In this document: one piece after another, positions 1 through 64,000 of the stretch | Position numbering within the stretch: position 1 is the stretch's first letter | Layout of the letters: each line of letters opens with the position of its first letter | Origin: Candidatus Hinthialibacter antarcticus | GTDB lineage: Bacteria > Hinthialibacterota > Hinthialibacteria > Hinthialibacterales > Hinthialibacteraceae | Reading direction: 5' to 3' | Assembly (NCBI GenBank): GCA_030765645.1 | Contig: JAVCCE010000054.1 | Coordinates: 3,568 to 67,567 of the forward strand | DNA length: 64,000 nucleotides | The notes under the pieces: generated by a model | Database searches by the model: none | Told to the model about the DNA's origin: nothing | Seen by the model: the letters and a program-made list of their open reading frames with translations, nothing else | Made by a program: the position numbers and the translations under genes

Positions 1-1
1 C

Positions 2-718
2 GAAGTGGGCAGGGCGGGTGTTATCACTTCCCATGCGTTGGGAAGAAAGGTAATTATATTCAGCCCCTTATTGATGCCGAAAAAAGCCGTCATCGACCCC
101 GAATTGACGGTGAGTTTGCCCCCTCATCTTACCGCTGCGACTGGTATGGATGCATTCACCCACAACTTGGAATCACTCACGTCGCCTGAATTCCATCCCT
201 TATGTGATGCGATTGCGGTGGGGGGCTTGGAATTGTGTATTCGTTTTCTTGAGCGGGCCGTCTGTGATGGAAGCGACCTGGAAGCCAGAGGCAATATGAT
301 GATTGCCGCTATAATGGGGGCTGTGGCGTTTCAAAAAGACTTGGGGGCCGCGCATTCATTAGCGCACCCTCTTTCAACAGAATTTGATGTACATCATGGA
401 TTAGCCAACGCGATTTGTTTGCCTGCAACCATGCGATTCAACCGCGAAGCGGCAACCGCGCATTACGCGCGCGTCGCAAGCCTGTTTGGAAGGCCTGTTC
501 ATGCGATGACCGGGTTAGAGGCGGCGGATGCCGCAGTGGAAGAAGTAGAAGCCCTGATAAAGCGAATAGGGATTACTCAACGGTTACGGGATTTTTCGGT
601 TCCAGAAGAATCTCTTGAGATGCTATCTCATAAAGCGTTTGATGATTCGTGCCACAAGACCAATGCCCGGGCCTGTACTCAACAGGACCTATTACAACTG
701 TATAAGGAAGTTTGGTAA
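2..718 (+). CDS. Iron-containing (group III) alcohol dehydrogenase, C-terminal part; 5' end lies outside the window
   Basis: ORF-track frame 5..718. Fe-ADH family hallmarks: His-rich metal-site region (GMDAFTHNLES ... AHSLAHPLSTEFDVHHGLANAI). Ends 2 nt before the ALDH start. Confidence 0.75.
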   Translation, partial: EVGRAGVITSHALGRKVIIFSPLLMPKKAVIDPELTVSLPPHLTAATGMDAFTHNLESLTSPEFHPLCDAIAVGGLELCIRFLERAVCDGSDLEARGNMMIAAIMGAVAFQKDLGAAHSLAHPLSTEFDVHHGLANAICLPATMRFNREAATAHYARVASLFGRPVHAMTGLEAADAAVEEVEALIKRIGITQRLRDFSVPEESLEMLSHKAFDDSCHKTNARACTQQDLLQLYKEVW

Positions 719-719
719 A

Positions 720-2168
720 ATGAAAACATATCAATTACTCATAAACGGTGAGTGGGTATCAGCCAATTCGGGCAAAACATTCACAACCTATAATCCAACC
801 ATTACCGAACCCATCGCTGAAATCGCCCAAGCGGATGAATCCGATGTCCAAAAAGCCGTTCATGCAGCCCGGCAAGCGTTTGAAGAGGGTAAATGGAGCG
901 GTATGCCAGCGTCTCAGAGAGGGAAGTATTTAAGAAAACTTTCCGAACTGATTTATGAAAACCTTGAAGAAATAGCCCAGCTCGAAACCCAGGATGTCGG
1001 TAAACCCATTCGCGATTCCCGGGATGAAGTCGCAGCGGCTGCCTATTGTTTTGAGTATTACGCAGGAGCCGCCACGCGCTTTTTTGGTGAAACCATTCCC
1101 GTCAGCAAAAGAGGTCTTGATTTTACCTTACGCGAACCGTGCGGCGTTTGTGCGGTTATTGTTCCCTGGAACTTTCCATTCCCAATGGCCGCATGGAAAT
1201 GCGCGCCTGCGTTAGCGTCTGGCAATACGGTCATACTGAAACCGGCAAGTTACACTCCTTTAACTGCCTTGTATTTGGGGAAGCTGGCATTGGAAGCAGG
1301 CATCCCCAAAGGAGTGTTTAACATCATAACCGGGCCAGGAAGCACCGCCGGGGGAGCGTTGGTCGCTCACCCTGAAGTCGACAAGATTTCGTTCACGGGA
1401 GAAACTTCAACCGGAGTCGGAATCATGAAGTCGGCGGCGGATTGCATCAAACGGGTTTCGCTTGAGTTGGGCGGAAAATCTCCCAATGTTGTATTTGCAG
1501 ACGCGGATGTTGAAAAAGCGGCGCGGTCTTCAGTGTTGGCTGTATTTGGAAATTGCGGCCAGGATTGTTGCGCCCGCAGCAGAGCGTTTGTAGAACAAAG
1601 CGTTTATGACCAGTTTGTGGAAGCGTTTATAGATCAAACTCAAAAAACCAAGATCGGCAATCCGATGGATGATCAAACTGAAATCGGTCCTATGGTTTCG
1701 ATGAAGCAAAGAGAGACTGTATGCAATTATATGAAAGCCGGTTTAGATGAAGGCGCTAAACTCGCTTTTGGTGGAGCGCTTTTAGAAGATGGAGAGTATG
1801 CCAAAGGTTCATTCTTGCAGCCAGCCGTTTTCACTGGCGCTTCCAATTCCATGAAAATTGCAAGAGAAGAAATCTTCGGCCCGGTTCTTACCGTAATTCC
1901 TTTTACGGATGAGCATGAAATGGTCCGTCAGGTGAATGACTCGCCTTATGGTTTGTCAGGCTCGGTTTGGACCAATAATATAAGTAAAGCGTTGCGCACC
2001 GTAAAGAAAATCCGATCTGGAGTGCTAAGCATAAACTGCAACAGCAGCGTTCATACCGAAGCTCCATTCGGCGGTTATAAACAAAGCGGTACTGGAAGAG
2101 ACTTGGGAATGTATGGGCTGCAAAACTTTACCGAAGTGAAGAATGTATTCATCGATATTGGAGAGTAA
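720..2168 (+). CDS. NAD(P)-dependent aldehyde dehydrogenase (ALDH superfamily)
   Basis: ATG at 720 (MKTYQLLINGEW) with AAGGA upstream. ELGGKSP motif; catalytic Cys region FGNCGQDCCA; N-terminal INGEW typical of ALDHs. The ORF-track upstream extension from 615 is probably non-coding. Confidence 0.85.
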   Translation: MKTYQLLINGEWVSANSGKTFTTYNPTITEPIAEIAQADESDVQKAVHAARQAFEEGKWSGMPASQRGKYLRKLSELIYENLEEIAQLETQDVGKPIRDSRDEVAAAAYCFEYYAGAATRFFGETIPVSKRGLDFTLREPCGVCAVIVPWNFPFPMAAWKCAPALASGNTVILKPASYTPLTALYLGKLALEAGIPKGVFNIITGPGSTAGGALVAHPEVDKISFTGETSTGVGIMKSAADCIKRVSLELGGKSPNVVFADADVEKAARSSVLAVFGNCGQDCCARSRAFVEQSVYDQFVEAFIDQTQKTKIGNPMDDQTEIGPMVSMKQRETVCNYMKAGLDEGAKLAFGGALLEDGEYAKGSFLQPAVFTGASNSMKIAREEIFGPVLTVIPFTDEHEMVRQVNDSPYGLSGSVWTNNISKALRTVKKIRSGVLSINCNSSVHTEAPFGGYKQSGTGRDLGMYGLQNFTEVKNVFIDIGE

Positions 2169-2170
2169 GT

Positions 2171-3535
2171 ATGACAAAGTCGTCAAGTCTGAAAGAGATC
2201 AAATCAATCATTCAAAAAAATGATATTGATACGGTTAATGTTGTGATGCCCGACCATTACGGACGCTTGATCGGCAAACGCGTAACCGCCCGTTATTTTA
2301 TAGATCACCTCTTTCATGCGGGGATGCATGCTTGCGAATATCTCTTAACTGTGGATATGGATATGGTCCCATTAAACGGGTTTGACATGACCTCGTGGGA
2401 TGCCGGCTATGGAGATTTTCACGGGGTTGTTGATGAGAATACATTCCGGCTGATCCCTTGGTTGGATGGAACCGCTTTGGTCATGGTGGATTTGGAATGG
2501 GAGAATGGGAGCGAAGTGAAAGAATCGCCCCGCAATATTTTGAGAAATCAAATCAAACGGGCGAACCAAGAAGGAATGTATCCTCTTAGCGCTTCTGAAT
2601 TGGAGTTCTATTTATTCAACGAAACGGTTGGTGAATTGGCGAAGCGGGGTTTCCAAAATCCCACCCCCACTTCAGATTATATTATGGACTATCACATGCT
2701 TGCGACGACCCGCGATGAAGATGTGATTCGCAGTATTCGCAATTTGATGACGGAAGCGGGAATTCCAATTGAATTCAGCAAGGGGGAATGGGGACTTGGA
2801 CAACACGAAATCAACTTGGAATATTCGGATTCGTTAGAAATGGCGGACCGTCATGTGATTTACAAACAAGGCGTCAAAGAAATCGCATGGCAAAAAGGAT
2901 ATTCCGCCTGTTTTATGGCAAAATATGATACGGTGCAAGCCGGGTCCAGTTGCCATATTCATACCAGCATTATGGACAAAGATAAAAAGAAAAACTTGCT
3001 GTGGGACAGCAAAAAGAAAAAAGAATCCAAACTGTTCCGCCAGTTTTTGGGCGGATTGCTGAAATATTCACGCGAACTGTTTTTACTGTATTCATTTACG
3101 GTCAATTCCTATAAACGATATCAAGCCGGGTCATTCGCGCCGACGCGCATTGCTTGTAGTCACGACAACCGCACGACAGGTTTTCGAGTCATCGGGCATG
3201 ATGCTTCATTTCGTATCGAAAACCGTATGCCTGGCGCTGACGCCAATCCGTATTTGGCATTTGCTGCCATTCTGGCTGCCGGACTCGCGGGTATTGATGA
3301 AAAATTAGATTGTGGAGATATGTTTTCTGGTGATGCGTATAAAAGCGAAAAATTACCAAGCGTTCCCGGCACTTTATCAGAAGCAGTCGAATTGTTTGAA
3401 AACAGTGAAATGGCAAAAAAGGCATTTGGTGAAAACATAGTGAAACATTATGCCTTACATGCGAGATATGAATTGAAATCGTGGAACTCCGCCGTGACGG
3501 ATTGGGAGCGGGTTCGCTATTTTGACCGCATATAA
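2171..3535 (+). CDS. Glutamine synthetase-like gamma-glutamyl-amine ligase (GlnA/PuuA-like, GS catalytic domain)
   Basis: GGAGAG RBS 8 nt upstream of ATG 2171. GS catalytic-domain signatures (EFSKGEWGLGQHEINL, NSYKRY, NRTTGFRV, ENRMPGADANPYLA). Tightly follows the ALDH gene. Confidence 0.75.
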   Translation: MTKSSSLKEIKSIIQKNDIDTVNVVMPDHYGRLIGKRVTARYFIDHLFHAGMHACEYLLTVDMDMVPLNGFDMTSWDAGYGDFHGVVDENTFRLIPWLDGTALVMVDLEWENGSEVKESPRNILRNQIKRANQEGMYPLSASELEFYLFNETVGELAKRGFQNPTPTSDYIMDYHMLATTRDEDVIRSIRNLMTEAGIPIEFSKGEWGLGQHEINLEYSDSLEMADRHVIYKQGVKEIAWQKGYSACFMAKYDTVQAGSSCHIHTSIMDKDKKKNLLWDSKKKKESKLFRQFLGGLLKYSRELFLLYSFTVNSYKRYQAGSFAPTRIACSHDNRTTGFRVIGHDASFRIENRMPGADANPYLAFAAILAAGLAGIDEKLDCGDMFSGDAYKSEKLPSVPGTLSEAVELFENSEMAKKAFGENIVKHYALHARYELKSWNSAVTDWERVRYFDRI

Positions 3536-3581
3536 CTTCTGTGAGTTTTAGCGGATATGCAAATGATATATAAAAAATAGA

Positions 3582-3603
3582 AGAGGCGGCTTAAGCCGCC
3601 TCT
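3582..3603. terminator. Bidirectional rho-independent terminator hairpin between convergent genes
   Basis: Perfect 9-bp stem agaggcggc/gccgcctct with ttaa loop. Preceded by an A-run (aaaaaata) and followed by tctgttgtg. Confidence 0.6.
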
Positions 3604-3654
3604 CTGTTGTGAGATAAGCATAGAACACGCAACCGTGTCTCATTCATTGAATGA

Positions 3655-6600
3655 TCAAAATGAATTGATCCGAATCTCAATTTGATTGACCCCCGGATAT
3701 AACCTTACATTTCCAAAAGAAAGATTTACCGTTTCTCCATTCAGGGTTATCACGTCTTCGGGCGACGTGGATAAAGCAAACTCCGCCGCCATATTAGCCG
3801 GGAGTTCAATCCTGTATTTTTGCAAGCGGTTATTCACTCGCTGATATTCGCCTTTGATTTGACCACGCACCGTCGGAAAGACGATTGAACTGTTGGCTAG
3901 GTCTCCCATTTGTGGATGTATGCTCGTGATTTTAAAGCCTGGCGTCTTGGGTTGAATTCCCCAAAGGAAGCGGGGAATGATATTTCCCGGAACGGCGCCC
4001 CAAGCATGGTTCCAATCCGAGTTGGGTTTATATTTCATGTCCCATGCTTCCATGGTAATTGTCGAGCCGACTTTAATCATGTTCCACCAGCTGCGGTCGT
4101 GTTTGGCCCGCATTAAATCGAGCGCATATTTTTCTTCGCCGGCATTGTATAAACCCTCCATCAGATATTGGGCGCCATACACGCTACATGCCATCCCCCG
4201 CGATTTCACAAACGCGGCAACCGGCGCAACATATTTTTCCGGCGTAATACCAAACGCCAATGGCATCATGTTGGCGTGTAATGAAGCGTGTGTTGAACCT
4301 TCGCCATCGACATAGACGCCGCGCGTTGCGTCAAATAATTTTGTATTAATGGCTTGTTTTACTTTCGCCGCCATTGCGTTAAAATGGTCGGCCTCTTCTG
4401 GCTTGTCCAACACGGCGGCGAATTCCGCCATGATGACCATGTTCTGATAAAAGAAACAATTGACCACGGTGTTGATGGGGACCCTATCATAGCCGTCGCG
4501 TTCTCCTGGAGGCCAATCGACAAGATCTTCAAGCGGTCTTGATCCCTCAGGAAAGCCCAGTTTTTTCATATAGGCGTCGGTTACTTTCTCTAATTCTGAA
4601 CTGATCAAACCATCTTCTCTGGCCAGGTCCATCAGTGATTTTTCTTTCAGGCGTTCATAATAGGCGGTCAGCAATTCCGTATCGCCCGTGTAGTAATAAT
4701 CTTGATAGACCAGCATGGCGGTGTGAAGCAGCCACTCGGTGGGCCATGTCGAATGGTCCATAAAATACTCGATGGTCTGCTTGCTGATTGCGTATTCACG
4801 GTCGACGCAATAGTGGCTGAGCAGGTTAATATATGCGTCTCCCTCATAGGGAATCCGCTCGCGATCTCCATCAACGTATAGCCCGGCGAATGACGTCGCC
4901 TTCATGCTGTACTTACAGAGTTCCCAGATTTGGTCCAAGGTGGAATCAGAGCTGGTAAACGAACTCTCATCGTTTTTGAAATAATGGAATAGCGCTTTTT
5001 GCCGGACATCGTCAACCGACAAACCCTGCTTAGCATTTTCAATCTCGCAATAGCGGAAGGGCGTCACCACGCCAAGCGACTCAGGAAGCGCAACGGCGAT
5101 CTGGTTGGTGTTTCGCTTGTCCGGGGGGAGTTGCAACACATAGTGATTTTGTTCAGGGGCAACCTGTAATTCAACTTCTTGATAACGAATGGTCCCGCCT
5201 GGCTTCTGATCTATTTTTCCGTCTTTGAGTTTTTCGCCCAATCGAATGATGAGCGTCTCTGGCTTGTTGGCTTTGTAGTTTAATTCCAACGTCCCGAAAG
5301 CGTCTTTTCCAAAATCAACAAAATAGCCGCCATCGGATGTTTTTTTGAATTCTGTTGGCGGGATATGTTCAATCTGAAAACGATTTTTTGTTGAAACCGT
5401 TTTGCCAAATGTTCCGGTTTTGAATGTTTGCACTTCTGAATAATCGGTTAGCCGATTGTCTTTATCCCAGATACGCACCTTCCAATAATAGGTCGTCTCC
5501 GGCTGTAACGGACCGCCCGCATGTTCAACATTGATGGATTGGCTGCTACGCGCTTGGGCGCTGTTCCAAACATCGCCGATGTTGTGATTGCTTTTTTCAA
5601 GGCTGGATGAGACCAGTATTTGATAGGCTTTCTGCAACACCGCCTGTTTGGGAACAATCCAACTATATTCTGGTAAAGAGTCGGCGATTGCCGCTTGGTC
5701 TGGCTCACGGATAAATTCTACTGTCATGCCTTCTGGAACACCAGCGTCAGCCCCTTTGTGCTGTTCAATCAACTCTTCGCATTGATTTCTCAAAGCGACA
5801 AGCGTGTCATGATATTGGCTATCTCGCGCCAGGTTTTTTGTTTCTTGTGGATCATCAACCAGGTTGTAGAGCGCTTCAATCGACTTGTCATTCACATAGC
5901 GAAAATATTTCCATTGCGCCGTGCGTACGCCTTCGCTGGGTGGAATATTCTCAAATTCCCACAGGTGTTCGACGAGAACCGCGTCGCGTTGCAACGAACT
6001 TTTTTGTCCGGCAACGATTGGAACAAGGCTTTTACCTTGGTAACTCTCGGGGCTTTTGGCCCCGGCATACTCAAGAATGGTCGATGGAATATCGACATTC
6101 AACGCCATCGCTTCGATGTCCTGGTGTTTGTCAACGCGCGGGTCAAAGATGATGAGCGGCACACGGATCGAATTGTCATACATCAACCATTTGCCAGCCA
6201 TTTGGCGTTCGCCAAGAAAATAGCCATTGTCTCCCATGACAATAATTACGGTATTATCATCGACACCTTTTTCTTCGAGTTTCTTTCTGAGTTTCGCGAT
6301 TTCCAGATCAATGCCGCCGATCATACGGTAATAGCCTTTGACGCTGTGCTGGTATTTTTCGGGGGTATCATAACGCCAGCGCCAGCGCGTCCGGTTGAAC
6401 CCTTCACGCACCATAAGCGGTAATTCGTTGAAGTATTCGTCACCCGCCAGATTGGGGCCGGGCATGGTCATGTCCTGGTATAAGTGGTTCGTTTCTTTTT
6501 GCCAGAAATACTGATCGTCGGCATTATCGTGAGCGTGTGGAGCGCTGAAACTTAACGATAGGCAAAAGGGCTGGTCGGCAGGCGATTCGTCAATAAAATC

Positions 6601-7200
6601 AAGCGCCTTTTCACCAGTGTAGCGCGTCAAATGGACCACTTCGCCGTCTAGTTTTTTGTAGAAATAACCGCGCTGGTCAGGGTAGCGGCCATTTCGGTCA
6701 TACGATTCATACACGTCAAAGAGGTTTGCATCATCGTTATAATTCACGCCAAACTTGCCAAAGAAACCCGTGTGGTAACCCGAATCTCTCAGCAATTTCG
6801 GATAAGAGGTCTGCATGTACTCATCTTGGATCGGCCCTGTTTGAAAGGTGTAACGATGACACCGTTCATATAAGCCCGTAAAAAGGCTGGCGCGGCTGGC
6901 GCAGCAAATAGGCGTTGTGACTATCGTGTGTTTGAAAAAAGTACCCTGCCGGGCGAGTTTGTCCATTTCGGGGGTCTGGATAATCGCATTGCCCGCATAA
7001 CCAAGAGCGTCCCAGCGCTGGTCATCAGTAAGAATAAAGATAATGTTGGGTTTCTTCGCAGACGCCGCCGCAAGAGAAGTGGAGCATGTGATGGTGATGA
7101 TAAAAATAACAGCAAAGATATATTGCAAGAAGACAGACTTCGGGTCTGCATTATTCATACGTAGCTCTTGTCGGCGTGTAATCATCTGATTTCCCATCAT
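3655..7200 (-). CDS. Fusion protein: N-terminal formylglycine-type sulfatase domain + C-terminal GH78 alpha-L-rhamnosidase-like module
   Basis: Sulfatase signature IIFILTDDQRWD ... PICCASRASLFTG (C-x-A-S-R). C-terminal part has the GH78 FN3-like N-domain motif TTYYWKVRIWDKDNRLTDYSEVQTFKTG and a six-hairpin domain (YEGDAYI..., YQNMVIMAEFAAVLDKPEEADHF). Signal peptide after the alternative start MNNADPKS at 7158. Confidence 0.7.
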   Translation of the reverse strand: MMGNQMITRRQELRMNNADPKSVFLQYIFAVIFIITITCSTSLAAASAKKPNIIFILTDDQRWDALGYAGNAIIQTPEMDKLARQGTFFKHTIVTTPICCASRASLFTGLYERCHRYTFQTGPIQDEYMQTSYPKLLRDSGYHTGFFGKFGVNYNDDANLFDVYESYDRNGRYPDQRGYFYKKLDGEVVHLTRYTGEKALDFIDESPADQPFCLSLSFSAPHAHDNADDQYFWQKETNHLYQDMTMPGPNLAGDEYFNELPLMVREGFNRTRWRWRYDTPEKYQHSVKGYYRMIGGIDLEIAKLRKKLEEKGVDDNTVIIVMGDNGYFLGERQMAGKWLMYDNSIRVPLIIFDPRVDKHQDIEAMALNVDIPSTILEYAGAKSPESYQGKSLVPIVAGQKSSLQRDAVLVEHLWEFENIPPSEGVRTAQWKYFRYVNDKSIEALYNLVDDPQETKNLARDSQYHDTLVALRNQCEELIEQHKGADAGVPEGMTVEFIREPDQAAIADSLPEYSWIVPKQAVLQKAYQILVSSSLEKSNHNIGDVWNSAQARSSQSINVEHAGGPLQPETTYYWKVRIWDKDNRLTDYSEVQTFKTGTFGKTVSTKNRFQIEHIPPTEFKKTSDGGYFVDFGKDAFGTLELNYKANKPETLIIRLGEKLKDGKIDQKPGGTIRYQEVELQVAPEQNHYVLQLPPDKRNTNQIAVALPESLGVVTPFRYCEIENAKQGLSVDDVRQKALFHYFKNDESSFTSSDSTLDQIWELCKYSMKATSFAGLYVDGDRERIPYEGDAYINLLSHYCVDREYAISKQTIEYFMDHSTWPTEWLLHTAMLVYQDYYYTGDTELLTAYYERLKEKSLMDLAREDGLISSELEKVTDAYMKKLGFPEGSRPLEDLVDWPPGERDGYDRVPINTVVNCFFYQNMVIMAEFAAVLDKPEEADHFNAMAAKVKQAINTKLFDATRGVYVDGEGSTHASLHANMMPLAFGITPEKYVAPVAAFVKSRGMACSVYGAQYLMEGLYNAGEEKYALDLMRAKHDRSWWNMIKVGSTITMEAWDMKYKPNSDWNHAWGAVPGNIIPRFLWGIQPKTPGFKITSIHPQMGDLANSSIVFPTVRGQIKGEYQRVNNRLQKYRIELPANMAAEFALSTSPEDVITLNGETVNLSFGNVRLYPGVNQIEIRINSF

Positions 7201-7292
7201 ACATAAGAATTAAACTGGCCCAATCGCGATGCTGGGGCGATCAAGAAGGCGCACCGCTTTTATGAAACGCGATGCGCCTATTGATTGCATAC

Positions 7293-10200
7293 TTATTTTT
7301 TCTTGGCTGCGGCTAATTTCGCTTTCGCATCATTAAGCAAACCCGAATCCATTGAGGCTTCGATGTATAACTCATGGATCGACCAATAGAGGCCGTCAAC
7401 TTTTCCGGTCTGTATGATTTTGATAAAACGTGCAGTGCGGTTTGGAATGTCTAACGCAACAACCGGCGTTTCACCTTTTCCTTCAACAACAGGGCCAGAC
7501 CACGAAATGCCATCGCTGGATAACAACACTTGATAACCGCGCGGGTAGTCGCCGCCTGAATTTTTAGAATCTAAGACGATTTTTTGGATACTGCGCTGCG
7601 AGCCAATATCAACCTGGAGCCACATGCCCGGCACTTGCGTTGCAGCGGTGTCCCAGCGCGATCCTTCGTTTCCATCAATGGCATTTTTTACGGCGCCATT
7701 GTTGTGTGAGGCGGACAGCTTCCAATCCGACCGATCAAGTTCCGACGCGCTTAGTTTGTTGATTAACGCTTCACAGGCTGAAATCGCCTCGGCTTTCACT
7801 TCTTTATCTGACAAATAAGACTCTATCTGCGTTAACGAATTCATATCGACCGTCTTCGCAAGCGCGCCGATCATCATCTTCTTCTCATTGGCGGTTTTGG
7901 CTTTCGCCTTCGCCTTGCCAAACCAGGGGCTATCCGGCGGCGTTAATCCGAGCGAATGAATAACCGCTTTGAAAGCAAGCCCTCGCTGTTCTTCCTCTTT
8001 GAACTGCGACATGCGGGAGAGTAATAATTCGATAGGCGTATTGTCTTTCCAACTCCCAAGCGCATACAACGCGGCGTTTTGGACAGAGCGGTTTTTGTCT
8101 TGAAGCGAATTCGAGACCAGATTGAACGCCTCCGGCCCGCTATATTCAGTCAAGAGGCGAATGTATGACTGCTTGACTTTTGGCGAGGAGTCGGCGAACA
8201 GTGATGCAATTTTATCGGTCGCCGCGCTCTTGTCAGCCAATTGTGACGATAACGATTTCGCGACTTCTTCTAAGCCTCGGATATCTCCTTCGTCATCTTT
8301 GCCCTGAATTAATTGAAGTACGGTCGGAACATCATTCGCGCCGCCGAGCGTCATCAATGCGTTATAAGCGGCTTGGCGGATACCGGGGCTTTTGTCGCCA
8401 GTCAATTTCACGATTGATGAAAAAGCATCCCGCGCATTGCGGTCGGCCAGCGCGTTAATTGCCGACAAGCGCTTTGCTTCATTGGAGTCGCCAAGAAACG
8501 CAATCAGCGCACCGTTGACGCGGTCGCCTTTGAGTCGCGCCAGACTGTTTTGCGCTGCTTGCCCCAGTTGTCCGCCCTTGAGCGCGAACGTAATCAAAGG
8601 CGCCGCAACACGCGCATTGCCAATCGCCCCCAACGTTTGAACCGCTGCAATTTGGACGGACGCGTTCGAACTCTTCGCCGCATCCAAGACCTCAGCAATT
8701 ACATTCCCGTGGCCGCGCCTTGCGAGCGCATTCAACACCACCACTTGTGATTCTTCGGGCAATTGCTTCAACTCTTGCGCCAATGACTTCGACGCATCCT
8801 CGCCGGGAAGCATCTTTAAAAATGGGCCGCAAGCCGCTTGTTGCAGTTTGGGCTCATTCTCTTTCAGCAATGAAATAACAAGAGGCAGCGATGAATCAGA
8901 ATCAATATTGATCAAGCCGCCGTAGGCCGCAACGCGAACCTGTGCGGGGTATTCTGGAGACGATAGTTGCGTGTAAACATTTTTCGATAATGCGGCTGAT
9001 TTGGTTTGCGCGAGCGAGTCGGCGCATAAAAGCAACGCATCGAGTTTATAGGGTTCGAGATCATCGCTTGCGACGAAGTCGCTCAGTATTTTCAACGCGG
9101 CCTTGCCGCCAATTCGACCGAGCGCCCGGGTGGTCACTTGTTGCAAGTACGGATCATCGCTTTTCAGAAATTTCGCCAGTGATTTCGCCGCTTTTGGATT
9201 GCGGCGTTCTGCGATGGAGCCAATCACGCCAATGAGTTTGTCGCCAGTCAGCGAGTTTAAAGATTTTTTGAATAACGCATCGACTTTTGGAGATTGGATG
9301 CCTTGCAAAGCCAAACGCGCCGGATCATTTAACCGGTCGTCTTGCAAAAACTTCCCTAAGGTTTTAACCGACTTCACTGTGCCGATTCGGCGAAGCATTT
9401 GACAGACAAACGCGCAGCCGTCAAACGTCGCGCCTTCTGCGTTTAAAACAGAGAGCATCTGGGCTTCAATTTCGCGCAACTGTTTCGGCGTCGCGATGCG
9501 AATATTGGCCTCGACGGCTGCGAGCGTTGTTCGGCTTTGCCCATAGGTATAGTTGGCGATTTCATCAATGTTGACCGGTTCCAGCCAAAGGCTAACCCGA
9601 TCTTCCGTTGGGAAATTTTCAGGGATTTTGTTTAAAGTGACTTTGCCCGTCGCGGCCCATTCGGTCCCACGTTGAAGCGTAAACGCAAAACCAATGCAAC
9701 GCATCGCATAAACGTCGTGTCCTAATGCGGTGTGGAAAATTCGCCCTTTGCCATATTCGATGGTGAACAAAAGAGGCTCATTTTCATTGGTGAGTTTTGA
9801 TTTTCCGTAACCCAACAGGTCTTCGATATTGGCGGGGCCGCGCATTTTTGCATAGAGTTCGTCTTTGGCGTGCAACCAAACTTTAGGCAGCCCTTTTGAG
9901 ATCGGGTGTTTCAAATCATGCATAACAACGGGGTAATCGCGCCGTGGGCCATGAGCGCCGCCTCTTCCGGGCGAATGATCCAAGACGATTTTACCATCGC
10001 GGACGCGAACCATCGGGCCAGACTTTTCGTTGCGACCGCCCCAACCGCCCAACGCGATCATTTTGTTGAACTCCAGCCATTCAGGGAACGCATTATCCGC
10101 AGCATGGTACGACACAAGCCCGCCGCCGTTTTTGATGTAGTTCTCAAAATCAGTTTGTGTTTCTTTCGACCACAAGTTGCCGTTGTAATTTGATACGACC

Positions 10201-10448
10201 ACGTCGTATTTAGAAAACTCAGGCCGAAAGTTTTTCAAAGAACTGTCTTGGGGCGGCGACGTGGCAACGTCTACTTCAAACCGTCCACAGTCTTCTAGCA
10301 TATATTTCAAGACGGGAGTGGTCGCCTTCCAGTCATGATTGTTTTGCCCGTCAATAATTAAGGCTTTCAACGGCGCCGCTGAACTGTCAGCAATGAAAGT
10401 CAATCCAACGATAAAAAGCGCGACGAATGTATATCGAAACAAGTTCAT
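7293..10448 (-). CDS. Secreted multidomain protein: ThuA-like (class I glutamine amidotransferase fold) N-domain + HEAT/PBS-lyase-like repeats + C-terminal F5/8 type C (discoidin) domain
   Basis: Signal peptide. ThuA-like LKALIIDGQNNHDW...SNYNG. Many HEAT-like repeats with ALGRIG/ALARRG motifs. C-terminal GNEGSRWDT...GMWLQVDIG...YQVLLSSDGISWSGPV is typical of discoidin domains. Confidence 0.6.
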   Translation of the reverse strand: MNLFRYTFVALFIVGLTFIADSSAAPLKALIIDGQNNHDWKATTPVLKYMLEDCGRFEVDVATSPPQDSSLKNFRPEFSKYDVVVSNYNGNLWSKETQTDFENYIKNGGGLVSYHAADNAFPEWLEFNKMIALGGWGGRNEKSGPMVRVRDGKIVLDHSPGRGGAHGPRRDYPVVMHDLKHPISKGLPKVWLHAKDELYAKMRGPANIEDLLGYGKSKLTNENEPLLFTIEYGKGRIFHTALGHDVYAMRCIGFAFTLQRGTEWAATGKVTLNKIPENFPTEDRVSLWLEPVNIDEIANYTYGQSRTTLAAVEANIRIATPKQLREIEAQMLSVLNAEGATFDGCAFVCQMLRRIGTVKSVKTLGKFLQDDRLNDPARLALQGIQSPKVDALFKKSLNSLTGDKLIGVIGSIAERRNPKAAKSLAKFLKSDDPYLQQVTTRALGRIGGKAALKILSDFVASDDLEPYKLDALLLCADSLAQTKSAALSKNVYTQLSSPEYPAQVRVAAYGGLINIDSDSSLPLVISLLKENEPKLQQAACGPFLKMLPGEDASKSLAQELKQLPEESQVVVLNALARRGHGNVIAEVLDAAKSSNASVQIAAVQTLGAIGNARVAAPLITFALKGGQLGQAAQNSLARLKGDRVNGALIAFLGDSNEAKRLSAINALADRNARDAFSSIVKLTGDKSPGIRQAAYNALMTLGGANDVPTVLQLIQGKDDEGDIRGLEEVAKSLSSQLADKSAATDKIASLFADSSPKVKQSYIRLLTEYSGPEAFNLVSNSLQDKNRSVQNAALYALGSWKDNTPIELLLSRMSQFKEEEQRGLAFKAVIHSLGLTPPDSPWFGKAKAKAKTANEKKMMIGALAKTVDMNSLTQIESYLSDKEVKAEAISACEALINKLSASELDRSDWKLSASHNNGAVKNAIDGNEGSRWDTAATQVPGMWLQVDIGSQRSIQKIVLDSKNSGGDYPRGYQVLLSSDGISWSGPVVEGKGETPVVALDIPNRTARFIKIIQTGKVDGLYWSIHELYIEASMDSGLLNDAKAKLAAAKKK

Positions 10449-10465
10449 GTTTTTTTCCTTTATAA

Positions 10466-11752
10466 TTAAGCTAAGGTCCAGGGCTTGCGATAGGCGCGGC
10501 CTAAGAGCGCGTTTGCTTCAGGGTCGTCGATGATGGTTTCCGTATCGGGGTTCCAGCGAATTTTTCGATTGAGCAGCATTGTGATTTCGCCTAAATGCCC
10601 GACGCTGATGGAACGGCAGCCGGTTTCGGCGGGGCAGATGGTTTCCTGGCGGCTTTTTACGCAGTCCAGAAAATTCTGGAAATGGTCGCGGCTTTGATAC
10701 AGGCGCGTATCGTTTGGCCCGATGCAGTCTTTTTTTAACAAGTTTTCGTCTGATGCTTCGATGGCGCCTCGATTGACCCAAACCCAGCCATTCTCGCCGA
10801 TCCACTTTGTTCCGCCCCGGTTTGAACTCGAGATGTTAATGGTGACGCCGGTTTTATATTTGCAGACAAAACTGTAACTCGTAGCGGTGTCATACAAACC
10901 TTCGCGGGGATACTCGGCGCTGCCGCTAATTTCAACCGGCCCGGTTTGGTCGTAGCCCATGCCCCAGTGGGCAATGTCGATATGGTGGCCCGCCCAGTCT
11001 GTGAGTTGGCCTCCTGAATAATCCATAATCCAGCGCCAGTCCCAGTGGCAGCGGTCTCTACCAAAGTCACAGTATTCACGCCAGGGCGCAGGGCCGAGCC
11101 AGCGGTCCCAATCTAAATCTTCAGGCGCGGGCTTCGTTGGTTTGAGGTCCGTTGAACCACCGCCGGGCAAGCCCACTTCGACTGTGTGGATCGCCCCGAT
11201 TTTCTCATTGCGCACCAGTTCGCACGCATGTTGAAAATTTCCTTCAGAGCGCTGTTGGCTGCCGGTTTGCCATACCCGTCCGTATCGGCGAACCGCGTCA
11301 CAAATGGCGCGGCTTTCGCGGATGGAGCGCGACAGCGGCTTTTCGCCATAGACATCAAGGCCTCTTTTCGCCGCAGCGATTGCGGGCAGCGCATGCCAAT
11401 GGTCGGGGACGGCGATCAAGACCGCGTCGAGGTCGTCGCGCTCAAGCAGTTCGCGAAAATCCACGTAAGCGGCGCAGTCGCTATTATCATTAAATTCGTC
11501 CACGCTTTGTTTCGCCCGTTTGCGATGCGAGCCGTCAACGTCGCAAACAGCCCGAATATATGCTTCGTCGCGGCGCATAAAATTGCGCATGTCGCCGGTG
11601 CCTTGCGAACCGACGCCGATGCAACCCATCACGATCCGGTTGCTAGGCGCGACGTTTCCAAATGTACCCATGGCGGAAGCCGAAATAAACATCGGCGCCG
11701 CGAATGTGGATTTCAAAAAGTTTCTGCGAGAAAAATTTGATTGATTCGGCAT
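10466..11752 (-). CDS. Gfo/Idh/MocA-family NAD(P)-dependent oxidoreductase with twin-arginine (Tat) signal
   Basis: N-terminal SRRNFLKSTFAAPMFISASA Tat motif. Rossmann MGCIGVGSQG. Family-typical EKPLS motif. Confidence 0.8.
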   Translation of the reverse strand: MPNQSNFSRRNFLKSTFAAPMFISASAMGTFGNVAPSNRIVMGCIGVGSQGTGDMRNFMRRDEAYIRAVCDVDGSHRKRAKQSVDEFNDNSDCAAYVDFRELLERDDLDAVLIAVPDHWHALPAIAAAKRGLDVYGEKPLSRSIRESRAICDAVRRYGRVWQTGSQQRSEGNFQHACELVRNEKIGAIHTVEVGLPGGGSTDLKPTKPAPEDLDWDRWLGPAPWREYCDFGRDRCHWDWRWIMDYSGGQLTDWAGHHIDIAHWGMGYDQTGPVEISGSAEYPREGLYDTATSYSFVCKYKTGVTINISSSNRGGTKWIGENGWVWVNRGAIEASDENLLKKDCIGPNDTRLYQSRDHFQNFLDCVKSRQETICPAETGCRSISVGHLGEITMLLNRKIRWNPDTETIIDDPEANALLGRAYRKPWTLA

Positions 11753-12002
11753 GAGGCGTTCTCCCTATATTGACTGAAAATGGCTTGACGAGTTGAAAAC
11801 AACAGTATTTCTATTTCACAAGTCATTATTCTATTATTACTCACCCAAAACCGTACTTAAGGTTCCAGAGCGTTTATCAATGAATTTATCAGAAGCGCTA
11901 TAAAACTTCAATTGAAGTCCACCGTTTTACGGACTGTCGTTTTTAAAAAATTAGACATCATGCAAGCGAGAATAGGTGGAGAATCCTAAAATACGCAAAA
12001 AT

Positions 12003-12266
12003 GGGGTTCTTCCGTAAATTGGATACTTTATCACAAATTGAACTGCGTTTTTTTTACGCTTTTTCGTAAATCCTTGATCCTTCGCTGCATCAGGCATGGG
12101 TACAACTCTGCTCGCTTCAGTGCGGGCTTTCAAGCCCTTATGCACAGGCGCTCCCAGAATTTTGCCCATGCCTGATTGGTTTGTCAGTTTTTGAAATCCC
12201 GGGGCCTGTTTCTGAATAAAAATCATGGCCATCCATCAATGTAGGTACTCACTTACCGGATGAACC
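12003..12266. repeat. Dispersed intergenic repeat family, copy A (full length, orientation 1: core GGCATGGGTACAACTCTG...CCCATGCC reads on + strand)
   Basis: Near-identical to the reverse complement of copy B (26771..27040) over about 260 bp. Core caggcatgggtacaactctgctcgcttcagtgcgggctttcaagcccttatgcacaggcgctcccag...cccatgcctga. The ORF-track 93-aa ORF 11951..12232 is a translation artefact of this element. Confidence 0.85.
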
Positions 12267-12379
12267 AAAAATGAAAAGGCAAAAACCACGTTTTCTTGTG
12301 ATCTTTGCCTTTTATATCTAAAACCGAAACGAACTCTACATCTTAAAAGGTCTGCCTAAAGATTCTCGCAGAATGGTTG

Positions 12380-14341
12380 TTATTGGCCCGTCGCGTCTCC
12401 GAGCATTTCATCATTTGATTTTCTTGGATAGAAATAGAAATGGCCATCTTCTCCGCCGACGAGTAAATCTTGAATCCCATCACCATTCCAATCGACGTTC
12501 GTGGGAGATGTTGTGTGTCCTTCCAGGCGATTGGGCGTGATATCGCCCCGGTAACGAAAAGCAAATGTATGCGCTTTTTCGCTCGTGTTTTCGTAATAGG
12601 AAATATTTCGCGTTTTCTCTGGAGAAGAGCGCGGGCTATTGATTAAGATATCAAAATCGTTATCTCCATCCCAGTCGACCAAGTTAATTTTTCTGCGACC
12701 GCTTTTGCCGGCAATCCCATTATTTAAGTTTAACGCATCTCCGTTTTCATCTAAGAAGATTCTCTTACCGGGCAGGGTGATTAACTGGTTCTCTTGTCTG
12801 CTTCTCTCAAAGAAACTGAGATAGCCTTCGTGATCGATCAAGATCAAATCATTCAGTCCGTCATCATTCAGGTCTAACACATTGGGGCGCGTTCGCCATT
12901 GGACGACGAGTTCTTTTTCATTCGGGTTCCACCAATTCCAGGCTGGCTTGGGAGGCGCATTTTGCCATTCCACTTCAATTGGTCGGGCCGCAGCCAGTGC
13001 AGGATTTGAGCGAGTTCCAATATTGCGGTACCAAATCATTTTCCCCACAATCGTATTCATCACGATGTCAGGCAGGCCGTCCATGTCCCAATCCGCCGCA
13101 TAAGGAACCGAGTAGCCCCATTTGGCTTCTGCAGGCCCTTGGATCGATAGGTTCTCGCCCGCCAGAATGCGGATCTCTTCGCCATTTACGCTCAGCCGTT
13201 TCGGCTCCGCCCATTTTGGATGCGGGTCTCCTCCCAGATTCTCGATCCACTCGATGAATCCCGCAGAGTTGCCGCAGATCAAATCTTCATCGCCGTCGCC
13301 ATCCCAATCAATGCTGCATGGGGTTGCCAACGCGCCGCATTTGACGTTCTCCGCCTGCTGTTGAAAGAACACCGGAGGCCGGAGTTGGGGCGCGCCGGTG
13401 TTGTCCTTGCCGGCATTTTCGATCCAAGCGACCCGCCCGTCTTCCTGGCCGACGACAATATCCATATCAGAATCTTGGTCCCAATCAAAAACGACAACTT
13501 GAAGCATTTGTAATTCCATCTTGATCTCTTTGCCATTGGCTTTTAGACGCTGTCCCGCCGAATAAACAGGGGTTTGTCTCGTTCCGGTATTTTCAAAAAA
13601 ACGGATACCGTCTAAAAATTCGCCACAAATTAAATCCATATCGCCGTCGTTGTCCCAATCGACTAAATTGGGCGAAGGGCAGCCGTAGACTTCTAATGGT
13701 TTGTCGCCGATTTGAATTTGGGTTGCCGCGCCATACTTGGGGGCGTCATTCGTCCCATTATTTTTCACCCAATACACATGTCCATGGATGGCGCCATGCG
13801 TCCAGTTGCCTTTTGCGTCGTATGCGTTGTCCCAGCCATAGTCACGCCAGTCGCTGGTTCCAATCAGAAGGTCGGTGATTTTGTCGCCGTCATAATCGGC
13901 GAATTTCCATTGATTTGCTCTGCCTGAATAGAACTCTTTTTCAAATGGAATTGGTTTGGGGTTTGAAAAAAGATTGTTGCGGAAGTCGTCGTGCATTTTT
14001 CCAGGTTCACAAATCACCTCTTTGTTATTGATATATGAAATTGTGAGGTTGTGTTTAGCGGAACCCAATCGCTTTCCAGGCAAAAAAACATCGGAACCGT
14101 TATTTTCAAAAAGATAGATTCCCTTGTAAGGAACATCGGCTGTAGACGCGAGCAAGTCATTATCACCATCGTTGTCCCAATCTATCGGAAACGGGACCGC
14201 CCACAGCCCGACCCCCAAGTCAACAACTAAGCCAGGGTGGTTGTATGCCATGCGGTTTTGCTCAAGAGGGATTTCTGCTTGAGAAAAAGCGGTCGCTTGT
14301 ATGCTTAAAACGAAGGCCAGCGCAAAAATATGTATCTTCAT
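12380..14341 (-). CDS. Secreted FG-GAP/VCBS-repeat (integrin-alpha beta-propeller-like) protein
   Basis: At least seven DxDxDGxxD calcium-loop repeats (DWDNDGDNDLL, DYDGDKITDLLIG, DWDNDGDMDLICG, DWDQDSDMDIVVG, DWDGDGDEDLICG, DWDMDGLPDIVM, DWDGDNDFDILIN, DWNGDGIQDLLVGG). Signal peptide from MKIHIFALAF (start 14341, AAGG RBS). Confidence 0.65.
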   Translation of the reverse strand: MKIHIFALAFVLSIQATAFSQAEIPLEQNRMAYNHPGLVVDLGVGLWAVPFPIDWDNDGDNDLLASTADVPYKGIYLFENNGSDVFLPGKRLGSAKHNLTISYINNKEVICEPGKMHDDFRNNLFSNPKPIPFEKEFYSGRANQWKFADYDGDKITDLLIGTSDWRDYGWDNAYDAKGNWTHGAIHGHVYWVKNNGTNDAPKYGAATQIQIGDKPLEVYGCPSPNLVDWDNDGDMDLICGEFLDGIRFFENTGTRQTPVYSAGQRLKANGKEIKMELQMLQVVVFDWDQDSDMDIVVGQEDGRVAWIENAGKDNTGAPQLRPPVFFQQQAENVKCGALATPCSIDWDGDGDEDLICGNSAGFIEWIENLGGDPHPKWAEPKRLSVNGEEIRILAGENLSIQGPAEAKWGYSVPYAADWDMDGLPDIVMNTIVGKMIWYRNIGTRSNPALAAARPIEVEWQNAPPKPAWNWWNPNEKELVVQWRTRPNVLDLNDDGLNDLILIDHEGYLSFFERSRQENQLITLPGKRIFLDENGDALNLNNGIAGKSGRRKINLVDWDGDNDFDILINSPRSSPEKTRNISYYENTSEKAHTFAFRYRGDITPNRLEGHTTSPTNVDWNGDGIQDLLVGGEDGHFYFYPRKSNDEMLGDATGQ

Positions 14342-14497
14342 TTTATACCTTGTCCTTTTGTTTATATTCAACATCTTCATTTAAGATATAGGTTCGTGTG
14401 AACATCCGCAATGTTTAAAACCTCTAACCAGAAAGGCAGCGGTATTGAGGGCAGTGAGTTTTTTCGTCATGCTTTTATCCTTGTTGAATATATGAGG

Positions 14498-15970
14498 CTA
14501 ACCGGTTTTGGGTTTTAGATTTGTAATCCAACTAAATAGGTAGGTGATTGAGAACGCAGAAATGATTCCAACCGCTGCATAGGTTTGGGTATGCCAGACG
14601 AATTCATATTTGATGATCGCGATGATGGCGGTGCTCAACACTAAGCCTGCGACGACGCCAACCTGATTCGCGGTTTTGGTAAACCGTCCGACGCAGAATA
14701 TTCCGGTCAAGACGCCGCCCAATAGCCCCTGGACGGCGATAAATAGGTCCCAGGCGCCTTTCTGTTCTGGATTGTTTAATAAACTTTGCGCGACCCCGAT
14801 GGCTAACCCTGTGGCGAACACCCCGACAACAATTGTAATGACGCGGGCCAATCGGAGCCGCTGTTGATCGCTGCTTTGGGGGTTGCGAAAGCGATAATAG
14901 AAGTCCGTCACGCAAACCGTCGCGATAGAATTTAAACTGGAATCCAAACTGGACATAGACCCCGCAAAAATTGCAGCGATTAACAGGCCGGATATCCCAA
15001 CCGGAATTTCATTGACGATGAAGAACGGAAAAATTCGATCATATTGAATTCCCGTTTCAAGCAACCCCGGATGGGTGGTATAAAACGCAAACAGGGCCGT
15101 TCCCAAAAAGAAAAACAGGAGCGATGCGGGCGCCGCCACCAACACGCTGAGCCACAGGCAGTTTCTCGCTTCGCGGTCTGTCTTGACGGTGAAATAGCGC
15201 TGGACGACCGTTTGGTCGGAAGCGTAAGGGACGAGGTTCGTAAAAAAAGCCCCCAGCAAAATAAACCAGATTAAATCTTTCGAGACGCTCGCGTCGGTGT
15301 GTACCATTGCGAATTTATGGTTGGCCTGGCCGATTTCAATGATGCCGAAAAAACCGCCGTCGACTTTCATGCAAACAATCACGATTGCCATGATTGCGCC
15401 CAACACCAAAACAAACGCCTGGACTACGTCCGTCCAAATAACGACTTCGATCCCGCCCATGACGGTATATGCCGTTGCGAGAATCCCCATCAAAATAATC
15501 ATCCAGTAGACGGAAAAGCCCGTGACTTCTGATAACGCTAGCGCGGGAAGGTATAACACAATTGCAACCCGCCCGACTTGCATGAGGATGTAAGCGAGCG
15601 CGCCATACGCGCGCGTCTCCGGCCCAAAGCGCTCTTCTAAAATTTGATAAATGGAGGTGTAGTGTTTTTGGCGATAGACCGGCAGAAAATAATAAATCAC
15701 AAAGACGCCAACGATGGGGATGCCGAGGTTATACAACAACCAGGCCCAATCATTTTCAAACGCCATGCCGGGGATCGAAATATACGTAATGGCGCTGAGC
15801 TGGGTGGCGAAAATCGAAATACCGACAGCCCACCAGGCGATGTTTCGGTTTCCGACAAAAAAACGCTCGGTTGAGCCTTCTTTGCGCGAAAAGTAAAAAC
15901 CAATCCCCACCATGGCTGCGAGGTATACAATCAATACCAGATAATCTATAAAATGAAATTCATTCGTCAT
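14498..15970 (-). CDS. Sodium:solute symporter family (SSF/SSS) transporter
   Basis: Multi-pass hydrophobic protein. N-terminal LVLIVYLAAMVGIGFYFSRK...GNRNIAWWAVGISIFATQLSAITYISIPGMAF is characteristic of SSS transporters. Confidence 0.8.
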   Translation of the reverse strand: MTNEFHFIDYLVLIVYLAAMVGIGFYFSRKEGSTERFFVGNRNIAWWAVGISIFATQLSAITYISIPGMAFENDWAWLLYNLGIPIVGVFVIYYFLPVYRQKHYTSIYQILEERFGPETRAYGALAYILMQVGRVAIVLYLPALALSEVTGFSVYWMIILMGILATAYTVMGGIEVVIWTDVVQAFVLVLGAIMAIVIVCMKVDGGFFGIIEIGQANHKFAMVHTDASVSKDLIWFILLGAFFTNLVPYASDQTVVQRYFTVKTDREARNCLWLSVLVAAPASLLFFFLGTALFAFYTTHPGLLETGIQYDRIFPFFIVNEIPVGISGLLIAAIFAGSMSSLDSSLNSIATVCVTDFYYRFRNPQSSDQQRLRLARVITIVVGVFATGLAIGVAQSLLNNPEQKGAWDLFIAVQGLLGGVLTGIFCVGRFTKTANQVGVVAGLVLSTAIIAIIKYEFVWHTQTYAAVGIISAFSITYLFSWITNLKPKTG

Positions 15971-16093
15971 TGTTATTGTTCAATCAAAGCGTGACTTCTT
16001 TATAGTTATTAAAGACTCCGCTTGAGACGAAGTCGTTCCTATAGAATGATGTACAATTTACCATAATTTCTGACGTTTTTATGGGGAGACATA

Positions 16094-17290
16094 ATGATAC
16101 ATAGCGCGATTCAAATCATTGCATTGATTTCACTGGTTTGTTTTTGTCACTTGCCTTCCGCTGCGGTGGAAGAAGCCGTCGCGAATGGCAAGGCGGTCAC
16201 ACAGAACGCTGTCGAGCCAAACTCATCTCACACCCAACCCAAGGGCTACAGCCTGCCAGTGATTGATCTCTCATCACAGACAGAACGGCAGGTGATAATC
16301 GACCAGGAAGCCGGGCAGTATCTGGGGCACCCGACCACCGTATTGTTAGAAGACAAAAAAACCATGATCGCGGTTTACCCCAAGGGACACGGGCGCGGCG
16401 CGATCATCATGAAACGCAGTTTGGACGGCGGATTGACCTGGTCAGAACGGCTGCCGGTTCCAGAGAACTGGGCGACGTCGCTTGAAACGCCGACCATTCA
16501 TCGCGTGATTGATGCGAAAGAAAATCGCCGCCTGGTTCTCTTTTCTGGATTGCATCCCATTCGCCTATCGGTTTCTGAAGATGACGGGCTGAACTGGACG
16601 CCGTTGAAGCCGATTGGAGATTTTGGCGGCATCGTCGCAATGTCAGACCTGATTCAAACCAGCGGCGGGCAATATCAAGCGTATTTTCATGATGACGGAC
16701 GCTTTCTCCACAACGAAGGAAAACGGGGCGCATTCATTGTATACAAGACGCGCTCCGATGACGGCGGTTTGACGTGGAGCGCACAGGAAGAAGTCGTCAG
16801 CCATCCCGTTGCGCATTTATGCGAACCGGGGTTGGTGAAATCGCCGGACGGCTCGCAATGGTTGATGTTGCTGCGTGAAAACAGCCGCCAGTTCAATTCG
16901 TTTTATTGCGTCTCGAATGACGAAGGCGAAACGTGGTCAGCGCCGAAACAACTGCCGGGCGCGTTGACTGGAGACCGCCATGTAATCCGCTATGCGCCTG
17001 ACGGCAGACTGGTGATTACGTTTCGCGACATGGCGCATACCACGTCAACCCATGGTGATTTTGTCGCCTGGGTCGGAACCTATGACGACATTATCAATGA
17101 CAGAGAAGGCCAATACCGCGTCCGGCTGCTGGACAATAAAGACGGCGCCGATACGGGATACGCAGGATTGGAATTGCTCTCTGATGGCGCCTTTGTTTCG
17201 ACAACCTATTGCCATTTGTATGAAGGCAAAGAGCCGCTTGTTGTTAGCGTACGTTTTCAGTTAAGCGAATTAGACGCCATCGCCCCTTGA
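16094..17290 (+). CDS. Secreted BNR/Asp-box repeat glycoside hydrolase (sialidase-like, GH33-like)
   Basis: Signal peptide. Four Asp-box motifs S-x-D-x-G-x-T-W: SLDGGLTWS, SEDDGLNWT, SDDGGLTWS, SNDEGETWS. Confidence 0.6.
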   Translation: MIHSAIQIIALISLVCFCHLPSAAVEEAVANGKAVTQNAVEPNSSHTQPKGYSLPVIDLSSQTERQVIIDQEAGQYLGHPTTVLLEDKKTMIAVYPKGHGRGAIIMKRSLDGGLTWSERLPVPENWATSLETPTIHRVIDAKENRRLVLFSGLHPIRLSVSEDDGLNWTPLKPIGDFGGIVAMSDLIQTSGGQYQAYFHDDGRFLHNEGKRGAFIVYKTRSDDGGLTWSAQEEVVSHPVAHLCEPGLVKSPDGSQWLMLLRENSRQFNSFYCVSNDEGETWSAPKQLPGALTGDRHVIRYAPDGRLVITFRDMAHTTSTHGDFVAWVGTYDDIINDREGQYRVRLLDNKDGADTGYAGLELLSDGAFVSTTYCHLYEGKEPLVVSVRFQLSELDAIAP

Positions 17291-17369
17291 TGAAGCCGCG
17301 CGCGGCCGGTCGCCCGAAATAAAACACGAATTATGTTCTTCTGTTCATTCTTTTTGATTGGAGTTTGTT

Positions 17370-19235
17370 ATGTTGATCCATCACCTGTTGTCATTCATGG
17401 CTGTATGCGCAATTTCAAATCCGATTGAGGTATACGACCTCACGTATGCCTTGCGGTTTGATGCGAACAACCGCGAGCAAGTCGAAGACGCCTGGGACCA
17501 TTGCCACGCCGTCTCAACGCTTCAGGGAATCGTAAACCGGGACCAACCCCGCTTGTATATTCGTTTTGTTGAAAACCATGGAATGAATATTGACGACTAT
17601 TGGCTCGACCAAAACTCCAAGCCGGGAGAATGGCTTGAAGACAGGCCGAGAAAAAACATCCCTGACATTCAAGCATTGATTGAGACGTATCGCTCAGATA
17701 TCAACGGCGTTGTTGTTTATGACCCCGCCGTCCCCGCGACAAGCAACCTCGCTTCCAGCATCGCCGGCGCGGAAGATTTGATCGCGATTCGATATGACGC
17801 GAGCCCCAACTCGCTTTATTCGCAAATCGTTTTGCAGGGGCCTCAACTTCCGGTCAAGGCGCGGCTCATCAATGAAGACGGCTCATCTCTGTTTACGGGG
17901 AAGGACAAAATCCCCGGGACGGACGCGCCATCAACTGGCAGCGCGAAATGCGACGCCTACCTCTGGCTCAAACACCATTATATGGATACCGGAAAACTCA
18001 ATTGCGAGTATGCGGGCTTCTATCTCGACGCGTATTGGATAGAGAATCCACGAGCGGCGAACCCCAACCACCACACGCTGACCAACCATGATTATTTTGT
18101 TTCAAAACGCGCCTTCTTTTTTGACCTTGGCGTGTGGGAAGACGAAACGCCCGTCGATGACCCGACGCAGAAGTTGGGTGAAGACTTAAAGACGCTGAAG
18201 GCGTTATTGTTGAACGCATATCATCACGGCGGCAGGGAGAAGATGCTCCACATCGGCGGGTTTACTCCCTGGGCGAATAAATATACCGATCACGGAAACG
18301 CAGGCGGCAAACACGGCGGCGTCCCAACGGAATGGGAATTCAGCCGAATCGTCAGCGCCTACAACGGGTACGTTGATGCGGACGCGATAGGGATGGGAGC
18401 GATGGCGAACGCTTCGTTCTGGCAGCATTATCCGCTTGATGAACAATACCCCCAGCCCTGGGTGACGCATGATGATTTAGTGAAACGCGGATATCTGAAC
18501 CGCGACGGTTCAATCAATTTTGATGGACGCGAATTCATCATTTTTTATGTAGGCGATTATGATTCCGCCGCGTGGCTGTATCAGATGGCGCCCAAGTTTT
18601 GGGATGATCCGGCCCGTGGAGAGGTCCCGATGATGTGGTCGATCAGCCCGGTGTTGGAGCGCCGGGCGGGAATGGTGATGGCCCGCATGAGAAAGACGGC
18701 GACGCCCAATGATTATTTCGTCGCGGCTGATAATGGGGCGGGATATTTGAATCCGGGCATGTTACAAGAGCCGCGCCCGATTTCGGGGCTTCCATCAGGG
18801 CTGGACGCATGGGCAGCGCATTGCCTGCCGATTTATCAACGCTGGGGAATGTCGATTACCGGGTTCGTCATTGATGGATATGCGCCCGGGTTAAACGAAG
18901 ACGGTTTGAGTTGCTATGAGACGTTTAGTCCGAACGGAATCGTCCCGCAGAAGATTCCACCGTTTATGCTTCATCATCAAATGCCAGTGTTACGCGCCGA
19001 TCATGACGTCAACGAAGGCAACATTAACGCGGCGGCCAATCATATTCTTGCGCGGGTAAAGGACCGCGATTTACCGTTCCATTGGTTCCGCAACATTCTC
19101 AAATCACCGCAATGGTATGCAGATGTAGTAACGGCGCTCAAAGAGAAAAACCCGGCGATCGAACTGCTCGACGCTCCGACATTTTTTGAACTACTGCGAA
19201 TTTATGGAACGGCGCAGGAGAACAAACCCGAGTAA
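17370..19235 (+). CDS. Hypothetical secreted protein, possible GxGYxYP-family putative glycoside hydrolase
   Basis: ATG 17370 preceded by GGAG; the ORF track starts at TTG 17358. Signal-like N-terminus. STLQGIVNR motif near the N-terminus and a GAGYLNP (GxGYxxP) motif. The assignment is tentative. Confidence 0.4.
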   Translation: MLIHHLLSFMAVCAISNPIEVYDLTYALRFDANNREQVEDAWDHCHAVSTLQGIVNRDQPRLYIRFVENHGMNIDDYWLDQNSKPGEWLEDRPRKNIPDIQALIETYRSDINGVVVYDPAVPATSNLASSIAGAEDLIAIRYDASPNSLYSQIVLQGPQLPVKARLINEDGSSLFTGKDKIPGTDAPSTGSAKCDAYLWLKHHYMDTGKLNCEYAGFYLDAYWIENPRAANPNHHTLTNHDYFVSKRAFFFDLGVWEDETPVDDPTQKLGEDLKTLKALLLNAYHHGGREKMLHIGGFTPWANKYTDHGNAGGKHGGVPTEWEFSRIVSAYNGYVDADAIGMGAMANASFWQHYPLDEQYPQPWVTHDDLVKRGYLNRDGSINFDGREFIIFYVGDYDSAAWLYQMAPKFWDDPARGEVPMMWSISPVLERRAGMVMARMRKTATPNDYFVAADNGAGYLNPGMLQEPRPISGLPSGLDAWAAHCLPIYQRWGMSITGFVIDGYAPGLNEDGLSCYETFSPNGIVPQKIPPFMLHHQMPVLRADHDVNEGNINAAANHILARVKDRDLPFHWFRNILKSPQWYADVVTALKEKNPAIELLDAPTFFELLRIYGTAQENKPE

Positions 19236-19255
19236 TGCACCGCACATGCCTCACA

Positions 19256-19286
19256 CCAGAATAGGCGATTTTCTCGCCTATTCTGG
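19256..19286. terminator. Convergent-gene terminator hairpin
   Basis: 13-bp perfect inverted repeat ccagaataggcga / tcgcctattctgg with ttttc loop. Lies between the + strand gene ending at 19235 and the - strand gene ending at 19345. Confidence 0.5.
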
Positions 19287-19344
19287 TTGTCTAACGAAAC
19301 ACTCAAACGTCCCAGCGCTTGTCGCCATTGTGGATACGGCTCTC

Positions 19345-22300
19345 TCAAAACTCGCGAGATTCTTGCGCCGGGTCGATGGAAAACCACTTATATAGAGACG
19401 GAATCACAAGAAGCGTGAGGATGGTGGATGTAACCAGTCCGCCGACGACAACGGTCGCGAGAGGGCGTTGTACTTCACTGCCTGCGCCTTCGGAAAAGAG
19501 CAGGGGAATAAGCCCCAACGCGGTCGTGAGCGCGGTCATTAACACCGGACGAAGCCTGAGGGCGGCGCCTTCGACAGACGCTTCGTCAACAGAGACGCCC
19601 TTTCGAAGCAATTCGTTCAGGTAGGTCACCAACACCATTCCGTTTTCAAGCGCGATGCCAAATAACGCGATAAAACCAACGGATGACGGCACGGACAGAT
19701 TTTCACCGGTAATCCATAGCGCGACAACGCCCCCAACCAATGCAAGTGGAATATTGAGCAAAATTAGAAATGAGTTTTTCAAAGAGTTGAAACTTGAATA
19801 CAGCATGAGAAAAATGAGCAAGAGAGTGATTGGGACCACAATCGCTAAGCGTTTGTTCGCTTCTTGTTGCAAGCGAAATTGTCCGCCCCATGTTGCTAGA
19901 TAGCCGGGAGGAAGGTTGACTTGCTCATCAATGGCTTGTTGCGCTTCTTCGACAAAAGAACCGATATCTCTGCCAACGACGTTGCACTGAACGGTGATGA
20001 ACCTCTGGTTGTCTTCCCGCGTGATCTGTCGGGGGCCGATGATCTCCTCAATGGTTGCCAGCTCCCCCAGGGGAACTTTGCTCCCATTGGGGGAAGTGAT
20101 TAGAATCGTACCAATGTCTTCGGGCGTGCTGCGTCTGTCTTTTTGATAGCGGACGTAAATGTCAAACCGCCGAATGCCTTCGAAGATTTGTCCAACGGTC
20201 TCGCCGCCGACCGCAGTGCGAATGACCTCCTGCACGTCAGCCATGTTGATCCCATAGCGGGCTATGGCCTGGCGGTTCGGGCGAATCAATAGTTGTGGTT
20301 TCCCGGCGATCTGGTCGGGTTGAACATCCGCCGCGCCCCGCACGTTCTGTACGACGATCGCGATTTCATCCGCTTTTTCTTTCAAGGTATCCAGGTCGTC
20401 GCCAAAGAGTTTAATCGCCAACTCAGCGCGAACGCCCTCAAGCAATTCATCAATCGTCATCGCGATGGGCTGTGTAAAGTTAGTCGCCACTCCAGGAATC
20501 TCACCGAGTTCTTCTCGAATCACGAGGCTCAAATCTTCTTGATGCCAGTTTGGGTCGCGCCATTCTTTTTGCGGTTTGAGAACGATGTACATTTCCGCGC
20601 TATTGATGGGGTCGGTATGCGCTCCCACCTCTCCACGGCCAATTCGGGATATGACGGTTGTGATTTCGGGGATGCGCATCAAGCGGCGTTCGACGCGAAA
20701 CGTCACATCTTTGCTTTCTTCCAAGGAGATCGAGGGGGCCATGGTTAAGCGGACAATCATCGTGCCTTCTTGGAGTTTGGGGGTAAATTCAGAACCAAGT
20801 TGAGGGAAAATATAAACACCGATTCCAAGAAAAACAGCAACAAGGATCAAAGAGAAAGATCGATGCCGGACAAAAAGCCGCACAAGCGGAAGATAAGGCG
20901 CTTTAAGCCATCGAACCAGAAGGATATCGGTGTTCTGTTTGACTGTTGACCGTGTATTTGGCTTTCGCATAAACACGAATGCAAGCGCTGGGGCGACCGC
21001 AATCGCGAAGATCAGCGAACCGAGCATGGCCATTGCCACCGTGTAGGCTAAGGGGCGAAACGTCATCCCTTCTACGCCTTGAAGGGTAAACAGCGGGATG
21101 AACACAATAATGATAATGGCAATCGAGAACGCAATTGGACGCCCGACTTCCGCGCACGCGCGTGCAATGATATGGATTTTGGACTCTGAAGGCCCCGATT
21201 GGCGAAGAAGGCGGTCAACGTTTTCGACCATAACAATGGTCCCGTCCACCATCATGCCGATGGCAATCGCCAAGCCTCCAAGGGACATTAAGTTTGCCGA
21301 GAGGCCAAAGTAACTCATGCCTAAAGTGGCGAATAACACCGAGAATGGAATGGAGAGAGAAACGACGATGCTAGGCCGAAAGCCGCCCATAAAAATAATC
21401 AAAATCAAAACAACAAATGCAATCCCTTGCGCTAAAGCGTTTGTGACCGTCGCAACGCAGGACTCAACCAAATCCCGTTGCTGATAATAGGGAACAATTT
21501 TTACGCCTTCGGGGAGGATTTTGTTGATCTCTTCGATCTTGTTCTCAACGTGTTCGATTACCGTTGACGAATTCGTCCCGTAGAGTTTAACAACCATCCC
21601 CGCGACAACTTCCTGTTTACCGTTTAAGGTCTGAACGCCTCGACGGACTGCGCCTCCGATGCGTATATCGGCGATGTCTCTTAAGTAAACAGGGCGTCCG
21701 CTTTCACTCTTGATAACGATGCTTTCCAGGTCATCAATTCCATAGGCCAAGCCGACGGAACGCACCAGATATTCTTCCGCGTTCTTTTCAATAAACTGTG
21801 CGCCAACGTTGAGGTTGTTGGCCCGGATTTTTTCGGTCGTTTCGTTTATCGTGATGTCATACTGAAGCAAGGCATCGGGATTGATCACAACGTGATACTG
21901 CTTTTCGTGGCCTCCGATTCCTAACACCTCCGTGACGCCTGAGACCGTTTGGAGGTTAAATTTGATAATCCAGTCTTGGATGGTTCGCATTTCTTCCAAT
22001 GAACGCAAACCCGTCTCATCCTCCAAATAATAGAACAACACTAGTCCCATGCCCGTGGAGATCGGCCCCATCGAGGGTTCGCCGAACCCTTCGGGGATTT
22101 GCTCGCGGGCCTCTTGCAAACGCTCATTCACCAGTTGCCGGGCGAAGTAGATATCGGTTCCTTCTTTGAAGTAAATGTTGACGACAGAAAGCCCAAAATT
22201 CGACACCGAGCGGATTTTTTGTAAGTCGGGCAAACCGTTCATGACAACCTCGACGGGGTATGTCACATAGCGCTCCACTTCCTCAGGAGCGAGACCTTCG

Positions 22301-22458
22301 GTAATGGTGAAAACCTGTACCAATGAGGGTGAGATATCAGGGAACGCATCGACGGGCAGGCGGGTATAGGAATAGTACCCGGCCACCATCACGAGAACCG
22401 CCATAACAAAAACCAGCAATCGGCTGGAAAGAGACGACTTAATCATTTTTTCAATCAT
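19345..22458 (-). CDS. HME-RND inner-membrane efflux pump, CzcA/CusA family
   Basis: 1037 aa with 12-TM architecture. The N-terminus LPVDAFPDISPSLVQVFT...LAPEEVERYVTYPVE is a near-canonical CzcA/CusA start. Confidence 0.9.
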   Translation of the reverse strand: MIEKMIKSSLSSRLLVFVMAVLVMVAGYYSYTRLPVDAFPDISPSLVQVFTITEGLAPEEVERYVTYPVEVVMNGLPDLQKIRSVSNFGLSVVNIYFKEGTDIYFARQLVNERLQEAREQIPEGFGEPSMGPISTGMGLVLFYYLEDETGLRSLEEMRTIQDWIIKFNLQTVSGVTEVLGIGGHEKQYHVVINPDALLQYDITINETTEKIRANNLNVGAQFIEKNAEEYLVRSVGLAYGIDDLESIVIKSESGRPVYLRDIADIRIGGAVRRGVQTLNGKQEVVAGMVVKLYGTNSSTVIEHVENKIEEINKILPEGVKIVPYYQQRDLVESCVATVTNALAQGIAFVVLILIIFMGGFRPSIVVSLSIPFSVLFATLGMSYFGLSANLMSLGGLAIAIGMMVDGTIVMVENVDRLLRQSGPSESKIHIIARACAEVGRPIAFSIAIIIIVFIPLFTLQGVEGMTFRPLAYTVAMAMLGSLIFAIAVAPALAFVFMRKPNTRSTVKQNTDILLVRWLKAPYLPLVRLFVRHRSFSLILVAVFLGIGVYIFPQLGSEFTPKLQEGTMIVRLTMAPSISLEESKDVTFRVERRLMRIPEITTVISRIGRGEVGAHTDPINSAEMYIVLKPQKEWRDPNWHQEDLSLVIREELGEIPGVATNFTQPIAMTIDELLEGVRAELAIKLFGDDLDTLKEKADEIAIVVQNVRGAADVQPDQIAGKPQLLIRPNRQAIARYGINMADVQEVIRTAVGGETVGQIFEGIRRFDIYVRYQKDRRSTPEDIGTILITSPNGSKVPLGELATIEEIIGPRQITREDNQRFITVQCNVVGRDIGSFVEEAQQAIDEQVNLPPGYLATWGGQFRLQQEANKRLAIVVPITLLLIFLMLYSSFNSLKNSFLILLNIPLALVGGVVALWITGENLSVPSSVGFIALFGIALENGMVLVTYLNELLRKGVSVDEASVEGAALRLRPVLMTALTTALGLIPLLFSEGAGSEVQRPLATVVVGGLVTSTILTLLVIPSLYKWFSIDPAQESREF

Positions 22459-22488
22459 AGTAAACCTCGATACCCGTTCGGGCCGTTC

Positions 22489-23850
22489 TTAATGAGAATG
22501 CCCGCCAGAGGCGAACGCCTCTTTTTCCATTTCCGCTTTCAAGGCGAAGCCGCCTTCTGAGACATAGACCTGGCCGGGCTTAAGGCCGGAGACGATTTCT
22601 ACTCCAACTTTATTGGTCCGACCGATCTCGACGAATTGCGGCTCGAACAAGTCTTCATGCTGAACAAAAACGGCCGGTTTGTTTTCGATGGTTTGAATGG
22701 CTGTTTTGGGTACGTAGACAGAGACGGGGAATGTGTCGGCGGCAATCAAGCCATTAACGAATGACCCGGGCCGCAAGACGCCAGTCGGATTATCAACCAC
22801 AACGCGGGCGGTGGCCGTGCGCGTGTGCGTATCCAAAACAGCGCTGATGTATGAAATGGTTCCCTTCGTTTGAAAATCCCCAAAATTAAAAAAGATTTCG
22901 GCAGTTTGCCCATTGCGGACAGAAGAAAGATTGGCTTGATAGAGCGTGAAATTCACCCAAACTTTCTTTAAATCAGCGATGGTAAACACGGAGGTCTCGT
23001 CTTTGACGAACTCTCCGTGTGTGAGGTGTTTTTCTATCACTTGACCTTCAAAAGGCGCGCGGATTTCATAACGCGTTAAGAGGTCATCCGGTTGAGTGGG
23101 AATCTGCTTAATCGCCTCTTCTGAAAACCCTACTGCATGAAGTTGTTGTTCCGCGGCGGTGACGTTGATCCGCGCTTCGGCCAATGTTTGTTTTGATGAA
23201 AGATAATCTTGCTCGGCGGATATCTTTTTCTCCCACAACGCTTTTTCCCGGTTAAAATTGGTTTGGGCTAACTTATACCGTTCCAACGTAGCCAGGTAAC
23301 TTGATTTGAGCGTCGCGAGTTCCCGGCTCTCAAGCACGGCGAGGAGTTCATTTTTTGCCACAGCAGCCCCCAACGATTTGTGGACTTCTTTCACGACTCC
23401 GGGAATGCGCGGGATAATGTGACTGACTGAATCGGGGTTAATAACCACTTCTCCAGAGACTTCGATATGCTTCGTCAGCATCCCCGGCGACGCGATCGCC
23501 GTCTTAATATTGAATTCTTCCAAAGTTGCAGTTGAAAAACGGATAGCGTGTTCCTCATGGTCATCCTCACCGGCGTGAGAATCGCTTTCTTCGTGCCCGT
23601 CTTCATCCGAGTGAACGTCTACATCTGAATGCTCATGGCCTTCGTGCTCTTCTTCATCCGCATGAACGTCTACATCTGAATGCTCATGGCCTTCGTGCCC
23701 TTCTTCATCCGCATGCTCAAGTTCAAGTGGCGCCTTTGAGAAAGCAGCATAGGAATAGCCATTCGTTGGATTAAACAAAACGATTGCGACGGAGAGAAAA
23801 ATCCCCAGGAAAACGGTCATTGCTGAAATAAAGATCATTTTCTTATTCAT
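22489..23850 (-). CDS. RND efflux membrane fusion (periplasmic adaptor) protein with His-rich N-terminal tandem repeat
   Basis: HlyD/CzcB-like barrel-sandwich and beta-barrel region. N-terminal HADEEGHEGHEHSDVDV repeated twice, a probable metal-binding segment. 8-nt overlap with the upstream OMF gene. Confidence 0.8.
   Translation of the reverse strand: MNKKMIFISAMTVFLGIFLSVAIVLFNPTNGYSYAAFSKAPLELEHADEEGHEGHEHSDVDVHADEEEHEGHEHSDVDVHSDEDGHEESDSHAGEDDHEEHAIRFSTATLEEFNIKTAIASPGMLTKHIEVSGEVVINPDSVSHIIPRIPGVVKEVHKSLGAAVAKNELLAVLESRELATLKSSYLATLERYKLAQTNFNREKALWEKKISAEQDYLSSKQTLAEARINVTAAEQQLHAVGFSEEAIKQIPTQPDDLLTRYEIRAPFEGQVIEKHLTHGEFVKDETSVFTIADLKKVWVNFTLYQANLSSVRNGQTAEIFFNFGDFQTKGTISYISAVLDTHTRTATARVVVDNPTGVLRPGSFVNGLIAADTFPVSVYVPKTAIQTIENKPAVFVQHEDLFEPQFVEIGRTNKVGVEIVSGLKPGQVYVSEGGFALKAEMEKEAFASGGHSH
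23590..23725. repeat. About 2.3 copies of a 54-bp in-frame tandem repeat inside the adaptor gene, encoding His/Asp/Glu-rich HEGHEHSDVDVHADEEE units
   Basis: Direct repetition visible: cttcatccgagtgaacgtctacatctgaatgctcatggccttcgtgctc / ttcatccgcatgaacgtctacatctgaatgctcatggccttcgtgccc. Confidence 0.8.
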
Positions 23851-25228
23851 TGTTTTTCACCTCAGGCATTGTCATTTGATCTGCTGGTATTACGTTTTGA
23901 AGCGGTTTGCCGAGCAAGCGCTCAAGGGCGACCCAATGCGCATGAAAATCGGCGGTGGTTTCGATCAACTTGGTCCGTGATTCAAAGAGAGTTCGTTGCG
24001 CATCGAGAACCTCCAGATAGGCGAATTTCCCTTGTTCGTAGCCTTCCCGAACGGCTTCATACGCGCTGTTTGCGCCGGGGAGTATTTCTTTTTTTAACCG
24101 GTCGATTTGGGTACGGGAGGACAACAACGACTGGTAGACAGTTGAGAGAGCGCTAAGCGCTTCAACTGTCACGGCGCGTTTTTCTTCCTCGCCTTTTTGG
24201 ATCCGTTCTCTGGACGCCTGTATTGCGCCCTGGTTGCGGTTGAAAATGTTGAGCGGAAAAGAAACTGCCGCGATGAAGGCTACATCGTCCGATTCATTTA
24301 TATATCGAAGTCCGCCGCTCAGGGTTATATCGGGAACGGCTTGTGAAACCTCGAGGTTGAGCGCTGCTTCGCGCTTTTTCATTTCGGCGCTCCAGCGCTG
24401 TACGTCGGGATTCGCTTCAACTTCAGTAGAAAGTGATTCCAACGAAGGAAGTTCGTGGATATCCCCCAGCGTCCCCGTTGCGAGTTCAAATTGTGGAACA
24501 GCGCTTCCCCAGGCAGCGGCAAGTTGTATCTTTGCCGCTTCGAGTTCACCCTTCGCTTGGTCGAGAAGATTTTGTTCGGCAGCGAGTTCGACGCGTGCGC
24601 GCGTTTCCTCCATGGGAGCGACTCGGCCTGTTTTCACTCGCTCAGAAATAGCAAAAACAGATTCTTCGGCGAGTTGGAGCAGCTCATTAAGAATCTCAAT
24701 TCGCTGCTGAGCGGTCAAAACATCAAAATAGCGCTGGGCGACCTGAGCGAGGACATCCGCGACAGCAACCCGGTAGTCCCATCTTGCGCTTTCAGTTTCC
24801 CACTGAGCAACGACTTGGCGGTTTTCGCGCTTCCCGCCGAATTCAATGAGCTGGCTATAGAGAGCGGTTGCCTCTGCCTGGTTGAAGAGATCAATCGGGC
24901 CGGTTCCAGCAAAATTTTCAAGTTCCGTTTCGAGTTCCGGGTTGGGATAGAAGCCTTCTTGAATCTCAAGCGATTCACGGGCTCGTATCTCCCATGAGAA
25001 AGCGGAAAGCGAAGGATTGTGCAAAAGGGCTAGAGACGCCGCTTGCTGTAGCGTCAAAGGGCCGATGGGTTCAGTGATGCTCGCCATCGGCGAATGATTG
25101 TTAGTTTCATCGTTAAAATATTGGGAATTACTCGTGGTCAAAGTGGCCGGGCTATCATTTGGGGGCGTCGTGGTGACGCACCCCGATGCGATAAATACCA
25201 GCGTGAGAACAATAAGAAATGGACGCAT
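23843..25228 (-). CDS. Outer membrane efflux factor (TolC/CzcC family) lipoprotein
   Basis: Lipoprotein signal MRPFLIVLTLVFIASGC (start 25228, GAGGAGG RBS). Two-repeat OEP architecture with coiled coils. First gene of an OMF-MFP-RND operon. Confidence 0.8.
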   Translation of the reverse strand: MRPFLIVLTLVFIASGCVTTTPPNDSPATLTTSNSQYFNDETNNHSPMASITEPIGPLTLQQAASLALLHNPSLSAFSWEIRARESLEIQEGFYPNPELETELENFAGTGPIDLFNQAEATALYSQLIEFGGKRENRQVVAQWETESARWDYRVAVADVLAQVAQRYFDVLTAQQRIEILNELLQLAEESVFAISERVKTGRVAPMEETRARVELAAEQNLLDQAKGELEAAKIQLAAAWGSAVPQFELATGTLGDIHELPSLESLSTEVEANPDVQRWSAEMKKREAALNLEVSQAVPDITLSGGLRYINESDDVAFIAAVSFPLNIFNRNQGAIQASRERIQKGEEEKRAVTVEALSALSTVYQSLLSSRTQIDRLKKEILPGANSAYEAVREGYEQGKFAYLEVLDAQRTLFESRTKLIETTADFHAHWVALERLLGKPLQNVIPADQMTMPEVKNNE

Positions 25229-25360
25229 TTTTGCCTCCTCGTATTTCAGACAGAACAAGATCACGCAAAAGAGAGACAACGCGGAATGACATTCAAGCGG
25301 CGTTGTACTTGCGTAAGGCGCACAATGAAGCGCGTGAGGAAAAACAGAAAAGGCGGTGGA

Positions 25361-25771
25361 TCAAATCAGAAGAATCGTCGAACGAATTTGAGAGGAAAGC
25401 AGGCTTTGATAATGGAACGGGGCGACTTGAGTCAATTGAGATTTTTGGTAGACGGGCGAAACTCGCACAAAAGAATCGAATCTCAGCGATGGAAGATTGA
25501 GCGAGGGCGGTTCGCATTTGGCGGAACCGAGAACAATGGTTTCGTTTTGGAGTAGAGGGATATCAATACAAGCGCCGCAATTATCTTCTTCCTCTTCTTC
25601 TTGAGAAACGAGACTGACAGAGCGTTGGCTATTTGTTGAAGCGCAACATACTTTCTCCTGCGAATTTTCGAAAGAGAAATGTCCGTCGCTTCCAACACAC
25701 AGAACGGCCCCCGAAAATGGAAACTGTAATAGCGTCGAGACGACAAATACCCAATAGAAGAAACGTTTCAT
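25361..25771 (-). CDS. Small hypothetical secreted protein with Cys pairs (CC, CGAC) and a poly-Glu tract
   Basis: Signal-like MKRFFYWVFVVSTLLQF. Lies directly upstream of, and co-directional with, the czcC-like gene. No recognisable family, and coding status is uncertain. Confidence 0.3.
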   Translation of the reverse strand: MKRFFYWVFVVSTLLQFPFSGAVLCVGSDGHFSFENSQEKVCCASTNSQRSVSLVSQEEEEEDNCGACIDIPLLQNETIVLGSAKCEPPSLNLPSLRFDSFVRVSPVYQKSQLTQVAPFHYQSLLSSQIRSTILLI

Positions 25772-25913
25772 TTTATATCCAGAAGAAAACAAGCGCCGTT
25801 CTCGCCTTTGAAAACGGCTTATTATTTTACAGTGTACACGATTATTTCTGTCACCTTTATCATATACCACCTAATTTCTCATCCACAAGTGTCTGGCATT
25901 AGAAGCGAGGTCA

Positions 25914-26750
25914 TTATTCCGAAACGATTTCTTTAACAAAACGAACCAAGATATCATGCGCAGGCTTGGCCATACCGCCGTGATCGAAACCTTGCAGTTC
26001 ATACAGCGTCGTCGCCTTATGCCCGGCGCCTTTCATCATCCGCGCCATGTAGGCGTTTTCTTCATACCGCCCCAACATCTCCATCTCGCGGTCGCCGGTA
26101 ATAAACACAATCGGCGGCGCGTCAGACCGGACGTGATATAACGGCGCAAATTTATCAACAATCGGTCGCTCGCGCGGGATGCCGCGTTCATCACGCACAG
26201 TAAAATGGGTGATGGTGTGTCCGCTGAATGGAATCAATCCAGCGATGCGGTCGGCGTCAACGCCGTGCTTCGCCAGCCAGCGTTTATCGAGGCCAACCAT
26301 GCTGGTGAGATAACCGCCTGCGGAATGGCCCGAAACAAACACCCGCTGCGGGCTGCCGCCGAATTCGTCGATGCGCTTCATCACCCACGCAACAGAGGCC
26401 GCCGCGTCTTCGATATAAGCGGGGCATTTCACCTTGGGATTCAGCCGATAGTTTACCGCCGCAACGGCGAAACCCTGTTCTTTCAGCGCTTGCGGAACAG
26501 AACGATTGCCCGCCTGCAAACCGCCGCCGTGAAACCAGACGATGGTGGGGAAATCTTTAAGACCGGTTGGATAGTAGAGATCAAGGCGGCATCGCTCATT
26601 GATATACGCATCCTCCAAACTCGCCGCATTTTCATAATAAAGAATGTCCGTCTTGGTTGTGTATTCGACCTTGGCGTCTTGCGCAACGCACAATTGCGCG
26701 ACCGCTATCATCAAACAAACTGAAATCGTGAATGGGTAGTATTTTTTCAT
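25914..26750 (-). CDS. Secreted alpha/beta-hydrolase fold-3 esterase/lipase
   Basis: Signal peptide. Oxyanion HGGG motif (VWFHGGGLQAG) and nucleophile elbow GHSAGG. Confidence 0.7.
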   Translation of the reverse strand: MKKYYPFTISVCLMIAVAQLCVAQDAKVEYTTKTDILYYENAASLEDAYINERCRLDLYYPTGLKDFPTIVWFHGGGLQAGNRSVPQALKEQGFAVAAVNYRLNPKVKCPAYIEDAAASVAWVMKRIDEFGGSPQRVFVSGHSAGGYLTSMVGLDKRWLAKHGVDADRIAGLIPFSGHTITHFTVRDERGIPRERPIVDKFAPLYHVRSDAPPIVFITGDREMEMLGRYEENAYMARMMKGAGHKATTLYELQGFDHGGMAKPAHDILVRFVKEIVSE

Positions 26751-26770
26751 TTTTCACCTATCAAATTTTA

Positions 26771-27040
26771 GGTTCATCCGGCAAGTGAGTACTTACATTG
26801 ATGGATGGCCATAATTTTTATTGAGAAACAGGCTCCGGCATTTCATAAATTGACAAACCAATCAGGCATGAGTGGAACTCTGGGAGCGCCTGTGCATAAG
26901 GGCTTGAAAGCCCGCACTGAAGCGAGCAGAGTTGTACCCATGCCTGATACAGCGAAAGATCAAGCATTTACGAAAAAACGTCAAAAAAACGCAATTCAAT
27001 TTGTGATAAAGTATCCAAATACCGGAAGAACCGAATTTTA
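26771..27040. repeat. Dispersed intergenic repeat family, copy B (full length, orientation 2)
   Basis: ggttcatccggcaagtgagtacttacattgatggatggccat...caggcatgagtggaactctgggagcgcctgtgcataagggcttgaaagcccgcactgaagcgagcagagttgtacccatgcctgatacagcgaaagatcaag... The ORF-track ORF 26805..27155 is an artefact of this element. Confidence 0.85.
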
Positions 27041-29929
27041 TTTGATTACTTTAAACGAATATTCGCCGGACGGCGTAAAGAAAACCAGTTTCTCATTTTC
27101 TGTCCGAACCAATATAACATCTCTCTGTCTGCTGAGTTCTTTTCCATTTAACTGAACTTGATCCAAGTTCGCAGCCGGAACATAAACATGAGCGGTGGTA
27201 TTCGCTGGTATCCTGACGCTTAACTCAAACATCGCTTCCGAATTTTTCCATTCGCTGCCAATCGCGCCATGAATACTTTCAACCGACGCCTTCACCCAAT
27301 GGATGGGTTCCTGTTCGGGGTTCGAGCCATATTCAGGCGGATGAGGATCAATGATGATTTCCTTGTAGCCGGGCGACGCGCAGTCGATCCCCGCCAGCGA
27401 CTGGAACATCCATTCACACACCGCGCCGAAGGCGTAATGGCTGAATGAGTTCATCGACACGCTGGCGAAACCGTCTTCTTTGGTATAGCTGTTCCAGCGC
27501 TCCCAAATGGTGGTGGCGCCGTTTTCAACTTCATACCCCCATGATGGATATCGGCGGCTTTGCAACAACCGGGCGGCCAAATCGTTATTGCCGTGACGGG
27601 TCAGCACCGTCAACAGTGGACGCGTCCCCAAAAACCCGGTGCTCATGCGAACGTCGTTTTCATTGATGAGTTCCACAAGGCGGTCGCTCGCGGCTTGCGT
27701 CTGTTCTTCCGAAACCAATCCGGCGAACAGCGCCAATGAATAGGAGGTTTGATAATCATGCTTGATGCGCCCGTCATCACTTAGGTACTTTGCGGCAAAT
27801 GCGTTTTTGATTGATGAATACAATTCACGATACTGTTTTGCGTCATCGCTTTCACCAATCGCGTCCGCCATTTCGGCCATCATTCGCGCGGATAGCGCAA
27901 AATAAACCGTATCGACATACTCAACCGGCGCAGTGTCGCCCAGCGCCAGCCAATCGCCCCAACCGTTGCCGATATTCACGCCCAAAAAGTCAGGGCTGTT
28001 GGTTTGGCGAAACTGCATGAAGCGCGTCATCGACTCGTAATGCCGTTCGATAACGCGCACGTCGCCGTACACCTTATATATTGTCCAGGGACAAATGATC
28101 CCCGCATCCATCCAGGCGGTCGCGAAGCCGCGATGGGGTTTGCCGTGCATCATCGGATAGGGCGCATAATCGGGATACGCCCCATTGGGCAATTGGGCTT
28201 CTTCTAAATCATCCAGCCATTTAGTAAAGAAGGCGGCGACGTCAGCGTTATAGCTCGCCGTTCGGATATAGGTTTGCGCATCACCCGTCCAGCCAAAGCG
28301 CTCGTCGCGTTGCGGGCAATCAGTGGGGACTTCAAAAAAGTTCGACCGCTGCGTCCAGACGATATTTTTAAACAATTGATTGACCATCGGATCAGAACAC
28401 GCAAACGAACTGGTCAGCGGCGTGTCGGAATGAATGGCGATTCCCGTGACGGTATTCAGGCTGGGCTTTTCCGTCAGGCCCGTTAATTCAACATATTGGA
28501 ATCCATGATAGGTAAAACGCGGCTCCCAGATTTCGGGCTGGCTGTCGCCGCGCAAGATGTAAGTATCCGTCGCTTGCGCCCGGCGCAGGTTTTCGGTCAT
28601 CAAGCGCCCGTCAGGGTGCAGCATCTCACCGTGGCGAATCACAATCGTATCGCCGCGCTTGCCTTTCACCTTGATCTGTACAACGCCGGAAAAGTTTTGC
28701 CCCATATTAAAGATAAAGGTTCCCGGAGAAGGCTCGGTGATCTCAATCGGTTTTATCTTCTCCGTCGGACGGATGGGGACTGACGGATAGGCAGTGATTT
28801 GCTTTGGTTCAATAAAACCAAACTCCATTTCGCGCTTACCTGCTTGGTCCGTAAACACGGCCTTGGTCGAACCATTATCTTTCGCGGGGATAGCACTCTC
28901 CCACTGCGCGTCGTCAAAGCCAGGCTGGTTCCAACCAGGTTGTTCCAGCCGCGCGTCATAGGTTTCACCCATGAGCATGTCGGCCTTAACAATCGGCCCG
29001 GTGCGAGTTTTCCAGCTGGCGTCGGTTGCGATGATTTCGCTGGTTCCGTCTGTATATTCGATCTCAAGTTGCGCCAAGAGCGCCGGGGTCTTTCCATAAA
29101 TATTGCGCCCGCTTTGGTTGGGGCCATAACCGACCAGCAAGCCATAGCCGAGATAACCGCTATACCAGCCGTCAGCGACGATGGCGCCAATCGCGTTTTG
29201 TTTAGACTGGACCAGGCTTGTCACGTCAAATGCGTTGTAGTAAACCCGTTCGCGATAATCTGACCAGCCGGGGGTAAACATTTGGTCGCTAACGCGTTTT
29301 CCGTTGATGCTCAGTTCATAGATTCCCAACGCAGACGCATAGGCCATGGCGCGTTTGATTGGCTTGTTCGCGACAAACGTCTTTCGGTAATATCGCGCTG
29401 GCGGAAGAACCATATTCTCTCTTGACGCCGACATGGGCGCATCATCTTTAAAACTGGTCCACTCCGCTTTCCAGTCTTCATTCGACAACAACCCCATTGA
29501 CCAATGCGCGGCGCTGCTCCAATGAGACGCGCGACCATCCTGCCCCCAGACGCGCACTTTCCAGAAACAATGTTGACGCGATTGTAGTGGAGCGCCTTGG
29601 TAGGCAATGTTGACGCTTTGGCTGCTTTCGGTTTTTCCTGAATCCCAAAGATCAAACTGGTTTCGATGCAACAATTCATCGCTCGAAGCAACGCAAATTT
29701 GATAGGCGGTTTGCAGGGCGCCATTTTCGTCAGAGTCCAACTTCCAACTTAAGCGCGGCTGGGTTTCATCAATGCCAATTGGGTTTACCAGATACTCGGT
29801 GCGCATGTCTTGCGCCGTGAGCGCGTCCGCCGCTGCCATCGCTCCTAGATAACCGAGAAAAATAAAAAAAACGGCTGCTGTTTTTTGAAGAGAAAAATTC
29901 ATCGTTCGCCCCATTGTTCTATATTTCAT
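27038..29929 (-). CDS. Secreted GH78 alpha-L-rhamnosidase
   Basis: N-terminal LTAQDMRTEYLVNPIGIDETQPRLSWKL and HCFWKVRVWGQDGRASHWSSAAHWSMGLL (GH78 N-domain). Six-hairpin catalytic domain follows. Signal peptide after alternative start MNFSLQK (29902). Confidence 0.8.
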   Translation of the reverse strand: MKYRTMGRTMNFSLQKTAAVFFIFLGYLGAMAAADALTAQDMRTEYLVNPIGIDETQPRLSWKLDSDENGALQTAYQICVASSDELLHRNQFDLWDSGKTESSQSVNIAYQGAPLQSRQHCFWKVRVWGQDGRASHWSSAAHWSMGLLSNEDWKAEWTSFKDDAPMSASRENMVLPPARYYRKTFVANKPIKRAMAYASALGIYELSINGKRVSDQMFTPGWSDYRERVYYNAFDVTSLVQSKQNAIGAIVADGWYSGYLGYGLLVGYGPNQSGRNIYGKTPALLAQLEIEYTDGTSEIIATDASWKTRTGPIVKADMLMGETYDARLEQPGWNQPGFDDAQWESAIPAKDNGSTKAVFTDQAGKREMEFGFIEPKQITAYPSVPIRPTEKIKPIEITEPSPGTFIFNMGQNFSGVVQIKVKGKRGDTIVIRHGEMLHPDGRLMTENLRRAQATDTYILRGDSQPEIWEPRFTYHGFQYVELTGLTEKPSLNTVTGIAIHSDTPLTSSFACSDPMVNQLFKNIVWTQRSNFFEVPTDCPQRDERFGWTGDAQTYIRTASYNADVAAFFTKWLDDLEEAQLPNGAYPDYAPYPMMHGKPHRGFATAWMDAGIICPWTIYKVYGDVRVIERHYESMTRFMQFRQTNSPDFLGVNIGNGWGDWLALGDTAPVEYVDTVYFALSARMMAEMADAIGESDDAKQYRELYSSIKNAFAAKYLSDDGRIKHDYQTSYSLALFAGLVSEEQTQAASDRLVELINENDVRMSTGFLGTRPLLTVLTRHGNNDLAARLLQSRRYPSWGYEVENGATTIWERWNSYTKEDGFASVSMNSFSHYAFGAVCEWMFQSLAGIDCASPGYKEIIIDPHPPEYGSNPEQEPIHWVKASVESIHGAIGSEWKNSEAMFELSVRIPANTTAHVYVPAANLDQVQLNGKELSRQRDVILVRTENEKLVFFTPSGEYSFKVIK

Positions 29930-29945
29930 TTCCTCATATAAGCAT

Positions 29946-30206
29946 CTAATAATTCGCCATCGACCGCAAGTTCCTTCGTGATTTCAGGCGAAAAATTTCA
30001 GCGAGATTGATATCCATGCGTGATGCATTATGCAAAAGCGCTTGGGTTTGTCCTGTATCAAATAGAATGCGCACGGAATCGATTTCAATAAACAAAGATA
30101 AGCTATGCTCCGCAATCAAATCGTCCGGGCGGGCTGTGTTGTTGATTAAGACAGAGACCGTACTTTGTTGAACTTTAACCATTTTAATGTGTACAGAGGT
30201 TTTCAC
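29946..30206 (-). pseudogene. 5' remnant (about 60 codons) of an MBL-fold metallo-hydrolase gene, truncated or frameshifted
   Basis: The translation VSVLINNTARPDDLIAEHSLSLFIEIDSVRILFDTGQTQALLHNASRMDINLAEI matches N-termini of MBL-fold proteins commonly linked to NifX/MinD-Fd clusters. The reading frame then runs into unrelated residues and stops after 86 aa, 17 nt before the rhamnosidase gene. Confidence 0.5.
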
Positions 30207-30522
30207 CCGTTTGCAAAGAGCCTTCCAAAAATTGTTTTGCGAGCGCTTCAGGAAGTTCCTCCGGCGCGCCGATCACAACCCGGATGGAGTATTGATCAAA
30301 CAATTGTTTGGCTTTGATGCCCATGCCGCCGCAAATAATGACGTCTGCGCCTTGCTGGTGCAACCACAAGGGCAAGACGCCAGGTTCATGAGGCGGAGGC
30401 GTGACGAGCGTCTTGCTCGTTACCTGTCCTGCTGAAGAGTCGACTTCAAGCAGAGCAAAATGTTCACAATGGCCAAAATGGGCTGCGAGTTTTTCGTTGA
30501 TGACGGGGACGGCGATTTTCAT
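30184..30522 (-). CDS. NifX/NafY-like dinitrogenase FeMo-cofactor-domain (Nitro_FeMo-Co) small protein
   Basis: MKIAVPVINEKLAAHFGHCEHFALLEV...GADVIICGGMGIKA...SIRVVIG is the canonical domain pattern. The start overlaps the stop of the upstream gene (TAATG). Confidence 0.75.
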   Translation of the reverse strand: MKIAVPVINEKLAAHFGHCEHFALLEVDSSAGQVTSKTLVTPPPHEPGVLPLWLHQQGADVIICGGMGIKAKQLFDQYSIRVVIGAPEELPEALAKQFLEGSLQTGENLCTH

Positions 30523-31439
30523 TAGTTGGCTCCTTTTTTTGAGACTTCACTTGATAAAGTTAGTCGTTGTTTTATGGTTCGCCATAGTTCTCGAATGGCG
30601 ATTGCCGACGGACCATTTGAAAATTCTGTTAATGACATTTGATTGATTTGCGCCTCGACGAAAGAACTGTCATACGGAATTCGCCCAACAACTGGCGTCC
30701 CCAGTTCGATTCCGCGCATGGTGATGCTGTGGGTGATATCCCGGTTGATATCATATTTGTTCACACAAATAACGGCTGGAATATCGAAGTGATGAGACAA
30801 TTCAACCACTCGTTCCATATCATGAAAACCGGATAACGTTGGCTCGGTGACGATAAGAACTAAATCAACGCCTGAAATTGCAGCAATGACGGGACATCCA
30901 ATCCCGGGCGGGCCGTCGATCAATATCCAATCGCAGCCAAGTGATTGGCCCCATTCAAACGCATGTCTCCGAACCAACGTTGATAGTTTTCCTGAATTCT
31001 CTTTCGCGACTTGCAAGGTTGCGTGAGTCATTGGCCCTAAACGTGAGTGAGAGCGAAACCATTCTCCATTTTCTTCTTCCCGAAGTTCGATGGCGCCGAC
31101 GGGACAATACCGGACGCAGACCCCGCATCCTTCACAGGCCAGTGAATCAACTTGATAGACGGTTCCAGCCATTGTCTCTACGGGCTGCACCGCCTCAAAT
31201 GCGCAAAGGTCAAAACAAACCCGGCAATCAATGCACTTGTCTTTTGATATATAGGCTTTTTTTCCACAACGAAACGCTCCGCGTTCAATTACTTGTGGAT
31301 TTAATACGAGGTGCAAATCAGACGCGTCGACGTCGCAATCCGCAACCATCGCATTTTGGGCGAGAGACGCGAGACATGCCGTCAAACTAGTTTTTCCGGC
31401 GCCGCCTTTTCCACTGATTATGCTAATTTGCTTCATCAT
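30522..31439 (-). CDS. MinD/Mrp-superfamily P-loop ATPase with inserted 2x[4Fe-4S] ferredoxin-like domain (COG1149 type), paralog B
   Basis: Walker A GKGGAGKTS. Inserted Cys clusters CIDCRVCFDLC and CEGCGVCVRYCP. 4-nt overlap with the paralog upstream. Confidence 0.8.
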   Translation of the reverse strand: MMKQISIISGKGGAGKTSLTACLASLAQNAMVADCDVDASDLHLVLNPQVIERGAFRCGKKAYISKDKCIDCRVCFDLCAFEAVQPVETMAGTVYQVDSLACEGCGVCVRYCPVGAIELREEENGEWFRSHSRLGPMTHATLQVAKENSGKLSTLVRRHAFEWGQSLGCDWILIDGPPGIGCPVIAAISGVDLVLIVTEPTLSGFHDMERVVELSHHFDIPAVICVNKYDINRDITHSITMRGIELGTPVVGRIPYDSSFVEAQINQMSLTEFSNGPSAIAIRELWRTIKQRLTLSSEVSKKGAN

Positions 31440-32302
31440 GGGCGGCTCTCGCTTCCGACCAATGAAGACGCAACGCTAAAATATATTTCCACCATTGGTT
31501 TTTGCACGCTTGGAACGCTCTTGACAATCAATTCTCCGCGAGAACAGGCCTCAGCGGCGATACGATCATCCGGCACCGAAGCGATAATCGGAATCGCTTC
31601 TCTCGCACAGTAATCATGCGCACAAGAATCGCCGATTCCATCCCGGTTAATGACCACGCCAAACGGAACCTCTAATAATCGCAAAAGTTCAACAATTAAA
31701 TGAAGATCGTGGACGCCGAACGGCGTCGGTTCACAGACAAGAATCACAAAATCACAATCTCGAACCGCTTCAATGGTTGGGCAGGAACAACCCGGCGGGC
31801 AATCAACGATGACAAACGAATTATCATCTGCATACGACTTTACCGTTCGGATCACAGGAACAGCAGACGGTTCTCCGATATTTAGTTTCCCCTGAACAAA
31901 TGCAAAGCCGTCCGCCCATCCCCGCTCAATATCACCAACCGTTCGCTGGCCTTTTGTGATTGCTTTTTCGGGGCATCCACGCCAACAGCCGCCGCATCCA
32001 TGACAGAGATCAGGAAACACCAAAATGTTCTTGCCCACATAAACAATTGCCTGAAACTGACAGATGTCTGCACACTGACCACATTGAGTACATAGGCTGG
32101 GATCATAACTCGGGCAGTTCACATAAACCGGCAATTTTTGATCGAGTATAGGTTTAACAAAGATATGGCAGTTCGGCTCTTCAACGTCGCAGTCAAGCAA
32201 GCAAACTGGAGCGGATGAATAACGAGATGCGATATACGCAAGATTGGCGGCGACGGTCGTTTTCCCGACGCCGCCCTTACCGCTAGCGATTGCAACTTTC
32301 AT
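31436..32302 (-). CDS. MinD/Mrp-superfamily P-loop ATPase with inserted 2x[4Fe-4S] ferredoxin-like domain (COG1149 type), paralog A
   Basis: Walker A GKGGVGKTT. Cys clusters CTQCGQCADIC and CHGCGGCWRGCP. Confidence 0.8.
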   Translation of the reverse strand: MKVAIASGKGGVGKTTVAANLAYIASRYSSAPVCLLDCDVEEPNCHIFVKPILDQKLPVYVNCPSYDPSLCTQCGQCADICQFQAIVYVGKNILVFPDLCHGCGGCWRGCPEKAITKGQRTVGDIERGWADGFAFVQGKLNIGEPSAVPVIRTVKSYADDNSFVIVDCPPGCSCPTIEAVRDCDFVILVCEPTPFGVHDLHLIVELLRLLEVPFGVVINRDGIGDSCAHDYCAREAIPIIASVPDDRIAAEACSRGELIVKSVPSVQKPMVEIYFSVASSLVGSESRP

Positions 32303-32538
32303 GTAGATAAACCGTCACGCAGCATCGGAGATTGACATTTGGGACAGATCAGCGTCTTGCATGGAACGCCGGGCTGATGAGGCGCGGTTTCGCCACAGTT
32401 AGGACAAACGCAATTTCCGTCCTGGCTCATAGCGCTTCGCCCTTTGCCCTGGCCGCGTCCCTGCCCCTGACCGCCCTTTCGTCCACCTCCGCCGGAACTT
32501 GGTCCTCGACTACCTTGTCCTGATTGGCCTTTTGGCAT
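32299..32538 (-). CDS. Mini-protein: Gly/Gln/Arg-rich N-terminus + C-terminal 4-Cys zinc-ribbon (CVCPNCG...CPKC)
   Basis: 79 aa, overlaps the downstream gene by 4 nt. Low-complexity GQGQGRGQGKGR tract followed by CxCxxC...CxxC. Confidence 0.45.
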   Translation of the reverse strand: MPKGQSGQGSRGPSSGGGGRKGGQGQGRGQGKGRSAMSQDGNCVCPNCGETAPHQPGVPCKTLICPKCQSPMLRDGLST

Positions 32539-32567
32539 TTCACTTGGCTCTCTTCCGATTGGGCCTG

Positions 32568-32918
32568 TTATGGTTCCAATGATGATGGTTCGTTGCTGGG
32601 CGGCGCTTCCAATTTCTCAATGCGTTGGTTGATGTTATCCAACAACAATTGAACTTGCTCCGCCTGTTCTTTTAGCGCGGCCAAATCCTGATTGCGGTCG
32701 AATGCAGCAACATCTAGAGAGAAGTTTCCCTGTCGGCGTCCTCTTCCAAATGAGTTGGAGGCCCTGCTCCCTCGTCTTCGTCCAACACTGCGACCAACTC
32801 GAAATGGAACGCCTCCTCTCCCTGTAGAAACATTGCTTACGGTTCCAGTACACAATCCAAAACCGCGTCCTGTGGCGGGCCCCATTCCAGAGGGGCCGCT
32901 TCGATCTTTTCCTGGCAT
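32568..32918 (-). CDS. DUF5320-like protein (Gly/Arg-rich N-terminus MPGKDRSGPSGMGPATGRGFGLCTG + C-terminal coiled coil)
   Basis: Strong RBS AAGGAGG 9 nt upstream of ATG 32918; the ORF-track extension to 32960 is unlikely to be coding. The N-terminal motif and length match DUF5320-type proteins, which co-occur with COG1149/NifX-like genes. Confidence 0.55.
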   Translation of the reverse strand: MPGKDRSGPSGMGPATGRGFGLCTGTVSNVSTGRGGVPFRVGRSVGRRRGSRASNSFGRGRRQGNFSLDVAAFDRNQDLAALKEQAEQVQLLLDNINQRIEKLEAPPSNEPSSLEP

Positions 32919-32931
32919 GATGACGACCTCC

Positions 32932-33828
32932 TTATGCACGGTTGGTTGCAACCGGTGCATCGTAATTTCCGGTGAGAATAAAATCGCCGGTCTTGCATCC
33001 GATGTCCCGTGCGATCACGGGACATTTGGCTTGTAAGAGAAAGAAAATCGGCTTTCGAATATGGCTAAGCGTTTCGTAATTGGCCTGGCCTTTTGCAATA
33101 ATTAAATCGGCGGAAGCAAACCGTTCGCGAAAAATCGGCGAGCAATCATCCAAAATACAGCCAGGCGCATCAGAGCCATTGCCAACAACACGCACCATCT
33201 GGGTCAGCCCTGTTTCCAATGCGTCTTCCATGGTTGCGTCATTAATGATTGGCTTGCCTTTCACTACATAGACAACCTTGTCGAGCGGCATTTGCGAAAG
33301 CAACAATTGGTCAAAAACGATCTCTCCCGCATTGTCGCCAAGAAATAAAATCGTCTTGGCTTCGTTGATCGCCTGTTTAAACAATTCAATCGCTGCGTTT
33401 GAGATATCTGCTGACAAACTCTTTTCAATTGATGCATGGACCGATTCATCTTCAACCGTTGCCGCAGCGCCAAAATCGATAATGTTTCCAGCGATCGCCA
33501 AGCGGACGGCGCACTCCAGTGGGTCCGCCGCGTCATCGACGTAGCGCTTCAGCCGGGGCAACAGTCTCAGCGCAAACTGGTTGAAATATTGTTTGCGTTC
33601 GTAATACGGATCGCTCTGGGTGGTTAATTCACGAATCAAACGGTGTATGCGCTGCCCCATGATCGGCGGAGGCATCGTCAGGTCCATTTCACTCACTTCT
33701 CGTAGCATGTTTCGCAACATCCCTTCGTGAATGCGCTCATCGCTCGATACAAAACGGGCAGTTGCCAGCGCCTGTTTTAAAAAACAAGGGATGCAATCAA
33801 AGTACGTTTTCATTTGCTCTGGCTCCAA
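32932..33828 (-). CDS. DUF89 (ARMT1-like metal-dependent phosphatase family) protein with N-terminal CxxC
   Basis: N-terminus MKTYFDCIPCFLKQALATARF matches the prokaryotic DUF89 start (CxPCxLRQ-like). Length is about 300 aa. Confidence 0.65.
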   Translation of the reverse strand: MEPEQMKTYFDCIPCFLKQALATARFVSSDERIHEGMLRNMLREVSEMDLTMPPPIMGQRIHRLIRELTTQSDPYYERKQYFNQFALRLLPRLKRYVDDAADPLECAVRLAIAGNIIDFGAAATVEDESVHASIEKSLSADISNAAIELFKQAINEAKTILFLGDNAGEIVFDQLLLSQMPLDKVVYVVKGKPIINDATMEDALETGLTQMVRVVGNGSDAPGCILDDCSPIFRERFASADLIIAKGQANYETLSHIRKPIFFLLQAKCPVIARDIGCKTGDFILTGNYDAPVATNRA

Positions 33829-34180
33829 CGCCGTCTTGGTCTTCGGCGCTTTTTTCTTTTAACTTTCCGGCTTTGAATTGTTTGAGGGCCTGTACGACCG
33901 ATTCCTCTGAAGAGAGATACCCCTTGATGTTCGCCGCCGACAGCGTTGTCAGGGCTTTAGGGCCGATGTTTCCGGCTATCACCACTTTGACTCCATGAGT
34001 AGCAAGCATTTTCACTGTCCCAATGCCGGCCCCGTGATCCATTTCATTATTCTCGTCATTTTCAAGCGCGTTAAATTCTTCGCTATCCGAATCGAAAATA
34101 ATAAAATACGCAGACCGGCCTAAACGTGAATTAACCCGGCTAAAGATATCCATGCCTTGTGAAGCGATTGCAATTTTCAT
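33797..34180 (-). CDS. NifX/NafY-like Nitro_FeMo-Co domain small protein (second copy)
   Basis: MKIAIASQGMDIFSRVNSRLGRSAYFIIFDSD...GVKVVIAGNIGPKALTTLSAANIKGY. Start 34180 has a GGAGAA RBS. Confidence 0.7.
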   Translation of the reverse strand: MKIAIASQGMDIFSRVNSRLGRSAYFIIFDSDSEEFNALENDENNEMDHGAGIGTVKMLATHGVKVVIAGNIGPKALTTLSAANIKGYLSSEESVVQALKQFKAGKLKEKSAEDQDGVGARANENVL

Positions 34181-34931
34181 AATGATTCTCCATTGGGATA
34201 TGCGGCTTACGCTCCGAAACGGGCGTGGTGAATTGAACCGGTAAGAAGTGTGGAGACGGCTCTCCACGATTTGAAGATGGATCACAGCGCTCTTCTAAGC
34301 ACAGTGGATTAATCAGCCGGGCTGGAATTCCCACTACGATTTCGTCGTTTTGAATAAAACCCATCTCGCGAGACGTTGGACACCCCATCGAAAGACAAAT
34401 CGTATTTCGCTGATAGGATTTTGATAACACATTGCCGCAGGTGGCCAGGAAAGTGGAAATTTGAACGCTCAACTCGTTTTGAAACATCCGCTGCCAGAGC
34501 CGAACCAACTTCATTGCTGTTCTGGGAGAGCAATATGACATGACAACATCGGGTTGCGACACGGCGCCCATTTCAAGCGCATATACACGGTCCAATCGTG
34601 GCGTAATTTCAAGAATTGAGCGAACCGAGATCCGCGTCATTCCAGTTTCTTCAGCAATGTGCTCAATCAGCGCGTTCTCGTCGACGTTCGGGTCTCCCAA
34701 ACTTCGTCTTCCACCCATGCAACTAACTTGAGAAACAGGCAGAATAAATGATTCGTTTTTTGCATTCCAAATGGCTTCGCAAACTCTCAAATTTTTCTGT
34801 GTATGCAAGGTTTTTGAATCATCGGATGGATTAATTTTCACGCCAATCCATTCGCCGCCAAATTGTTTTTTGAGTAAATCGAATAATTGTAAATGAGTCT
34901 GCGGCATAGTTACCCCTGTTTGTGTAAGCAC
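34140..34931 (-). CDS. Cys-rich hypothetical protein, possibly DUF169-like
   Basis: About 255-263 aa with multiple conserved-looking Cys (SCMGGRRS, CSPRT, CGNV, CLSMGCPTSRE). The size and context fit DUF169 (COG2043), but the assignment is tentative. The start is either 34931 or 34907. Confidence 0.4.
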   Translation of the reverse strand: MLTQTGVTMPQTHLQLFDLLKKQFGGEWIGVKINPSDDSKTLHTQKNLRVCEAIWNAKNESFILPVSQVSCMGGRRSLGDPNVDENALIEHIAEETGMTRISVRSILEITPRLDRVYALEMGAVSQPDVVMSYCSPRTAMKLVRLWQRMFQNELSVQISTFLATCGNVLSKSYQRNTICLSMGCPTSREMGFIQNDEIVVGIPARLINPLCLEERCDPSSNRGEPSPHFLPVQFTTPVSERKPHIPMENHYENCNRFTRHGYL

Positions 34932-35296
34932 GGCTTGTTGTCTGTCTCGAATGAACGTTGTTTTGCGCAGCCCGGCATCAAAAATTGTTCTTGCATCAGC
35001 TGGTTTGACAGATAGGCTTCGACAACTTCATCAATCAATCCACAAATATGTTCTGTGACTTCGATTTCTCTCAGTTGAAGCATTTTTTCTAATGGTCGAG
35101 AAATCGCCCCGCAAATCAGTTGGTCTACTTTAAATTCATCAATTCGCGCGGCCCGATTGATTCCAATACACCCTTCCAGGTCATGTTCTTTTCGCCCATG
35201 TTCTTTGCCATCAATCAGCTCAATGACCAGCAAGCGATTGGCGGTATCAAATACAGGAGCGATTCGTGAAAAGAGAACTGGAAGAGCAATCTTCAT
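34910..35296 (-). CDS. NifX-like Nitro_FeMo-Co domain small protein (third, more divergent copy)
   Basis: MKIALPVLFSRIAPVFDTANRLLVIEL...VDQLICGAISRPLEKMLQLREIEV follows the MKIA.P..., ...VICGGIG, ...GI.V domain pattern. ATG at 35296 verified in sequence. Confidence 0.6.
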   Translation of the reverse strand: MKIALPVLFSRIAPVFDTANRLLVIELIDGKEHGRKEHDLEGCIGINRAARIDEFKVDQLICGAISRPLEKMLQLREIEVTEHICGLIDEVVEAYLSNQLMQEQFLMPGCAKQRSFETDNKPCLHKQG

Positions 35297-35433
35297 AACA
35301 CTCATACAAAGTGCAGGAAACATTCCAAAACACAAAAATTCTCTAAGTCGTTATCAACCGGTGTGTTATGATAGGAATTGGCTTGAGGGGGGAGGAGAGA
35401 TATCTGCAATTTGCAATGGTAAAGCGAGACGAA

Positions 35434-36813
35434 CTACTGCATTTTGCTAGTGTTGATGTGTTGCCGACCATCTGTTTCAGGGAGTAGAATCCCGAGCGAT
35501 TTAATCTTTCGAAACAGCGTCGTCGGGTGGATGCCCAGCGCTTTGGCTGCTGCCGTGCGGTTGCCGTGATACTGATTGAGCGTGTTGGTGATGTGAATGG
35601 TTTCGAGTTTTTGCAAGGACAAACTCTTTTGATCATTCCATTCATACGCCTTGTTGCTGTCGGTGAGGTACGGAGGCAAATGGGTCGCTTCGATCAAGGG
35701 GCCTCTACAAAGAACGAAGGCGTGTTCGATGATGTTTTCTAATTCTCGAATATTGCCCGGGAACGGATACGTCATAAGAGCAGCCATGACTCTATCTGAT
35801 ACATGAGAAATTGCTTTTTCGTGCACCCGGTTAAACGACGAGATGAAGTGTTGAACTAACAAGGGGATGTCTTCACGACGCTCTCGAAGAGGCGGAATTT
35901 CAATGCGAATCACATTGACGCGATAAAACAAATCTTCACGGAATTTACCCCGGCGCACTAATTGGTGCAAGTCTTTGTTCGATGCAGCAATGACCCGAAC
36001 GTCAACCGTCTGTGACTTGGTTGCGCCAAGAGGCTCAAACGTTTTTTCTTGCAAAAAGCGCAAGAGACGGACTTGCATGGCAGGCGAGACATCACCAATT
36101 TCATCGAGAAAAATCGTCCCGTGGTCCGCTAGAGCAAACCGCCCGGGCTTATCGCGTTTCGCGTCGGTAAACGCCCCCGCTTTATAACCAAACAATTCTG
36201 ATTCAAGCAACGTATCCGGCAGGGCGCCGCAATTGATGGCAATAAACGCCTTGTTGTTTCGGGAGGATAAATGATGAATCGCGCGCGCAAATAATTCTTT
36301 CCCGGTACCGCTTTCACCTATTAGTACAGACGTTGCATCGCTGGCGGCAACTTGTGGGAGCACATCGAAGATTCGCTTCATGCCGGCGCTGTGTCCGACA
36401 ATATCTTCAAAGGAGTATTTCTCGTACAACTTCTTCCGCAGTTCTTCTACTTGGCTTAAATCGCGAAACGTCTCCACCCCGCCGACAACAGCGCCCCGGG
36501 AATTTTTGAGCAAAGCCGTTGAGATACTGATCGGAATCTGGTTGCCTTTCAGGTCGATAATATAGATTGTTCTATTGATGATGGGGGCGCCTGTTTTAAG
36601 GGTATGTTTGAGGGCGCAATGGCTTTCGCAGATACTCGAGCGAAATACCTCACAACAGGGCTTGCCGACAGCGTCTTGGCGTGAAATCCCAATGATTTTT
36701 TCTGCTGCGCGGTTGAATGACGTTACATTCCAGTTGCGATCAACGGTAAATACGCCATCAGCGATAGAATCAAGAATGATGTCGGTTGCGCTGTTTTCTG
36801 GTTGTTCAAACAC
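35434..36813 (-). CDS. Sigma-54-dependent transcriptional activator (bEBP) with N-terminal PAS sensor carrying a Cys-rich motif, and no receiver domain
   Basis: PAS region (ILDSIADGVFTVDRNWNVTSFNRAAEKIIG). Cys cluster GKPCCEVFRSSICESHCALKH. AAA+ sigma-54 interaction domain (GESGTGKELFA, GAFTDA, ESELFGY). C-terminal Fis-type HTH. Confidence 0.85.
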   Translation of the reverse strand: MFEQPENSATDIILDSIADGVFTVDRNWNVTSFNRAAEKIIGISRQDAVGKPCCEVFRSSICESHCALKHTLKTGAPIINRTIYIIDLKGNQIPISISTALLKNSRGAVVGGVETFRDLSQVEELRKKLYEKYSFEDIVGHSAGMKRIFDVLPQVAASDATSVLIGESGTGKELFARAIHHLSSRNNKAFIAINCGALPDTLLESELFGYKAGAFTDAKRDKPGRFALADHGTIFLDEIGDVSPAMQVRLLRFLQEKTFEPLGATKSQTVDVRVIAASNKDLHQLVRRGKFREDLFYRVNVIRIEIPPLRERREDIPLLVQHFISSFNRVHEKAISHVSDRVMAALMTYPFPGNIRELENIIEHAFVLCRGPLIEATHLPPYLTDSNKAYEWNDQKSLSLQKLETIHITNTLNQYHGNRTAAAKALGIHPTTLFRKIKSLGILLPETDGRQHINTSKMQ

Positions 36814-37010
36814 TTTTCTCTCGACAAAAATGTTAAGTGCGATTCAGCATTATATAAATGATGCAACGAATCGAAGGCCGATTCTACTGCTACATCCACA
36901 CATCATTCTGGTAAAACACAAAACGAATCGATATAAGCGATGAAACGCTCCGCTCGACATGAACGGGGCGCTTTCTATTGCACGTCTTTCTCCCAGAAAC
37001 TGACAGTAAA

Positions 37011-37193
37011 TGACAAACCAAATTTGGCATGGATGCGACTCTGGGAGCGCCTGTGCATGAGGGCCTGAAAGCCCGCACTGAAGCGAGCAGAGTGGCGCCC
37101 ATGCCTGATACAGCGAAGGATCAAGGATTTACAAAAAAGTGTCAAAAAAACGAAATCCAATTTGTGATAAAGTATCCAAATACCGGAAGAACC
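37011..37193. repeat. Dispersed intergenic repeat family, copy C (orientation 2, left module truncated)
   Basis: tgacaaaccaaatttggcatggatgcgactctgggagcgcctgtgcatgagggcctgaaagcccgcactgaagcgagcagagtggcgcccatgcctgatacagcgaaggatcaag...ccggaagaacc. The ORF-track ORF 37029..37259 is an artefact. Confidence 0.8.
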
Positions 37194-37354
37194 ATTAAAG
37201 TGTATATAGAGAATCAAGACTTAGAAAAGGAAGATGACTTTCGAATAAGTGAATCGTAAGGCGGAGAAATTGATTGACGTTACTGAAAATCATACTGCAT
37301 CAGGGCTTTTGGCTCGCAAGGCTTCTCAATGGCGTACCCTGGAGGATATTTAGA

Positions 37355-38944
37355 ATGAAAACATTCTGCTGGCTTGTAATTGTTGCGTCTCTGAATTTAT
37401 TTGGCCTAATAACAATTGCCGATGAATTAGAAATTAAACTATTCGATGGCGAGAAATTCTGGGGCGGATGCGTCACCGATGGCCGTGCGATGCCTTATGG
37501 CGAGTCGAAATTTGATCGAGACTTATACGGAGATACTCAAGGCAACCAGGCGCAACCGTTGTTGATATCAAACAAAGGCCGCTATGTTTGGTGCGAAGAG
37601 CCTTTTGAATTTGAATTCGATAATAATCGCCTTACAGTGAAATCAATTGCGGGAAAAATCGAGTCGGGCAAGTCTGGCGATACGCTGCGAGACGCATTCC
37701 TGCATGTAAGCAAAACATACTTTCCAAGCACAGGCGAATTGCCTGATGAACTGCTCTTCATTAAACCCCAATACAACACCTGGATTGAATTAATTTACGA
37801 TCAACGCGAAGGCCGAATTCGCAAATACGCAAACGACATCATCGACAATGGATTTCCGGCAGGGGTGTTGATGATCGACGACAATTGGCAGGAAGACTAT
37901 GGCGTGTGGGATTTTCACCCGGGACGTTTTCAAGACCCAAAAGGGATGATGGAGCATTTGCACGGTCTTGGGTTTAAAGTGATGTTGTGGATTTGTCCGT
38001 ACTTCAGCCCGGACAGCGAAACATTTCGTTTGCTAAACAGAAAACGCTATTTCCTACTGGATGAACGCACGGGCGCCTACTTATGCCGCTGGTGGAACGG
38101 CTATAGCGCCTCGCTTGATCTTACAAACCCGGAAGCGGTGGAGTATTTTCAAAGCCGTCTCAAATATCTGGTCGATGAATATGGCGCCGATGGTTTCAAA
38201 CTCGATGCGGGTGACGCGAGAGCCTATACCGACCCCAATATCATTGCCAATGAAACGATTAACCCAAACGAATTTTCTGAGCGCTGGGCTAAATTGGGAT
38301 TGCCCTTCAAACTGAATGAGTACCGCGCTTGTTGGAAGATGGCGGGACAACCGCTGGCGCAACGGCTTCGGGATAAAGGCCACAACTGGCGCGACCTTGG
38401 TCAACTTGTTCCCGACGCCTTGGCGTTAAGCATAATGGGCTACGCGTTTATATGCCCTGATATGATAGGAGGCGGCGAGTATAGCTACTTCTATAACAAC
38501 CCCGACAAACCACTCGATCAGGAACTGATCGTTCGTTCCGCTCAATGTTCTGCATTGATGCCGATGATGCAATTCTCCGTCGCGCCGTGGCGCGTGTTAA
38601 ACGAAGAAAACATGGCCATCTGTCGCGACATGGCTTTGCTGCATGAGAAGATGGGGCCGGAAATTCTCGCCATCGCCAAAGCATCCGCTGAGTCGGGCGA
38701 ACCCATGGTGCGCCACATGGAATATCAGTATCCCCATCAAGGCTATGCGGAGATTAAGGACCAATTTCTTCTTGGAGAAAACCTACTCATTGCGCCCGTT
38801 CTTGAGAAAGGCGCCCGGACGCGAACCATCGTTTTCCCTGAAGGCAAGTGGCAAGGAGACGACGGAATGGTCGTGCAAGGGCCTAGTACAACAACCGTTG
38901 ATGCGCCGCTCACGCGGCTGCCCTGGTTTAGAAAAATCAACTAA
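37355..38944 (+). CDS. Secreted TIM-barrel glycoside hydrolase, clan GH-D-like (GH31/GH36/GH27-related)
   Basis: Signal peptide from MKTFCWLVIVAS (GGAGG RBS). The motifs GVLMIDDNWQEDYGVWDF, FQDPKGMMEHLHGLGFKVMLWICPYFSP and GADGFKLDAGDA resemble the beta-strand 3/4 regions of clan GH-D alpha-glycosidases. Confidence 0.5.
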   Translation: MKTFCWLVIVASLNLFGLITIADELEIKLFDGEKFWGGCVTDGRAMPYGESKFDRDLYGDTQGNQAQPLLISNKGRYVWCEEPFEFEFDNNRLTVKSIAGKIESGKSGDTLRDAFLHVSKTYFPSTGELPDELLFIKPQYNTWIELIYDQREGRIRKYANDIIDNGFPAGVLMIDDNWQEDYGVWDFHPGRFQDPKGMMEHLHGLGFKVMLWICPYFSPDSETFRLLNRKRYFLLDERTGAYLCRWWNGYSASLDLTNPEAVEYFQSRLKYLVDEYGADGFKLDAGDARAYTDPNIIANETINPNEFSERWAKLGLPFKLNEYRACWKMAGQPLAQRLRDKGHNWRDLGQLVPDALALSIMGYAFICPDMIGGGEYSYFYNNPDKPLDQELIVRSAQCSALMPMMQFSVAPWRVLNEENMAICRDMALLHEKMGPEILAIAKASAESGEPMVRHMEYQYPHQGYAEIKDQFLLGENLLIAPVLEKGARTRTIVFPEGKWQGDDGMVVQGPSTTTVDAPLTRLPWFRKIN

Positions 38945-38996
38945 TCATTCGAGCCGGTTTTCTTAAGATATTTGAGTGTATCATTGTGGATTTTGG

Positions 38997-40142
38997 TTAC
39001 ACTTTTTCCATCGAAAAAAGCAATATATAGCGGTCATCGTTGTGGCGGACTCCAATCATGTTTATCTGGCCGAATGTCGTGAGTAATGATGTAGACAGAT
39101 GAAGATATTTTTTATCAAATTTCTCCGACCCTTCATCTCCATTGTTGTATACATGAATTTCAACCCGAAACGTTTCGTCTTCAGCGACGCCCGACTTACA
39201 TTGCACCTCCACAGCGTAATTATCCCCAAGAATTGTACGAAAGAAGCCGGGTATCGAACTCTCTGCGGCGAGCATTGCTTCCGTTTCAACTTGGTACACT
39301 TCGGTTTTTTGCAATGAGCGAATTATCGAATCGAGTTTTGTTTTTGGAAAAATTTGGCTTAATTCACTGTTTAAATTTTCGATACTTTCTTTCATAAAAT
39401 GATGTTCTTTAATTTTTGAGTCAGAATCAGTATTTTTTGAGGTTCTCACATATTCCGTAATTCGTTCTGCTTCTTGCCGCGTTCTCGCGAACCCATGTAC
39501 TTCAAATTTTGTGATCTTGTCTTCGCGGTCTGTTTCAACCTCACGGAATAATAAATTTTCAAAATTTTCTCTATGATTGATTAGCCAGCGAGGGTATTTG
39601 TTTCTTGTTCGGCCTTCGTCCCAACATTTACCCCAGATCGAAAATTCAAAGGGATAGTTCTTTAATTTTGGATGGATATCACGCTCAACAAACGCCAGGC
39701 GATATAGAACAGGCGCGTCTTCTTTGATTGGGTTTTGAAGTTTCGATAAGAAGTTTTGGATCTGTTTGTGTTCAGCGTCAGTCGCTAAAACAACAATGAA
39801 ATTGTTTTCAACGTCATATTGCACGGGTGAGGTGGGCGAGGGCTGCTCGCTGGTCGTCTCTTTTGTGATTGATGCGCTAGCAATTAATTCATCGTTGATC
39901 GCAGAATCGGGATAGCGAATGGTATGATTGAATGAAATGAATTGAGAAAGAATTTCGACATAACCGGGTTGAAATGTTGAAGGCGCTGTATAGATTCGGA
40001 TCAGTAATTCTTCGGGAACGGAGTCTTCTGGTTTACTGTCTTGCGCAACAGCGTCATTGAATGAAACAATCGGCGCATCATTCATCGTAAAAACGACGAA
40101 ACACAAAAGAAGAACAACGGCAGCGAGAAGCGTCTTCATCAA
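38997..40142 (-). CDS. Hypothetical secreted protein (last gene of the ECF sigma operon)
   Basis: Signal peptide MMKTLLAAVVLLLCFVVFT. No recognisable domain. 4-nt overlap with the upstream anti-sigma-like gene. Confidence 0.4.
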   Translation of the reverse strand: MMKTLLAAVVLLLCFVVFTMNDAPIVSFNDAVAQDSKPEDSVPEELLIRIYTAPSTFQPGYVEILSQFISFNHTIRYPDSAINDELIASASITKETTSEQPSPTSPVQYDVENNFIVVLATDAEHKQIQNFLSKLQNPIKEDAPVLYRLAFVERDIHPKLKNYPFEFSIWGKCWDEGRTRNKYPRWLINHRENFENLLFREVETDREDKITKFEVHGFARTRQEAERITEYVRTSKNTDSDSKIKEHHFMKESIENLNSELSQIFPKTKLDSIIRSLQKTEVYQVETEAMLAAESSIPGFFRTILGDNYAVEVQCKSGVAEDETFRVEIHVYNNGDEGSEKFDKKYLHLSTSLLTTFGQINMIGVRHNDDRYILLFSMEKV

Positions 40143-40576
40143 TATTTCCAGACGACTTGAATATCATCTTCTAAATAGCCATGAATCATAAAACTGCTTT
40201 TCTCTGGCTGATCTGACGATTGATTCGAGATTAAGGTTGGGTGTTCTATTTTGGGAAACAAAGCAACGAGGCCGGGGTCATCGACGATATGTTGCCCCGG
40301 CATCAAGACCGGGCCAGCATATAAGCCTGTCTCTTGTGAGTTTTTATTTAGCATCAAAGAATAACTTGTTCCGATCCCAACGAAGACAATGACGGCTCCC
40401 AACAAAAAAACATTCAATGGTTTGCCAGCGATGCGCCCCCAAAAAGTTCGGCGCGACCAGGATTGTTCGAACAGTCTGCGAAATTGGTTCACTTCGTCAG
40501 AAGAGACGCTTTCATCCAAGGCGGAATCAAACCGTTTCTTCATCTCAAGATTGATTTGATTTTGTATGTCTTTCAT
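40139..40576 (-). CDS. Probable membrane-anchored anti-sigma factor
   Basis: 145 aa with a single TM segment (LNVFLLGAVIVFVGIGTSY). Lies immediately downstream of the ECF sigma factor gene. Confidence 0.5.
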   Translation of the reverse strand: MKDIQNQINLEMKKRFDSALDESVSSDEVNQFRRLFEQSWSRRTFWGRIAGKPLNVFLLGAVIVFVGIGTSYSLMLNKNSQETGLYAGPVLMPGQHIVDDPGLVALFPKIEHPTLISNQSSDQPEKSSFMIHGYLEDDIQVVWKY

Positions 40577-40592
40577 TGCGATTCCCCAGTAG

Positions 40593-41135
40593 CTAAACAG
40601 AAAATTGTTCGCGTAATGACTCCGTGACGCGAAAGACGCGTGTGCGCGCGGTTTTTACCTGGCAATTCATAATTTCTGCAATTTCCTGATATTTCATATC
40701 TTCAAGGTAACGTAGAGAAAAAGCCGTCCGAAAGGCTTCGGGCATGTCTTGGATATGTTGAATGATTTTTTCAAGCCATTCATTTTGCTCGGCATAATGG
40801 ATCGGGATGAGTTGGGCGGGGTATAACAATTGGGTTAACAGGTTTACATCCAAATTTTTCTGTCTTTGTGATCGGCGAATATGGTCGACGCACAGATTAT
40901 AACAAATTGAAGCCGACCATGATTTAAATGAACTGCCTTCTTGATATCTGTTCAAATTCTGAAAAATTTTAAGCCATACTTCCTGGCTTATTTCTTCTGA
41001 TGTGGTTTTGCACAATGTCGTTCGATAGGCAAGGCGGTATAGAAACAACGCATATCGAACAAACAGCTCTTTTCCGGCTGCGGCGTTATTTGTCTTACAC
41101 AGTATTACGAGTTGATCGTCAGTCAGATTGTTCAC
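40593..41135 (-). CDS. ECF-type RNA polymerase sigma-70 family factor
   Basis: Region 2 (QEVWLKIFQNLNRYQEGSSFKSWSASICYNLCVDHIRR) and region 4 (LRYLEDMKYQEIAEIMNCQVKTARTRVFR). Confidence 0.85.
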   Translation of the reverse strand: MNNLTDDQLVILCKTNNAAAGKELFVRYALFLYRLAYRTTLCKTTSEEISQEVWLKIFQNLNRYQEGSSFKSWSASICYNLCVDHIRRSQRQKNLDVNLLTQLLYPAQLIPIHYAEQNEWLEKIIQHIQDMPEAFRTAFSLRYLEDMKYQEIAEIMNCQVKTARTRVFRVTESLREQFSV

Positions 41136-41167
41136 ATTTCACCCTGTAATCGCATCTTCCTATCTAT

Positions 41168-41192
41168 AACGATTCAAGCAAAAAAACGTTCC
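41168..41192 (-). promoter_or_regulatory. Candidate ECF-type promoter for the sigma/anti-sigma operon (autoregulatory); minus strand reads GGAAC-N16-CGTT
   Basis: + strand aacg(41168-41171)...gttcc(41188-41192), which on the minus strand is GGAACgtttttttgcttgaatCGTT, 33-57 nt upstream of the sigma start codon. Shares the 11-mer ggaacgttttt with the divergent promoter. Confidence 0.5.
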
Positions 41193-41227
41193 TAAAAACA
41201 ATAGGTTATAGGAATTTCACATATTTG

Positions 41228-41252
41228 GGAACGTTTTTCTCTCACCAGCGTT
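41228..41252 (+). promoter_or_regulatory. Candidate ECF-type promoter for the TolC-HlyD-ABC efflux operon: GGAAC-N16-CGTT
   Basis: ggaac(41228-41232) gtttttctctcaccag cgtt(41249-41252), 38 nt upstream of ATG 41290. Its -35/spacer start is identical to the minus-strand motif. Confidence 0.5.
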
Positions 41253-41289
41253 TAAGGTAAAGAAATCAAATAGCTGGATTGCGATCTAA

Positions 41290-43167
41290 ATGAATTTTAA
41301 ATTGTGTAACCAATTTTCCGCTTATTTTATTGTTATCTGTTTGTTTGCCGGGTGTTCTACACAACATCACCGTGAATCAGTAGACCGCGCTGCTTACGAA
41401 GCAATACAAGAGTATCAACGAGCCAATCTGGGTGAATCGGAACCGTTTACGGTTGAAAAACCGTCAATCGAATTGCGGCAACGAATCATGCAATCCCAAC
41501 CGATTCAATTTTCTCACCCGGCGTCAATCAACGTGAATCATCTAGAACCGATTGAACACTGGCCCAGCGATGGATATATAACCCCGGCAACGGTTTCTGA
41601 AATCTTAACCGCAGCAACTTCACCCATTTCACTCAACTTAGTTGACGCGCTACAGATTGCTGCGAAAAATAGCCGTGAATACCAAGGCCAAAAAGAGCAA
41701 GTGTTTCAAGAAGCGCTCAATCTTGATCTGCAAGAAGAACAATTTCGCGCCAGTTTTTTTAATGGCATTGACGCGCAGTATGAGAACGACCGGACAGATA
41801 CTGATTCGCCCGATGGAATTGTGACCGAAAATTTTGGCGCGGGTTTCAATCCATCAATTAGCAAGACGTTCTTATCCGGCGCGCAACTCTCCGCCCAATT
41901 GGGTTGGGACCTGGCGATGCTTCTCAGCCCGGGCAGCGTCTCATCAAAATCGTTATTCGGCGACGCTTCGATTACGGTCCCGTTGCTTCGCGGCGCTGGC
42001 CGCCATATTGTTGCAGAGCCTTTGACCCAAGCGCAACGGAATATGGTGTATGCCATTTATGAATTCGAACGCTTCAAGCGGTCATTTGCGGTTTCGATTG
42101 CGGACGAATATTTATCCGTTCTTCAACGCATCGACGAAGTAAAAAATGCTGAGCAAAATTATAAAAGTTTAATTACGTCCGCGCGCCGCGCGCAAATGAA
42201 TTTACGGACAGGAAAAATATCACCTGTTGAAGTCGATCAGGCCTATCAGAACGAATTGTCTGCGCGAAACCGCTGGGTCAGTTCACGCCAAGCGTATGCA
42301 AACGCAATCGACTCGTTTAAGTATGAATTGGGCCTGCCGATTGATGCCTCGATTGAATTAAACCGGGATGAGTTTGTTCGGTTGGCGCAGTCATCTGAAA
42401 CCATTATTGCAGGCGCCACCTCGTTACAACGAGATGAAGAAGTGCCTCCTGCGGACGCGCCGATTGTGTTGCAGGAGCCGACGAGCCGTAACGCAGGTAA
42501 GATGGAGATCGAACCAATCGAAGCGATCCGGTTGGCATTTGAAAACCGCTTGGATTTAAGGACGGTGCAGGGCCGCGTATATGACGCTCAACGAAAAGTT
42601 GTCGTTGCAGCGGACGGGCTCAGACCGGAGATCACATTGTTTGGAAGCGTATCAACCGGACAAAGCCGCGGCATCGGTTCTGCTGACCGCGCTGATTCAC
42701 AAGTGTTAGATTTGGGCCGCGGCCTTTATTCCGCGCTACTCACCGTAGACTTGCCCACAGAGCGAACTCGCGAGGCCATCGAGTTTAGACGAAGTTACAT
42801 TGACCTAGAGCGCTCGGTGCGCGACCTGCAAGAACTCGAGGGGCGCATCAAACTTGATATTCGAAATCAGTTACGAATTTTGGTCGATGCTCGAGAGAGT
42901 CTGCGTATTCAAGTTCTCTCCGTTAACCTCGCTGAGCAACGCGTTCAAAGCACCGAATTATTTATGGAAGCCGGGCGGATCGAAATTCGAGATCTATTAG
43001 ACGCGCAAGAAGACCTTTTGTCCGCTCAAAATGCTTTAACATCAGCAATGGTGAACTACCGGATTACCGAACTCGAATTGCAACGCGACCTAGGCGTGTT
43101 AAAAGTCAACCACGAAGGAATCTGGCAAGAATACAACCCGGAGATGAATTCCAATGAGTCAAGTTAA
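41290..43167 (+). CDS. Outer membrane efflux protein (TolC-like OMF) lipoprotein
   Basis: Lipobox LFAGCST. Two-repeat OEP architecture with long coiled coils. Confidence 0.75.
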   Translation: MNFKLCNQFSAYFIVICLFAGCSTQHHRESVDRAAYEAIQEYQRANLGESEPFTVEKPSIELRQRIMQSQPIQFSHPASINVNHLEPIEHWPSDGYITPATVSEILTAATSPISLNLVDALQIAAKNSREYQGQKEQVFQEALNLDLQEEQFRASFFNGIDAQYENDRTDTDSPDGIVTENFGAGFNPSISKTFLSGAQLSAQLGWDLAMLLSPGSVSSKSLFGDASITVPLLRGAGRHIVAEPLTQAQRNMVYAIYEFERFKRSFAVSIADEYLSVLQRIDEVKNAEQNYKSLITSARRAQMNLRTGKISPVEVDQAYQNELSARNRWVSSRQAYANAIDSFKYELGLPIDASIELNRDEFVRLAQSSETIIAGATSLQRDEEVPPADAPIVLQEPTSRNAGKMEIEPIEAIRLAFENRLDLRTVQGRVYDAQRKVVVAADGLRPEITLFGSVSTGQSRGIGSADRADSQVLDLGRGLYSALLTVDLPTERTREAIEFRRSYIDLERSVRDLQELEGRIKLDIRNQLRILVDARESLRIQVLSVNLAEQRVQSTELFMEAGRIEIRDLLDAQEDLLSAQNALTSAMVNYRITELELQRDLGVLKVNHEGIWQEYNPEMNSNESS

Positions 43168-44680
43168 ATCAAATAAAGCGGGAATCCTGATCGTGCTGGC
43201 GGTATTATGCGTTGCTGCAGGTTTTGGTTATACCTCAATGCAATCGAATGGTTCGATCAATCCTGATTTGATTAATGTCCCTGTGTTTCAAGTGAAGCAA
43301 GGGCCGCTAAAAATTAGCGTAGTCGAATCAGGAACGATTCGACCGCGCGATGAAGTCATCCTACGGAACGATACAGATGACGACACCACAATTGTTTCGA
43401 TTATTGCTGAAGGGGCTGAAGTCAAAAAAGGCGACCTGATCGCTGTGCTTGACGCTTCTGCAAAAGAAGAACGCCTCGTTGCTCAACAACTTGATCTTCA
43501 GAACGATGAGGCCGAATTAATTAGTTCCCGCGAGAACCTCGATATTGTGAGAAATCAGGCGCAATCGGATATTGAAAAAGCAGAATTGTTGTTTAAGTTT
43601 TCAAAGCAGGACCTGAAAAAATATTTGAAAGGCGAATATCCAAAACAAATTAAAGAAGCGGAAGTCGCAATTACTCTCGCGTCTCAAGAATATGCGTTGG
43701 CAAAAGACGATTTGAAGTGGTCAGAAGTATTATTTAAAAAGAAATATCTCGCCGAATCGGAGCTCCAACAAGATGAATTGTCCGCAAAACGGGCGGAATT
43801 AGATTTGGATTTGGCGAGAGAAGATTTTGAGTTGCTTAAAAATTACACGCACATTCGACAACTCGACCAATTGAATAGCGATGTAAAACAGAATGAGATG
43901 GAATCCGAACGGACTAAGAGCCGGGCGTCGGCGAATATTGTTGAGGCGTCCGCCCGCTATTTTTGGAGACAAGAGCGCGTCCAGCGTCAAAGCCGATATG
44001 TGCGCGAATTAGAGACAGAAATCAAAGCAGCAAAAATATACGCCCCCATTGACGGCTTGGCGTTATACGCATCGAGCGTCATTGAAGATTGGGAGGACGA
44101 CGAAGACCGCATTCGGGTTGGCGCTCTGGTCGATGAAGAGCGTGAGATTATCTTTTTGACGGCGGCGAAAGATTACAACATTGATATTCTGATTCAAGAA
44201 ACGGATTTAAATAAAATTAAACAAGGCCAGCCGGCCAAGATCACGGTCGACGCCTTGCCCGGCGCGAATTTCGTAGGCGTCGTTAACAAAGTATCTCACT
44301 TGCCCAATCAACGACAGCAATACTTAAACCCCAATTTGAAAGTCTATAGCACTGACATCGAAATTCAGGGCGAATCAGAGTCGCTGCGTAATGGGATGAG
44401 CTGCATGGTTGAGATTGTTGTCGAAGAATATGAAAACGCAGTCTATGCGCCGATTCAAGCGGTCGTGAAAGTGAATGGCGTAAGCACTGTTTTTGTTAGA
44501 AACGACAACACGGTCGAGGCGCGTCCAGTAACAATCGGCCTCGATAACAACAGCATGGTCCATATTAAAGAAGGGCTAAGCGAAGGCGAGTATGTTTTAT
44601 TAAAACCGCCGCTAAATTTTCAAAACGAAGATGAGTCAAACGCAACCGCCGAAACGATTGCAAGTTTAACCAATGAATAA
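43154..44680 (+). CDS. HlyD/MacA-family periplasmic adaptor (membrane fusion protein) with extended coiled coil
   Basis: N-terminal TM anchor, long alpha-helical hairpin region, and C-terminal beta-barrel (GMSCMVEIVVEE...). Overlaps the OMF gene. Confidence 0.75.
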   Translation: MSQVKSNKAGILIVLAVLCVAAGFGYTSMQSNGSINPDLINVPVFQVKQGPLKISVVESGTIRPRDEVILRNDTDDDTTIVSIIAEGAEVKKGDLIAVLDASAKEERLVAQQLDLQNDEAELISSRENLDIVRNQAQSDIEKAELLFKFSKQDLKKYLKGEYPKQIKEAEVAITLASQEYALAKDDLKWSEVLFKKKYLAESELQQDELSAKRAELDLDLAREDFELLKNYTHIRQLDQLNSDVKQNEMESERTKSRASANIVEASARYFWRQERVQRQSRYVRELETEIKAAKIYAPIDGLALYASSVIEDWEDDEDRIRVGALVDEEREIIFLTAAKDYNIDILIQETDLNKIKQGQPAKITVDALPGANFVGVVNKVSHLPNQRQQYLNPNLKVYSTDIEIQGESESLRNGMSCMVEIVVEEYENAVYAPIQAVVKVNGVSTVFVRNDNTVEARPVTIGLDNNSMVHIKEGLSEGEYVLLKPPLNFQNEDESNATAETIASLTNE

Positions 44681-45386
44681 AGAGAGACGCAACACATCTG
44701 AAATCGAAGCAGAACTTCAAGCGATCTCAAAAACGTATGCCATGGGCGACCAAGAAGTTCATGCATTGAACCAGGTTGATCTTTCTTTCTATCAAGGAGA
44801 TTTTTGGGCCATCCTGGGGGCGAGTGGTTCGGGAAAAAGCACGTTATTAAATCTATTGGGCTGCCTTGATCGCCCGACAGCAGGCAACTATGTCCTGGGT
44901 GGGGCGGCTGTTCAGGATATGGCGGATGATGAACTCAGTGAAATTCGTCTTCGTAAAATAGGCTTCATCTTTCAGAGTTTTAATTTGATCCAACAATTAA
45001 CGGTCGAAGAAAACATTCAACTTCCATTGTATTACCAGGAAATGGACGAAGAACAAAGCCGCGAAAAAGCGAGGAGCCTCGCTGAATCGGTCGGATTGGG
45101 AGGCCGGATTCAACATATTCCATCTGAACTTTCAGGCGGCCAGCAACAACGCGTGGCGGTCGCCCGCTCGCTGGCCAATGACCCCCAAATTATTTTAGCC
45201 GATGAACCCACCGGCAACCTCGATTCTGCAACCAGTAAAGAAATTATGAACTTGTTGTGCAGCCTGAATGAGCAAGGCAAGACCATTATCATGGTGACTC
45301 ACGAACATGACATCGCCTCCTATACCAAACAACAGTTATACATGAAAGACGGAAAAGTCGAACGAACCGAAGGGGCGCTTGAATGA
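44673..45386 (+). CDS. ABC transporter ATP-binding protein (MacB/LolD/FtsE-like)
   Basis: Walker [13 protein letters not shown], signature [15 protein letters not shown], Walker [12 protein letters not shown]. Confidence 0.9.
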
Positions 45387-46651
45387 AAAGCAGCCGTATC
45401 TTTGTAGAAGTTCAAATGGGCGTCAAGAATTTGATGAACCACAAATTACGTTCACTGCTAACCATGCTGGGGATCGTGTTCGGCGTGTGCAGCGTAATAT
45501 CCATGCTGGCGGTAGGGGAGGGGGCCAACCAGGATGTGATGCAGCAGATACAAAAACTGGGCAGCAACAACATCATTATTAATACAATCAAACCTATCGA
45601 GAGTGAAACATCAAAAGAAGTATTGGCGCGGATGAATGTGTATGGATTAAAGTACGCCGATCATACCCGGATCAAAGATAGTTTTGTTCATATTACTCAG
45701 GCAGTCCCCGTGAAAATTGTGCGCAATGAAGCCCAGTTGGGTTCGCGTACGCTGGATATCCGAGTGTTAGGCGTAACACCGGATTGGTTTGATCTGGTCA
45801 AGCGAAATCTCATCGCAGGCCGCACATTAACCGGGAGTGATTTAGAAACGCATTCGAAAATCGTTGTTTTGACTGAATACGGCGCCCGCAGATTGCTTGC
45901 GGCCGAAGAAAGCATCGGCGCCCACTTGCGTATTGGCGGCGTTGTATTTGAAGTGGCGGGCATCGTGCAAAGCGAAGGCAGCCAAGGCAGTAATGTTCAA
46001 ACCCCAGATCAACAGATCGACGCTTACATGCCCATCAATGTTGCTCGAAACCGTTTCGGCGATGTCACCCTTAAGCGAACGGCTGGCGCGGAAATCCGTG
46101 AAAAAGTTGAACTCCATCAAATTATTGTCCAAGTTGACCGCTTAGAAAATGTCGAGAGTGCAGCTGCTGGAATTGAATATGTATTAGATCGGTTTCACAA
46201 ACAGTCTGATTATCAAATTAATGTACCTCTTGCTTTGCTCAATCAAGCGCGTCAAACCAAGCGAACATTTAATATCGTCTTAGGAACCATCGCAGGCATC
46301 AGTTTGTTGGTCGGCGGCATCGGCATCATGAACATTATGCTGGCGGCGGTGACAGAACGCACCCGGGAGATCGGCGTCAGACGGGCCATCGGCGCGAAAC
46401 GAAAACAAATTATCCGGCAGTTTCTGATTGAAACAATTACGTTATCTGTCAGCGGAGGACTCGTGGGGGCGATGGTCGGAGTTTTGATTCCAAAAGCCAT
46501 TACCCATTTCGCCAATATGCCGACCGTGATAACGATTGAGAGCCTCATTCTTTCAATTGGGATCAGCCTGAGCGTTGGGATCATCTTTGGGCTGTATCCC
46601 GCGATTCGCGCCGCCAATTTAGACCCAATCATCGCGCTGAGACATGAATAA
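45383..46651 (+). CDS. ABC transporter permease, FtsX/MacB-type (periplasmic core domain + FtsX 4-TM domain)
   Basis: N-terminal TM segment, large periplasmic domain, C-terminal FtsX-like TM bundle. 4-nt overlap with the ATPase gene. Confidence 0.85.
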   Translation: MKSSRIFVEVQMGVKNLMNHKLRSLLTMLGIVFGVCSVISMLAVGEGANQDVMQQIQKLGSNNIIINTIKPIESETSKEVLARMNVYGLKYADHTRIKDSFVHITQAVPVKIVRNEAQLGSRTLDIRVLGVTPDWFDLVKRNLIAGRTLTGSDLETHSKIVVLTEYGARRLLAAEESIGAHLRIGGVVFEVAGIVQSEGSQGSNVQTPDQQIDAYMPINVARNRFGDVTLKRTAGAEIREKVELHQIIVQVDRLENVESAAAGIEYVLDRFHKQSDYQINVPLALLNQARQTKRTFNIVLGTIAGISLLVGGIGIMNIMLAAVTERTREIGVRRAIGAKRKQIIRQFLIETITLSVSGGLVGAMVGVLIPKAITHFANMPTVITIESLILSIGISLSVGIIFGLYPAIRAANLDPIIALRHE

Positions 46652-46913
46652 TTCCTGCGAAAAATGAGATTCTTCGTAGCCGATTCGACTTTAAAAGAAT
46701 GATTACGCTGCAAGATCGCGCCATAGAACGCCTCCACCAAACTAAAAATAACCGGTGATTTAATTAGCAATCAAAAAAAAGTATACAGAAAGTCTTCTAG
46801 CGTTGTATGATAGTGGAAATCGATTTTATTTGTGCTTGCTAATAAAATCAAAACATTGATGCCTAATCCTTCTTTGTCAACACATCAAACTGATCTACAG
46901 GAGAAATTAACAA

Positions 46914-48791
46914 ATGATTCGCTATTTCAGTATGATAGTTATCGCATTGTTACTTGCGGCGCCTCAACTATCGAATTCTGCAACCAACAACACTGGCAAT
47001 AACCCTTGTTTTCTCGTTTTACAGGTCGCGTCTAACGCAAATGTGTTTTGGGCGCAAGATGGAATTGATATCGGCGTCGATGTTGGCGCTGACGGCAGCT
47101 ATGAATATTGGCTTTCTGAAGATACATCCGTCACCGGGTTGTGGACCACGACCAAAGGCGTCAGCGATTTTGACGCTGAATCCCCTTCGGCCGACAACTG
47201 GCGCACCATCATCATTAACCTGGAACAATACGCTGGAGAAGAAGCGCGCATTCAAATTCGTGACAATAATACGCAAGACTACATCGCTATCAACGCGATC
47301 CGCTTGAACAACGCAGACGGCGTCACCATTCCCAACGGCGTTCCTAACGGTTTTTTTGAAGACGCGTCTTTGGCTGGTTGGTCGGTTGCCAGCGGTGATA
47401 TGACTGCCGCTGATTTAATCACTGAAAACGCTGGCGCGGCGCCTTATGGCAGCGGTTATCTCAGCACCAGCAACGCAGGTACGGTTGTGTTGGAGTCGGA
47501 TGTTTTCGCTCTCGAACCAGTTAACAGTTTCATCTATGGAACCTACGCTGGGCCGGTTTCGTCCCGATGGGATATCGAAGGTCTCAACGGCAGCGATAAT
47601 GGCGCCTATGTCTACGTTGACGTCGGAACCGACTCGGCTGATCCTGACGGTGAATTTACTGCGGGAACCGATGTTCCTTTGTATGGCTACTTTTGGCAAA
47701 ACGCTGACGGCGCTCATGAAGTTTTTGTGATCAATACCTCCGGCCTCGAAGGCCGCCGCGCTCAATTTGTCGCAGTCGATAATTCCGAATCACATGCGAT
47801 TTCATTGGATGCGATCCGCATGAATTATGATCACAGTGTGATTGTTAACGGCGGTTTTGAAGACGGCTTCGAAGGCGGCGTTGTCCCGGAAGGATTTGAC
47901 GGAACCAGCGTTCGTCCGTTAACCACTCATCCCAGCGGTGGATTGCCCGGCTGGACGATAAACAACTTCGGCGATGATCCAGAGGCAGTGTTCACATATT
48001 TCGCCGGTCCCGGCGGTGATTTTTCCCGCTCTGATTTTGTTTGGGTCGGTTCTGGAAATTTCGTTGATGGAGCGAACGACCAAGGGCTTCAATTTGGAAT
48101 CGAATTACGTTCGGATGTTTTTGTGATTCAACCGGTTCCTGCGGCGGACAGCAGCGTGTTTTTGTCTTTTAATTCAGCCCAGGTCAGCAACCGAATTGAT
48201 TCGGCCCCCGATCCCGCCGACCCTGACGATATGGGTGTGTTCAGCACGATCCAAATGCAAGTCGATGTCGACAGCAACGGCGCGTTTGAAGACGCCGACG
48301 ATTTTGTTTATCGCAATCAAAACCAAGGGATGTCATGGAACCGCGAACAACGCGGCGAGTTGGATGAATGGCATTTCCCTGAATATCGCATGTACATTGA
48401 TGAGGCGCACCAGGGCTTGACCGCCCGCCTCTATATCGCCGACTTACAAACCGGCGGCTGGGGTTGGATGGGCGTTGACGATTTTTATTTCTGGGACGGA
48501 GACAGCGCAGACTTGGCGTTCCCCAACTCTGACTTCGAAGAAGGCACTTTAAACAACTGGGTCGAAGACAGTGAGATTATGAATTTCGACAGTTGGCTGT
48601 CGGCGACGCCGGACAATGTCGGCGGCGATGCGTTACATAACGTGCTCAATGATGTGATCTCATGGGTTGACGGAAACTATGCCGTTGATTCAAACCAATC
48701 CGGCGATGGTAATGTCGGCGAGTTAACATCTGAGCCATTCACCATCCCGAGCTTGCAGACGTCGCCTGTTCCAAACTGGTCTGTGTATTAA
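46914..48791 (+). CDS. Hypothetical secreted Asp/Gly-rich protein with 3-4 internal repeats of a CBM4/9-like module
   Basis: Signal peptide. Repeated module boundaries NGFFEDASLAGW / NGGFEDGFEGG / NSDFEEGTLNNW (the NGxFE.G...W start typical of CBM4_9) and repeated ...AINAIRLN / ...SLDAIRMN ends. Confidence 0.45.
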   Translation: MIRYFSMIVIALLLAAPQLSNSATNNTGNNPCFLVLQVASNANVFWAQDGIDIGVDVGADGSYEYWLSEDTSVTGLWTTTKGVSDFDAESPSADNWRTIIINLEQYAGEEARIQIRDNNTQDYIAINAIRLNNADGVTIPNGVPNGFFEDASLAGWSVASGDMTAADLITENAGAAPYGSGYLSTSNAGTVVLESDVFALEPVNSFIYGTYAGPVSSRWDIEGLNGSDNGAYVYVDVGTDSADPDGEFTAGTDVPLYGYFWQNADGAHEVFVINTSGLEGRRAQFVAVDNSESHAISLDAIRMNYDHSVIVNGGFEDGFEGGVVPEGFDGTSVRPLTTHPSGGLPGWTINNFGDDPEAVFTYFAGPGGDFSRSDFVWVGSGNFVDGANDQGLQFGIELRSDVFVIQPVPAADSSVFLSFNSAQVSNRIDSAPDPADPDDMGVFSTIQMQVDVDSNGAFEDADDFVYRNQNQGMSWNREQRGELDEWHFPEYRMYIDEAHQGLTARLYIADLQTGGWGWMGVDDFYFWDGDSADLAFPNSDFEEGTLNNWVEDSEIMNFDSWLSATPDNVGGDALHNVLNDVISWVDGNYAVDSNQSGDGNVGELTSEPFTIPSLQTSPVPNWSVY

Positions 48792-48822
48792 TGCGCCTGA
48801 TTGTGAACGGATGCGATACCAA

Positions 48823-48848
48823 GCGGGGCCTTTGCAGGCCCCGCTTTT
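48823..48848 (+). terminator. Rho-independent terminator
   Basis: gcggggcc-tttgca-ggccccgc (8-bp GC-rich stem) followed by tttt. Lies 32 nt after the stop at 48791. Confidence 0.75.
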
Positions 48849-49004
48849 CATTATGCTAAAATAGGTTGAGAGATTTTATAGTGGTTGCCAGAAAACTGTG
48901 CGGATTGAGTTTTCATCACTGTATCTATCGCTGAGCCCCTGCCTGCGGCAGGCAGGCTGCGGGCGCGCTTAACGCACAGTATTTTGTCAATCGCTCTAGA
49001 TTGA

Positions 49005-51812
49005 ATGAAAGTGGACGGAATGAAACAGTTTGCATTGTCGGCTCTGGTTTCTTTTTTTTACCTGTACATTGCCATCGCTGTGACAGCGCAAACTGTTGAT
49101 ATCCAATCAGTCATTGATTCGATTCAGAAACATGAGTTGGCCGAAGCAGAAGAAATCCTACGCCAGTCTCAAGGCCCACTGGCCGGCCCTGAACAAAAAC
49201 AACTGCACACTTTCATCAGTCAACATTCCCCGCAAGGCGATTGGATTTCTCTATTGCGTTTGATCGCTGAAAAGGCGGAGGGCAACCCGGAGTTTTTATT
49301 TTTCTTATCGCAGGCGTTATGGCGAACGGGGGATGAAAGCGGAGCGCTCAAAGTCAGCGGCGAAGCGATGGCCGCCGCGCCCATCGATTTGAATTTGCAA
49401 TACAAGTGCGCCGCCATCGCGCGAACCCTAGGCCGCTTAGATGTAGCCAAACAACGCATTGGACATATTCTTGAACAAGACGCCAATCACCCTGATACAT
49501 TGTTTCTGCAAGGCAGTATCTGGGCGGAAGAAGGCGAAAATGAAAAAGCGAAGAACGCGCTGCTGCAAGTTATTCAATCGAACCCCAAGCATTTTCGGTC
49601 GCTGTTCGAGTTAGGAAAACTCGAAACCCGGCTGGGCAATGATGAGCAGGCGGTTCAATATTTGAGCGAAGCCATCAATGCGTATCCGTTCTTTCGAGAA
49701 GCGTATGCTGCGTTGCGTACGCCATTATCGCGCTTGGGCCGCAAGGACGAGTTCTCGCGCTTGCAAGAGATTATTCAGACAATGAGAGCGTGGAACCCCG
49801 ATCAATATCGTCAATTGCGCTACATGTATGAAAACGCATTCACGATTCCAATCGAACAACGCACGGTTCTTGCGCAAGAGTTGCTGTCGATTCGCCAGTT
49901 TGAAAAAGCCATGCAGTATTTAACGAACCTGAATAAAAATAATTTGCTGAACGACCCGCTGCGAATGGCGCTGGCGCAATTGCATTACCAAAAAAAAGAG
50001 TTCCCGGATTGTCTTTCAATTCTTGGCGAAATTACAGATTCAACCATCACGCAAACAGAGCGCTTTGTTGGAATAAAAGGGTGGTCGCTTTTGGGGACAG
50101 GAGATACTGAGAGCAGCCTGGATTTATACAATCAATACAAAGAGAAATTTCCAGGCTCGCCAAACTTCGCTGCTTTAGGCGCCGCATTAAGCAAGATAGA
50201 TAAGAAAGAAAATACCGGGCAATCGACTTTAAATGTTCAAGCAAAAAAGACATTTCAATTTAGGGATGCGTCTAATGAATCCGGCCTGGACGCCTTTCAA
50301 CACCGGATGGGGCACAAAGATAAACGCTGGATCATTGACGCAATGGGGTCTGGCGTTGCGGTCGGCGATTATGACAACGACGGCGACGACGATGTCTATT
50401 TTGTGAATGGCAGGCCCGACTTGAATGAAGATGATGGTCAATGGCGCAACGGTTTGTTTCGCAATGACGGCGGGCGTTTTGTTGATGTGACAGAGCGAGC
50501 GCATGTCGGCGACACGGGCTGGGGCATGTGCGCTGTGTTTGGCGATGTCAACAACGACGGCTGGCTTGATTTGTTTGTTGGCAACTTCGGCGCTGATGTT
50601 CTATACATGAACAACGGCGACGGCTCATTTACCGAACGTACCCAAGACGCGGGGGTGAGCCATAACGGCTACGCAGCGGCGGCGGTATTCGGTGACGTCG
50701 ACCTCGACGGCGACCTCGACCTCTATGTCGGCAACTATGTTGAATTCGATCCCAAACAACACGGCAGCCTGCGCGACCGCTATCATGGCATAGACGTCAT
50801 GCGAGGGCCGATGGGGCTTAATTATCAGAATGACCTTTTGTACTTCAACAAAGGCGATGGAACATTTGAAGACGTTTCTCAGCAAAGCCAAATCAATATT
50901 TCGGAAGGCCGCGCGATGGGCGCGTCAATGGCTGACTTTGATCTCGACGGCGACCTCGACCTCTATGTGGCGAACGACTCAACCTATAACCATGTGTTGC
51001 TCAATAACGGTAAAGGGCGCTTTGAAGATTCCAGTTTCGTTTCCGGCGCTGCTGTGAACGAATCAGGCCGCGAAGGCGCCAGCATGGGCGTCGCAACCGG
51101 CGATTACAATAACGATGGGCTGATTGATATTTTTGTGACGGCTTACGAACAAGAGCCTGATACGCTTTTTCAAAACAAAGACGGCGTACTTTTCACTGAT
51201 GTAACCGGCCCGTCGAAACTCACATCGCCATCCCATTGGTTGACCACGTGGGGAACAGGCTTTTGTGATTTTGATTCGGACGGTTTTTTAGATATTTATA
51301 CAGTCAACGGGCATACCTACCCCCAGGTTGCCCAGCTCAACAACGACCGGAGTTATACCCAAGGCGTTTCGTTTTATCAAAATATAGATGGCGAACATTT
51401 TCGTTCTGAGAAGTTAGAATTTGACGCGGCAAGAACCATCGCCGGCCGCGGAAGCGCCTTGCTCGATTATGACAACGACGGCGATATGGATATCGTCATC
51501 AATTGCATCGACGATTCGCCCCGGTTATTGGAGAACCAATCAAGCCAAGGCAATTGGTTGAAAGTGAAATTAAACGGAACATCCGCCCAGACATTCGGAG
51601 TTCGCGTCTTTATCGAACACAAAGGCCAACAGTGGACGCGTACCGTCGATGGCGGCTCAAGTTATTTATCTCAAAACTCTCAAACGCTTCACTTCGGTCT
51701 TGGCGAAATAGACCAAGTTGAAAAAATTACAATCCACTGGCTTACCCGGCCTCCGCAAACGTATTCGGATGTTTCAACCAATCAAACTTTGATCGTAACC
51801 ACACGGTCCTAA
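49005..51812 (+). CDS. Secreted TPR-repeat + FG-GAP/VCBS-repeat + C-terminal ASPIC/UnbV-domain protein (CRTAC1-like)
   Basis: N-terminal TPR-like helical repeats. FG-GAP loops (DYDNDGDDDVYFV, GDVNNDGWLDLFVGN, GDVDLDGDLDLYVGN, DFDLDGDLDLYVAN, DYNNDGLIDIFV, DFDSDGFLDIY, DYDNDGDMDIVIN). C-terminal UnbV_ASPIC-like GNWLKVKLNG...GVRVFIEHKG. Alternative start 49020. Confidence 0.7.
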   Translation: MKVDGMKQFALSALVSFFYLYIAIAVTAQTVDIQSVIDSIQKHELAEAEEILRQSQGPLAGPEQKQLHTFISQHSPQGDWISLLRLIAEKAEGNPEFLFFLSQALWRTGDESGALKVSGEAMAAAPIDLNLQYKCAAIARTLGRLDVAKQRIGHILEQDANHPDTLFLQGSIWAEEGENEKAKNALLQVIQSNPKHFRSLFELGKLETRLGNDEQAVQYLSEAINAYPFFREAYAALRTPLSRLGRKDEFSRLQEIIQTMRAWNPDQYRQLRYMYENAFTIPIEQRTVLAQELLSIRQFEKAMQYLTNLNKNNLLNDPLRMALAQLHYQKKEFPDCLSILGEITDSTITQTERFVGIKGWSLLGTGDTESSLDLYNQYKEKFPGSPNFAALGAALSKIDKKENTGQSTLNVQAKKTFQFRDASNESGLDAFQHRMGHKDKRWIIDAMGSGVAVGDYDNDGDDDVYFVNGRPDLNEDDGQWRNGLFRNDGGRFVDVTERAHVGDTGWGMCAVFGDVNNDGWLDLFVGNFGADVLYMNNGDGSFTERTQDAGVSHNGYAAAAVFGDVDLDGDLDLYVGNYVEFDPKQHGSLRDRYHGIDVMRGPMGLNYQNDLLYFNKGDGTFEDVSQQSQINISEGRAMGASMADFDLDGDLDLYVANDSTYNHVLLNNGKGRFEDSSFVSGAAVNESGREGASMGVATGDYNNDGLIDIFVTAYEQEPDTLFQNKDGVLFTDVTGPSKLTSPSHWLTTWGTGFCDFDSDGFLDIYTVNGHTYPQVAQLNNDRSYTQGVSFYQNIDGEHFRSEKLEFDAARTIAGRGSALLDYDNDGDMDIVINCIDDSPRLLENQSSQGNWLKVKLNGTSAQTFGVRVFIEHKGQQWTRTVDGGSSYLSQNSQTLHFGLGEIDQVEKITIHWLTRPPQTYSDVSTNQTLIVTTRS

Positions 51813-51821
51813 CGTCACTAT

Positions 51822-51870
51822 GTGGCATGGGTGCAACTCTGCAAGAACTCTGCTCGCGTTAGGGCTTTTA
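51822..51870. repeat. Dispersed repeat family, fragment D (duplicated left arm only)
   Basis: tggcatgggtgcaactctgcaagaactctgctcgcgttagggctttt. The same left-arm sequence as copy E starts 95 bp further on and, like it, is preceded by atgtgg. Confidence 0.6.
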
Positions 51871-51916
51871 CTTTCTGGATGCTTTTTTTATACATTGAAT
51901 TGAGATTTCGCTGCAT

Positions 51917-52094
51917 GTGGCATGGGCACATCTCTGCTCGCTTCGGTGCGGGCTTTCAGGCCCTTTTGCACAGGCGCTCCCAGAGTTGCACCCATGCCTG
52001 AATTGGTTTGTCAATTATTGATACGCCGGGATATGTTTTCGTAATCAAAATCATGACCATCCATCAATGGAGGCACTCGCTTACCGGATGAACC
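51917..52094. repeat. Dispersed intergenic repeat family, copy E (orientation 1, lacks the distal approx. 90-bp module)
   Basis: gtggcatgggcacatctctgctcgcttcggtgcgggctttcaggcccttttgcacaggcgctcccagagttgcacccatgcctgaattggtttgtcaattattgatacgccgggatatgttttcgtaatcaaaatcatgaccatccatcaatggaggcactcgcttaccggatgaacc. Confidence 0.85.
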
Positions 52095-52191
52095 TTTTTT
52101 CATATATCGGAAAGTTATTCTCAACAAAAAACCTGCTTTGGTTTCCTTTTATGATTTATCACCTGTATATTGTTTGGAATCTCAACTGTTT

Positions 52192-52213
52192 TTTGGTAGA
52201 TTCATTGTCAACA
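52192..52213 (+). promoter_or_regulatory. Conserved upstream motif tttgGtagattcaTtgTcaaca, 93 nt before the GDPD gene start
   Basis: 18/22 identity with motifs at 56883..56904 and 60547..60568, upstream of the sulfatase genes. Confidence 0.4.
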
Positions 52214-52305
52214 AAGAAGAATGAAGTAAGCGAGGGTTTTGATGCAGCGTGATCAAATCGTAACAATATCCCACAGCGCAGGTTGACAATTTAGTGAGGA
52301 ATAAA

Positions 52306-53139
52306 ATGTATCGTGTATTTCAATTGTTGTTTTTATTTTTTGCTGTAATTCACTTAGGAGCGAGCAGCGATTTCACTCCAATACAAATGCCTGAGCGTGG
52401 AATTTGCGCTCACCGGGGAGCAATGAATACTCACCCGGAGAATACATTGCCTGCCTTTCGTGAAGCAATAAGACTCGGCGTGCAGATGATCGAATTCGAT
52501 GTGCAGGCGTCGAAAGATGGTCATTTAGTTGTTATGCATGACTCTACGGTTGATCGCACGACAGATGGAAACGGCGAAGTCTCTGAACTTACATTAAGTG
52601 AACTTCGTAAATTAGACGCCGGAATAAAGAAGGGAGAACAGTTCAAAGGAACGCGAATTCCGACTCTCAGAGAAACCTTGCAGATTATGCCAGAGAATAT
52701 TTGGCTGAATATCCATTTGAAAGATGGAGAGAAAATAGTTGCAAGTGTTGCCAAAATGATTTTGAAAGAAAAACGTCAGCGCCAGTCATTTCTTGCATGC
52801 AGTATAATGGCGGCGCAAAGCGCTCGAGAGATTAGTCCTGGTATACAAATTTGCAACATGGACAGGCAACGGAATACCATGGATTATGCAAATGAAACGA
52901 TTCATCATAAGGCGCAGTTCATTCAGCTTCTTGGAGACGGCGCCGTTTTCTCTGAAGTCATATCCAAATTAAGAAAACATAAAATTCGCATAAACTATTA
53001 TCGCGCAGACACTCCCGAAATCTGTTGTGAATTACTGTCCGCAGGAATTGATTTCCCGCTTGTAAACGACCCTGGAGCAATGATGACCAAAATTCAAACC
53101 GAGTTAGGAATCAAGCCATTGGTTCCCATTTATCGATAG
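52306..53139 (+). CDS. Secreted glycerophosphodiester phosphodiesterase (GDPD/UgpQ family)
   Basis: ATG 52306 with GAGGA RBS. Signal peptide. GDPD catalytic motifs ICAHRGA...ENTLPAF and IEFDVQASKDGHLVVMHD. Confidence 0.8.
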   Translation: MYRVFQLLFLFFAVIHLGASSDFTPIQMPERGICAHRGAMNTHPENTLPAFREAIRLGVQMIEFDVQASKDGHLVVMHDSTVDRTTDGNGEVSELTLSELRKLDAGIKKGEQFKGTRIPTLRETLQIMPENIWLNIHLKDGEKIVASVAKMILKEKRQRQSFLACSIMAAQSAREISPGIQICNMDRQRNTMDYANETIHHKAQFIQLLGDGAVFSEVISKLRKHKIRINYYRADTPEICCELLSAGIDFPLVNDPGAMMTKIQTELGIKPLVPIYR

Positions 53140-53190
53140 CATGTTTCAGAATTAATTTGGTTCAGGTTTTTGGAACCGCACAAGAACGAT

Positions 53191-53358
53191 CAGGCATGGG
53201 TACATCTCTGCTCGCTTCGGTGCGGGCTATCATGCCCTTATGCACAGGCGCTCCCAGAGTTGCGCCCATGCCTGAATTGGTTGGTCGATTTTTGATATGC
53301 CGAAATACGTTTTCGGAATCAAAATTATGATTATCCAGCAATATAATTACTCACTTGC
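53191..53358. repeat. Dispersed intergenic repeat family, copy F (orientation 1, divergent)
   Basis: caggcatgggtacatctctgctcgcttcggtgcgggctatcatgcccttatgcacaggcgctcccagagttgcgcccatgcctgaattggttggtcgatttttgatatgccgaaatacgttttcggaatcaaaattatgattatccagcaatataattactcacttgccagatggacc. Confidence 0.8.
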
Positions 53359-53403
53359 CAGATGGACCATAAAAGTGATTTTTGAATTTGCGCGGCGCCA
53401 TCC

Positions 53404-54405
53404 TTATGTTAACGGGCCGTAGCGCGTCCCCAGATCAGGCGCAATTTGTTTGCCCGTTTCGACTAACGCTGTGTGTTGTTGGGGCGTCAGAGGTTGATAT
53501 TGCTTGGCGATTTCTGTGTTTTGAATGGCCTGCTCAACAGTATAAGGCCCGACAACGGCGACTTCGACTCGTTCTAGATCAAGAGCGTACGCCATCGCTT
53601 GCGGCATGCGCTCCTGAGGAGTCACGCATCCGACATATCCTTTACGGTGATTGGGGAAACCGCCCTTGATCCCGACATAAACCTTCATCGCCGCCAGCGC
53701 CACATTGTGCTTCTGGGCGGCGGGCAATATCTTCTTGTGGAAATCATAGGTAAACGCATCGGCGTAATTGATTACAGTCATGGCCACATCGATCTGACCG
53801 GTCTCGATCATGCGGACAACCCGGTCGGGCCGACAGTGTGACGTCACTCCAATAAAGCGGATCTTGCCTGCTTCTTTTTGTTTGAGGAGATAGGCGAGTA
53901 TCCCGTCATTGGCCAACACCTTATCGATGTCTTTGCCGCCGACATGATGAATGTGAACCAGGTCAATATAATCGGTTTTGAGTTGCCGCAGCGATTCACT
54001 CAATAGCGACTCGGCTTTTGATCCGCTATCGGTCCATGCCTTGGTCACGAGAAAGAGTTTGTCGCGCTGTTGGGGAACAATATGGCTCAATATTTCTTCT
54101 GCATTGCCGTAACTTCTGGCTGTATCAATATAGTTAACGCCGCGGTCAATGGCAGCCCTGAAAATTTTAATGCCTTCCTGTACGTCAACGGGGCCTTCAC
54201 CTACCGGGGCAGTGCCAAGCCCTAAAATCGACACTTTGGCTCCAGTGCGGCCTAATACGCGCATCGGCATGGCGTCGGAGGGGGAGCCTTCATCGGCCTT
54301 GGCCATTTGAGCGCTCAGGGTAAGGGTTGCGCCCACGCCTGACGATTGTTTTAGAAACTCGCGTCGATCTAAATGATTTGGCAAACTCTTTTGGTTGAAG
54401 CTCAT
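53404..54405 (-). CDS. Aldo/keto reductase family oxidoreductase with Tat signal
   Basis: N-terminal DRREFLKQSSGVGATLTLSAQMAKA (RR motif). AKR TIM-barrel motifs (YIDTARSYG, LVTKAW...). Confidence 0.75.
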   Translation of the reverse strand: MSFNQKSLPNHLDRREFLKQSSGVGATLTLSAQMAKADEGSPSDAMPMRVLGRTGAKVSILGLGTAPVGEGPVDVQEGIKIFRAAIDRGVNYIDTARSYGNAEEILSHIVPQQRDKLFLVTKAWTDSGSKAESLLSESLRQLKTDYIDLVHIHHVGGKDIDKVLANDGILAYLLKQKEAGKIRFIGVTSHCRPDRVVRMIETGQIDVAMTVINYADAFTYDFHKKILPAAQKHNVALAAMKVYVGIKGGFPNHRKGYVGCVTPQERMPQAMAYALDLERVEVAVVGPYTVEQAIQNTEIAKQYQPLTPQQHTALVETGKQIAPDLGTRYGPLT

Positions 54406-54534
54406 TGGCTCTCTCCTGCATGATTCAATTTCTCATTGACAAATACTACCGCACCGTTAATTGCTTTTCAAACGAATTGTTCCATAAACTGAATGCAGAT
54501 TGATATCTGAATGGATACCAAACGTGATCGCATT

Positions 54535-56559
54535 TCAGTGTTTTTGGATCGCGTCTTTCCAGCCAAGTTGGCTAGCCAGGTTGAGGCTCCAATCATAGTT
54601 TTCGTCGACGGCGCCCATGAGTTGGACCTTTGTTGGGTAAAGAAAACCAACCACCTGGGGCAGATCGGTCACCCGCAAGCAGTTTAACATTTCAATCGCC
54701 GGCCCGGTCCCGTCCGTTTCGCCAGGGGCGTTTTGTGTGGCGGGCGGGTTTTGAAGATAGACCGACTCAAGCCGCCCGTCTAACAACGCCGCGTACATCG
54801 CGACGGCCGCCATCTCGCCGCGCGCGGCAATCGCAATTTTGTCAGGGTCAACTTCGTCTATCGACCGCAATGCTTCAATACAGCGCAACACGTCATACAC
54901 CCTCATCGACGCGACCGTGCGCCCCGTCCACGCCGAGGCGCGCCTCACGTGCCACTGCAAACCCTGGCTCCAACTCGTCTCGCCCACGCCGCGAACCTGT
55001 AAGTAGGCGCGCGTCCATTCAGGGCGCAAGCCGTTTGAGAAACTCTCTGACGCCCAGCGCTTTTCGTTGGGGTTGCGCAAAACGAGCAGTACGGGTTTTT
55101 TCTCCGTTTTGGTTTCTTTCCAGTTCCATTCAAACGTCAGGCGAAATCCTTCTTCAGGGACGAAAGTGTAATCATTCATGCCGCTGGTTTCGTTGCTTCG
55201 CGAGCGGTATTCCATTCGAAGCGACAAGTCGCCAGGCGATTTCGGGAACGCATTAAACGTATTGTCTTTCAGAAACTCAATCACATGCGATTTATGCTTG
55301 TTCCAATCTTCTACCGTTTTTAACGCAGGCGGCGTTGCGACTTTGACAAAGGTTTCTTGAATGGTCTTTGTGCGGTCGTCCGCAGGCGGGCCGTCAACAT
55401 ACACCCTGAGTTCATCTTCGCTTAAAAGCGAATCTTCTGATTGGTCGACATCGCCGATTTCGTTTGGCGAAACGTCTTTGCCCATCAGGTGTTTCATCAT
55501 AAATGAAAAGATTTGAGTGCGCGACTTTTCGTGATACGAATGACCGCCCGGCGTTACGACAAGATTGATGTTGTCTTCGGCGCCGTATAATTCATAAATC
55601 TTTTTCATATACGCCACGCTCTGTTTAACGCCCTCTAATGAGTTGAGGCCGTCACGGTCGGCCTGACCAATCAAAAGAGGCCGGGGCGCGATCAGAGCGC
55701 CGATGTCATGATAGTCAATCAGTTTGGTGTTGATCGGCGTCATACAGTCACAGTGCCCGTCGACCATGCGCTGGCGAATATGCGACTCGAGCGTACAACA
55801 CCCGCACACCGGGGCGACCGCTTTGACGCGGCGGTCAATCGCGCCGATATACCAACTCTGCGAGCCGCCGCCCGAAATGCCCGTGACGCCAATGTTGTCT
55901 GGATCGACATAATCGAGAGAACATAACAAGTCGATACCGCGGATGCCGTTCCAGAGTTCGACGCCGCCCGGGGTGTAGCCGCGGCTATACCATTGAAACT
56001 GGCCTTCGGCGTAACATCCCCAATGGCTGCCATACACTTCGCCCCATTGAACGGTCTCAAAGACCAGCGCGACGAAACCCAGTTCAGCGAATTTACGTGG
56101 ATGCGGCTGGTAGCTGACTTTCTGAGTTCGCGAATGTCCGCAGGGGTATAAAATCGCTGGCGCTTTGTGGTTGATGGTATTGGGCACATATAAATTGGCG
56201 GGGACATAAAGATTGGGCAGCGACTCATAATAGAGTTTGATGATCTTGTAATTATCTTTTTGAATCACGCCGATCTCTTTGATGTTCAAAGGAGGTCGCT
56301 CGCCGCTCAAGGGGACGTCATGCAGGCTGAGCATTCCGGTCAGTTCTTGATATCGCTGTTCGCGCGCGCGTTCCCAGTCTTCTAGCGTGTTGATGTCAGC
56401 GAGTGAATTGTGAGTAATCTCGCTGGCGGCGCGCATCAGATATTGTCGGATGTTATTGCTCTGGTCAAATATGGGTTTGGTTTCAATTTGAAGCGGTTTG
56501 CTTTGCGCTAACATAATAACATTCAATACCAACAACGAAATGATGATTTTCTTATACAT
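54535..56559 (-). CDS. Secreted alpha/beta-hydrolase (acetyl-xylan-esterase / S9-peptidase-like), probably two-domain
   Basis: Signal peptide from MYKKIIISLLVLNVIMLAQS. Nucleophile elbow GISGGGSQSW in the middle. The C-terminal half has a second alpha/beta-hydrolase-like region. Confidence 0.55.
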   Translation of the reverse strand: MYKKIIISLLVLNVIMLAQSKPLQIETKPIFDQSNNIRQYLMRAASEITHNSLADINTLEDWERAREQRYQELTGMLSLHDVPLSGERPPLNIKEIGVIQKDNYKIIKLYYESLPNLYVPANLYVPNTINHKAPAILYPCGHSRTQKVSYQPHPRKFAELGFVALVFETVQWGEVYGSHWGCYAEGQFQWYSRGYTPGGVELWNGIRGIDLLCSLDYVDPDNIGVTGISGGGSQSWYIGAIDRRVKAVAPVCGCCTLESHIRQRMVDGHCDCMTPINTKLIDYHDIGALIAPRPLLIGQADRDGLNSLEGVKQSVAYMKKIYELYGAEDNINLVVTPGGHSYHEKSRTQIFSFMMKHLMGKDVSPNEIGDVDQSEDSLLSEDELRVYVDGPPADDRTKTIQETFVKVATPPALKTVEDWNKHKSHVIEFLKDNTFNAFPKSPGDLSLRMEYRSRSNETSGMNDYTFVPEEGFRLTFEWNWKETKTEKKPVLLVLRNPNEKRWASESFSNGLRPEWTRAYLQVRGVGETSWSQGLQWHVRRASAWTGRTVASMRVYDVLRCIEALRSIDEVDPDKIAIAARGEMAAVAMYAALLDGRLESVYLQNPPATQNAPGETDGTGPAIEMLNCLRVTDLPQVVGFLYPTKVQLMGAVDENYDWSLNLASQLGWKDAIQKH

Positions 56560-56696
56560 GTTTCCGAATCTCCTCACAAGTTAACACGCGATATTCATTC
56601 CTTGCCAATCCAGATAGCGTTCGGACGATGATTGCCCTGATCCTATCACAAAACACATGAAGCCATCTCAAAAATTTCTGGTCTTTCGTTGCGTAC

Positions 56697-56795
56697 GGCA
56701 TGGGTGTAACTCTGGGAGCGCCCATGCCTGAATACGTTTTCGTAATCAAAATCATGACCATCCATCAATGCAAGTACTCACTTACCGGATGAACC
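56697..56795. repeat. Dispersed intergenic repeat family, copy G (orientation 1, central approx. 55 bp of core deleted)
   Basis: ggcatgggtgtaactctgggagcgcccatgcctgaatacgttttcgtaatcaaaatcatgaccatccatcaatgcaagtactcacttaccggatgaacc. The arms are joined directly, without the hairpin-containing centre. Confidence 0.8.
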
Positions 56796-56882
56796 TTATT
56801 TCTCATCAGAGAGGCGCCTTCAGTCGCCATTTTTGATTTTTTCTTTTGAACCTATCTGCGTTATTTGCAGTCTCAGTCATAA

Positions 56883-56904
56883 TTTGATAGATTCAATGAC
56901 AACA
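56883..56904 (+). promoter_or_regulatory. Conserved upstream motif tttgatagattcaatgacaaca, 102 nt before the sulfatase start
   Basis: Identical in 20/22 positions to 60547..60568. Confidence 0.45.
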
Positions 56905-57005
56905 CCGAACAATCAAACGGTCTGGGAGTTTTGAAACTGCGCCTTATAAACACCGATTGGAAAGAGAACCGAATTATAAAATTCTCCATTTGAAAGGAAC
57001 GATTA

Positions 57006-58616
57006 ATGACTATCTCGAATCTGAATCGAAGAGATGTTATCAAAGGCCTAGGGGCTTTGCCGTTTGGTTTAAGTTTACCGCTAACGGCGAGCGCTCAAAC
57101 GAAGCAACCGAATATTGTATTTATTTTTTCTGATGACCACTCTCTGCAAACACTGGGCGCCTATAAAACAAGATTACAAGACTTTATCAAAAAACATAAA
57201 ATCACTCCCAATATAGATTCGATTGCTGATGATGGTGTTTTATTTACCAACAGTTTTGTGGCGAATTCAATCTGCGGGCCGAGTCGGGCCTGTATTTTAA
57301 CGGGCAAGCATAGCCATAAAAATGGTTTTATGTCTAACGGAAATAAATTCGATGGCAGCCAGTGGACTGTGGCGAAAGAATTGCAGAACGCGAATTATCA
57401 AACCGCAGTGATTGGGAAATGGCACCTGGGAACACTGCCAACAGGGTTCGATGATTACGCCGTTTTGCCCGGTCAAGGCAAATACTACAATCCTGATTTT
57501 AAAGTGAAAGGTTCGGATGATTTGGTCCGCAAAGATGGATATTGTTCGGACTTGATTGGCGACATGACCCTCGAATGGCTTGATAAAAAGCGGGATAAAT
57601 CGAAACCGTTTTTCTTATGCAGTTGGCACAAAGCCCCTCACCGGACATGGATGCCTCATCCAAGACATTTCAATTTATTGGATGGGATTGACGTTCCTGA
57701 ACCCGAAAATCTATTTGATGATTATGAGGGCCGAACGTCTGCCGCCAGTGAACAAGAAATGACCATCCGCGATCACATTAATATTGCGATGGACGTTAAG
57801 GTGACTCCGCCAGCAGCGACAACTTCGATAGAAGATATCCGTAAGGCTGTTCCTGAAAGCAAATCACGGGATATGTCGACGATCGGCGAATTTCAACGAA
57901 TGACAGAGAAACAAAAAGAAGCATGGGATGAATATTATGCTCCACGCAATGAGAAGTTCCTTCAGCAGAACTTAACGGGAGATGATCTTGTTCGTTGGAA
58001 ATATCAAGCATACCTGAAAGACTATATCAAATGCGTCAAAGCGATGGATGAGAATGTAGGCCGGGTATTGGATTATTTAAAAGAGAATGATCTAGAAAAA
58101 AACACCATCGTAATCTACAGCTCGGATCAAGGCTTTTATAACGGTGAACATGGTTGGTATGACAAGCGCTGGATGTATGAGGAATCATTACGGAATCCAT
58201 TGATTGTGAAATGGCCTTCAGTCGCTAAGGCAGGAACAAAGTGTGACGCGATTGTGCAAAATATTGATTATGCTTCAACAATATTGGAAGCGGCGGGCGC
58301 TACAATTCCAGACGAAGTGCAAGGTGAGTCATTGGTCCCATTGTTAAAAGGCGAGACGCCGGATGATTGGCGTAATAGTCTTTTATACACCTATTATGAG
58401 ATTGGCGTTCATGCGGTTGCTCAACACCGTGGGGTGCGAAATGCGCGGTATAAATTAATCGAGTTTTATACAACCGGCGAGTGGGAATTTTTCGACCTGC
58501 AAAAAGATCCACTAGAGATGAAAAGCGAGTATAACAACCCTGACTATGCATCTATCATCAGTGAAATGAAACATGAACTAAAACGGTTGATGAATGAGTA
58601 TGAACTGAAAGTATAA
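57006..58616 (+). CDS. Formylglycine-dependent sulfatase (arylsulfatase family) with Tat signal
   Basis: NRRDVIKGLGALPFGLSLPLTASA Tat-type signal. PNIVFIFSDDH and CGPSRACILTGK (C-x-P-S-R FGly motif). Confidence 0.85.
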   Translation: MTISNLNRRDVIKGLGALPFGLSLPLTASAQTKQPNIVFIFSDDHSLQTLGAYKTRLQDFIKKHKITPNIDSIADDGVLFTNSFVANSICGPSRACILTGKHSHKNGFMSNGNKFDGSQWTVAKELQNANYQTAVIGKWHLGTLPTGFDDYAVLPGQGKYYNPDFKVKGSDDLVRKDGYCSDLIGDMTLEWLDKKRDKSKPFFLCSWHKAPHRTWMPHPRHFNLLDGIDVPEPENLFDDYEGRTSAASEQEMTIRDHINIAMDVKVTPPAATTSIEDIRKAVPESKSRDMSTIGEFQRMTEKQKEAWDEYYAPRNEKFLQQNLTGDDLVRWKYQAYLKDYIKCVKAMDENVGRVLDYLKENDLEKNTIVIYSSDQGFYNGEHGWYDKRWMYEESLRNPLIVKWPSVAKAGTKCDAIVQNIDYASTILEAAGATIPDEVQGESLVPLLKGETPDDWRNSLLYTYYEIGVHAVAQHRGVRNARYKLIEFYTTGEWEFFDLQKDPLEMKSEYNNPDYASIISEMKHELKRLMNEYELKV

Positions 58617-58700
58617 CCAGTCGGTTAATGACCGAGACGTTTAACCGAAGATCATTTCTTCAACGCGCCGGTGCGTTTTGGGATTTCTCTCTTGGCAAAA

Positions 58701-58727
58701 AAGGCGGCTTAGGCCGCCTTTTTTTAT
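58701..58727. terminator. Bidirectional rho-independent terminator between convergent genes
   Basis: aaaaaa-aaggcggc-ttag-gccgcctt-ttttttt: 8-bp stem flanked by an A-run and a T-run. It can serve both strands. Confidence 0.8.
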
Positions 58728-58734
58728 TCCGTGC

Positions 58735-60384
58735 TTATTGAGCCGAAGCTCGCTGGGAAGTCACGATGGGAACATAACCATATTCAAGCCCTTTTGGCGG
58801 CGTAACAATCAAGGCCGGATCAAGCGAGACGAGTTGAATGTCACGGCTTGGCGGCGGCATGTAATCCCGGTCAATCGGCCATTGTTTGTGGATTTTTTCC
58901 ACAAAGGCTTGCAACGTCTCTTTCTTTTTCTGGCTCCAATCATATTGCTGAAAAGAGGGTTGGTCGATAAACCGATACCACGAATAAGTGACCGTCGATC
59001 CATCAATCAATTTCACTTCGTACGGCCCGTGCGCCGCCCCGGGATTTGTCCAGGCGCCTTCTTTGGGGGAGGTGTAGGGTTCGCCGGGTGACGCCAAAGC
59101 AAACTCTTTCTGTCTTAATAATTCAGGGACTTCATCGCTAGATACCGCGACGCGCTCGTCGCCTATCTGTTTATAATACTGCGGGAATATGCCTTGGGGG
59201 CTTATGTTGTTTTCGAACCACTGTAACCCCCACAGGCCGTCGGCGTGGACTTTTGTGTCAAATACGTTTTCGACATTTTTCATTTGCTGACCGGCCTGAT
59301 CATATTTTGTCGTACGCGTCGTCAAAGTCGATTTCCATGACGCTTCGGTGTTGAAATTGCCAGGGCAATCCGGGCCTCCATCGCGCCATGTTTTGAATGA
59401 ATGGTAGAGAGCGTCTTTCGAGTAATAGGCGACATCCTGCACCAGCAGCGTCCTCCCATGCGCATCCACGGGGAAATGTAGTTTCGGAATTTTTGAAAAC
59501 ACATTGCCTTCTTCATCAACGACATCGAAACGGGGAACGGTATTAATTTCGATGGCGCCGCCGCCCATGTTTCCCGGACGCGCATCAAGCCCTCTTCCAT
59601 AAATAAATGGATAGTCAAATATCTTTCCGATTTTGCTCCAGGTTTCAGGGATGTAGTAGGCGATAGGGCCTTTGAAATTTGCTGCATTGATAAAACAAGT
59701 CCAACTTTGATCGCCGGTGGGCGGGTCGCCTGTGGTGGGGTCAGTAAAAGGTAACGCCATATAGGTATAGCCAAAAAATTCACCATTTGGCTTGCCTTGA
59801 AACGGCAGGGCGTCAGGCGGAATTAAGAGCCTGTTACTCAGTTGAGCAATGCCCAGGCGGTCGTCAGGCAATGCTGTGTCGCTATAAAAAAACGACCAGC
59901 CCGGAGAACCGACTTCGTAGTCGTAACATTGTGGAGTGGCGTTCATACTAAATTTGGGTGAGCCGTAACGAAAGTGATTTCTTGCCCAAAACCCCAGGCC
60001 GCCTTCCACCGTTTGGAAGACGCTGCTCCAGGTTGGCCCGCGCTCTGGCCAGTTGTCCCGGGCCAGAGTCCCGACGGGAGCGAGAGGCTTATCTTTGTTA
60101 TCGGAGTTGTCCGGTGTGATCCATGCGCCTGCCAGCCCGATTTGGAAATTGGCAACTGGCTGGTCAACCAAAGGCCAAACCGCTGAATAAAAACCCATCC
60201 CGGCGTTAAATTCAGAACGCTCAGGAGGGCGGGTTGCGCTATAGCCAATATAACCATGAAGCCCTCTGGAATGAGAAGTGATTTCAAGTTCGCCAGACTT
60301 TTGTATGGTTTGAGAATGAGAACTCAAGCAACAAATGATAGACAGCAGCGTCGACAGGATTATTAAGTGAGTATTTTTATTCAT
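58735..60384 (-). CDS. Hypothetical secreted protein (549 aa), no recognisable family, embedded between two sulfatase genes
   Basis: Signal peptide MNKNTHLIILSTLLSIICCLSSHSQT. Long ORF, Trp/Tyr/Gly/Pro-rich like secreted carbohydrate-active proteins. Confidence 0.4.
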   Translation of the reverse strand: MNKNTHLIILSTLLSIICCLSSHSQTIQKSGELEITSHSRGLHGYIGYSATRPPERSEFNAGMGFYSAVWPLVDQPVANFQIGLAGAWITPDNSDNKDKPLAPVGTLARDNWPERGPTWSSVFQTVEGGLGFWARNHFRYGSPKFSMNATPQCYDYEVGSPGWSFFYSDTALPDDRLGIAQLSNRLLIPPDALPFQGKPNGEFFGYTYMALPFTDPTTGDPPTGDQSWTCFINAANFKGPIAYYIPETWSKIGKIFDYPFIYGRGLDARPGNMGGGAIEINTVPRFDVVDEEGNVFSKIPKLHFPVDAHGRTLLVQDVAYYSKDALYHSFKTWRDGGPDCPGNFNTEASWKSTLTTRTTKYDQAGQQMKNVENVFDTKVHADGLWGLQWFENNISPQGIFPQYYKQIGDERVAVSSDEVPELLRQKEFALASPGEPYTSPKEGAWTNPGAAHGPYEVKLIDGSTVTYSWYRFIDQPSFQQYDWSQKKKETLQAFVEKIHKQWPIDRDYMPPPSRDIQLVSLDPALIVTPPKGLEYGYVPIVTSQRASAQ

Positions 60385-60546
60385 GAATCCGCCTCATTCA
60401 AATATGTATTGATTGCTTTCTGCTTACAAGTTCACTGAATGAATCGCATTATACATTCAACTTAAGCGGCTTGGCGGATTGATGAAGTATTACTTTCAGA
60501 ATTTCGCTTCAGTCTCCAACTTTAACAATTGATTCAGCGCTGATTC

Positions 60547-60568
60547 TTTGATAGATTCAATGACAATC
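60547..60568 (+). promoter_or_regulatory. Conserved upstream motif tttgatagattcaatgacaatc, 40 nt before the sulfatase start
   Basis: See 56883..56904. Confidence 0.45.
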
Positions 60569-60607
60569 TCGAGACTAATTCTATATCAGAGTTTGGACAA
60601 TATAATA

Positions 60608-62110
60608 ATGAACCTTAACCTCAATCGTCGCGATTTTCTTGGAATGATGAGCGCAGGCATGGCCTCAACCGCATTGCCTGACGCAAACGCAGTGAGCAAT
60701 AACAATAAGCGCCCGAACTTCATTGTCATTTTTGCTGACGATCTTGGCTATGGCGACATTGAAGGATTCGGCAACCAACAGATCAAATATCAGACTCCAG
60801 CGCTAAAACGCATGGCGTCTGAAGGCGTAAAATTGACTCAGGTCTATGTGCCCGTGCCCTATTGCGCTCCATCCCGCGCGTCTCTTTTAACGGGCCGCTA
60901 TCCCTTCAGAAATGGCGTTGTACACAACCCTACTCCTGACGCAGGCGTCAATAATATCGGCTTGCCTGAGTCAGAAATCACCATTGCGGAAGCGCTCAAG
61001 CCAGCGGGGTACGCCACCAGTTGTATCGGCAAATGGCACTTGGGACACCGTCGCCGCTTCTTGCCAACCAACCAGGGATTCGACGAATATTTCGGCATTC
61101 TTTATTCAAACGATATGCGCCCGGTTCAGTTGGTTGAAAACGAGACGGTGCATGAATATCCCGCCTACCAACCTACGCTAACCAAGCGGTATACAGAACG
61201 CGCGCTTGATTTCATCCAACGCAGCCATGACGCAGACAAGCCGTTTTTTCTCTATCTTCCTCACGCGATGCCCCATAAGCCGCTGGCGGCGTCCGAAGAG
61301 TTCTACACGCCCGACACGCCTGACGATCTATACGCTGATGTGATTCGAGAACTCGACTGGTCAGTCGATCAGGTTTTGGAAAAAGTTAAAAATCTAGGCA
61401 TTGATGAAAATACGCTCATCCTATTTCTTTCAGATAACGGCCCCTGGTATGGAGGCGACACGGGCGGCTTGCGCGGGATGAAAGCCGCCACGTGGGATGG
61501 CGGTCTTCGCGTTCCATTTATTGCGCACTGGCCGGGCAAAATCCCGGCGGGGTCAGTCCACAACACGCCAGCCGGAACGATTGACATCTTCCCGACGCTG
61601 CTCAAACTTGCGGGCGTTGAACCCCCTACCGACCGTGAGATCGACGGCGTTGACATTATGCCGCTATTGAATGGGACGAATACCGAGAATCCACATGAAT
61701 ATCTATTTGCACTCAAAGGCACAAACTTGGCCATGGTCAGAAGCGGCCCCTGGAAACTTCACCTTCGCAGTCCGGGAAACATACCGAACCGGGGCGACGA
61801 CTGGGTTGATCCGCGCGGACCTGACGGCGTCACCCTGCTGGCCCAATTCGAGCAATCCCGCCCGAGTGAATACCCCGGAACAACCGAAGGCGTCGAGCCA
61901 AAGTCGATGATGCTATTCAACCTCGATGATGATCCGGCCGAGACGCGCGACATCAGCGGCGATCACCCCGAGGTTGTAAATAGAATGAAAGCTTATGCTG
62001 ATACAATTCTATCAAACTGGCCAGAATTTGAACAACCAGGCCGGTTCAAAGGTGGAATGAAGCGAGTCAAAGGCGGACGCATGGACTTTTTTGAGGAGTA
62101 CCATCAATAA
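60608..62110 (+). CDS. Formylglycine-dependent sulfatase with Tat signal
   Basis: MNLNLNRRDFLGMMSAGMASTALP Tat-type signal. PNFIVIFADDLGYGD and CAPSRASLLTGR (C-x-P-S-R). Confidence 0.85.
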   Translation: MNLNLNRRDFLGMMSAGMASTALPDANAVSNNNKRPNFIVIFADDLGYGDIEGFGNQQIKYQTPALKRMASEGVKLTQVYVPVPYCAPSRASLLTGRYPFRNGVVHNPTPDAGVNNIGLPESEITIAEALKPAGYATSCIGKWHLGHRRRFLPTNQGFDEYFGILYSNDMRPVQLVENETVHEYPAYQPTLTKRYTERALDFIQRSHDADKPFFLYLPHAMPHKPLAASEEFYTPDTPDDLYADVIRELDWSVDQVLEKVKNLGIDENTLILFLSDNGPWYGGDTGGLRGMKAATWDGGLRVPFIAHWPGKIPAGSVHNTPAGTIDIFPTLLKLAGVEPPTDREIDGVDIMPLLNGTNTENPHEYLFALKGTNLAMVRSGPWKLHLRSPGNIPNRGDDWVDPRGPDGVTLLAQFEQSRPSEYPGTTEGVEPKSMMLFNLDDDPAETRDISGDHPEVVNRMKAYADTILSNWPEFEQPGRFKGGMKRVKGGRMDFFEEYHQ

Positions 62111-62153
62111 GCCGCTTAACGTTGAATGAGAAATTTCTGCCATTCAAAACAAT

Positions 62154-62295
62154 GCTTCATCTAGTAAGTGTGTACTTACATTGATGGATGACCATGTTTT
62201 TGATCAGGCATGGGTGCAACTCTGGGAGCGCCTGTGCATAAGGGCATGAAAGCCCGCACTGAAGCGAGCAGAGTTGTACCCGTGCCCCATACAGC
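62154..62295. repeat. Dispersed intergenic repeat family, copy H (orientation 2, approx. 50 bp deleted between the distal module and the core)
   Basis: gcttcatctagtaagtgtgtacttacattgatggatgaccatgtttttgatcaggcatgggtgcaactctgggagcgcctgtgcataagggcatgaaagcccgcactgaagcgagcagagttgtacccgtgccccatacagc. The ORF-track ORF 62176..62364 is an artefact. Confidence 0.8.
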
Positions 62296-62321
62296 AAATC
62301 CACTAAGAGATTCATCAAAAT

Positions 62322-63434
62322 ATGATTGACTCACACGCAGCCATTGCACATAGTGACGGTACATTCTCAGTCGAACCAGTTACCGTCAACAAACCGGGCC
62401 CCGGCGAAGCGCTTGTTGAACTCAAAGCCTCCGGCGTTTGTCATACCGATTACGATTCAATGCACACTTGGAAGCGGGATTTCATTCTCGGCCATGAAGG
62501 CGCAGGCGTCGTGCTTGAGACTGGAGACGGCGTTACCGAAGTTGAGCCGGGCGACCGCGTGATTTTAACCTGGGCGATATCGTGCGGGCGCTGCCTTCAA
62601 TGCAACCTCGGCAACATTCATATTTGCGAGAATTATTCGCCCGTCACCGGGCCTCATCTCGGCGGCCACGCGCATGTCGAATCGACGCTGTGGAACGGCA
62701 AACCGATAGACCGCTCCTTCAACCTCGGGACGATGTCAAACCATACGGTGGTGCGCGAAGAAGCGCTGGTAAAGATTGACGTCGATATCCCATTCACTTC
62801 CGCTTGTATTATTGGATGCGGCGTGATGACAGGGTTCGGGTCGGTTGCGAACGCTGCCAATGTTCAAACGGGCAGTTCTGTCGTCGTCTTAGGAGCAGGC
62901 GGCGTCGGGTTGAACGTGATTCAATCAGCCCGCCTTGCCGGGGCCGCTGCGGTGATCGCCGTTGATGTGAACCGATCACGATTAGCCATGGCGAATCAGT
63001 TCGGCGCGACGCACTGCATTCAAGCCGACCGGGAAGATAAAAACCTACTCCAGGCAAGTGAGAAAGTAAAAGCGTTGACAGCCATGCGCGGCGCTGATTA
63101 TGCCTTCGAGTGTACGGCGATCCCCGAATTGGGCGACGCGCCTTTGCGTATGGTTCGCAACGCAGGCATGGCCGTTCAAGTCAGTGGAATCGAGCAGACG
63201 ATTGCCTTCGACGCAGAACTATTTGAATGGGACAAGATATACATCAATCCTCTCTATGGCAAATGCCGCCCCAAAGTTGATTTCCCAAAAATCCTCAAAC
63301 TATACGAAAACAAACAATACAAAATCGACGAACTGGTTACGCGGACCTACTCGCTTAACGAGTTGGGGCAAGCGTTCGAAGACATGCTTCAAGGGCGCAA
63401 CGCAAAAGGCGTCATTTCGCTGGAGGCGTCATGA
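62322..63434 (+). CDS. Zn-dependent alcohol dehydrogenase, class III-like (MDR superfamily)
   Basis: Catalytic Zn ligands GVCHTD...GHEGAGVV. Structural Zn Cys cluster CGRCLQCNLGNIHIC. NAD-binding GAGGVG. Confidence 0.8.
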   Translation: MIDSHAAIAHSDGTFSVEPVTVNKPGPGEALVELKASGVCHTDYDSMHTWKRDFILGHEGAGVVLETGDGVTEVEPGDRVILTWAISCGRCLQCNLGNIHICENYSPVTGPHLGGHAHVESTLWNGKPIDRSFNLGTMSNHTVVREEALVKIDVDIPFTSACIIGCGVMTGFGSVANAANVQTGSSVVVLGAGGVGLNVIQSARLAGAAAVIAVDVNRSRLAMANQFGATHCIQADREDKNLLQASEKVKALTAMRGADYAFECTAIPELGDAPLRMVRNAGMAVQVSGIEQTIAFDAELFEWDKIYINPLYGKCRPKVDFPKILKLYENKQYKIDELVTRTYSLNELGQAFEDMLQGRNAKGVISLEAS

Positions 63435-64000
63435 CCCGATTTCGGACCATCGAGCATAGCCGCAACCATTCGTTCAGCCCCGCTGGGTTAGACTTTCTTA
63501 CCGTGAAAAGCCCCGCCTTACAATCGCGCGCGGATGTTTGCGTTTATGAAAGCGCCAGTTTGAAGAACCATTCCTCCGCGCCAATTACAATCTTGCTTCA
63601 TGGCGTTTATGGCAGTTGCTGGTCGTGGGCGTTGAGCGGCGGCGCGCATGTCGCGCTTGAGTCAATGATAGAAGATGGACTGGCGGCGCCCATGCTTTTG
63701 GTTATGCCCTCGGATGGGCTGTGGGGCGATGGCAGCGGTTATGTAGACCATGGCGAGAAAAATTTTGAACGCTGGATCGTCGAAGACGTGATCGCGCTCA
63801 TTCGACAGACCTACTCCTGCGTAGACGAACGGTCTCCTGTTTCTATTGCCGGGCTTTCGATGGGAGGATTCGGCGCATTGCGGCTTGGCGCGAAATATCC
63901 AGATGTGTTCAACGCGTTTTATGGCTTTTCGTCAATCACTGATTTTGATCAGTTGCGTCTTTTCGTTGAAGAACCGTTAGAAACATACAATCTTAAAAAT
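63431..64000 (+). CDS. Esterase-family alpha/beta hydrolase (esterase D / S-formylglutathione-hydrolase-like), N-terminal part; 3' end outside the window
   Basis: ATG 63431 overlaps the ADH stop (ATGA). ITILLHGVYG...GLSMGGFGAL nucleophile elbow. Not in the ORF track because it runs off the window edge. Confidence 0.55.
   Translation, partial: MTRFRTIEHSRNHSFSPAGLDFLTVKSPALQSRADVCVYESASLKNHSSAPITILLHGVYGSCWSWALSGGAHVALESMIEDGLAAPMLLVMPSDGLWGDGSGYVDHGEKNFERWIVEDVIALIRQTYSCVDERSPVSIAGLSMGGFGALRLGAKYPDVFNAFYGFSSITDFDQLRLFVEEPLETYNLKN

Follow-up and report, generated by a model that had tools for sequence, protein, structure and literature searches.

A gene on the minus strand of the window, the whole 64,000-nucleotide stretch of DNA that was analyzed, very probably codes for a secreted exo-enzyme with two activities, of the same type as Formosa agariphila P36. 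Its product carries an S1 sulfatase module and a GH78 alpha-L-rhamnosidase module in one polypeptide; the catalytic residues of both are intact, the sulfatase module is closely homologous to that of P36, and the fusion is conserved in other bacteria. P36 (FA22250 / BN863_22250) of F. agariphila KMM 3901 is described by Reisky et al. 2019, as cited in PMC9096561, as a bifunctional S1_25 sulfatase-GH78 belonging to the ulvan PUL H. The host of the present gene, Candidatus Hinthialibacter antarcticus, is an Ace Lake MAG for which 39 sulfatases, rhamnose catabolism and microcompartments were reported (PMC9324843).

Architecture of the fusion protein

The original prediction placed a sulfatase and a GH78 enzyme in a single polypeptide, and analysis of the sequence confirmed this. 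A single ORF of 1181 aa with zero internal stops occupies 3655..7200, and six Pfam domains were found in it, every match being far over the curated cut-offs. Its strand, previously unstated, is minus. The NCBI version of the same protein (MAG Candidatus Hinthialibacter antarcticus, 100% identity) starts at M15 (nt 7158) and has 1167 aa. The features are:

3655..7200, minus: whole fusion ORF, 1181 aa; very probably a bifunctional S1_25 sulfatase / GH78 alpha-L-rhamnosidase, P36 type
7063..7200, minus: N-terminal leader, aa 1-46; charged stretch, hydrophobic core VFLQYIFAVIFIITITCSTSL, AAASA ahead of KKPN
5758..7062, minus: S1 sulfatase module, aa 47-481, S1_25-like; 6HR5 match, Pfam Sulfatase and SGSH_C
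6892..6906, minus: formylglycine motif C99-C-A-S-R103; C99 is the predicted formylglycine residue
5728..5757, minus: short inter-module junction, aa 482-491, KGADAGVPEG; the conserved VEFIREP comes next
5407..5727, minus: Ig/FN3-like domain Ig_Rha78A_N, aa 492-598; Pfam E 4e-23
5002..5346, minus: concanavalin-like beta-sandwich, Bac_rhamnosid, aa 619-733; Pfam E 1e-6, beta strands in the AF2 model
3976..4968, minus: (alpha/alpha)6 catalytic domain, Bac_rhamnosid6H, aa 745-1075; Pfam E 1.7e-46
4858-4860, minus: predicted general acid E781, aligned to SaRha78A E636
4048-4050, minus: predicted general base E1051, aligned to SaRha78A E895
4006-4008, minus: predicted rhamnose-binding H1065, aligned to SaRha78A H916
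3658..3960, minus: C-terminal beta-sandwich, aa 1081-1181; Pfam Bac_rhamnosid_C at aa 1081-1152, E 1.3e-9
3581..3604, minus: strong intrinsic-terminator-like hairpin, 10-bp stem with 7 GC pairs and a T-run, 51 nt past the fusion stop codon

The motifs named in advance were all present: LTDDQRWD at aa 57-64, CCASR at aa 99-103, YYWKVRIWD at aa 571-579 and FKTG at aa 593-596. Judged by eye, the leader resembles a signal peptide of the Sec type; alignments with homologs begin only at about aa 21-50, and the gap fraction of this region in the family alignment is 45%. The terminator-like hairpin is situated between the fusion gene and a convergent glutamine-synthetase-like gene.

Pfam located Sulfatase at aa 51-381 (E 9e-48) and SGSH_C at aa 330-479 (E 1.5e-28). 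The sulfatase module matched PDB entry 6HR5 over aa 47-481 at ~70% identity (697.7 bits), a sequence comparison with P36 that covers its sulfatase half alone (467-aa PDB construct), and the next-best PDB sulfatase scored 157 bits. The record of 6HR5 is entitled 'S1_25 family sulfatase module of the rhamnosidase FA22250 from Formosa agariphila', and the assignment of our module to S1_25 is by proxy, through its closeness to this entry. The full-length AF2 model of the fusion (pLDDT 85, pTM 0.83) superposed on 6HR5 with a TM of 0.90 (Foldseek). C99 was found in 119 and R103 in all of 120 homologs. D59, D60, D324 and N325, the predicted metal-binding residues, and K149, H222 and K337, predicted to bind sulfate, occur in 120/120 homologs and are aligned and identical in 6HR5.

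The C-terminal half, predicted to be GH78, did score as such in the profile search, where four rhamnosidase Pfam domains exceeded the curated cut-offs. The GH78 module is complete and extends over aa 492-1181, C-terminal to the sulfatase. E781, E1051 and H1065 are invariant (120/120 homologs). In SaRha78A, E636 and E895 are the general acid and the general base. Foldseek matched the model to 6I60, 6GSZ, 3W5M and 3CIH; the GH78 half is remote from all solved GH78 structures, the best match being 87 bits.

Conservation and ancestry of the fusion

The same fusion architecture was found in at least 269 species-representative genomes, mostly Bacteroidota, from which 80 loci, mostly full length, were kept. 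An identical set of Pfam domains was found in more than 120 proteins of ~1180 aa, which align at 62-72% identity across 96-99% of length. Full-length copies of Flavobacteriaceae are 58-60% identical to the window fusion, which lends indirect support to orthology between its GH78 half and the GH78 domain of P36. Among the carriers are the isolates Mariniphaga sediminis, Arenibacter algicola, Pricia antarctica and Runella, and in Tunicatimonas pelagia the fusion lies among housekeeping genes within a complete 7.17-Mb genome. Many carriers are freshwater or soil taxa (Runella, Pelobium, Haliscomenobacter).

The source being a metagenome-assembled genome, the fusion could in principle be an artefact (an assembly indel or a chimeric contig), or one of its modules could have decayed and become inactive. 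Both are extremely improbable. The junction at aa 482-491 has 0% gaps and a mean top-residue frequency of 0.74 in 120 aligned homologs, catalytic residues of both modules are kept in 119-120 of the 120, and the identical architecture recurs in the genomes listed above, isolates and the complete T. pelagia genome included; an assembly artefact is therefore effectively refuted. The uniform GC content (0.479 in the fusion gene vs 0.487 in the window) also argues against it, as does the identity of the nearest neighbour for both halves of the fusion in a distance-based, bootstrapped analysis.

The window copy clusters with a Pirellulales copy inside a Bacteroidota clade. Because these two copies nest there, the sequences suggest that the fusion gene was acquired horizontally by Ca. 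Hinthialibacter antarcticus, and that the fusion moves across phyla as a unit. A check of the remaining long proteins related to the GH78 half detected no independent sulfatase fusions; they have Laminin_G_3, F5/8C, Big or TSP3 domains instead.

Proposed activity and possible substrates

According to the proposed mechanism, the protein would be exported by the Sec route, and Cys99 of CCASR would then be converted to formylglycine. The conversion would require an FGE or anSME maturase encoded outside the window; Pfam returned no FGE-sulfatase or radical-SAM family matches among the window's 38 main ORFs (the fusion and 37 others). The S1_25 module, with the metal- and sulfate-binding residues given above, would hydrolyze the 3-O-sulfate ester on the non-reducing-end L-rhamnose (Rha3S-X-...), and the GH78 module, acting as an inverting alpha-L-rhamnosidase with E781 as acid and E1051 as base, would remove the newly desulfated rhamnose. 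Together the two steps would yield sulfate, free L-rhamnose and a shorter oligosaccharide; the genome description presents the host as able to catabolize rhamnose. We infer the Rha3S specificity and the sequence of desulfation and rhamnose release from the published biochemistry of P36, the domains of which were assayed separately, with NMR confirming the products (Baumgen et al. 2021, PMC8511951). In P36, the sulfatase acts first and takes the 3-O-sulfate off the Rha3S at the non-reducing end of Rha3S-Xyl/GlcA/IdoA-Rha3S; the GH78 domain next splits off the desulfated non-reducing-end rhamnose of ulvan oligosaccharides (PMC8511951). A secreted single polypeptide coupling desulfation to rhamnose removal from sulfated-rhamnose glycans, ulvan for instance, as originally proposed for the window protein, agrees with this published function (PMC8511951, PMC9096561).

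Membership in S1_25 alone does not fix the sugar, because the family also includes the 3-sulfo-L-fucose sulfatase SWF4 (PMC9096561). The sulfatase might thus act on another 3-O-sulfated 6-deoxyhexose, namely L-fucose-3-sulfate in fucoidan-like substrates, which would suit the emphasis of the host paper on fucoidan degradation (PMC9324843) and the GH95 fucosidase-type gene adjoining the fusion in the P0006 locus. We consider this very unlikely, given the ~70% identity to the Rha3S-specific P36 module and the invariable covalent link to a GH78 with an intact active site, since a rhamnosidase partner would make little sense for such a substrate.

Two co-directional genes lie upstream of the fusion:

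7293..10448, minus: secreted ThuA + HEAT-repeat + F5/8-type-C protein, 92 nt from the fusion
10466..11752, minus: GFO/IDH/MocA oxidoreductase, putative first gene of a possible three-gene unit

The ThuA/HEAT/F5-8C gene may be co-transcribed with the fusion, judging from the sequence: no minus-strand terminator-like site was found in the 92-nt gap, and one is present ahead of the GFO/IDH/MocA gene (12313..12274). A GFO/IDH/MocA-type neighbour also stands beside the fusion in the P0006 locus and in loci L059, L062, L063 and L067. Overall, 7 of 85 fetched loci, plus the P0006 locus, have GFO/IDH/MocA or ThuA genes no more than ~5.6 kb from the fusion. Comparison of the window with 80 other loci revealed no synteny past the fusion, bar occasional GFO/IDH/MocA, ThuA and stand-alone GH78 neighbours. 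The fusion is surrounded by GH5, GH78 and double sulfatase genes in the Pirellulales contig, and by GH95, sulfatase and GFO/ThuA genes in the P0006 locus. Locus L083 (P0002, 71% identical) was considered as that of a relative of the window organism with clustered genes and rejected; it holds the Pirellulales protein already represented by L001, and identity to the window counterparts is only 34% for its GH78 and 24% for its AcrB. The neighbouring GFO/IDH/MocA gene was likewise rejected as a homolog of P29_PDnc, the ulvan oligosaccharide dehydratase acting on the P36 product, because P29 works independently of any cofactor and was predicted by way of family PL37 (PMC8511951).

The window had also been proposed to be part of a sulfated-rhamnan utilization repertoire with a second, stand-alone GH78 and two more sulfatases. 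These genes do exist: a canonical GH78 at 27038..29929 (minus; 752 bits to 3W5M) and S1 sulfatases at 57006..58616 (plus) and 60548..62110 (plus). Position 60608, given earlier for the latter, is an internal alternative start of that ORF. However, the additional genes are scattered at 20-55 kb from the fusion among efflux pumps, Fe-S proteins and regulators, and the sulfatases are of unrelated types. One, sulfatase A, belongs to the S1_11 GlcNAc-6-/mucin-sulfatase type (7P24, E 3e-155; the S1_7 enzyme 6HHM reached only 83 bits) and the other, sulfatase B, to the ARSA/steryl-sulfatase type; neither resembles the ulvan-type xylose-2-sulfatases (S1_7 / S1_8). No Pfam match to an ulvan lyase (PL24/25/28/37/40) or to GH88/GH105 was obtained in the 37 other main ORFs, and relaxed Pfam thresholds disclosed nothing relevant to a hidden lyase among seven poorly annotated ORFs. 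Four ORFs with uninformative annotation (three of them Pfam-less), concatenated into one query, gave no match in the PDB, which includes ulvan lyase structures. Evidence for the window as such a repertoire is therefore weak.

Because the window is devoid of ulvan lyase, GH88/GH105 and ulvan-type xylose sulfatases, and many carriers are freshwater or soil bacteria, the natural polymer may be other than ulvan. The same chemistry could serve to trim sulfated rhamnose caps from microalgal, prasinophyte or cyanobacterial exopolysaccharides or rhamnan sulfate, and the enzyme may have the proteins encoded next to it (GFO/IDH/MocA and ThuA/HEAT/F5-8C) as partners in place of a lyase-based ulvan pathway. 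We regard this as a serious possibility, somewhat short of an even chance. It is consistent with the absence of SusC/D from the window, with the S1_11-like and ARSA-like nature of the other sulfatases and with the varied neighbourhoods of the fusion (Pirellulales, P0006, Tunicatimonas). The proximity of GFO/IDH/MocA or ThuA genes speaks for it as well, but is a minority pattern; moreover, the biochemistry available for a P36-type enzyme concerns ulvan oligosaccharides only, and the window covers 64 kb of the genome, so lyases could sit elsewhere. A more specific scenario is that the fusion passed as a unit from Marinilabiliales-like Bacteroidota to Ca. Hinthialibacterota and Pirellulales. In these polysaccharide degraders from outside the Bacteroidota it would function PUL-free, at the end of an operon that also contains GFO/IDH/MocA and ThuA-HEAT-F5/8C genes, coupling exo-desulfation and de-rhamnosylation with an oxidative route (3-keto-sugar type) for sulfated rhamnans other than ulvan. 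Such a route would be undescribed, and we rate the scenario as rather unlikely. For the preferred reading, an exo-enzyme of the P36 type, a wider range can be proposed: since many carriers are non-marine or have no ulvan lyases nearby, the enzyme probably serves sulfated-rhamnose glycans broader than ulvan.

Comparison with known enzymes

The GH78 half shares its four-domain layout, with no Bac_rhamnosid_N insertion, with short GH78 enzymes of ~740 aa such as BT1001 of Bacteroides thetaiotaomicron (PDB 3CIH), which is alignable over aa ~580-1116 of the window protein. These stand-alone enzymes differ in having no sulfatase module, and 3CIH has Asp at the position of the catalytic acid Glu781. 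The nearest stand-alone representative (P0242) is 53% identical to the GH78 half. SaRha78A of Streptomyces avermitilis (3W5M/3W5N) aligns at E781/E636, E1051/E895 and H1065/H916, whereas the overall identity of canonical GH78 to the GH78 of the fusion is only ~21%. Canonical GH78 enzymes (SaRha78A and that at 27038..29929) possess an extra Bac_rhamnosid_N and the motif DxPxRDERxGWxGD, in contrast to DGDRERIPYE[A/G]D in the fusion clade; the Ig_Rha78A_N domains of the fusion and of the stand-alone GH78 in the window are 36% identical.

A short form of ~580 aa, consisting of S1_25 and Ig_Rha78A_N only, occurs for example in Algoriphagus halophytocola, Arenibacter, Zobellia and Flavobacterium faecale. 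Sulfatase, junction and Ig domain are common to both forms, and seven short proteins that were checked are 56-63% identical to the window protein; across all the short forms, identity to P36_S1_25 is 66-83%. The short form stops at the equivalent of aa ~593, so that the entire GH78 catalytic part is absent, and no GH78 remnant was found downstream.

The closest known system is P36, which likewise combines S1_25 and GH78 in one polypeptide. The two proteins agree in the CxAxR motif and in the residues for metal and sulfate binding, and the GH78 Glu pair of the window protein is intact. The second residue of the motif is Cys in the window protein (CCASR), whereas it is Ala in 6HR5 and Ala or Ser in 119/120 homologs. 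The hosts also differ, Ca. Hinthialibacterota as opposed to Bacteroidota, and the window gene lies outside any SusC/D PUL, with no ulvan lyase, GH105 or S1_7/S1_8 partners in the 64 kb. The view that such fusions are rarely characterized does not apply to this one: besides the assays and NMR analysis of the P36 domains there is the crystal structure 6HR5 of the sulfatase module, and the fusion is widespread. The assignment offers a specific testable function for one of 39 sulfatases and one rhamnosidase of a 'microbial dark matter' phylum. Since P36 has already been characterized and the fusion is present in hundreds of genomes, the enzyme is an already known one, an established component of ulvan degradation common in Bacteroidota, and the window holds an ordinary new copy of it in an unusual host.

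Architecture and catalytic residues of the fusion

One ORF of 1181 aa, with no stop inside it, encodes the fusion (window 3655..7200, minus strand). Every motif quoted in the original prediction was found in it, together with six Pfam domains, each scoring far over the curated cut-offs.

Motifs and Pfam domains of the fusion protein
aa 57-64, LTDDQRWD motif
aa 99-103, CCASR motif
aa 571-579, YYWKVRIWD motif
aa 593-596, FKTG motif
aa 51-381, Sulfatase
aa 330-479, SGSH_C
aa 492-598, Ig_Rha78A_N
aa 619-733, Bac_rhamnosid
aa 745-1075, Bac_rhamnosid6H
aa 1081-1152, Bac_rhamnosid_C

These data bear out the proposal that a sulfatase and a GH78 rhamnosidase share one polypeptide, and the C-terminal half indeed scores as GH78 in profile searches, with four GH78-module domains over the cut-offs. 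On inspection the N-terminus resembles a Sec signal peptide, with a hydrophobic core followed by AAASA|KKPN; M15 is the start in the NCBI call of the identical protein. A GC-rich 10-bp hairpin with a T-run (3604..3581) lies 51 nt past the stop codon.

Conservation was analyzed across 120 aligned full-length members. Residues D59, D60, R103, K149, H222, D324, N325 and K337 of the sulfatase module are invariant and C99 is present in 119 members; D777, D779, R780, E781, R782, Y785, D788, E1051, W1053, H1065 and W1067 of the GH78 module are likewise invariant, and the junction (aa 482-492) contains no gaps. The GH78 half was also aligned to the canonical GH78 of the window and to SaRha78A of Streptomyces avermitilis (PDB 3W5M), pairing E781, E1051 and H1065 with E636, E895 and H916, respectively; in SaRha78A, E636 and E895 have the acid and base roles. 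Judged from these residues both modules look catalytically competent, and the possibility that the fusion is an artefact or carries a dead module is effectively excluded by the conserved residues, the gapless junction and the recurrence of the fusion in isolates and in a complete genome.

The formylglycine motif C-C-A-S-R (window 6892..6906) has a Cys at its second position, which is unique to the window protein, the other 119 members having Ser or Ala; PDB 6HR5, the sulfatase module of Formosa agariphila P36, has Ala. A Cys adjoining the modified Cys is unusual but probably harmless.

Distribution, short forms and proposed transfer between phyla

Among 5.8 billion proteins searched, more than 120 share this Pfam set at a length of about 1180 aa, aligning across 96-99% of the length with 62-72% identity; the one at 100% identity is assigned by its annotation to a Candidatus Hinthialibacter antarcticus MAG. 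At least 269 relatives are encoded in the species-representative genomes scanned. Of the 80 loci retained, most are full length, and isolates of Mariniphaga, Draconibacterium, Arenibacter, Pricia and Runella are among them; the complete genome of Tunicatimonas pelagia also carries the fusion.

When the GH78 half alone was searched against 1.84 billion representative proteins, it fell into a large GH78 subfamily whose members are stand-alone enzymes of about 740 aa and lack Bac_rhamnosid_N, an architecture identical to that of PDB 3CIH. With clustering at 50%, a single full-length protein (P0241, 1178 aa) represents the sulfatase-fused clade, and the clade's other entries seem to be partial copies, judging by length and match position; a stand-alone 741-aa enzyme comes next, at 53% identity. 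None of the other long relatives of the GH78 half had a sulfatase; their N-termini were of lectin or Ig type. Based on the cluster representatives and these N-termini, the fusion appears confined to one clade of the subfamily.

A short form of about 570-595 aa (P0122-P0240; loci L081 8001-9746 and L082 8001-9740), containing only the S1_25 sulfatase, the junction and Ig_Rha78A_N, is widespread and stops at the equivalent of aa ~593 in the window protein. It occurs in the complete genomes of Algoriphagus halophytocola and Flavobacterium faecale and in drafts of Arenibacter and Zobellia; Arenibacter has both forms. No GH78 remnant was found downstream in Algoriphagus or Arenibacter, and most short forms group in one clade of a neighbour-joining tree. 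Because the Ig domain is GH78-specific, they appear to have arisen from the fusion by loss of the catalytic GH78 part, with this domain remaining on the sulfatase.

The published description of the source organism, from Ace Lake in Antarctica, lists 39 sulfatases along with rhamnosidases and microcompartment-based rhamnose catabolism; it notes that some of the sulfatases most closely resemble those in Reisky et al. 2019 and does not discuss the fusion (PMC9324843). The partner of the window protein in a taxon-labelled neighbour-joining tree is a copy from a Pirellulales MAG (71% identity; paired in 200/200 bootstraps), and the two together join Marinilabiliales/Prolixibacteraceae-type Bacteroidota (171/200). 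The two halves share their nearest neighbour, and the GC content of the gene is unremarkable. Movement of the whole fusion between phyla fits this picture; as the tree is unrooted, the direction of this movement is only inferred. Two more full-length copies (L036, L052), on contigs assigned to MAGs of Thalassovita and Thalassobius (Alphaproteobacteria), group together in the tree and could represent more cross-phylum transfers or binning errors.

Gene neighbourhoods and the window repertoire

Genes of the window considered with the fusion
7293..10448 (-), ThuA-HEAT-F5/8C protein, co-directional with the fusion
10466..11752 (-), GFO/IDH/MocA oxidoreductase, co-directional with the fusion
27038..29929, canonical GH78, 752 bits to 3W5M
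57006..58616, Sulfatase A, S1_11 GlcNAc-6-/mucin-sulfatase type (7P24, E 3e-155)
60548..62110, Sulfatase B, closest to steryl sulfatase and ARSA

Short gaps and flanking terminator-like sites make a three-gene operon of the oxidoreductase, the ThuA-HEAT-F5/8C gene and the fusion plausible. The ThuA protein (1051 aa, secreted) comprises ThuA (aa 28-265), a long region of HEAT repeats (~aa 300-900) and, at its C-terminus, an F5/8-type-C lectin domain; for the latter two parts, none of the 85 related loci gave a homolog.

Surroundings of related loci
Pirellulales contig: GH5, GH78 and a double sulfatase
P0006 locus: GH95, sulfatases, GFO/IDH/MocA, ThuA
Mariniphaga: Heparinase-II/III-like and BNR_4 genes
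Tunicatimonas: housekeeping genes

GFO/IDH/MocA and/or ThuA genes recur at most a few kb from the fusion: in the window (7293..11752, minus strand), in the 69%-identical metagenomic P0006 locus, where ThuA is fused to AP_endonuc_2, and in L059, L061, L062, L063, L067 and L068, with carriers in Arenibacter, Euzebyella, Pricia and a Saprospiraceae MAG; in total this is some 7 of 85 loci retrieved. Genes for 3keto-disac_hyd are also present close to the fusion (L084) and to the short form (L082). This recurrence hints at an oxidative (3-keto-sugar) step coupled to the fusion enzyme. Assignment of the GFO/IDH/MocA neighbour as a P29 dehydratase was rejected. The Pirellulales double sulfatase (L083 11156-14023) is a 955-aa protein with two tandem S1 modules, two genes downstream of the fusion copy and adjoining a canonical GH78 and a GH5.

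The suggestion of a sulfated-rhamnan repertoire held only in part: the second GH78 and two more sulfatases exist, but they are scattered 20-55 kb from the fusion and are of unrelated types, and the window yielded no ulvan lyase, GH88/GH105 or S1_7/S1_8-like sulfatase. The second GH78 and the two further sulfatases are surrounded by RND and MacB efflux, Fe-S/NifX-like, sigma-54 activator, GH31, esterase and FG-GAP genes. The window reflects a genome broadly rich in CAZymes and sulfatases and not a locus dedicated to sulfated rhamnan. Seven poorly annotated ORFs gave nothing relevant at relaxed Pfam thresholds, and the four searched against the PDB had no matches.

ORFs with no Pfam hit even at E 0.05
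38997..40142 (-), 381 aa
46914..48791 (+), 625 aa
58735..60384 (-), 549 aa, between the two sulfatases
25361..25870 (-), 169 aa

At least three of these four have signal-peptide-like starts; the three longer ones, which the PDB search covered, had no sequence match. The gene run at 30522..34931 (-) has no relation to glycan degradation. Its products are two P-loop proteins of the CbiA/MinD type that carry 4Fe-4S domains, an ARMT1-like damage-control phosphatase, a protein with a NifX/NifB-type FeMo-cofactor-binding domain and a DUF169 protein.

Proposed mode of action and relation to P36

The sulfatase half (aa 47-481) matches 6HR5 with 697.7 bits and about 70% identity, the second-best PDB sulfatase scoring 157 bits. 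An AlphaFold2 model of the full-length fusion (mean pLDDT 85, pTM 0.83) matched 6HR5 with a TM of 0.90 in Foldseek, where that entry is labelled 'S1_25 family sulfatase module of the rhamnosidase FA22250 from Formosa agariphila'; the GH78 structures 6I60, 6GSZ, 3W5M and 3CIH followed.

The protein is very probably a secreted enzyme of the P36 type acting stepwise: Cys99 would mature to formylglycine, the sulfatase module would take off the 3-O-sulfate of a terminal rhamnose, and the GH78 module would next free that rhamnose with inversion. All substrate tests on enzymes of this type have used ulvan (PMC8511951). The same chemistry is compatible with another sulfated rhamnan as the natural polymer, a serious alternative, and a quite possible one, because there are no lyases near the fusion in the window and many carriers come from freshwater and soil. 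Specificity for fucose-3-sulfate, as in the S1_25 member SWF4, is very unlikely since this sulfatase invariably comes with a rhamnosidase partner.

P36 of F. agariphila is itself a multidomain protein of an S1_25 sulfatase and a GH78 rhamnosidase; its sulfatase desulfates the non-reducing-end Rha3S of Rha3S-Xyl/GlcA/IdoA-Rha3S, after which the GH78 domain takes off that rhamnose (PMC8511951). The coupled desulfation and rhamnosidase role originally predicted is therefore correct but not new, being already established for this enzyme type. Overall, the fusion is a known enzyme type, structurally and biochemically characterised, here in an unusual phylum.

Follow-up and report, generated by a model that had tools for sequence, protein, structure and literature searches.

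A dispersed family of probable MITEs with an unusually conserved central hairpin in Candidatus Hinthialibacter antarcticus

What is the nature of the repeat that recurs between the genes of Candidatus Hinthialibacter antarcticus, and how does it spread? We analyzed a stretch of 64,000 nucleotides from this organism (hereafter the window) and propose that its dispersed repeats are a family of MITEs, non-coding, moved in trans and decaying after insertion, a reading to which we assign a probability of roughly 0.8. Terminal inverted repeats (TIRs), a target-site duplication (TSD) of fixed 8-bp length and the lack of coding capacity together argue for a MITE mobilized in trans by a DDE transposase. 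The family is previously undescribed and its host belongs to a candidate phylum; the kind of element is well known. Its main scientific interest is an unusually conserved central hairpin; otherwise the element is ordinary in kind and the interest modest. The host belongs to the candidate phylum Hinthialibacterota; the species was described from Ace Lake, Antarctica (PMC9324843). The window's gene content (sulfatases, rhamnosidases, FG-GAP/ASPIC and GxGYxYP proteins) agrees with that species description, which makes no mention of transposases, repeats or MITEs (PMC9324843).

Copies were sought in the window by repeat finding, BLAST of copy A, multiple alignment, and nhmmer with whole-element, core-only and end-only models. 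Seven loci comprising eight pieces of one family were recovered, with no further copies in the 64-kb window. The core 18-mer GCACAGGCGCTCCCAGAG, allowing up to two mismatches, occurs seven times in the window against 0.00 expected in shuffled sequence, and the terminal motif occurs eight times against 0.03 expected. A first-pass annotation of this DNA had described a dispersed, strictly intergenic repeat family of at least eight copies in both orientations; we recovered the same pieces at nearly identical coordinates, and in the ORF map of the window long ORFs flank every copy and all copies are intergenic. The features are as follows.

12005-12266, + strand: copy A, full-length putative MITE of 262 bp (left TIR 12005-12028, core hairpin 12093-12172, right TIR 12243-12266)
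11997-12004 and 12267-12274: TSD of copy A, AAAAATGG and AAAAATGA, 7/8 match
12093-12172, no strand assigned: reference core, an imperfect hairpin, GGCATGGGTACAACTCTG CTCGCTTCAGTGC GGGCTTTCAAGCCC TTAT GCACAGGCGCTCC CAGAATTTTGCCCATGCC
26771-27032, - strand: copy B, full-length putative MITE (core 26865-26944), 91% identical to A
27033-27040 and 26763-26770, read on the - strand: TSD of copy B, TAAAATTC and TAAAATTT, 7/8 match
37004-37193, - strand: copy C, with left TIR, left module, core (37026-37105) and about 20 nt of right module; between divergent genes
about 51822-51872, + strand: fragment D, a degenerate left half of the core with a small internal duplication
51876-52094, + strand: copy E, 232-bp subfamily, with left TIR minus its first ~15 nt, core (51919-51998) and intact right TIR
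53189-53368, + strand: copy F, with core (53193-53272), right module and right TIR, without left module; between convergent genes
about 56660-56795, + strand: copy G, with a left proximal module remnant and intact distal right module and right TIR
62154-62298, - strand: copy H, with core (62207-62286) followed immediately by the distal right module; right TIR degenerate

Full copies measure 258-263 bp, typically about 262 bp, and a subfamily measures 232 bp. In the common orientation the modules run from a left TIR of about 24 bp through an A/T-rich left module, the 80-nt imperfect hairpin core and a right module to the right TIR. The left end of a full copy reads GGTTCTTCCGGTATTTGGATACTT... 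and the right end ...AAGTACTCACTTACCGGATGAACC. Alignment of left with right ends gives imperfect TIRs of about 24 bp with the consensus GGTTCWTCCGGTAnnTGnnTACTT. What had initially been taken for module ends (...CCGGATGAACC and ...CCGGAAGAACC) are these TIRs, bordered by 8-bp TSDs, an arrangement that the first-pass annotation missed. The core, which can also be written GGCATGGGTACAACTCTG-CTCGCTTCAGTGC-GGGCTTTCAGGCCC-TTAT-GCACAGGCGCTCC-CAGAGTTGCACCCATGCC, forms a long stem interrupted by asymmetric internal loops; its folding energy as DNA is -24.7 kcal/mol (z = -4.7), and for the whole element z is about -4.4 on each strand.

That the copies are modular and differ by deletions, as first described, is correct in general and needs refinement for E, G and H. 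Copy C has indeed lost its right end, so its TSD cannot be scored. Copy E, said likewise to lack one end, is short of only the ~15 nt of its left terminus; in addition it carries the 31-nt internal deletion that marks the 232-bp subfamily, which is intact in contig L017. The centre of the G core (56697-56728) is deleted as claimed, with about 46 nt gone, and the core is in addition inverted relative to its flanks. The deletion in H, estimated at about 50 bp, measures about 45 bp and removes the first part of the right module; the left module of H is also lost. Fragment D begins about 10 bp past the stop codon of the ORF at 49005-51812 and adjoins copy E in a tandem arrangement. Both B and H lie between same-strand genes: B is about 6 bp from the stop codon of the upstream gene and 21 bp from the start of the downstream ORF, and H ends about 24 bp before the start of the ORF at 62322-63434.

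The mark of transposition is found at the ends of the elements. Inspection of the copy ends for TSDs, proposed with the original description, revealed register-specific 8-bp duplications: 10 of the 11 copies with both ends are bordered by A/T-rich TSDs of this length. They are perfect in L008 (AAAAAAAT), L013 (TTAATTCT), L017 (TTTTTTTA) and the L018 dimer (ATGTTTTT), match at 7/8 positions in window copies A and B and in L011, as well as in the L022 copy and L031 found later, and match at 6/8 in L012. The exception is L030, a full-length copy with no TSD at its flanks. Among the first eight two-ended elements, 59/64 flank bases match in register; shifts of 1-3 nt leave only 31-36/64 matches, and mismatched pairs of elements match on average at 3.5/8 flank bases, none reaching 7/8. 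Such a TSD is the footprint of a DDE transposase whose cuts are staggered by 8 bp, and a preference for A/T-rich 8-mers would explain why the elements land in intergenic spacers, in terminator tails and beside stop codons.

The elements themselves encode nothing. Full-length copies have stops in all six frames and no frame open throughout. The ORF that runs through copy B has only 11 matches among 5.8 billion proteins, all of them 66-91 aa long, without a Pfam domain and with only the core-encoded peptide in common. Three of these (P9L94_04295, _00275 and _07580) are annotated hypothetical proteins of the NCBI MAG and sit on other contigs of that MAG (355, 170 and 97 kb). The earlier judgement that ORFs over the copies are artefacts agrees with both the six-frame stops and the restriction of the matches to the core peptide. 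A small peptide encoded by the core was considered and rejected, the ATG being lost in the copies of a second MAG (below) and the frames varying between copies. Since they encode nothing, the elements must be mobilized in trans by a transposase that recognizes their TIRs.

How widely is the family distributed? The original description named confinement to this locus, for example by a local segmental duplication, as the result that would overturn it; at least 14 further contigs of the same population bear copies, as do a close relative and a second MAG. A core-anchored pattern, run against metagenomes, returned 14 short contigs, 13 of them from JGI sample Ga0222672 (3300022859) and the other from Ga0222663. 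Window positions 11608-12953 are matched at 100% identity by one of the Ga0222672 contigs; the remaining contigs have unrelated flanks and many terminate within the repeat. Contig L030 also bears a copy. A contig from the type-MAG sample has a copy at its end and carries a host esterase gene followed by phage portal, capsid and connector genes. The TIR pattern matched twice in viral contigs: one match is this copy, a genuine one on the border between host and prophage, with no transposase, and the other, in coding DNA of 60% GC, is a chance match. The core pattern had no match in the viral contigs, and a full copy had no BLAST match among plasmid and phage records. The close relative (L022; ENA CAOS20-1 scaffolds), whose proteins are 88-98% identical, has a remnant at the F site. 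It also has a full, TSD-flanked copy elsewhere, at a locus whose ortholog lies outside the window. Finally, a scan of GTDB representatives revealed one other MAG, CAZKYC01, with seven copies. It derives from SRP141376, on which a literature search returned nothing relevant; its GC content is 52-55% in comparison to 48.7% in the window, and the one gene common to both encodes a protein about 49% identical. A single 22-mer match in Streptomyces from the same scan is attributed to chance, as the family profile gives no match there. About 59 kb of sequence from more distant relatives contains no copies, and the loci fetched for sites A and B via the intervening gene are not syntenic and contain none.

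These data bear directly on whether the copies could be a local segmental duplication or an assembly artefact restricted to the contig. The high density, seven loci in 64 kb, speaks for it. However, the same population has copies amid unrelated flanks on no fewer than 14 other contigs, which shows that this is not a local duplication; copies also occur in independent assemblies of other samples and in two other organisms, and the flanks differ from copy to copy, each with its own TSD. We regard this explanation as refuted. Of the six pattern-bearing window copies, one reappears among the 13 pattern-bearing Ga0222672 contigs, a capture-recapture input that crudely, and with very wide uncertainty, suggests a copy number on the order of 80 per genome. 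The expectation that the family is a major genome-wide feature is plausible.

After insertion the copies shrink. The left junction of the F site is common to the window and L022, and L022 keeps only 46 bp, its core being shorter by another ~59 bp and ~80 bp being gone from the right end. A shared junction with different deletions indicates that the insertion predates the split between the window organism and L022 and that copies shrink by internal deletion. Decay by internal deletions is observed in C, F, G, H and the L022 F-site remnant. The core of copy G, which matches the strand opposite to its flanks and lacks its centre, has been flipped and deleted, as expected of recombination or template switching inside a palindrome. 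There are three tandem pairs (D-E, L018a/b and M4a/b of the second MAG), and the L018 dimer, bordered by a perfect TSD, must have moved as a unit.

Do the copies also reshape gene order, as the suggestion of a possible recombination substrate would have it? A GDPD protein gene lies between copies E and F; its product matches, at 100% identity, a protein of the NCBI MAG that bears the name Candidatus Hinthialibacter antarcticus. A GDPD-AKR-AXE1 block (window 52237-56528) that is conserved in L022 is bracketed by E and G, with different neighbours in L022. Window positions 3562-52237 are missing at the corresponding L022 position. The differing neighbours of the E/G block and the full-length L030 copy without a TSD favour the suggestion; against it, no breakpoint falls exactly on a copy, and the edges of the block in L022 hold no remnants. 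A role as recombination substrate is thus weakly suggested.

Which transposase moves these elements? Duplications of 8-9 bp are made by IS6, IS256, IS1595 and IS1. The 14-bp inverted repeat of IS6 is GGCACTGTTGCAAA and has no resemblance to the ends of the window elements. Those ends start with GGTTCTTCCG or GGTTCATCCG; the second MAG has GGCTCATCCG. Among published ISL3-family elements, ISArsp7 has an inverted repeat beginning GGCTCTTCGCGG... and an 8-bp direct repeat (PMC6305408), and in Microcystis the ISL3 elements, like their MITE, have ITRs that open with GGCTCTTCG and repeats of 8 nt (PMC11448079). ISL3 is among the families that transpose via a circular intermediate with abutted ends; 8-bp repeats are likewise made by IS6 (PMC7986276). 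The ISL3 likeness comprises 7-8 of the first 9 nt, in comparison to these two published examples only, with no match beyond. Judged by the ends and the 8-bp duplication, the most likely source of the transposase is an ISL3-family insertion sequence, an evenly balanced lead rather than a demonstrated membership; the parent would then be an insertion sequence bounded by GGTTCWTCCGGTA... and making 8-bp TSDs. The sequences examined contain no autonomous element or transposase with matching ends and no TIR occurrences outside copies, and L033 contains no transposase. Likewise, an all-against-all ORF comparison over about 320 kb of loci gave orthologs only and no multicopy proteins.

The most conserved part of the element is its core. 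In a MITE it is unusual for the TIRs to be less conserved than an internal segment, a point against our reading. Conservation was measured on copies retrieved without the core pattern (window A, B, C, E, F and H, the L022 copy, L030 and L031). Mean pairwise identity in this set is 0.913 for the core and 0.934 for its centre, 0.663 and 0.779 for the left and right modules, and 0.715 and 0.804 for the left and right TIRs; per-column Mann-Whitney comparisons of the core with each other region give p values from 1e-14 to 4e-4. For core columns outside the search pattern, identity between the second MAG and the window copies is 0.872, and for the adjacent 40 nt on the two sides only 0.41 and 0.54. 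In that MAG the hairpin persists while the flanks and TIRs are unrecognizable and the flanks are not common among its own copies, with the exception of faint module remnants. We conclude that the core is under constraint. The element may require it in cis, for example as a hairpin that is bound or extruded and so promotes pairing of the two ends; only lineages keeping the core would then go on spreading. We prefer this element-level constraint on a cis-acting hairpin as the explanation of the conservation; a core with such a cis role in transposition is not known from ISL3 elements. Hairpin-templated repair or gene conversion may contribute as well.

Alternatively, the core could be a functional unit kept by host selection at individual loci, such as a structured RNA (for example, an intercistronic or 3' stabilizer or a processing hairpin) or a protein-bound DNA hairpin, with the MITE only as its vehicle. 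This would account for a core conserved above TIRs and modules, and for its remaining whole in copies of the second MAG that have unrecognizable and mutually different flanks and TIRs, in an organism set apart by its GC content and by the low identity of the one shared protein. The internal loops of the core are invariant. Three outer-stem pairs show compensatory changes: the covariation is modest, with 95.7% of cells paired in comparison to 94.5% in shuffles, and none of 500 shuffles attains the observed value. The central 44 nt are nearly invariant and hence uninformative on structure. Compensatory changes in a DNA palindrome, however, can also arise by hairpin-templated repair, and part of the apparent invariance stems from retrieval with the core pattern, which the copies retrieved otherwise and the columns outside the pattern correct for. 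Copies B and H, between same-strand genes and no more than about 25 bp from the start codon that follows, are probably transcribed; yet there is no orientation bias relative to transcription (two sense, two antisense, one convergent and two divergent contexts). A strand-specific RNA is rejected on the ground that variable wobble-type changes number 18 and 16 on the two strands, with no G.U signature of either. Rfam gives no match in the window at gathering thresholds and, at E values up to 10, nothing inside copy A and two weak matches in the neighbouring terminator; the tRNA/tmRNA scan returned none, and promoter and terminator scans over the copies show no excess relative to shuffles. A sigma-54 promoter in the arm GGCATGGGTGCAAC was dismissed by inspection, its GG-to-GC spacing being too short. 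Moreover, the core is dispensable at some loci, being lost or damaged in G, at the L022 F site and in L030, where its centre is mutated. We consider it unlikely that the core is an independently selected module that rides on the MITE and outlives it, staying about 87-93% identical across two organisms while the transposon ends decay. If it were, the family would be a regulatory or structural element that a transposon has dispersed in a candidate phylum, and not plain selfish DNA. The host-selection reading is compatible with the copies being MITEs.

The palindromic core also invites a quite different reading, that of REP/BIME- or REPIN-like palindromes spread as single-stranded hairpins by a RAYT (Y1, IS200/IS605-type) transposase. 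The core is a long imperfect palindrome, the copies are intergenic and in both orientations, and the second MAG has "solo cores" that stop sharply where the palindrome ends and show neither a TIR nor a TSD. But Y1 transposition (IS200/IS605, REP/RAYT) leaves no TSDs, and the mobile unit in the window organism is the whole 262-bp element with its 24-bp TIRs and register-specific 8-bp TSD. The solo cores, too, retain remnants of the MITE proximal module; for example, GAAGCCATCTCAAAAAT is identical at 17/17 positions between L005, of the second MAG, and window copy G. No RAYT gene was noticed in a non-systematic look through the sequences examined. We judge this reading very improbable. REPs are 20-40 nt long, without TIRs or TSDs. 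Of the initial label "MITE/REP-like", the MITE half thus stands, on TIRs, the 8-bp TSD, the non-coding sequence and dispersal, and the REP half is not supported.

The family is of both biological and practical value. It is the first mobile element to be reported from the candidate phylum Hinthialibacterota, and its presence implies a DDE transposase, probably ISL3-like, that is or recently was active. With many contigs ending within a copy, the family explains breaks in the assembly, and it accounts for several spurious "hypothetical proteins" in the public annotation of Candidatus Hinthialibacter antarcticus. Copies mark sites of gene-order difference from the close relative, and the family profile can be used for masking and for strain typing in the Ace Lake time series. 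The conserved central hairpin is a testable candidate for a cis-acting transposition signal or for an exapted RNA or DNA element.

Finally, we compare the family with known repeat systems. REP, BIME and REPIN sequences are likewise dispersed intergenic palindromes, and the core-only copies of the second MAG are superficially alike, whereas the window elements are about 262 bp long and have TIRs and TSDs. ERIC/IRU of enterobacteria and the Correia/NEMIS elements of Neisseria share the intergenic location in either orientation, the imperfect palindrome of 100-300 bp and the size variants that arise when internal segments are cleanly lost or gained. Transcripts of neighbouring genes often include them as long hairpins, and their effects at the RNA level (RNase processing, promoters, IHF sites) have been demonstrated experimentally. 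Correia elements duplicate TA. The present family differs from both in sequence and termini and in its 8-bp duplication rather than the TA of Correia. The BOX elements of Streptococcus pneumoniae also have modules that are present, absent or duplicated between copies; their sequence is unrelated and they are without such a TIR/TSD architecture. The ISL3-family MITEs and ISArsp7 likewise have 8-bp TSDs and ends that begin GG(C/T)TC(T/A)TC; ISL3-derived MITEs, such as those of Microcystis aeruginosa PCC 7806, are similarly short, non-coding, multicopy and presumed to be moved in trans. In comparison to these, the sequence likeness of our elements is confined to the first ~9 nt of the end, and no cognate ISL3 transposase was found in the sequences examined; the host belongs to a candidate phylum, Hinthialibacterota, and the central 80-nt hairpin is better conserved than the termini.

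Relative to its close relative CAOS20-1 (L022), gene order in the window differs on either side of a conserved three-gene block, GDPD-AKR-AXE1 (52237-56528), which is flanked by MITE copies E and G. When window positions 3562 and 52237-56528 were compared with L022 4669-14084 (nucleotide identity 87-96%), this block was found to be separated from the aldehyde dehydrogenase/glutamine synthetase genes by approximately 1.7 kb in L022, whereas the corresponding separation in the window is 48.7 kb.

Directly adjoining MITE copy A is a strong intrinsic-terminator-like hairpin (12274-12313, - strand) for the gene at 12380-14380, and the 8-bp target of copy A derives from the T-tail of this terminator, illustrating the preference of the MITE for A/T-rich terminator tails. 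A full-length copy at positions 763-1035 of Ga0222672_1015414, a contig from the same population as the window, has intact TIRs, lacks a TSD, and carries several substitutions in the core centre, which is elsewhere invariant. Recombination between two copies could account for the absent TSD.

Two organisms carry tandem dimers of the MITE, and these dimers recur at loci unrelated to one another:

L018 403-889, tandem dimer
L004 3856-4275, tandem dimer
Window 51822-52094, tandem dimer

The first unit of the dimers lacks the right end. Because a perfect 8-bp TSD encloses both units of the L018 dimer, we conclude that this pair transposed as a unit.

We also observed a second small dispersed repeat, unrelated to the MITE and containing ...GATAGATACAGnnAnGAAAACTnAATCCGCACAGTnTTnTGGCAACCACTAT..., at the following positions in the window and the compared loci:

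Window 48877-48985
L012 999-1094, inserted within a MITE copy, between the core and the right module
L016 912-963, adjoining a MITE copy
L009 236-261

A different kind of repetition lies at 23589-23741, within the HlyD-like membrane-fusion gene 22489-23850; these three tandem 51-bp repeats (100%, 92%, and 61% identity) presumably encode an in-frame 17-residue protein repeat.

L026 922-3152, from a relative that is more distant (its GDPD is 68% identical), contains a Transposase_29 (PF21804) gene and a neighbouring HTH gene. This transposase gene is probably unrelated to the MITE family, since MITE copies are absent from 20.9 kb of that relative's sequence.

Three public Candidatus Hinthialibacter antarcticus proteins annotated as hypothetical, P9L94_04295 (P0248), P9L94_00275 (P0249), and P9L94_07580 (P0251), are spurious ORFs reading through MITE copies, as are window ORFs 11951-12232, 26805-27155, and 36975-37217.

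Finally, a viral-classed contig from the type-MAG sample (L033 1-8889, IMGVR_UViG_3300035698_020518) starts inside a MITE copy and continues through a host-like glucuronyl esterase gene into phage genes for the connector, major capsid, and portal. The contig probably marks a prophage border in Candidatus Hinthialibacter antarcticus.

Follow-up and report, generated by a model that had tools for sequence, protein, structure and literature searches.

A probable ORP (orange protein) system with its regulator OrpR in a single operon of Candidatus Hinthialibacter antarcticus

The ORP (orange protein) complex and its regulator OrpR have been under study in Desulfovibrio since 2011 (PMC8359166, PMC6345978, PMC3897727, PMC4641369). 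In Desulfovibrio vulgaris Hildenborough (DvH) the genes form two divergent operons, in the layout orp7-orp8-orp9, orpR (DVU2106), orp5-orp4-orp3. The PAS domain of DvH OrpR, with residues C52, D/E54, C61 and C65, has been shown experimentally to carry a redox-sensitive [4Fe-4S] cluster (PMC8359166). The orange protein of D. gigas carries a [S2MoS2CuS2MoS2] cluster, and MrpORP (Orp9), an Mrp/NBP35-family Fe-S carrier, has a Di-Nase domain at its C-terminus. A role in cell division was the first to be proposed for Desulfovibrio ORP.

Composition of the locus

The DNA analysed is a 64-kb stretch (the window) from Ca. Hinthialibacter antarcticus, of the candidate phylum Hinthialibacterota. This host is a facultative anaerobe at an oxic-anoxic, sulfidic interface.

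The minus-strand open reading frames of the original prediction are all present where it placed them. The features of the locus, in order of transcription, are:

35434..36813, minus strand: orpR-type sigma-54 enhancer-binding protein, 459 aa (Pfam PAS_9, Sigma54_activat at 227 bits, AAA_lid_14, HTH_8)
35437..35447, minus strand: putative upstream activator site 1, GCAAAATGCAG, overlapping the orpR stop codon
35404..35414, minus strand: putative upstream activator site 2, GCAAATTGCAG, inside the palindrome TTGCAAATTGCA (from its sequence and the paired sites of relatives)
35312..35327, minus strand: predicted sigma-54 -24/-12 promoter, TGGAATGTTTCCTGCA, 15 nt before the ATG at 35296
34910..35296, minus strand: NifX-like A, in the Orp7 position, 128 aa (PF02579, 25.4 bits)
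34140..34907, minus strand: DUF169 protein, 255 aa, an accessory in a non-canonical position (PF02596, 77 bits)
33797..34180, minus strand: NifX-like B, orange protein (Orp8) homologue, 127 aa (Pfam, 73 bits)
32932..33813, minus strand: DUF89/ARMT1-type metal-dependent phosphatase, 293 aa (PF01937, 230 bits; N-terminal DCIPC motif)
32568..32918, minus strand: DUF5320 protein (PF17253, 66 bits), with a Gly-rich MPGxDRxGP... N-terminus and a coiled-coil C-terminus
32299..32538, minus strand: Gly/Arg-rich small protein, 79 aa, candidate Orp5 equivalent, with a C-terminal CxCPxCG...PH...C...CPxC module
31436..32302, minus strand: MinD-type ATPase with an inserted 2x[4Fe-4S] ferredoxin (Orp3/Orp4 type), 288 aa (Pfam CbiA/ParA and 2x Fer4)
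30522..31439, minus strand: second MinD-type ATPase with a 2x[4Fe-4S] insert (Orp3/Orp4 type), 305 aa (Pfam CbiA/ParA and 2x Fer4)
30184..30522, minus strand: NifX-like C, a stand-alone MrpORP (Orp9) C-terminal Di-Nase domain, 112 aa (Pfam, 63 bits)
29946..30182, minus strand: N-terminal stump of an MBL-fold gene (pseudogene fragment), 78 aa, likely start 30182

The cluster is colinear with the D. vulgaris orp system, genes and motifs matching one for one. On this sequence evidence the locus is very probably an ORP system with its cognate regulator OrpR, in a single-operon form. A ten-gene operon had been proposed; its last member (29946-30206) is the MBL stump, so the locus consists of nine intact operon genes, a pseudogene fragment and the regulator. 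The predicted tight coupling is borne out by start/stop overlaps in the sequence (cTAATGaaa at 30522, cATGAtg at 31436-31439, cATGAaa at 32299-32302), and the quoted overlaps are real, except that some shrink with homology-supported starts (DUF89 33813, DUF5320 32918, DUF169 34907). No terminator-like sites were found on the coding strand within the operon.

The predicted domain content agrees with Pfam HMMs. NifX-like A is just below threshold (25.4 bits, cut-off 26.3), and its orthologues in related loci L001, L004 and L088 exceed the cut-off. Orthology to Orp3, Orp4, Orp5, Orp7 and OrpR was assigned from published motifs, descriptions and gene order rather than from reciprocal best hits, since the D. 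gigas ORP was the sole Orp sequence compared.

The recurrent gene order in related loci is orpR, NifX-A, NifX-B, (DUF5320), small Cys protein, ATPase, ATPase, (Mrp), NifX-C, which maps onto orp7-orp8-orp9 plus orp5-orp4-orp3. At least one core gene is present in 50 of 55 loci, and NifX-A or NifX-B lies directly 3' of the regulator in 42 of the 55. Other Fe-S genes occur nearby (Mrp/NUBPL in 17 loci, NifU_N in 6). The window differs from DvH in having one colinear operon downstream of the regulator, in its additional DUF169, DUF89 and DUF5320 genes, in a Di-Nase domain without the fused Mrp/NBP35 P-loop domain, and in its host, a facultative anaerobe of a candidate phylum. Neither the Mrp/NBP35 domain of Orp9 nor an rpoN gene was found within the 64-kb window, and both absences count against the ORP/OrpR reading.

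The original prediction is supported in part. It had described the cluster as undescribed and without assigned function; the ORP complex and OrpR are published in the four reports cited above, and the cluster is a further example of that known system. That it is instead a metallocofactor maturation module not described before, serving an unknown client and having no relation to the systems studied so far, is very unlikely. In favour of that view, no client enzyme or biochemical function is on record, and DUF89, DUF169 and DUF5320 have no link to ORP in the searchable literature; against it, the published ORP/OrpR system has the same core genes, regulator motifs and promoter architecture.

Regulator, promoter and candidate activator sites

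The domains found in the regulator confirm that a dedicated sigma-54/PAS activator is present. Its PAS domain contains the motif C53-x-E55-x6-C62-x3-C66, invariant in A1, with the cysteines spaced exactly as in the published Fe-S triad of OrpR. It also has the rare GAFTDA loop, matching DVU2106. This sigma-54 activator resembles that of DvH in both its Fe-S-binding PAS cysteine triad and its loop. It is 69% identical to the regulator of L088 and 56% identical to that of L092, which adjoins a protein 70% identical to the crystallised D. gigas ORP. A facultative anaerobe at an oxic-anoxic interface fits redox-gated expression.

Like DvH, the window has a predicted sigma-54 promoter with paired palindromic sites upstream. 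The 64 kb contain two exact copies of the 11-mer GCAAAWTGCAG, 33 bp from each other, where 0.23 would be expected. Pairs of the form TTGCA-N3/4-TGCAA, with a spacing of about 32 bp, lie in the same place in L010, L011 and L065. Across 48 related loci from more than 15 phyla, a GG-N10-GC site no more than 60 nt from the first gene is found in 37 (1.3 in shuffles) and paired sites in 25 (0.1 in shuffles). The distance from promoter to first gene is 12-14 nt in the closest relatives, as in the window. The activator site of DvH is GGGCGYRTTTTGCGCCC, whereas the window sites are TTGCA-N3-TGCAG, so that both sequence and spacing differ. The promoter departs from the consensus at -21 and -19 (TGGAAT). 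This departure and the differences in the activator sites count against the ORP/OrpR reading.

Core proteins and accessories

As in DvH, there is an orange-protein homologue, a second NifX-like protein and an Orp9-type Di-Nase domain. NifX-like B is 33% identical to the D. gigas ORP over 108 residues (BLASTP, E 1.4e-19), and is the only one of the paralogues that the D. gigas protein matches. It also matches the structure of that protein (Megalodesulfovibrio, PDB 2WFB; E 1e-13), with T. maritima TM1290 (1RDU) and MTH1175 (1EO1) scoring slightly higher. The two proteins have the same single-domain size and moderate identity, and Mo-Cu binding is not readable from the sequence.

The Orp8 match bears on a second possible role for an ORP system, namely the binding or detoxification of thiometallates (Mo/W/Cu-sulfide) from sulfidic water, to which the [S2MoS2CuS2MoS2] cluster of the D. 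gigas protein points. We regard this as quite improbable. Orp8 homologues bind a Mo-Cu cluster non-covalently, copper surfaces strongly affect the orp genes of D. alaskensis, and the host lives at a sulfidic interface; against this, the neighbourhoods contain no recurring molybdate, tungstate or copper transporter or Mo-cofactor gene, and the ligand is not identifiable from sequence.

NifX-like C scores 122.5 bits with the NCBIfam MrpORP model, over model positions 265-365, the C-terminal 100 residues of that model. Its motifs AAHFGHCE, TPPPHEPGVLP and C-terminal CTH correspond to the published CxHFGHCE, TPPPHxPGxxP and CDH, so that HFGHCE, TPPPHxPGxxP and C(D/T)H are kept. It differs in standing alone, in the replacement of the first Cys of CxHFGHCE by Ala, and in lacking the P-loop domain of the carrier, which is a separate gene in relatives (17 loci).

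Three PF02579 domains might suggest a nitrogenase FeMo-cofactor accessory set (NifX/NafY). That reading is barely credible, given 19.7 bits with the TIGR02663 nifX model against a cut-off of 112, and nifHDK, nifEN and nifB found neither in the window nor in related loci. The locus is likewise free of hydrogenase genes and, as predicted, of radical-SAM genes, and no canonical nif or hydrogenase maturation cluster occurs in any of about 90 related loci. The proposal of Fe-S or metal-cluster handling rather than nitrogenase agrees with published reports on the homologous system.

The small Cys-rich protein gives only weak zinc-ribbon matches (Pfam). It is found in 26 loci, each time just upstream of the ATPase pair, and is fused to NifX-like A in seven loci and to DUF134 in L002. 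This position agrees with the orp5-orp4-orp3 order of DvH, where a small Cys-rich protein also precedes two paralogous MinD-ferredoxin ATPases.

The two ATPases are 28% identical and 45% similar to each other (the published similarity of Orp3 and Orp4 is 41%). Each has ten conserved cysteines, of which Cys38 and Cys174 lie outside the ferredoxin-type clusters. Compared with the NifH/BchL/CooC/Mrp class, they insert a two-cluster ferredoxin domain after strand 2 and belong to a family with no known partner enzyme; no solved structure was found for this family. In a fold search NifH, ApbC and BchL score almost as high as MinD, so that positioning and metallocentre ATPases are not separable in this way. 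It is unlikely that the ATPases of an ORP system here serve cell division or spatial positioning, with the Fe-S clusters only regulating them. The MinD resemblance is counterbalanced by these near-equal scores and by the ten cysteines per subunit. NCBIfam MinD models give 48-68 bits against cut-offs of 202-213, and MinC, MinE and ParB partners are found in none of about 90 loci, the recurrent neighbours being Mrp, NifU, radical SAM and NifX-fold proteins.

Among the accessories, DUF89 and DUF5320 recur and DUF169 is rare. The DUF89 protein matches the structures 2FFJ and 2G8L (PDB); it retains intact DNAG and KGxxN motifs, and 10 of 10 ORP-linked copies share the CxxC. DUF5320 is found in at least 19-37 related loci, with a conserved N-terminal motif. 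Only five close relatives of the DUF169 protein were found. Its gene sits 3' of MBL-NUDIX in L088 and L090 and is absent from the other 87 loci; in the window it is displaced and has a non-homologous tail of approximately 50 aa.

The truncated 3' end and a proposed mechanism

The closest relative, L088, is an uncharacterised metagenomic locus with a 14-gene operon. It shares with the window the regulator, NifX-A, NifX-B, DUF89, DUF5320, both ATPases, NifX-C, the start of the MBL gene and DUF169. It differs in having a TrmO-like gene, a full-length MBL gene, NUDIX, an FmdB zinc ribbon and a radical-SAM gene, in carrying DUF169 at its 3' end, and in lacking a small Cys protein of the window type. 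The MBL stump aligns only with residues 4-62 of the 279-aa L088 protein, at 41% identity, and stops before HxHxDH; it has no Pfam match. In L088, L090, L011, L047 and L073 the gene after NifX-like C is a full-length MBL gene. Judged from these sequences, the window operon derives by erosion and rearrangement from a longer L088-type operon and appears to have lost the 3' part. The absence of a radical-SAM gene is probably a secondary loss, since L088 has one in the same operon. The flanking repeats noted originally (26765-27039 and 37004-37193) are real, being 87% identical. The element has at least six copies in the window and is therefore genome-wide, not specific to the cluster and uninformative about it.

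With its 3' end truncated, the ORP system may be partly disabled. That the remaining genes are a decaying remnant, no longer functional here, is a distinctly unlikely reading: the MBL gene is cut to 78 aa, the TrmO-like, NUDIX, FmdB and radical-SAM genes are missing from the window, and DUF169 is displaced with its foreign tail, but all nine open reading frames are intact with catalytic and ligand motifs, the regulator, its candidate sites and the promoter are kept, and L001, L004 and many other loci have the same core with no 3' extension.

For a working ORP system, we propose, by motif identity with DvH OrpR, that C53, C62 and C66 (with E55) of the PAS domain ligate a redox-sensitive [4Fe-4S] cluster. 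The activator would bind the GCAAAWTGCAG sites, 33 bp apart and about 90-135 bp upstream of the promoter TGGAATgtttcCTGCA, and only at low redox potential would its AAA+ domain, with the GAFTDA loop, remodel sigma-54 RNA polymerase. Transcription would begin a few nt before the first start codon and run through the nine coupled genes. By analogy with results from pull-downs and Fe-S transfer in Desulfovibrio, the gene products may form an Fe-S-rich complex of two deviant-Walker-A MinD-type ATPases, the small Cys-rich protein and three NifX-fold proteins (Orp7-like, orange protein Orp8, and Orp9 C-terminal-domain type). Each ATPase would contribute two ferredoxin-type clusters together with the conserved Cys38 and Cys174. 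The ATPase heterodimer would putatively act like the NifH/Mrp/CooC-class nucleotide switches, with ATP gating the transfer of electrons or clusters to or from clusters that the NifX-fold carriers bind non-covalently.

On this proposal the putative task of the system would be to handle Fe-S or heterometal-sulfide clusters specifically under anaerobiosis, with DUF89, DUF5320 and DUF169 as accessories particular to certain lineages.

Identity of the cluster

The cluster had been proposed as an undescribed metallocofactor module. This original prediction was accurate in its description and reasonable in its functional guess, but it erred in calling the system undescribed: judged by its sequence, the locus belongs with the ORP/OrpR systems, ORP being the orange protein and OrpR the sigma-54 activator of the Desulfovibrio orp genes. 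The first lead came from NifX-like C, which matched the C-terminal domain (positions 265-365) of the NCBIfam family 'iron-sulfur cluster carrier protein MrpORP' with 122.5 bits; the full cut-off of 450 bits was not reached.

In D. vulgaris Hildenborough (DvH), OrpR (DVU2106) sits between orp7-orp8-orp9 and orp5-orp4-orp3. Orp8 is the orange protein itself and Orp5 a small Fe-S protein; Orp3 and Orp4 are both ATPases of MinD-like type that bear two ferredoxin motifs, and in Orp9 (MrpORP) a Mrp/NBP35 ATPase carries a fused, NifX-like 'Di-Nase' domain (PMC8359166, PMC6345978, PMC3897727). In the Desulfovibrio system Orp3, 4, 5, 8 and 9 form a physical complex, and expression is limited to low redox potential.

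The predicted run of ORFs is present on the minus strand from 36813 to 29946, and each of the proposed domain assignments is upheld by Pfam: an activator with PAS, Sigma54_activat and HTH_8 domains, three PF02579 (NifX-fold) proteins, DUF169, DUF89/ARMT1, DUF5320 and two CbiA/ParA ATPases, both with a double CxxCxxCxxxC insert. NifX-like A scores 25.4 bits against PF02579, slightly below the cut-off of 26.3; its orthologues in related loci exceed the cut-off. The start-stop junctions (TAATG, ATGA and ATGA) read as predicted, and no terminator-like hairpin was found inside the operon on the coding strand. The predicted ORFs stand, but homology revised the starts of DUF89, DUF5320 and DUF169, and the terminal 'gene' is merely the first ~60 residues of an MBL-fold protein, ending before HxHxDH.

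Features of the cluster
35434-36813, minus, OrpR-type regulator
35437-35447, minus, candidate activator site, GCAAAWTGCAG
35404-35414, minus, candidate activator site, GCAAAWTGCAG
35312-35327, minus, predicted sigma-54 -24/-12 promoter, TGGAATgtttcCTGCA
34910-35296, minus, NifX-like A
start at 34907, minus, DUF169 protein
33797-34180, minus, NifX-like B
start at 33813, minus, DUF89 protein
start at 32918, minus, DUF5320 protein
32299-32538, minus, small Cys protein
31436-32302, minus, ATPase
30522-31439, minus, ATPase
30184-30522, minus, NifX-like C
29946-30182, minus, MBL-fold stump, ~62 homologous residues, then cut

The gene order is regulator, NifX-A, (DUF169), NifX-B, (DUF89, DUF5320), small Cys protein, ATPase, ATPase, NifX-C, which corresponds to orp7-orp8, then orp5-orp4-orp3 and the Orp9 C-terminal domain, end to end. 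D. gigas ORP is the sole Orp sequence compared directly, and several of the Orp equivalences rest on published motifs and gene order. The window shares with the described systems the regulator Cys triad, the GAFTDA loop, a sigma-54 promoter with paired upstream sites, paired Fe-S ATPases, an ORP homologue and the Di-Nase motifs. It differs from them in having neither a fused Mrp domain, nor the divergent two-operon layout, nor the DvH activator-site sequence. The 'Orange protein' of a 2026 preprint on MCR activation is the SYPRO Orange stain, and is unrelated to ORP.

Regulator and regulatory DNA

Relatives were sought by scanning the PAS domain of the regulator against one genome per species (185,579 species genomes). 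There are at least 562 PAS-domain relatives, and the best 80 of these (57-68% identity) span more than 15 phyla, including Planctomycetota, Desulfobacterota, Zixibacteria, Spirochaetia, Verrucomicrobiota and Lentisphaerae. The nearest regulator to that of the window (69% identity) is in the most closely related locus, L088.

The PAS domain of the window carries the motif C53-x-E55-x6-C62-x3-C66, with a spacing identical to that of C52, D/E54, C61 and C65 in DvH OrpR, the residues that hold its redox-sensing [4Fe-4S] cluster (PMC8359166). The Cys motif is invariant in the three-sequence alignment A1, with E or D at position 55, and is present in 71/84 regulators of related loci. The sigma-54 contact loop, at about 36177, is GAFTDA rather than GAFTGA, and DVU2106 is listed with this same variant. 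One related locus, L092, ties the ends together: its regulator is 56% identical to that of the window, with the same Cys motif and GAFTDA, and stands ahead of a protein 70% identical to the crystallised D. gigas ORP. It thereby connects the window-type regulator with a D. gigas-type ORP.

In Desulfovibrio an intact PAS [4Fe-4S] cluster, as present at low redox potential, is needed for the activator to be on; by analogy the window activator would behave in the same way. The published description of Ca. Hinthialibacter antarcticus makes it a facultative anaerobe of the oxic-anoxic interface in Ace Lake, and such a host at an oxycline fits with an OrpR that would switch the system on only at low redox potential. 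The paper describing this organism does not mention the ORP-cluster genes.

The regulator is not always found beside ORP genes. Five of 55 loci (L025, L029, L043, L059 and L069) have an OrpR-type PAS regulator with no ORP genes nearby, the neighbours including DNA ligase, Mfd, a histidine kinase and a fucose isomerase-like gene. These five homologues are treated here as orphans, and imply that some genomes keep the regulator apart from its presumed targets.

Between the regulator and the first gene lie 137 bp, which include TGGAATGTTTCCTGCA. Its GG and GC have the correct spacing, and the site stops 15 nt short of the ATG at 35296. By itself this promoter call would be weak, but it is backed by its position and conservation. 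Motifs were counted on true intergenic sequence from 48 related regions. A GG-N10-GC with at least 8/12 consensus positions, no more than 60 nt from the first gene, is present in 37 of them, against 1.3 regions on average (maximum 4) in shuffled sequences. A strict consensus search allowing up to two mismatches missed the real site and gave fewer matches than chance. A very short promoter-to-start distance of 12-14 nt is common to the closest relatives, and the promoter ends 12-20 nt before the annotated start in L010, L011, L020, L022, L023, L065, L075, L077, L079 and the window. Such distances would imply near-leaderless transcripts without a Shine-Dalgarno sequence in several phyla.

Further upstream, 33/48 regions have one or more palindromes of the form TTGCA-N3/4-TGCAA and 25/48 have two or more, compared to 2.6 and 0.1 in shuffles. 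The window has two candidate activator sites, 33 bp apart, with the 11-mer GCAAAWTGCAG, which occurs exactly twice in 64 kb against 0.23 occurrences expected by chance. A similar pairing at ~32 bp is seen in L010, L011 and L065. The predicted promoter, with candidate palindromic sites ~90-130 bp upstream, has the arrangement that characterises ORP/OrpR systems, the DvH sites being at -88 and -131. The paired layout therefore resembles that of DvH, but the site sequence is unlike the DvH GGGCGYRTTTTGCGCCC: the window sites are AT-richer, and have a GC...GC spacing of 7 instead of 9.

Core and accessory proteins

NifX-like B matches D. gigas ORP (PDB 2WFB) by BLASTP with 33% identity and E 1.4e-19 (E 1e-13 in a separate search); the other NifX paralogues of the window do not match it, and no mutual similarity is detectable among the three. 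The published Di-Nase motifs of MrpORP are CxHFGHCE, TPPPHxPGxxP and CDH. NifX-like C has AAHFGHCE, TPPPHEPGVLP and a C-terminal CTH, and thus differs in having its first Cys replaced by Ala. A Mrp/NBP35 P-loop domain with CXXC, searched for with the Mrp of related locus L004, has no match in the 64-kb window. The original prediction was right in excluding nitrogenase: a NifX/NafY accessory assignment was rejected on the nifX model TIGR02663 (19.7 bits against 112) and on the absence of nif genes from the window and the related loci.

The proteins nearest to D. gigas ORP (68-75% identity) are encoded in L005, L006, L007 and L091, in a core of ORP, ATPase, ATPase and NifX. Among the loci with such homologues, L005, L006 and L091 are core clusters without OrpR, and L092 has OrpR. 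An FmdB-type zinc ribbon is added in L005 and L006. In L006 and L007 a DUF134 gene lies upstream in place of the OrpR-type regulator, indicating that there is a second regulatory flavour of the ORP system.

The two window ATPases have 28% identity and 45% similarity to each other, comparable to the 41% similarity reported for DvH Orp3 and Orp4. Both are CbiA/ParA plus Fer4 proteins in Pfam with a deviant Walker A, GKGGxGKT, and their eight ferredoxin Cys are invariant in 50/50 homologues from the loci. Both have two extra Cys, namely Cys38 in a DCD after Walker A (44/50) and Cys174 in a PGxxCP after Walker B (50/50), which could form a NifH-like inter-subunit cluster or metal site.

By analogy with Desulfovibrio, where the Orp products form an Fe-S-rich complex and a Mrp-type carrier loads the ATPases, the window products would form such a complex, with the ATPases loaded by a carrier of this type. 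We infer that the ATPase heterodimer may be a switch, gated by ATP, for redox or cluster-transfer reactions of the clusters that the NifX-fold proteins hold. A role in binding thiometallates is a live alternative, and so is the cell-division role that has been proposed for the system. With regard to the latter, a fold search does not separate MinD from metallocentre ATPases. Assignment as a MinD equivalog was rejected (minD_bact 47.9 bits against 212.9; minD_arch 68.2 against 201.75), and the Min partners MinC and MinE were not found in the cluster neighbourhoods of related loci.

The small Cys protein, just upstream of the ATPase pair, has 79 residues with five Cys and one His. Its family motif, CxCPxCG-x3-PH-x3-GxPC-x5-CPxCG, is found in 26 loci, invariably immediately before the ATPase pair, and on the basis of this position the protein is taken as a candidate Orp5 equivalent. 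In seven genomes (L018, L034, L041, L053, L067, L078 and L084) the module is fused to NifX-A through a Gly/Arg-rich linker, and in L002 it is fused to a DUF134 DNA-binding protein. These fusions point to a physical link between the components. The best annotated homologue of Dde_3197, which corresponds to Orp5, is a NifX-annotated protein, in agreement with the fusions to NifX-A. The small Cys-rich protein counts as a core component. It was also considered as a Zn_ribbon_8/FmdB type, but alignment shows that these are different families.

DUF89 was found by tblastn in 12 loci, counting the window and L088, mostly Planctomycetota-like. An N-terminal DC[IVY]PC is present in every copy examined (a 10-member cluster), and full-length copies have intact phosphatase motifs. 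The window protein scores 230 bits against PF01937 and has the DNxG and KGxxN metal-binding motifs. It falls short of the NCBIfam equivalog cut-offs (181 bits against 440), and is therefore placed in the family only, without an assigned specificity.

DUF5320 is widespread in ORP clusters, with the conserved N-terminus MP[RG]GD[RG]TGPxGxGPxTGRGxGxC. The same N-terminal peptide, MP[RG]GD[RG]TGPxGxGP, occurs on DUF5320 and on several small Cys proteins (window, L001, L015, L036, L065 and L079), which suggests a common docking or modification motif. The DUF169 protein, between NifX-A and NifX-B, has a ~50-residue non-homologous tail and just five close relatives in a large protein index.

Related loci, surroundings and function

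Searches with the window proteins (tblastn) give a recurring gene order of OrpR, NifX-A, NifX-B, DUF5320, small Cys protein, ATPase, ATPase, an optional Mrp and NifX-C. In the 55 loci with enough downstream sequence, NifX-A or NifX-B directly follows the regulator in 42, and at least one core gene is present in 50. DvH has two divergent operons around its regulator, whereas the window has a single colinear operon; among these loci, which were sampled by PAS-domain similarity to the window, the colinear operon is the commonest layout (42/55).

The closest relative, L088, has a 14-gene operon (284-9842): OrpR, NifX, NifX, DUF89, DUF5320, TrmO-like, ATPase, ATPase, NifX, MBL, NUDIX, DUF169, FmdB zinc ribbon and radical SAM. 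L089 and L090 have parts of this arrangement. NUDIX, DUF169 and radical SAM occur together in all three, with the FmdB zinc ribbon between DUF169 and radical SAM in L088 and L090, and a TrmO-like gene ahead of NUDIX in L089. The window has no TrmO-like, NUDIX, FmdB or radical-SAM gene, and of the MBL-fold gene, which as a rule comes after the last NifX-like gene, it has just the stump. A gene for a GH78 rhamnosidase starts 17 nt past the stop codon of the MBL stump, and the cut gene with its adjoining rhamnosidase indicates that the ancestral operon had its 3' part replaced through a deletion or insertion. Given the absent 3' genes, the stump and the displaced DUF169, the window holds a rearranged, 3'-eroded derivative.

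Surroundings of the cluster
27038-29929, GH78 alpha-L-rhamnosidase
37274-38944, GH31
11998-12272, minus, dispersed intergenic repeat
26765-27039, plus, dispersed intergenic repeat
37004-37193, plus, dispersed intergenic repeat
51900-52101, minus, dispersed intergenic repeat
53174-53375, minus, dispersed intergenic repeat
56726-56802, dispersed intergenic repeat
62188-62374, plus, dispersed intergenic repeat

The cluster is set among glycoside hydrolase genes (GH78 and GH31), which agrees with the published account of the host as a polysaccharide degrader. The repeats that had been noted on its flanks are not specific to the cluster: the element (~190-275 nt) has at least six copies across the 64 kb. 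Its ~95-nt core is nearly invariant, and folds as an extended imperfect hairpin (dG -49.5 kcal/mol; z -6.5 and -5.2 on the two strands). An Rfam search of the window, including the repeat, gave no match, and there are no compensatory changes among the copies. Since its orientation is independent of the neighbouring genes, the repeat resembles a REP/MITE-like element.

When all neighbours in the loci were clustered without bias, no large enzyme emerged as a candidate client. Families that recur beside the core are Mrp/NUBPL (17 loci), radical SAM (14), MBL (11), DUF89 (10), an HdrD-like CCG protein (8), NifU_N (6) and sensor kinases; the radical-SAM protein stays below the cut-off of every curated family. 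It is conceivable, though we consider it improbable, that the ORP core and its recurrent shell (DUF89 phosphatase with CxxC, MBL hydrolase, radical-SAM enzyme, FmdB zinc ribbon, NUDIX, TrmO-like protein and DUF169) would synthesise or repair a novel complex metal-sulfide cofactor or a modified small protein carrier, only in anoxia, with the Gly-rich DUF5320 and zinc-ribbon proteins (shared N-terminus MPRGDGTGP...) as scaffolds or substrates and the window as a reduced version.

The locus adds no new kind of system, and what is new here is modest: a further phylum, a facultative anaerobe as host, and a clearer view of core, accessory shell and conserved regulatory layout. The ORP system is present in very many anaerobes, and its architecture of regulator, promoter and activator sites is conserved far outside Desulfobacterota, with an accessory shell of DUF89 with CxxC, MBL, radical SAM, Mrp and NifU travelling with the core.
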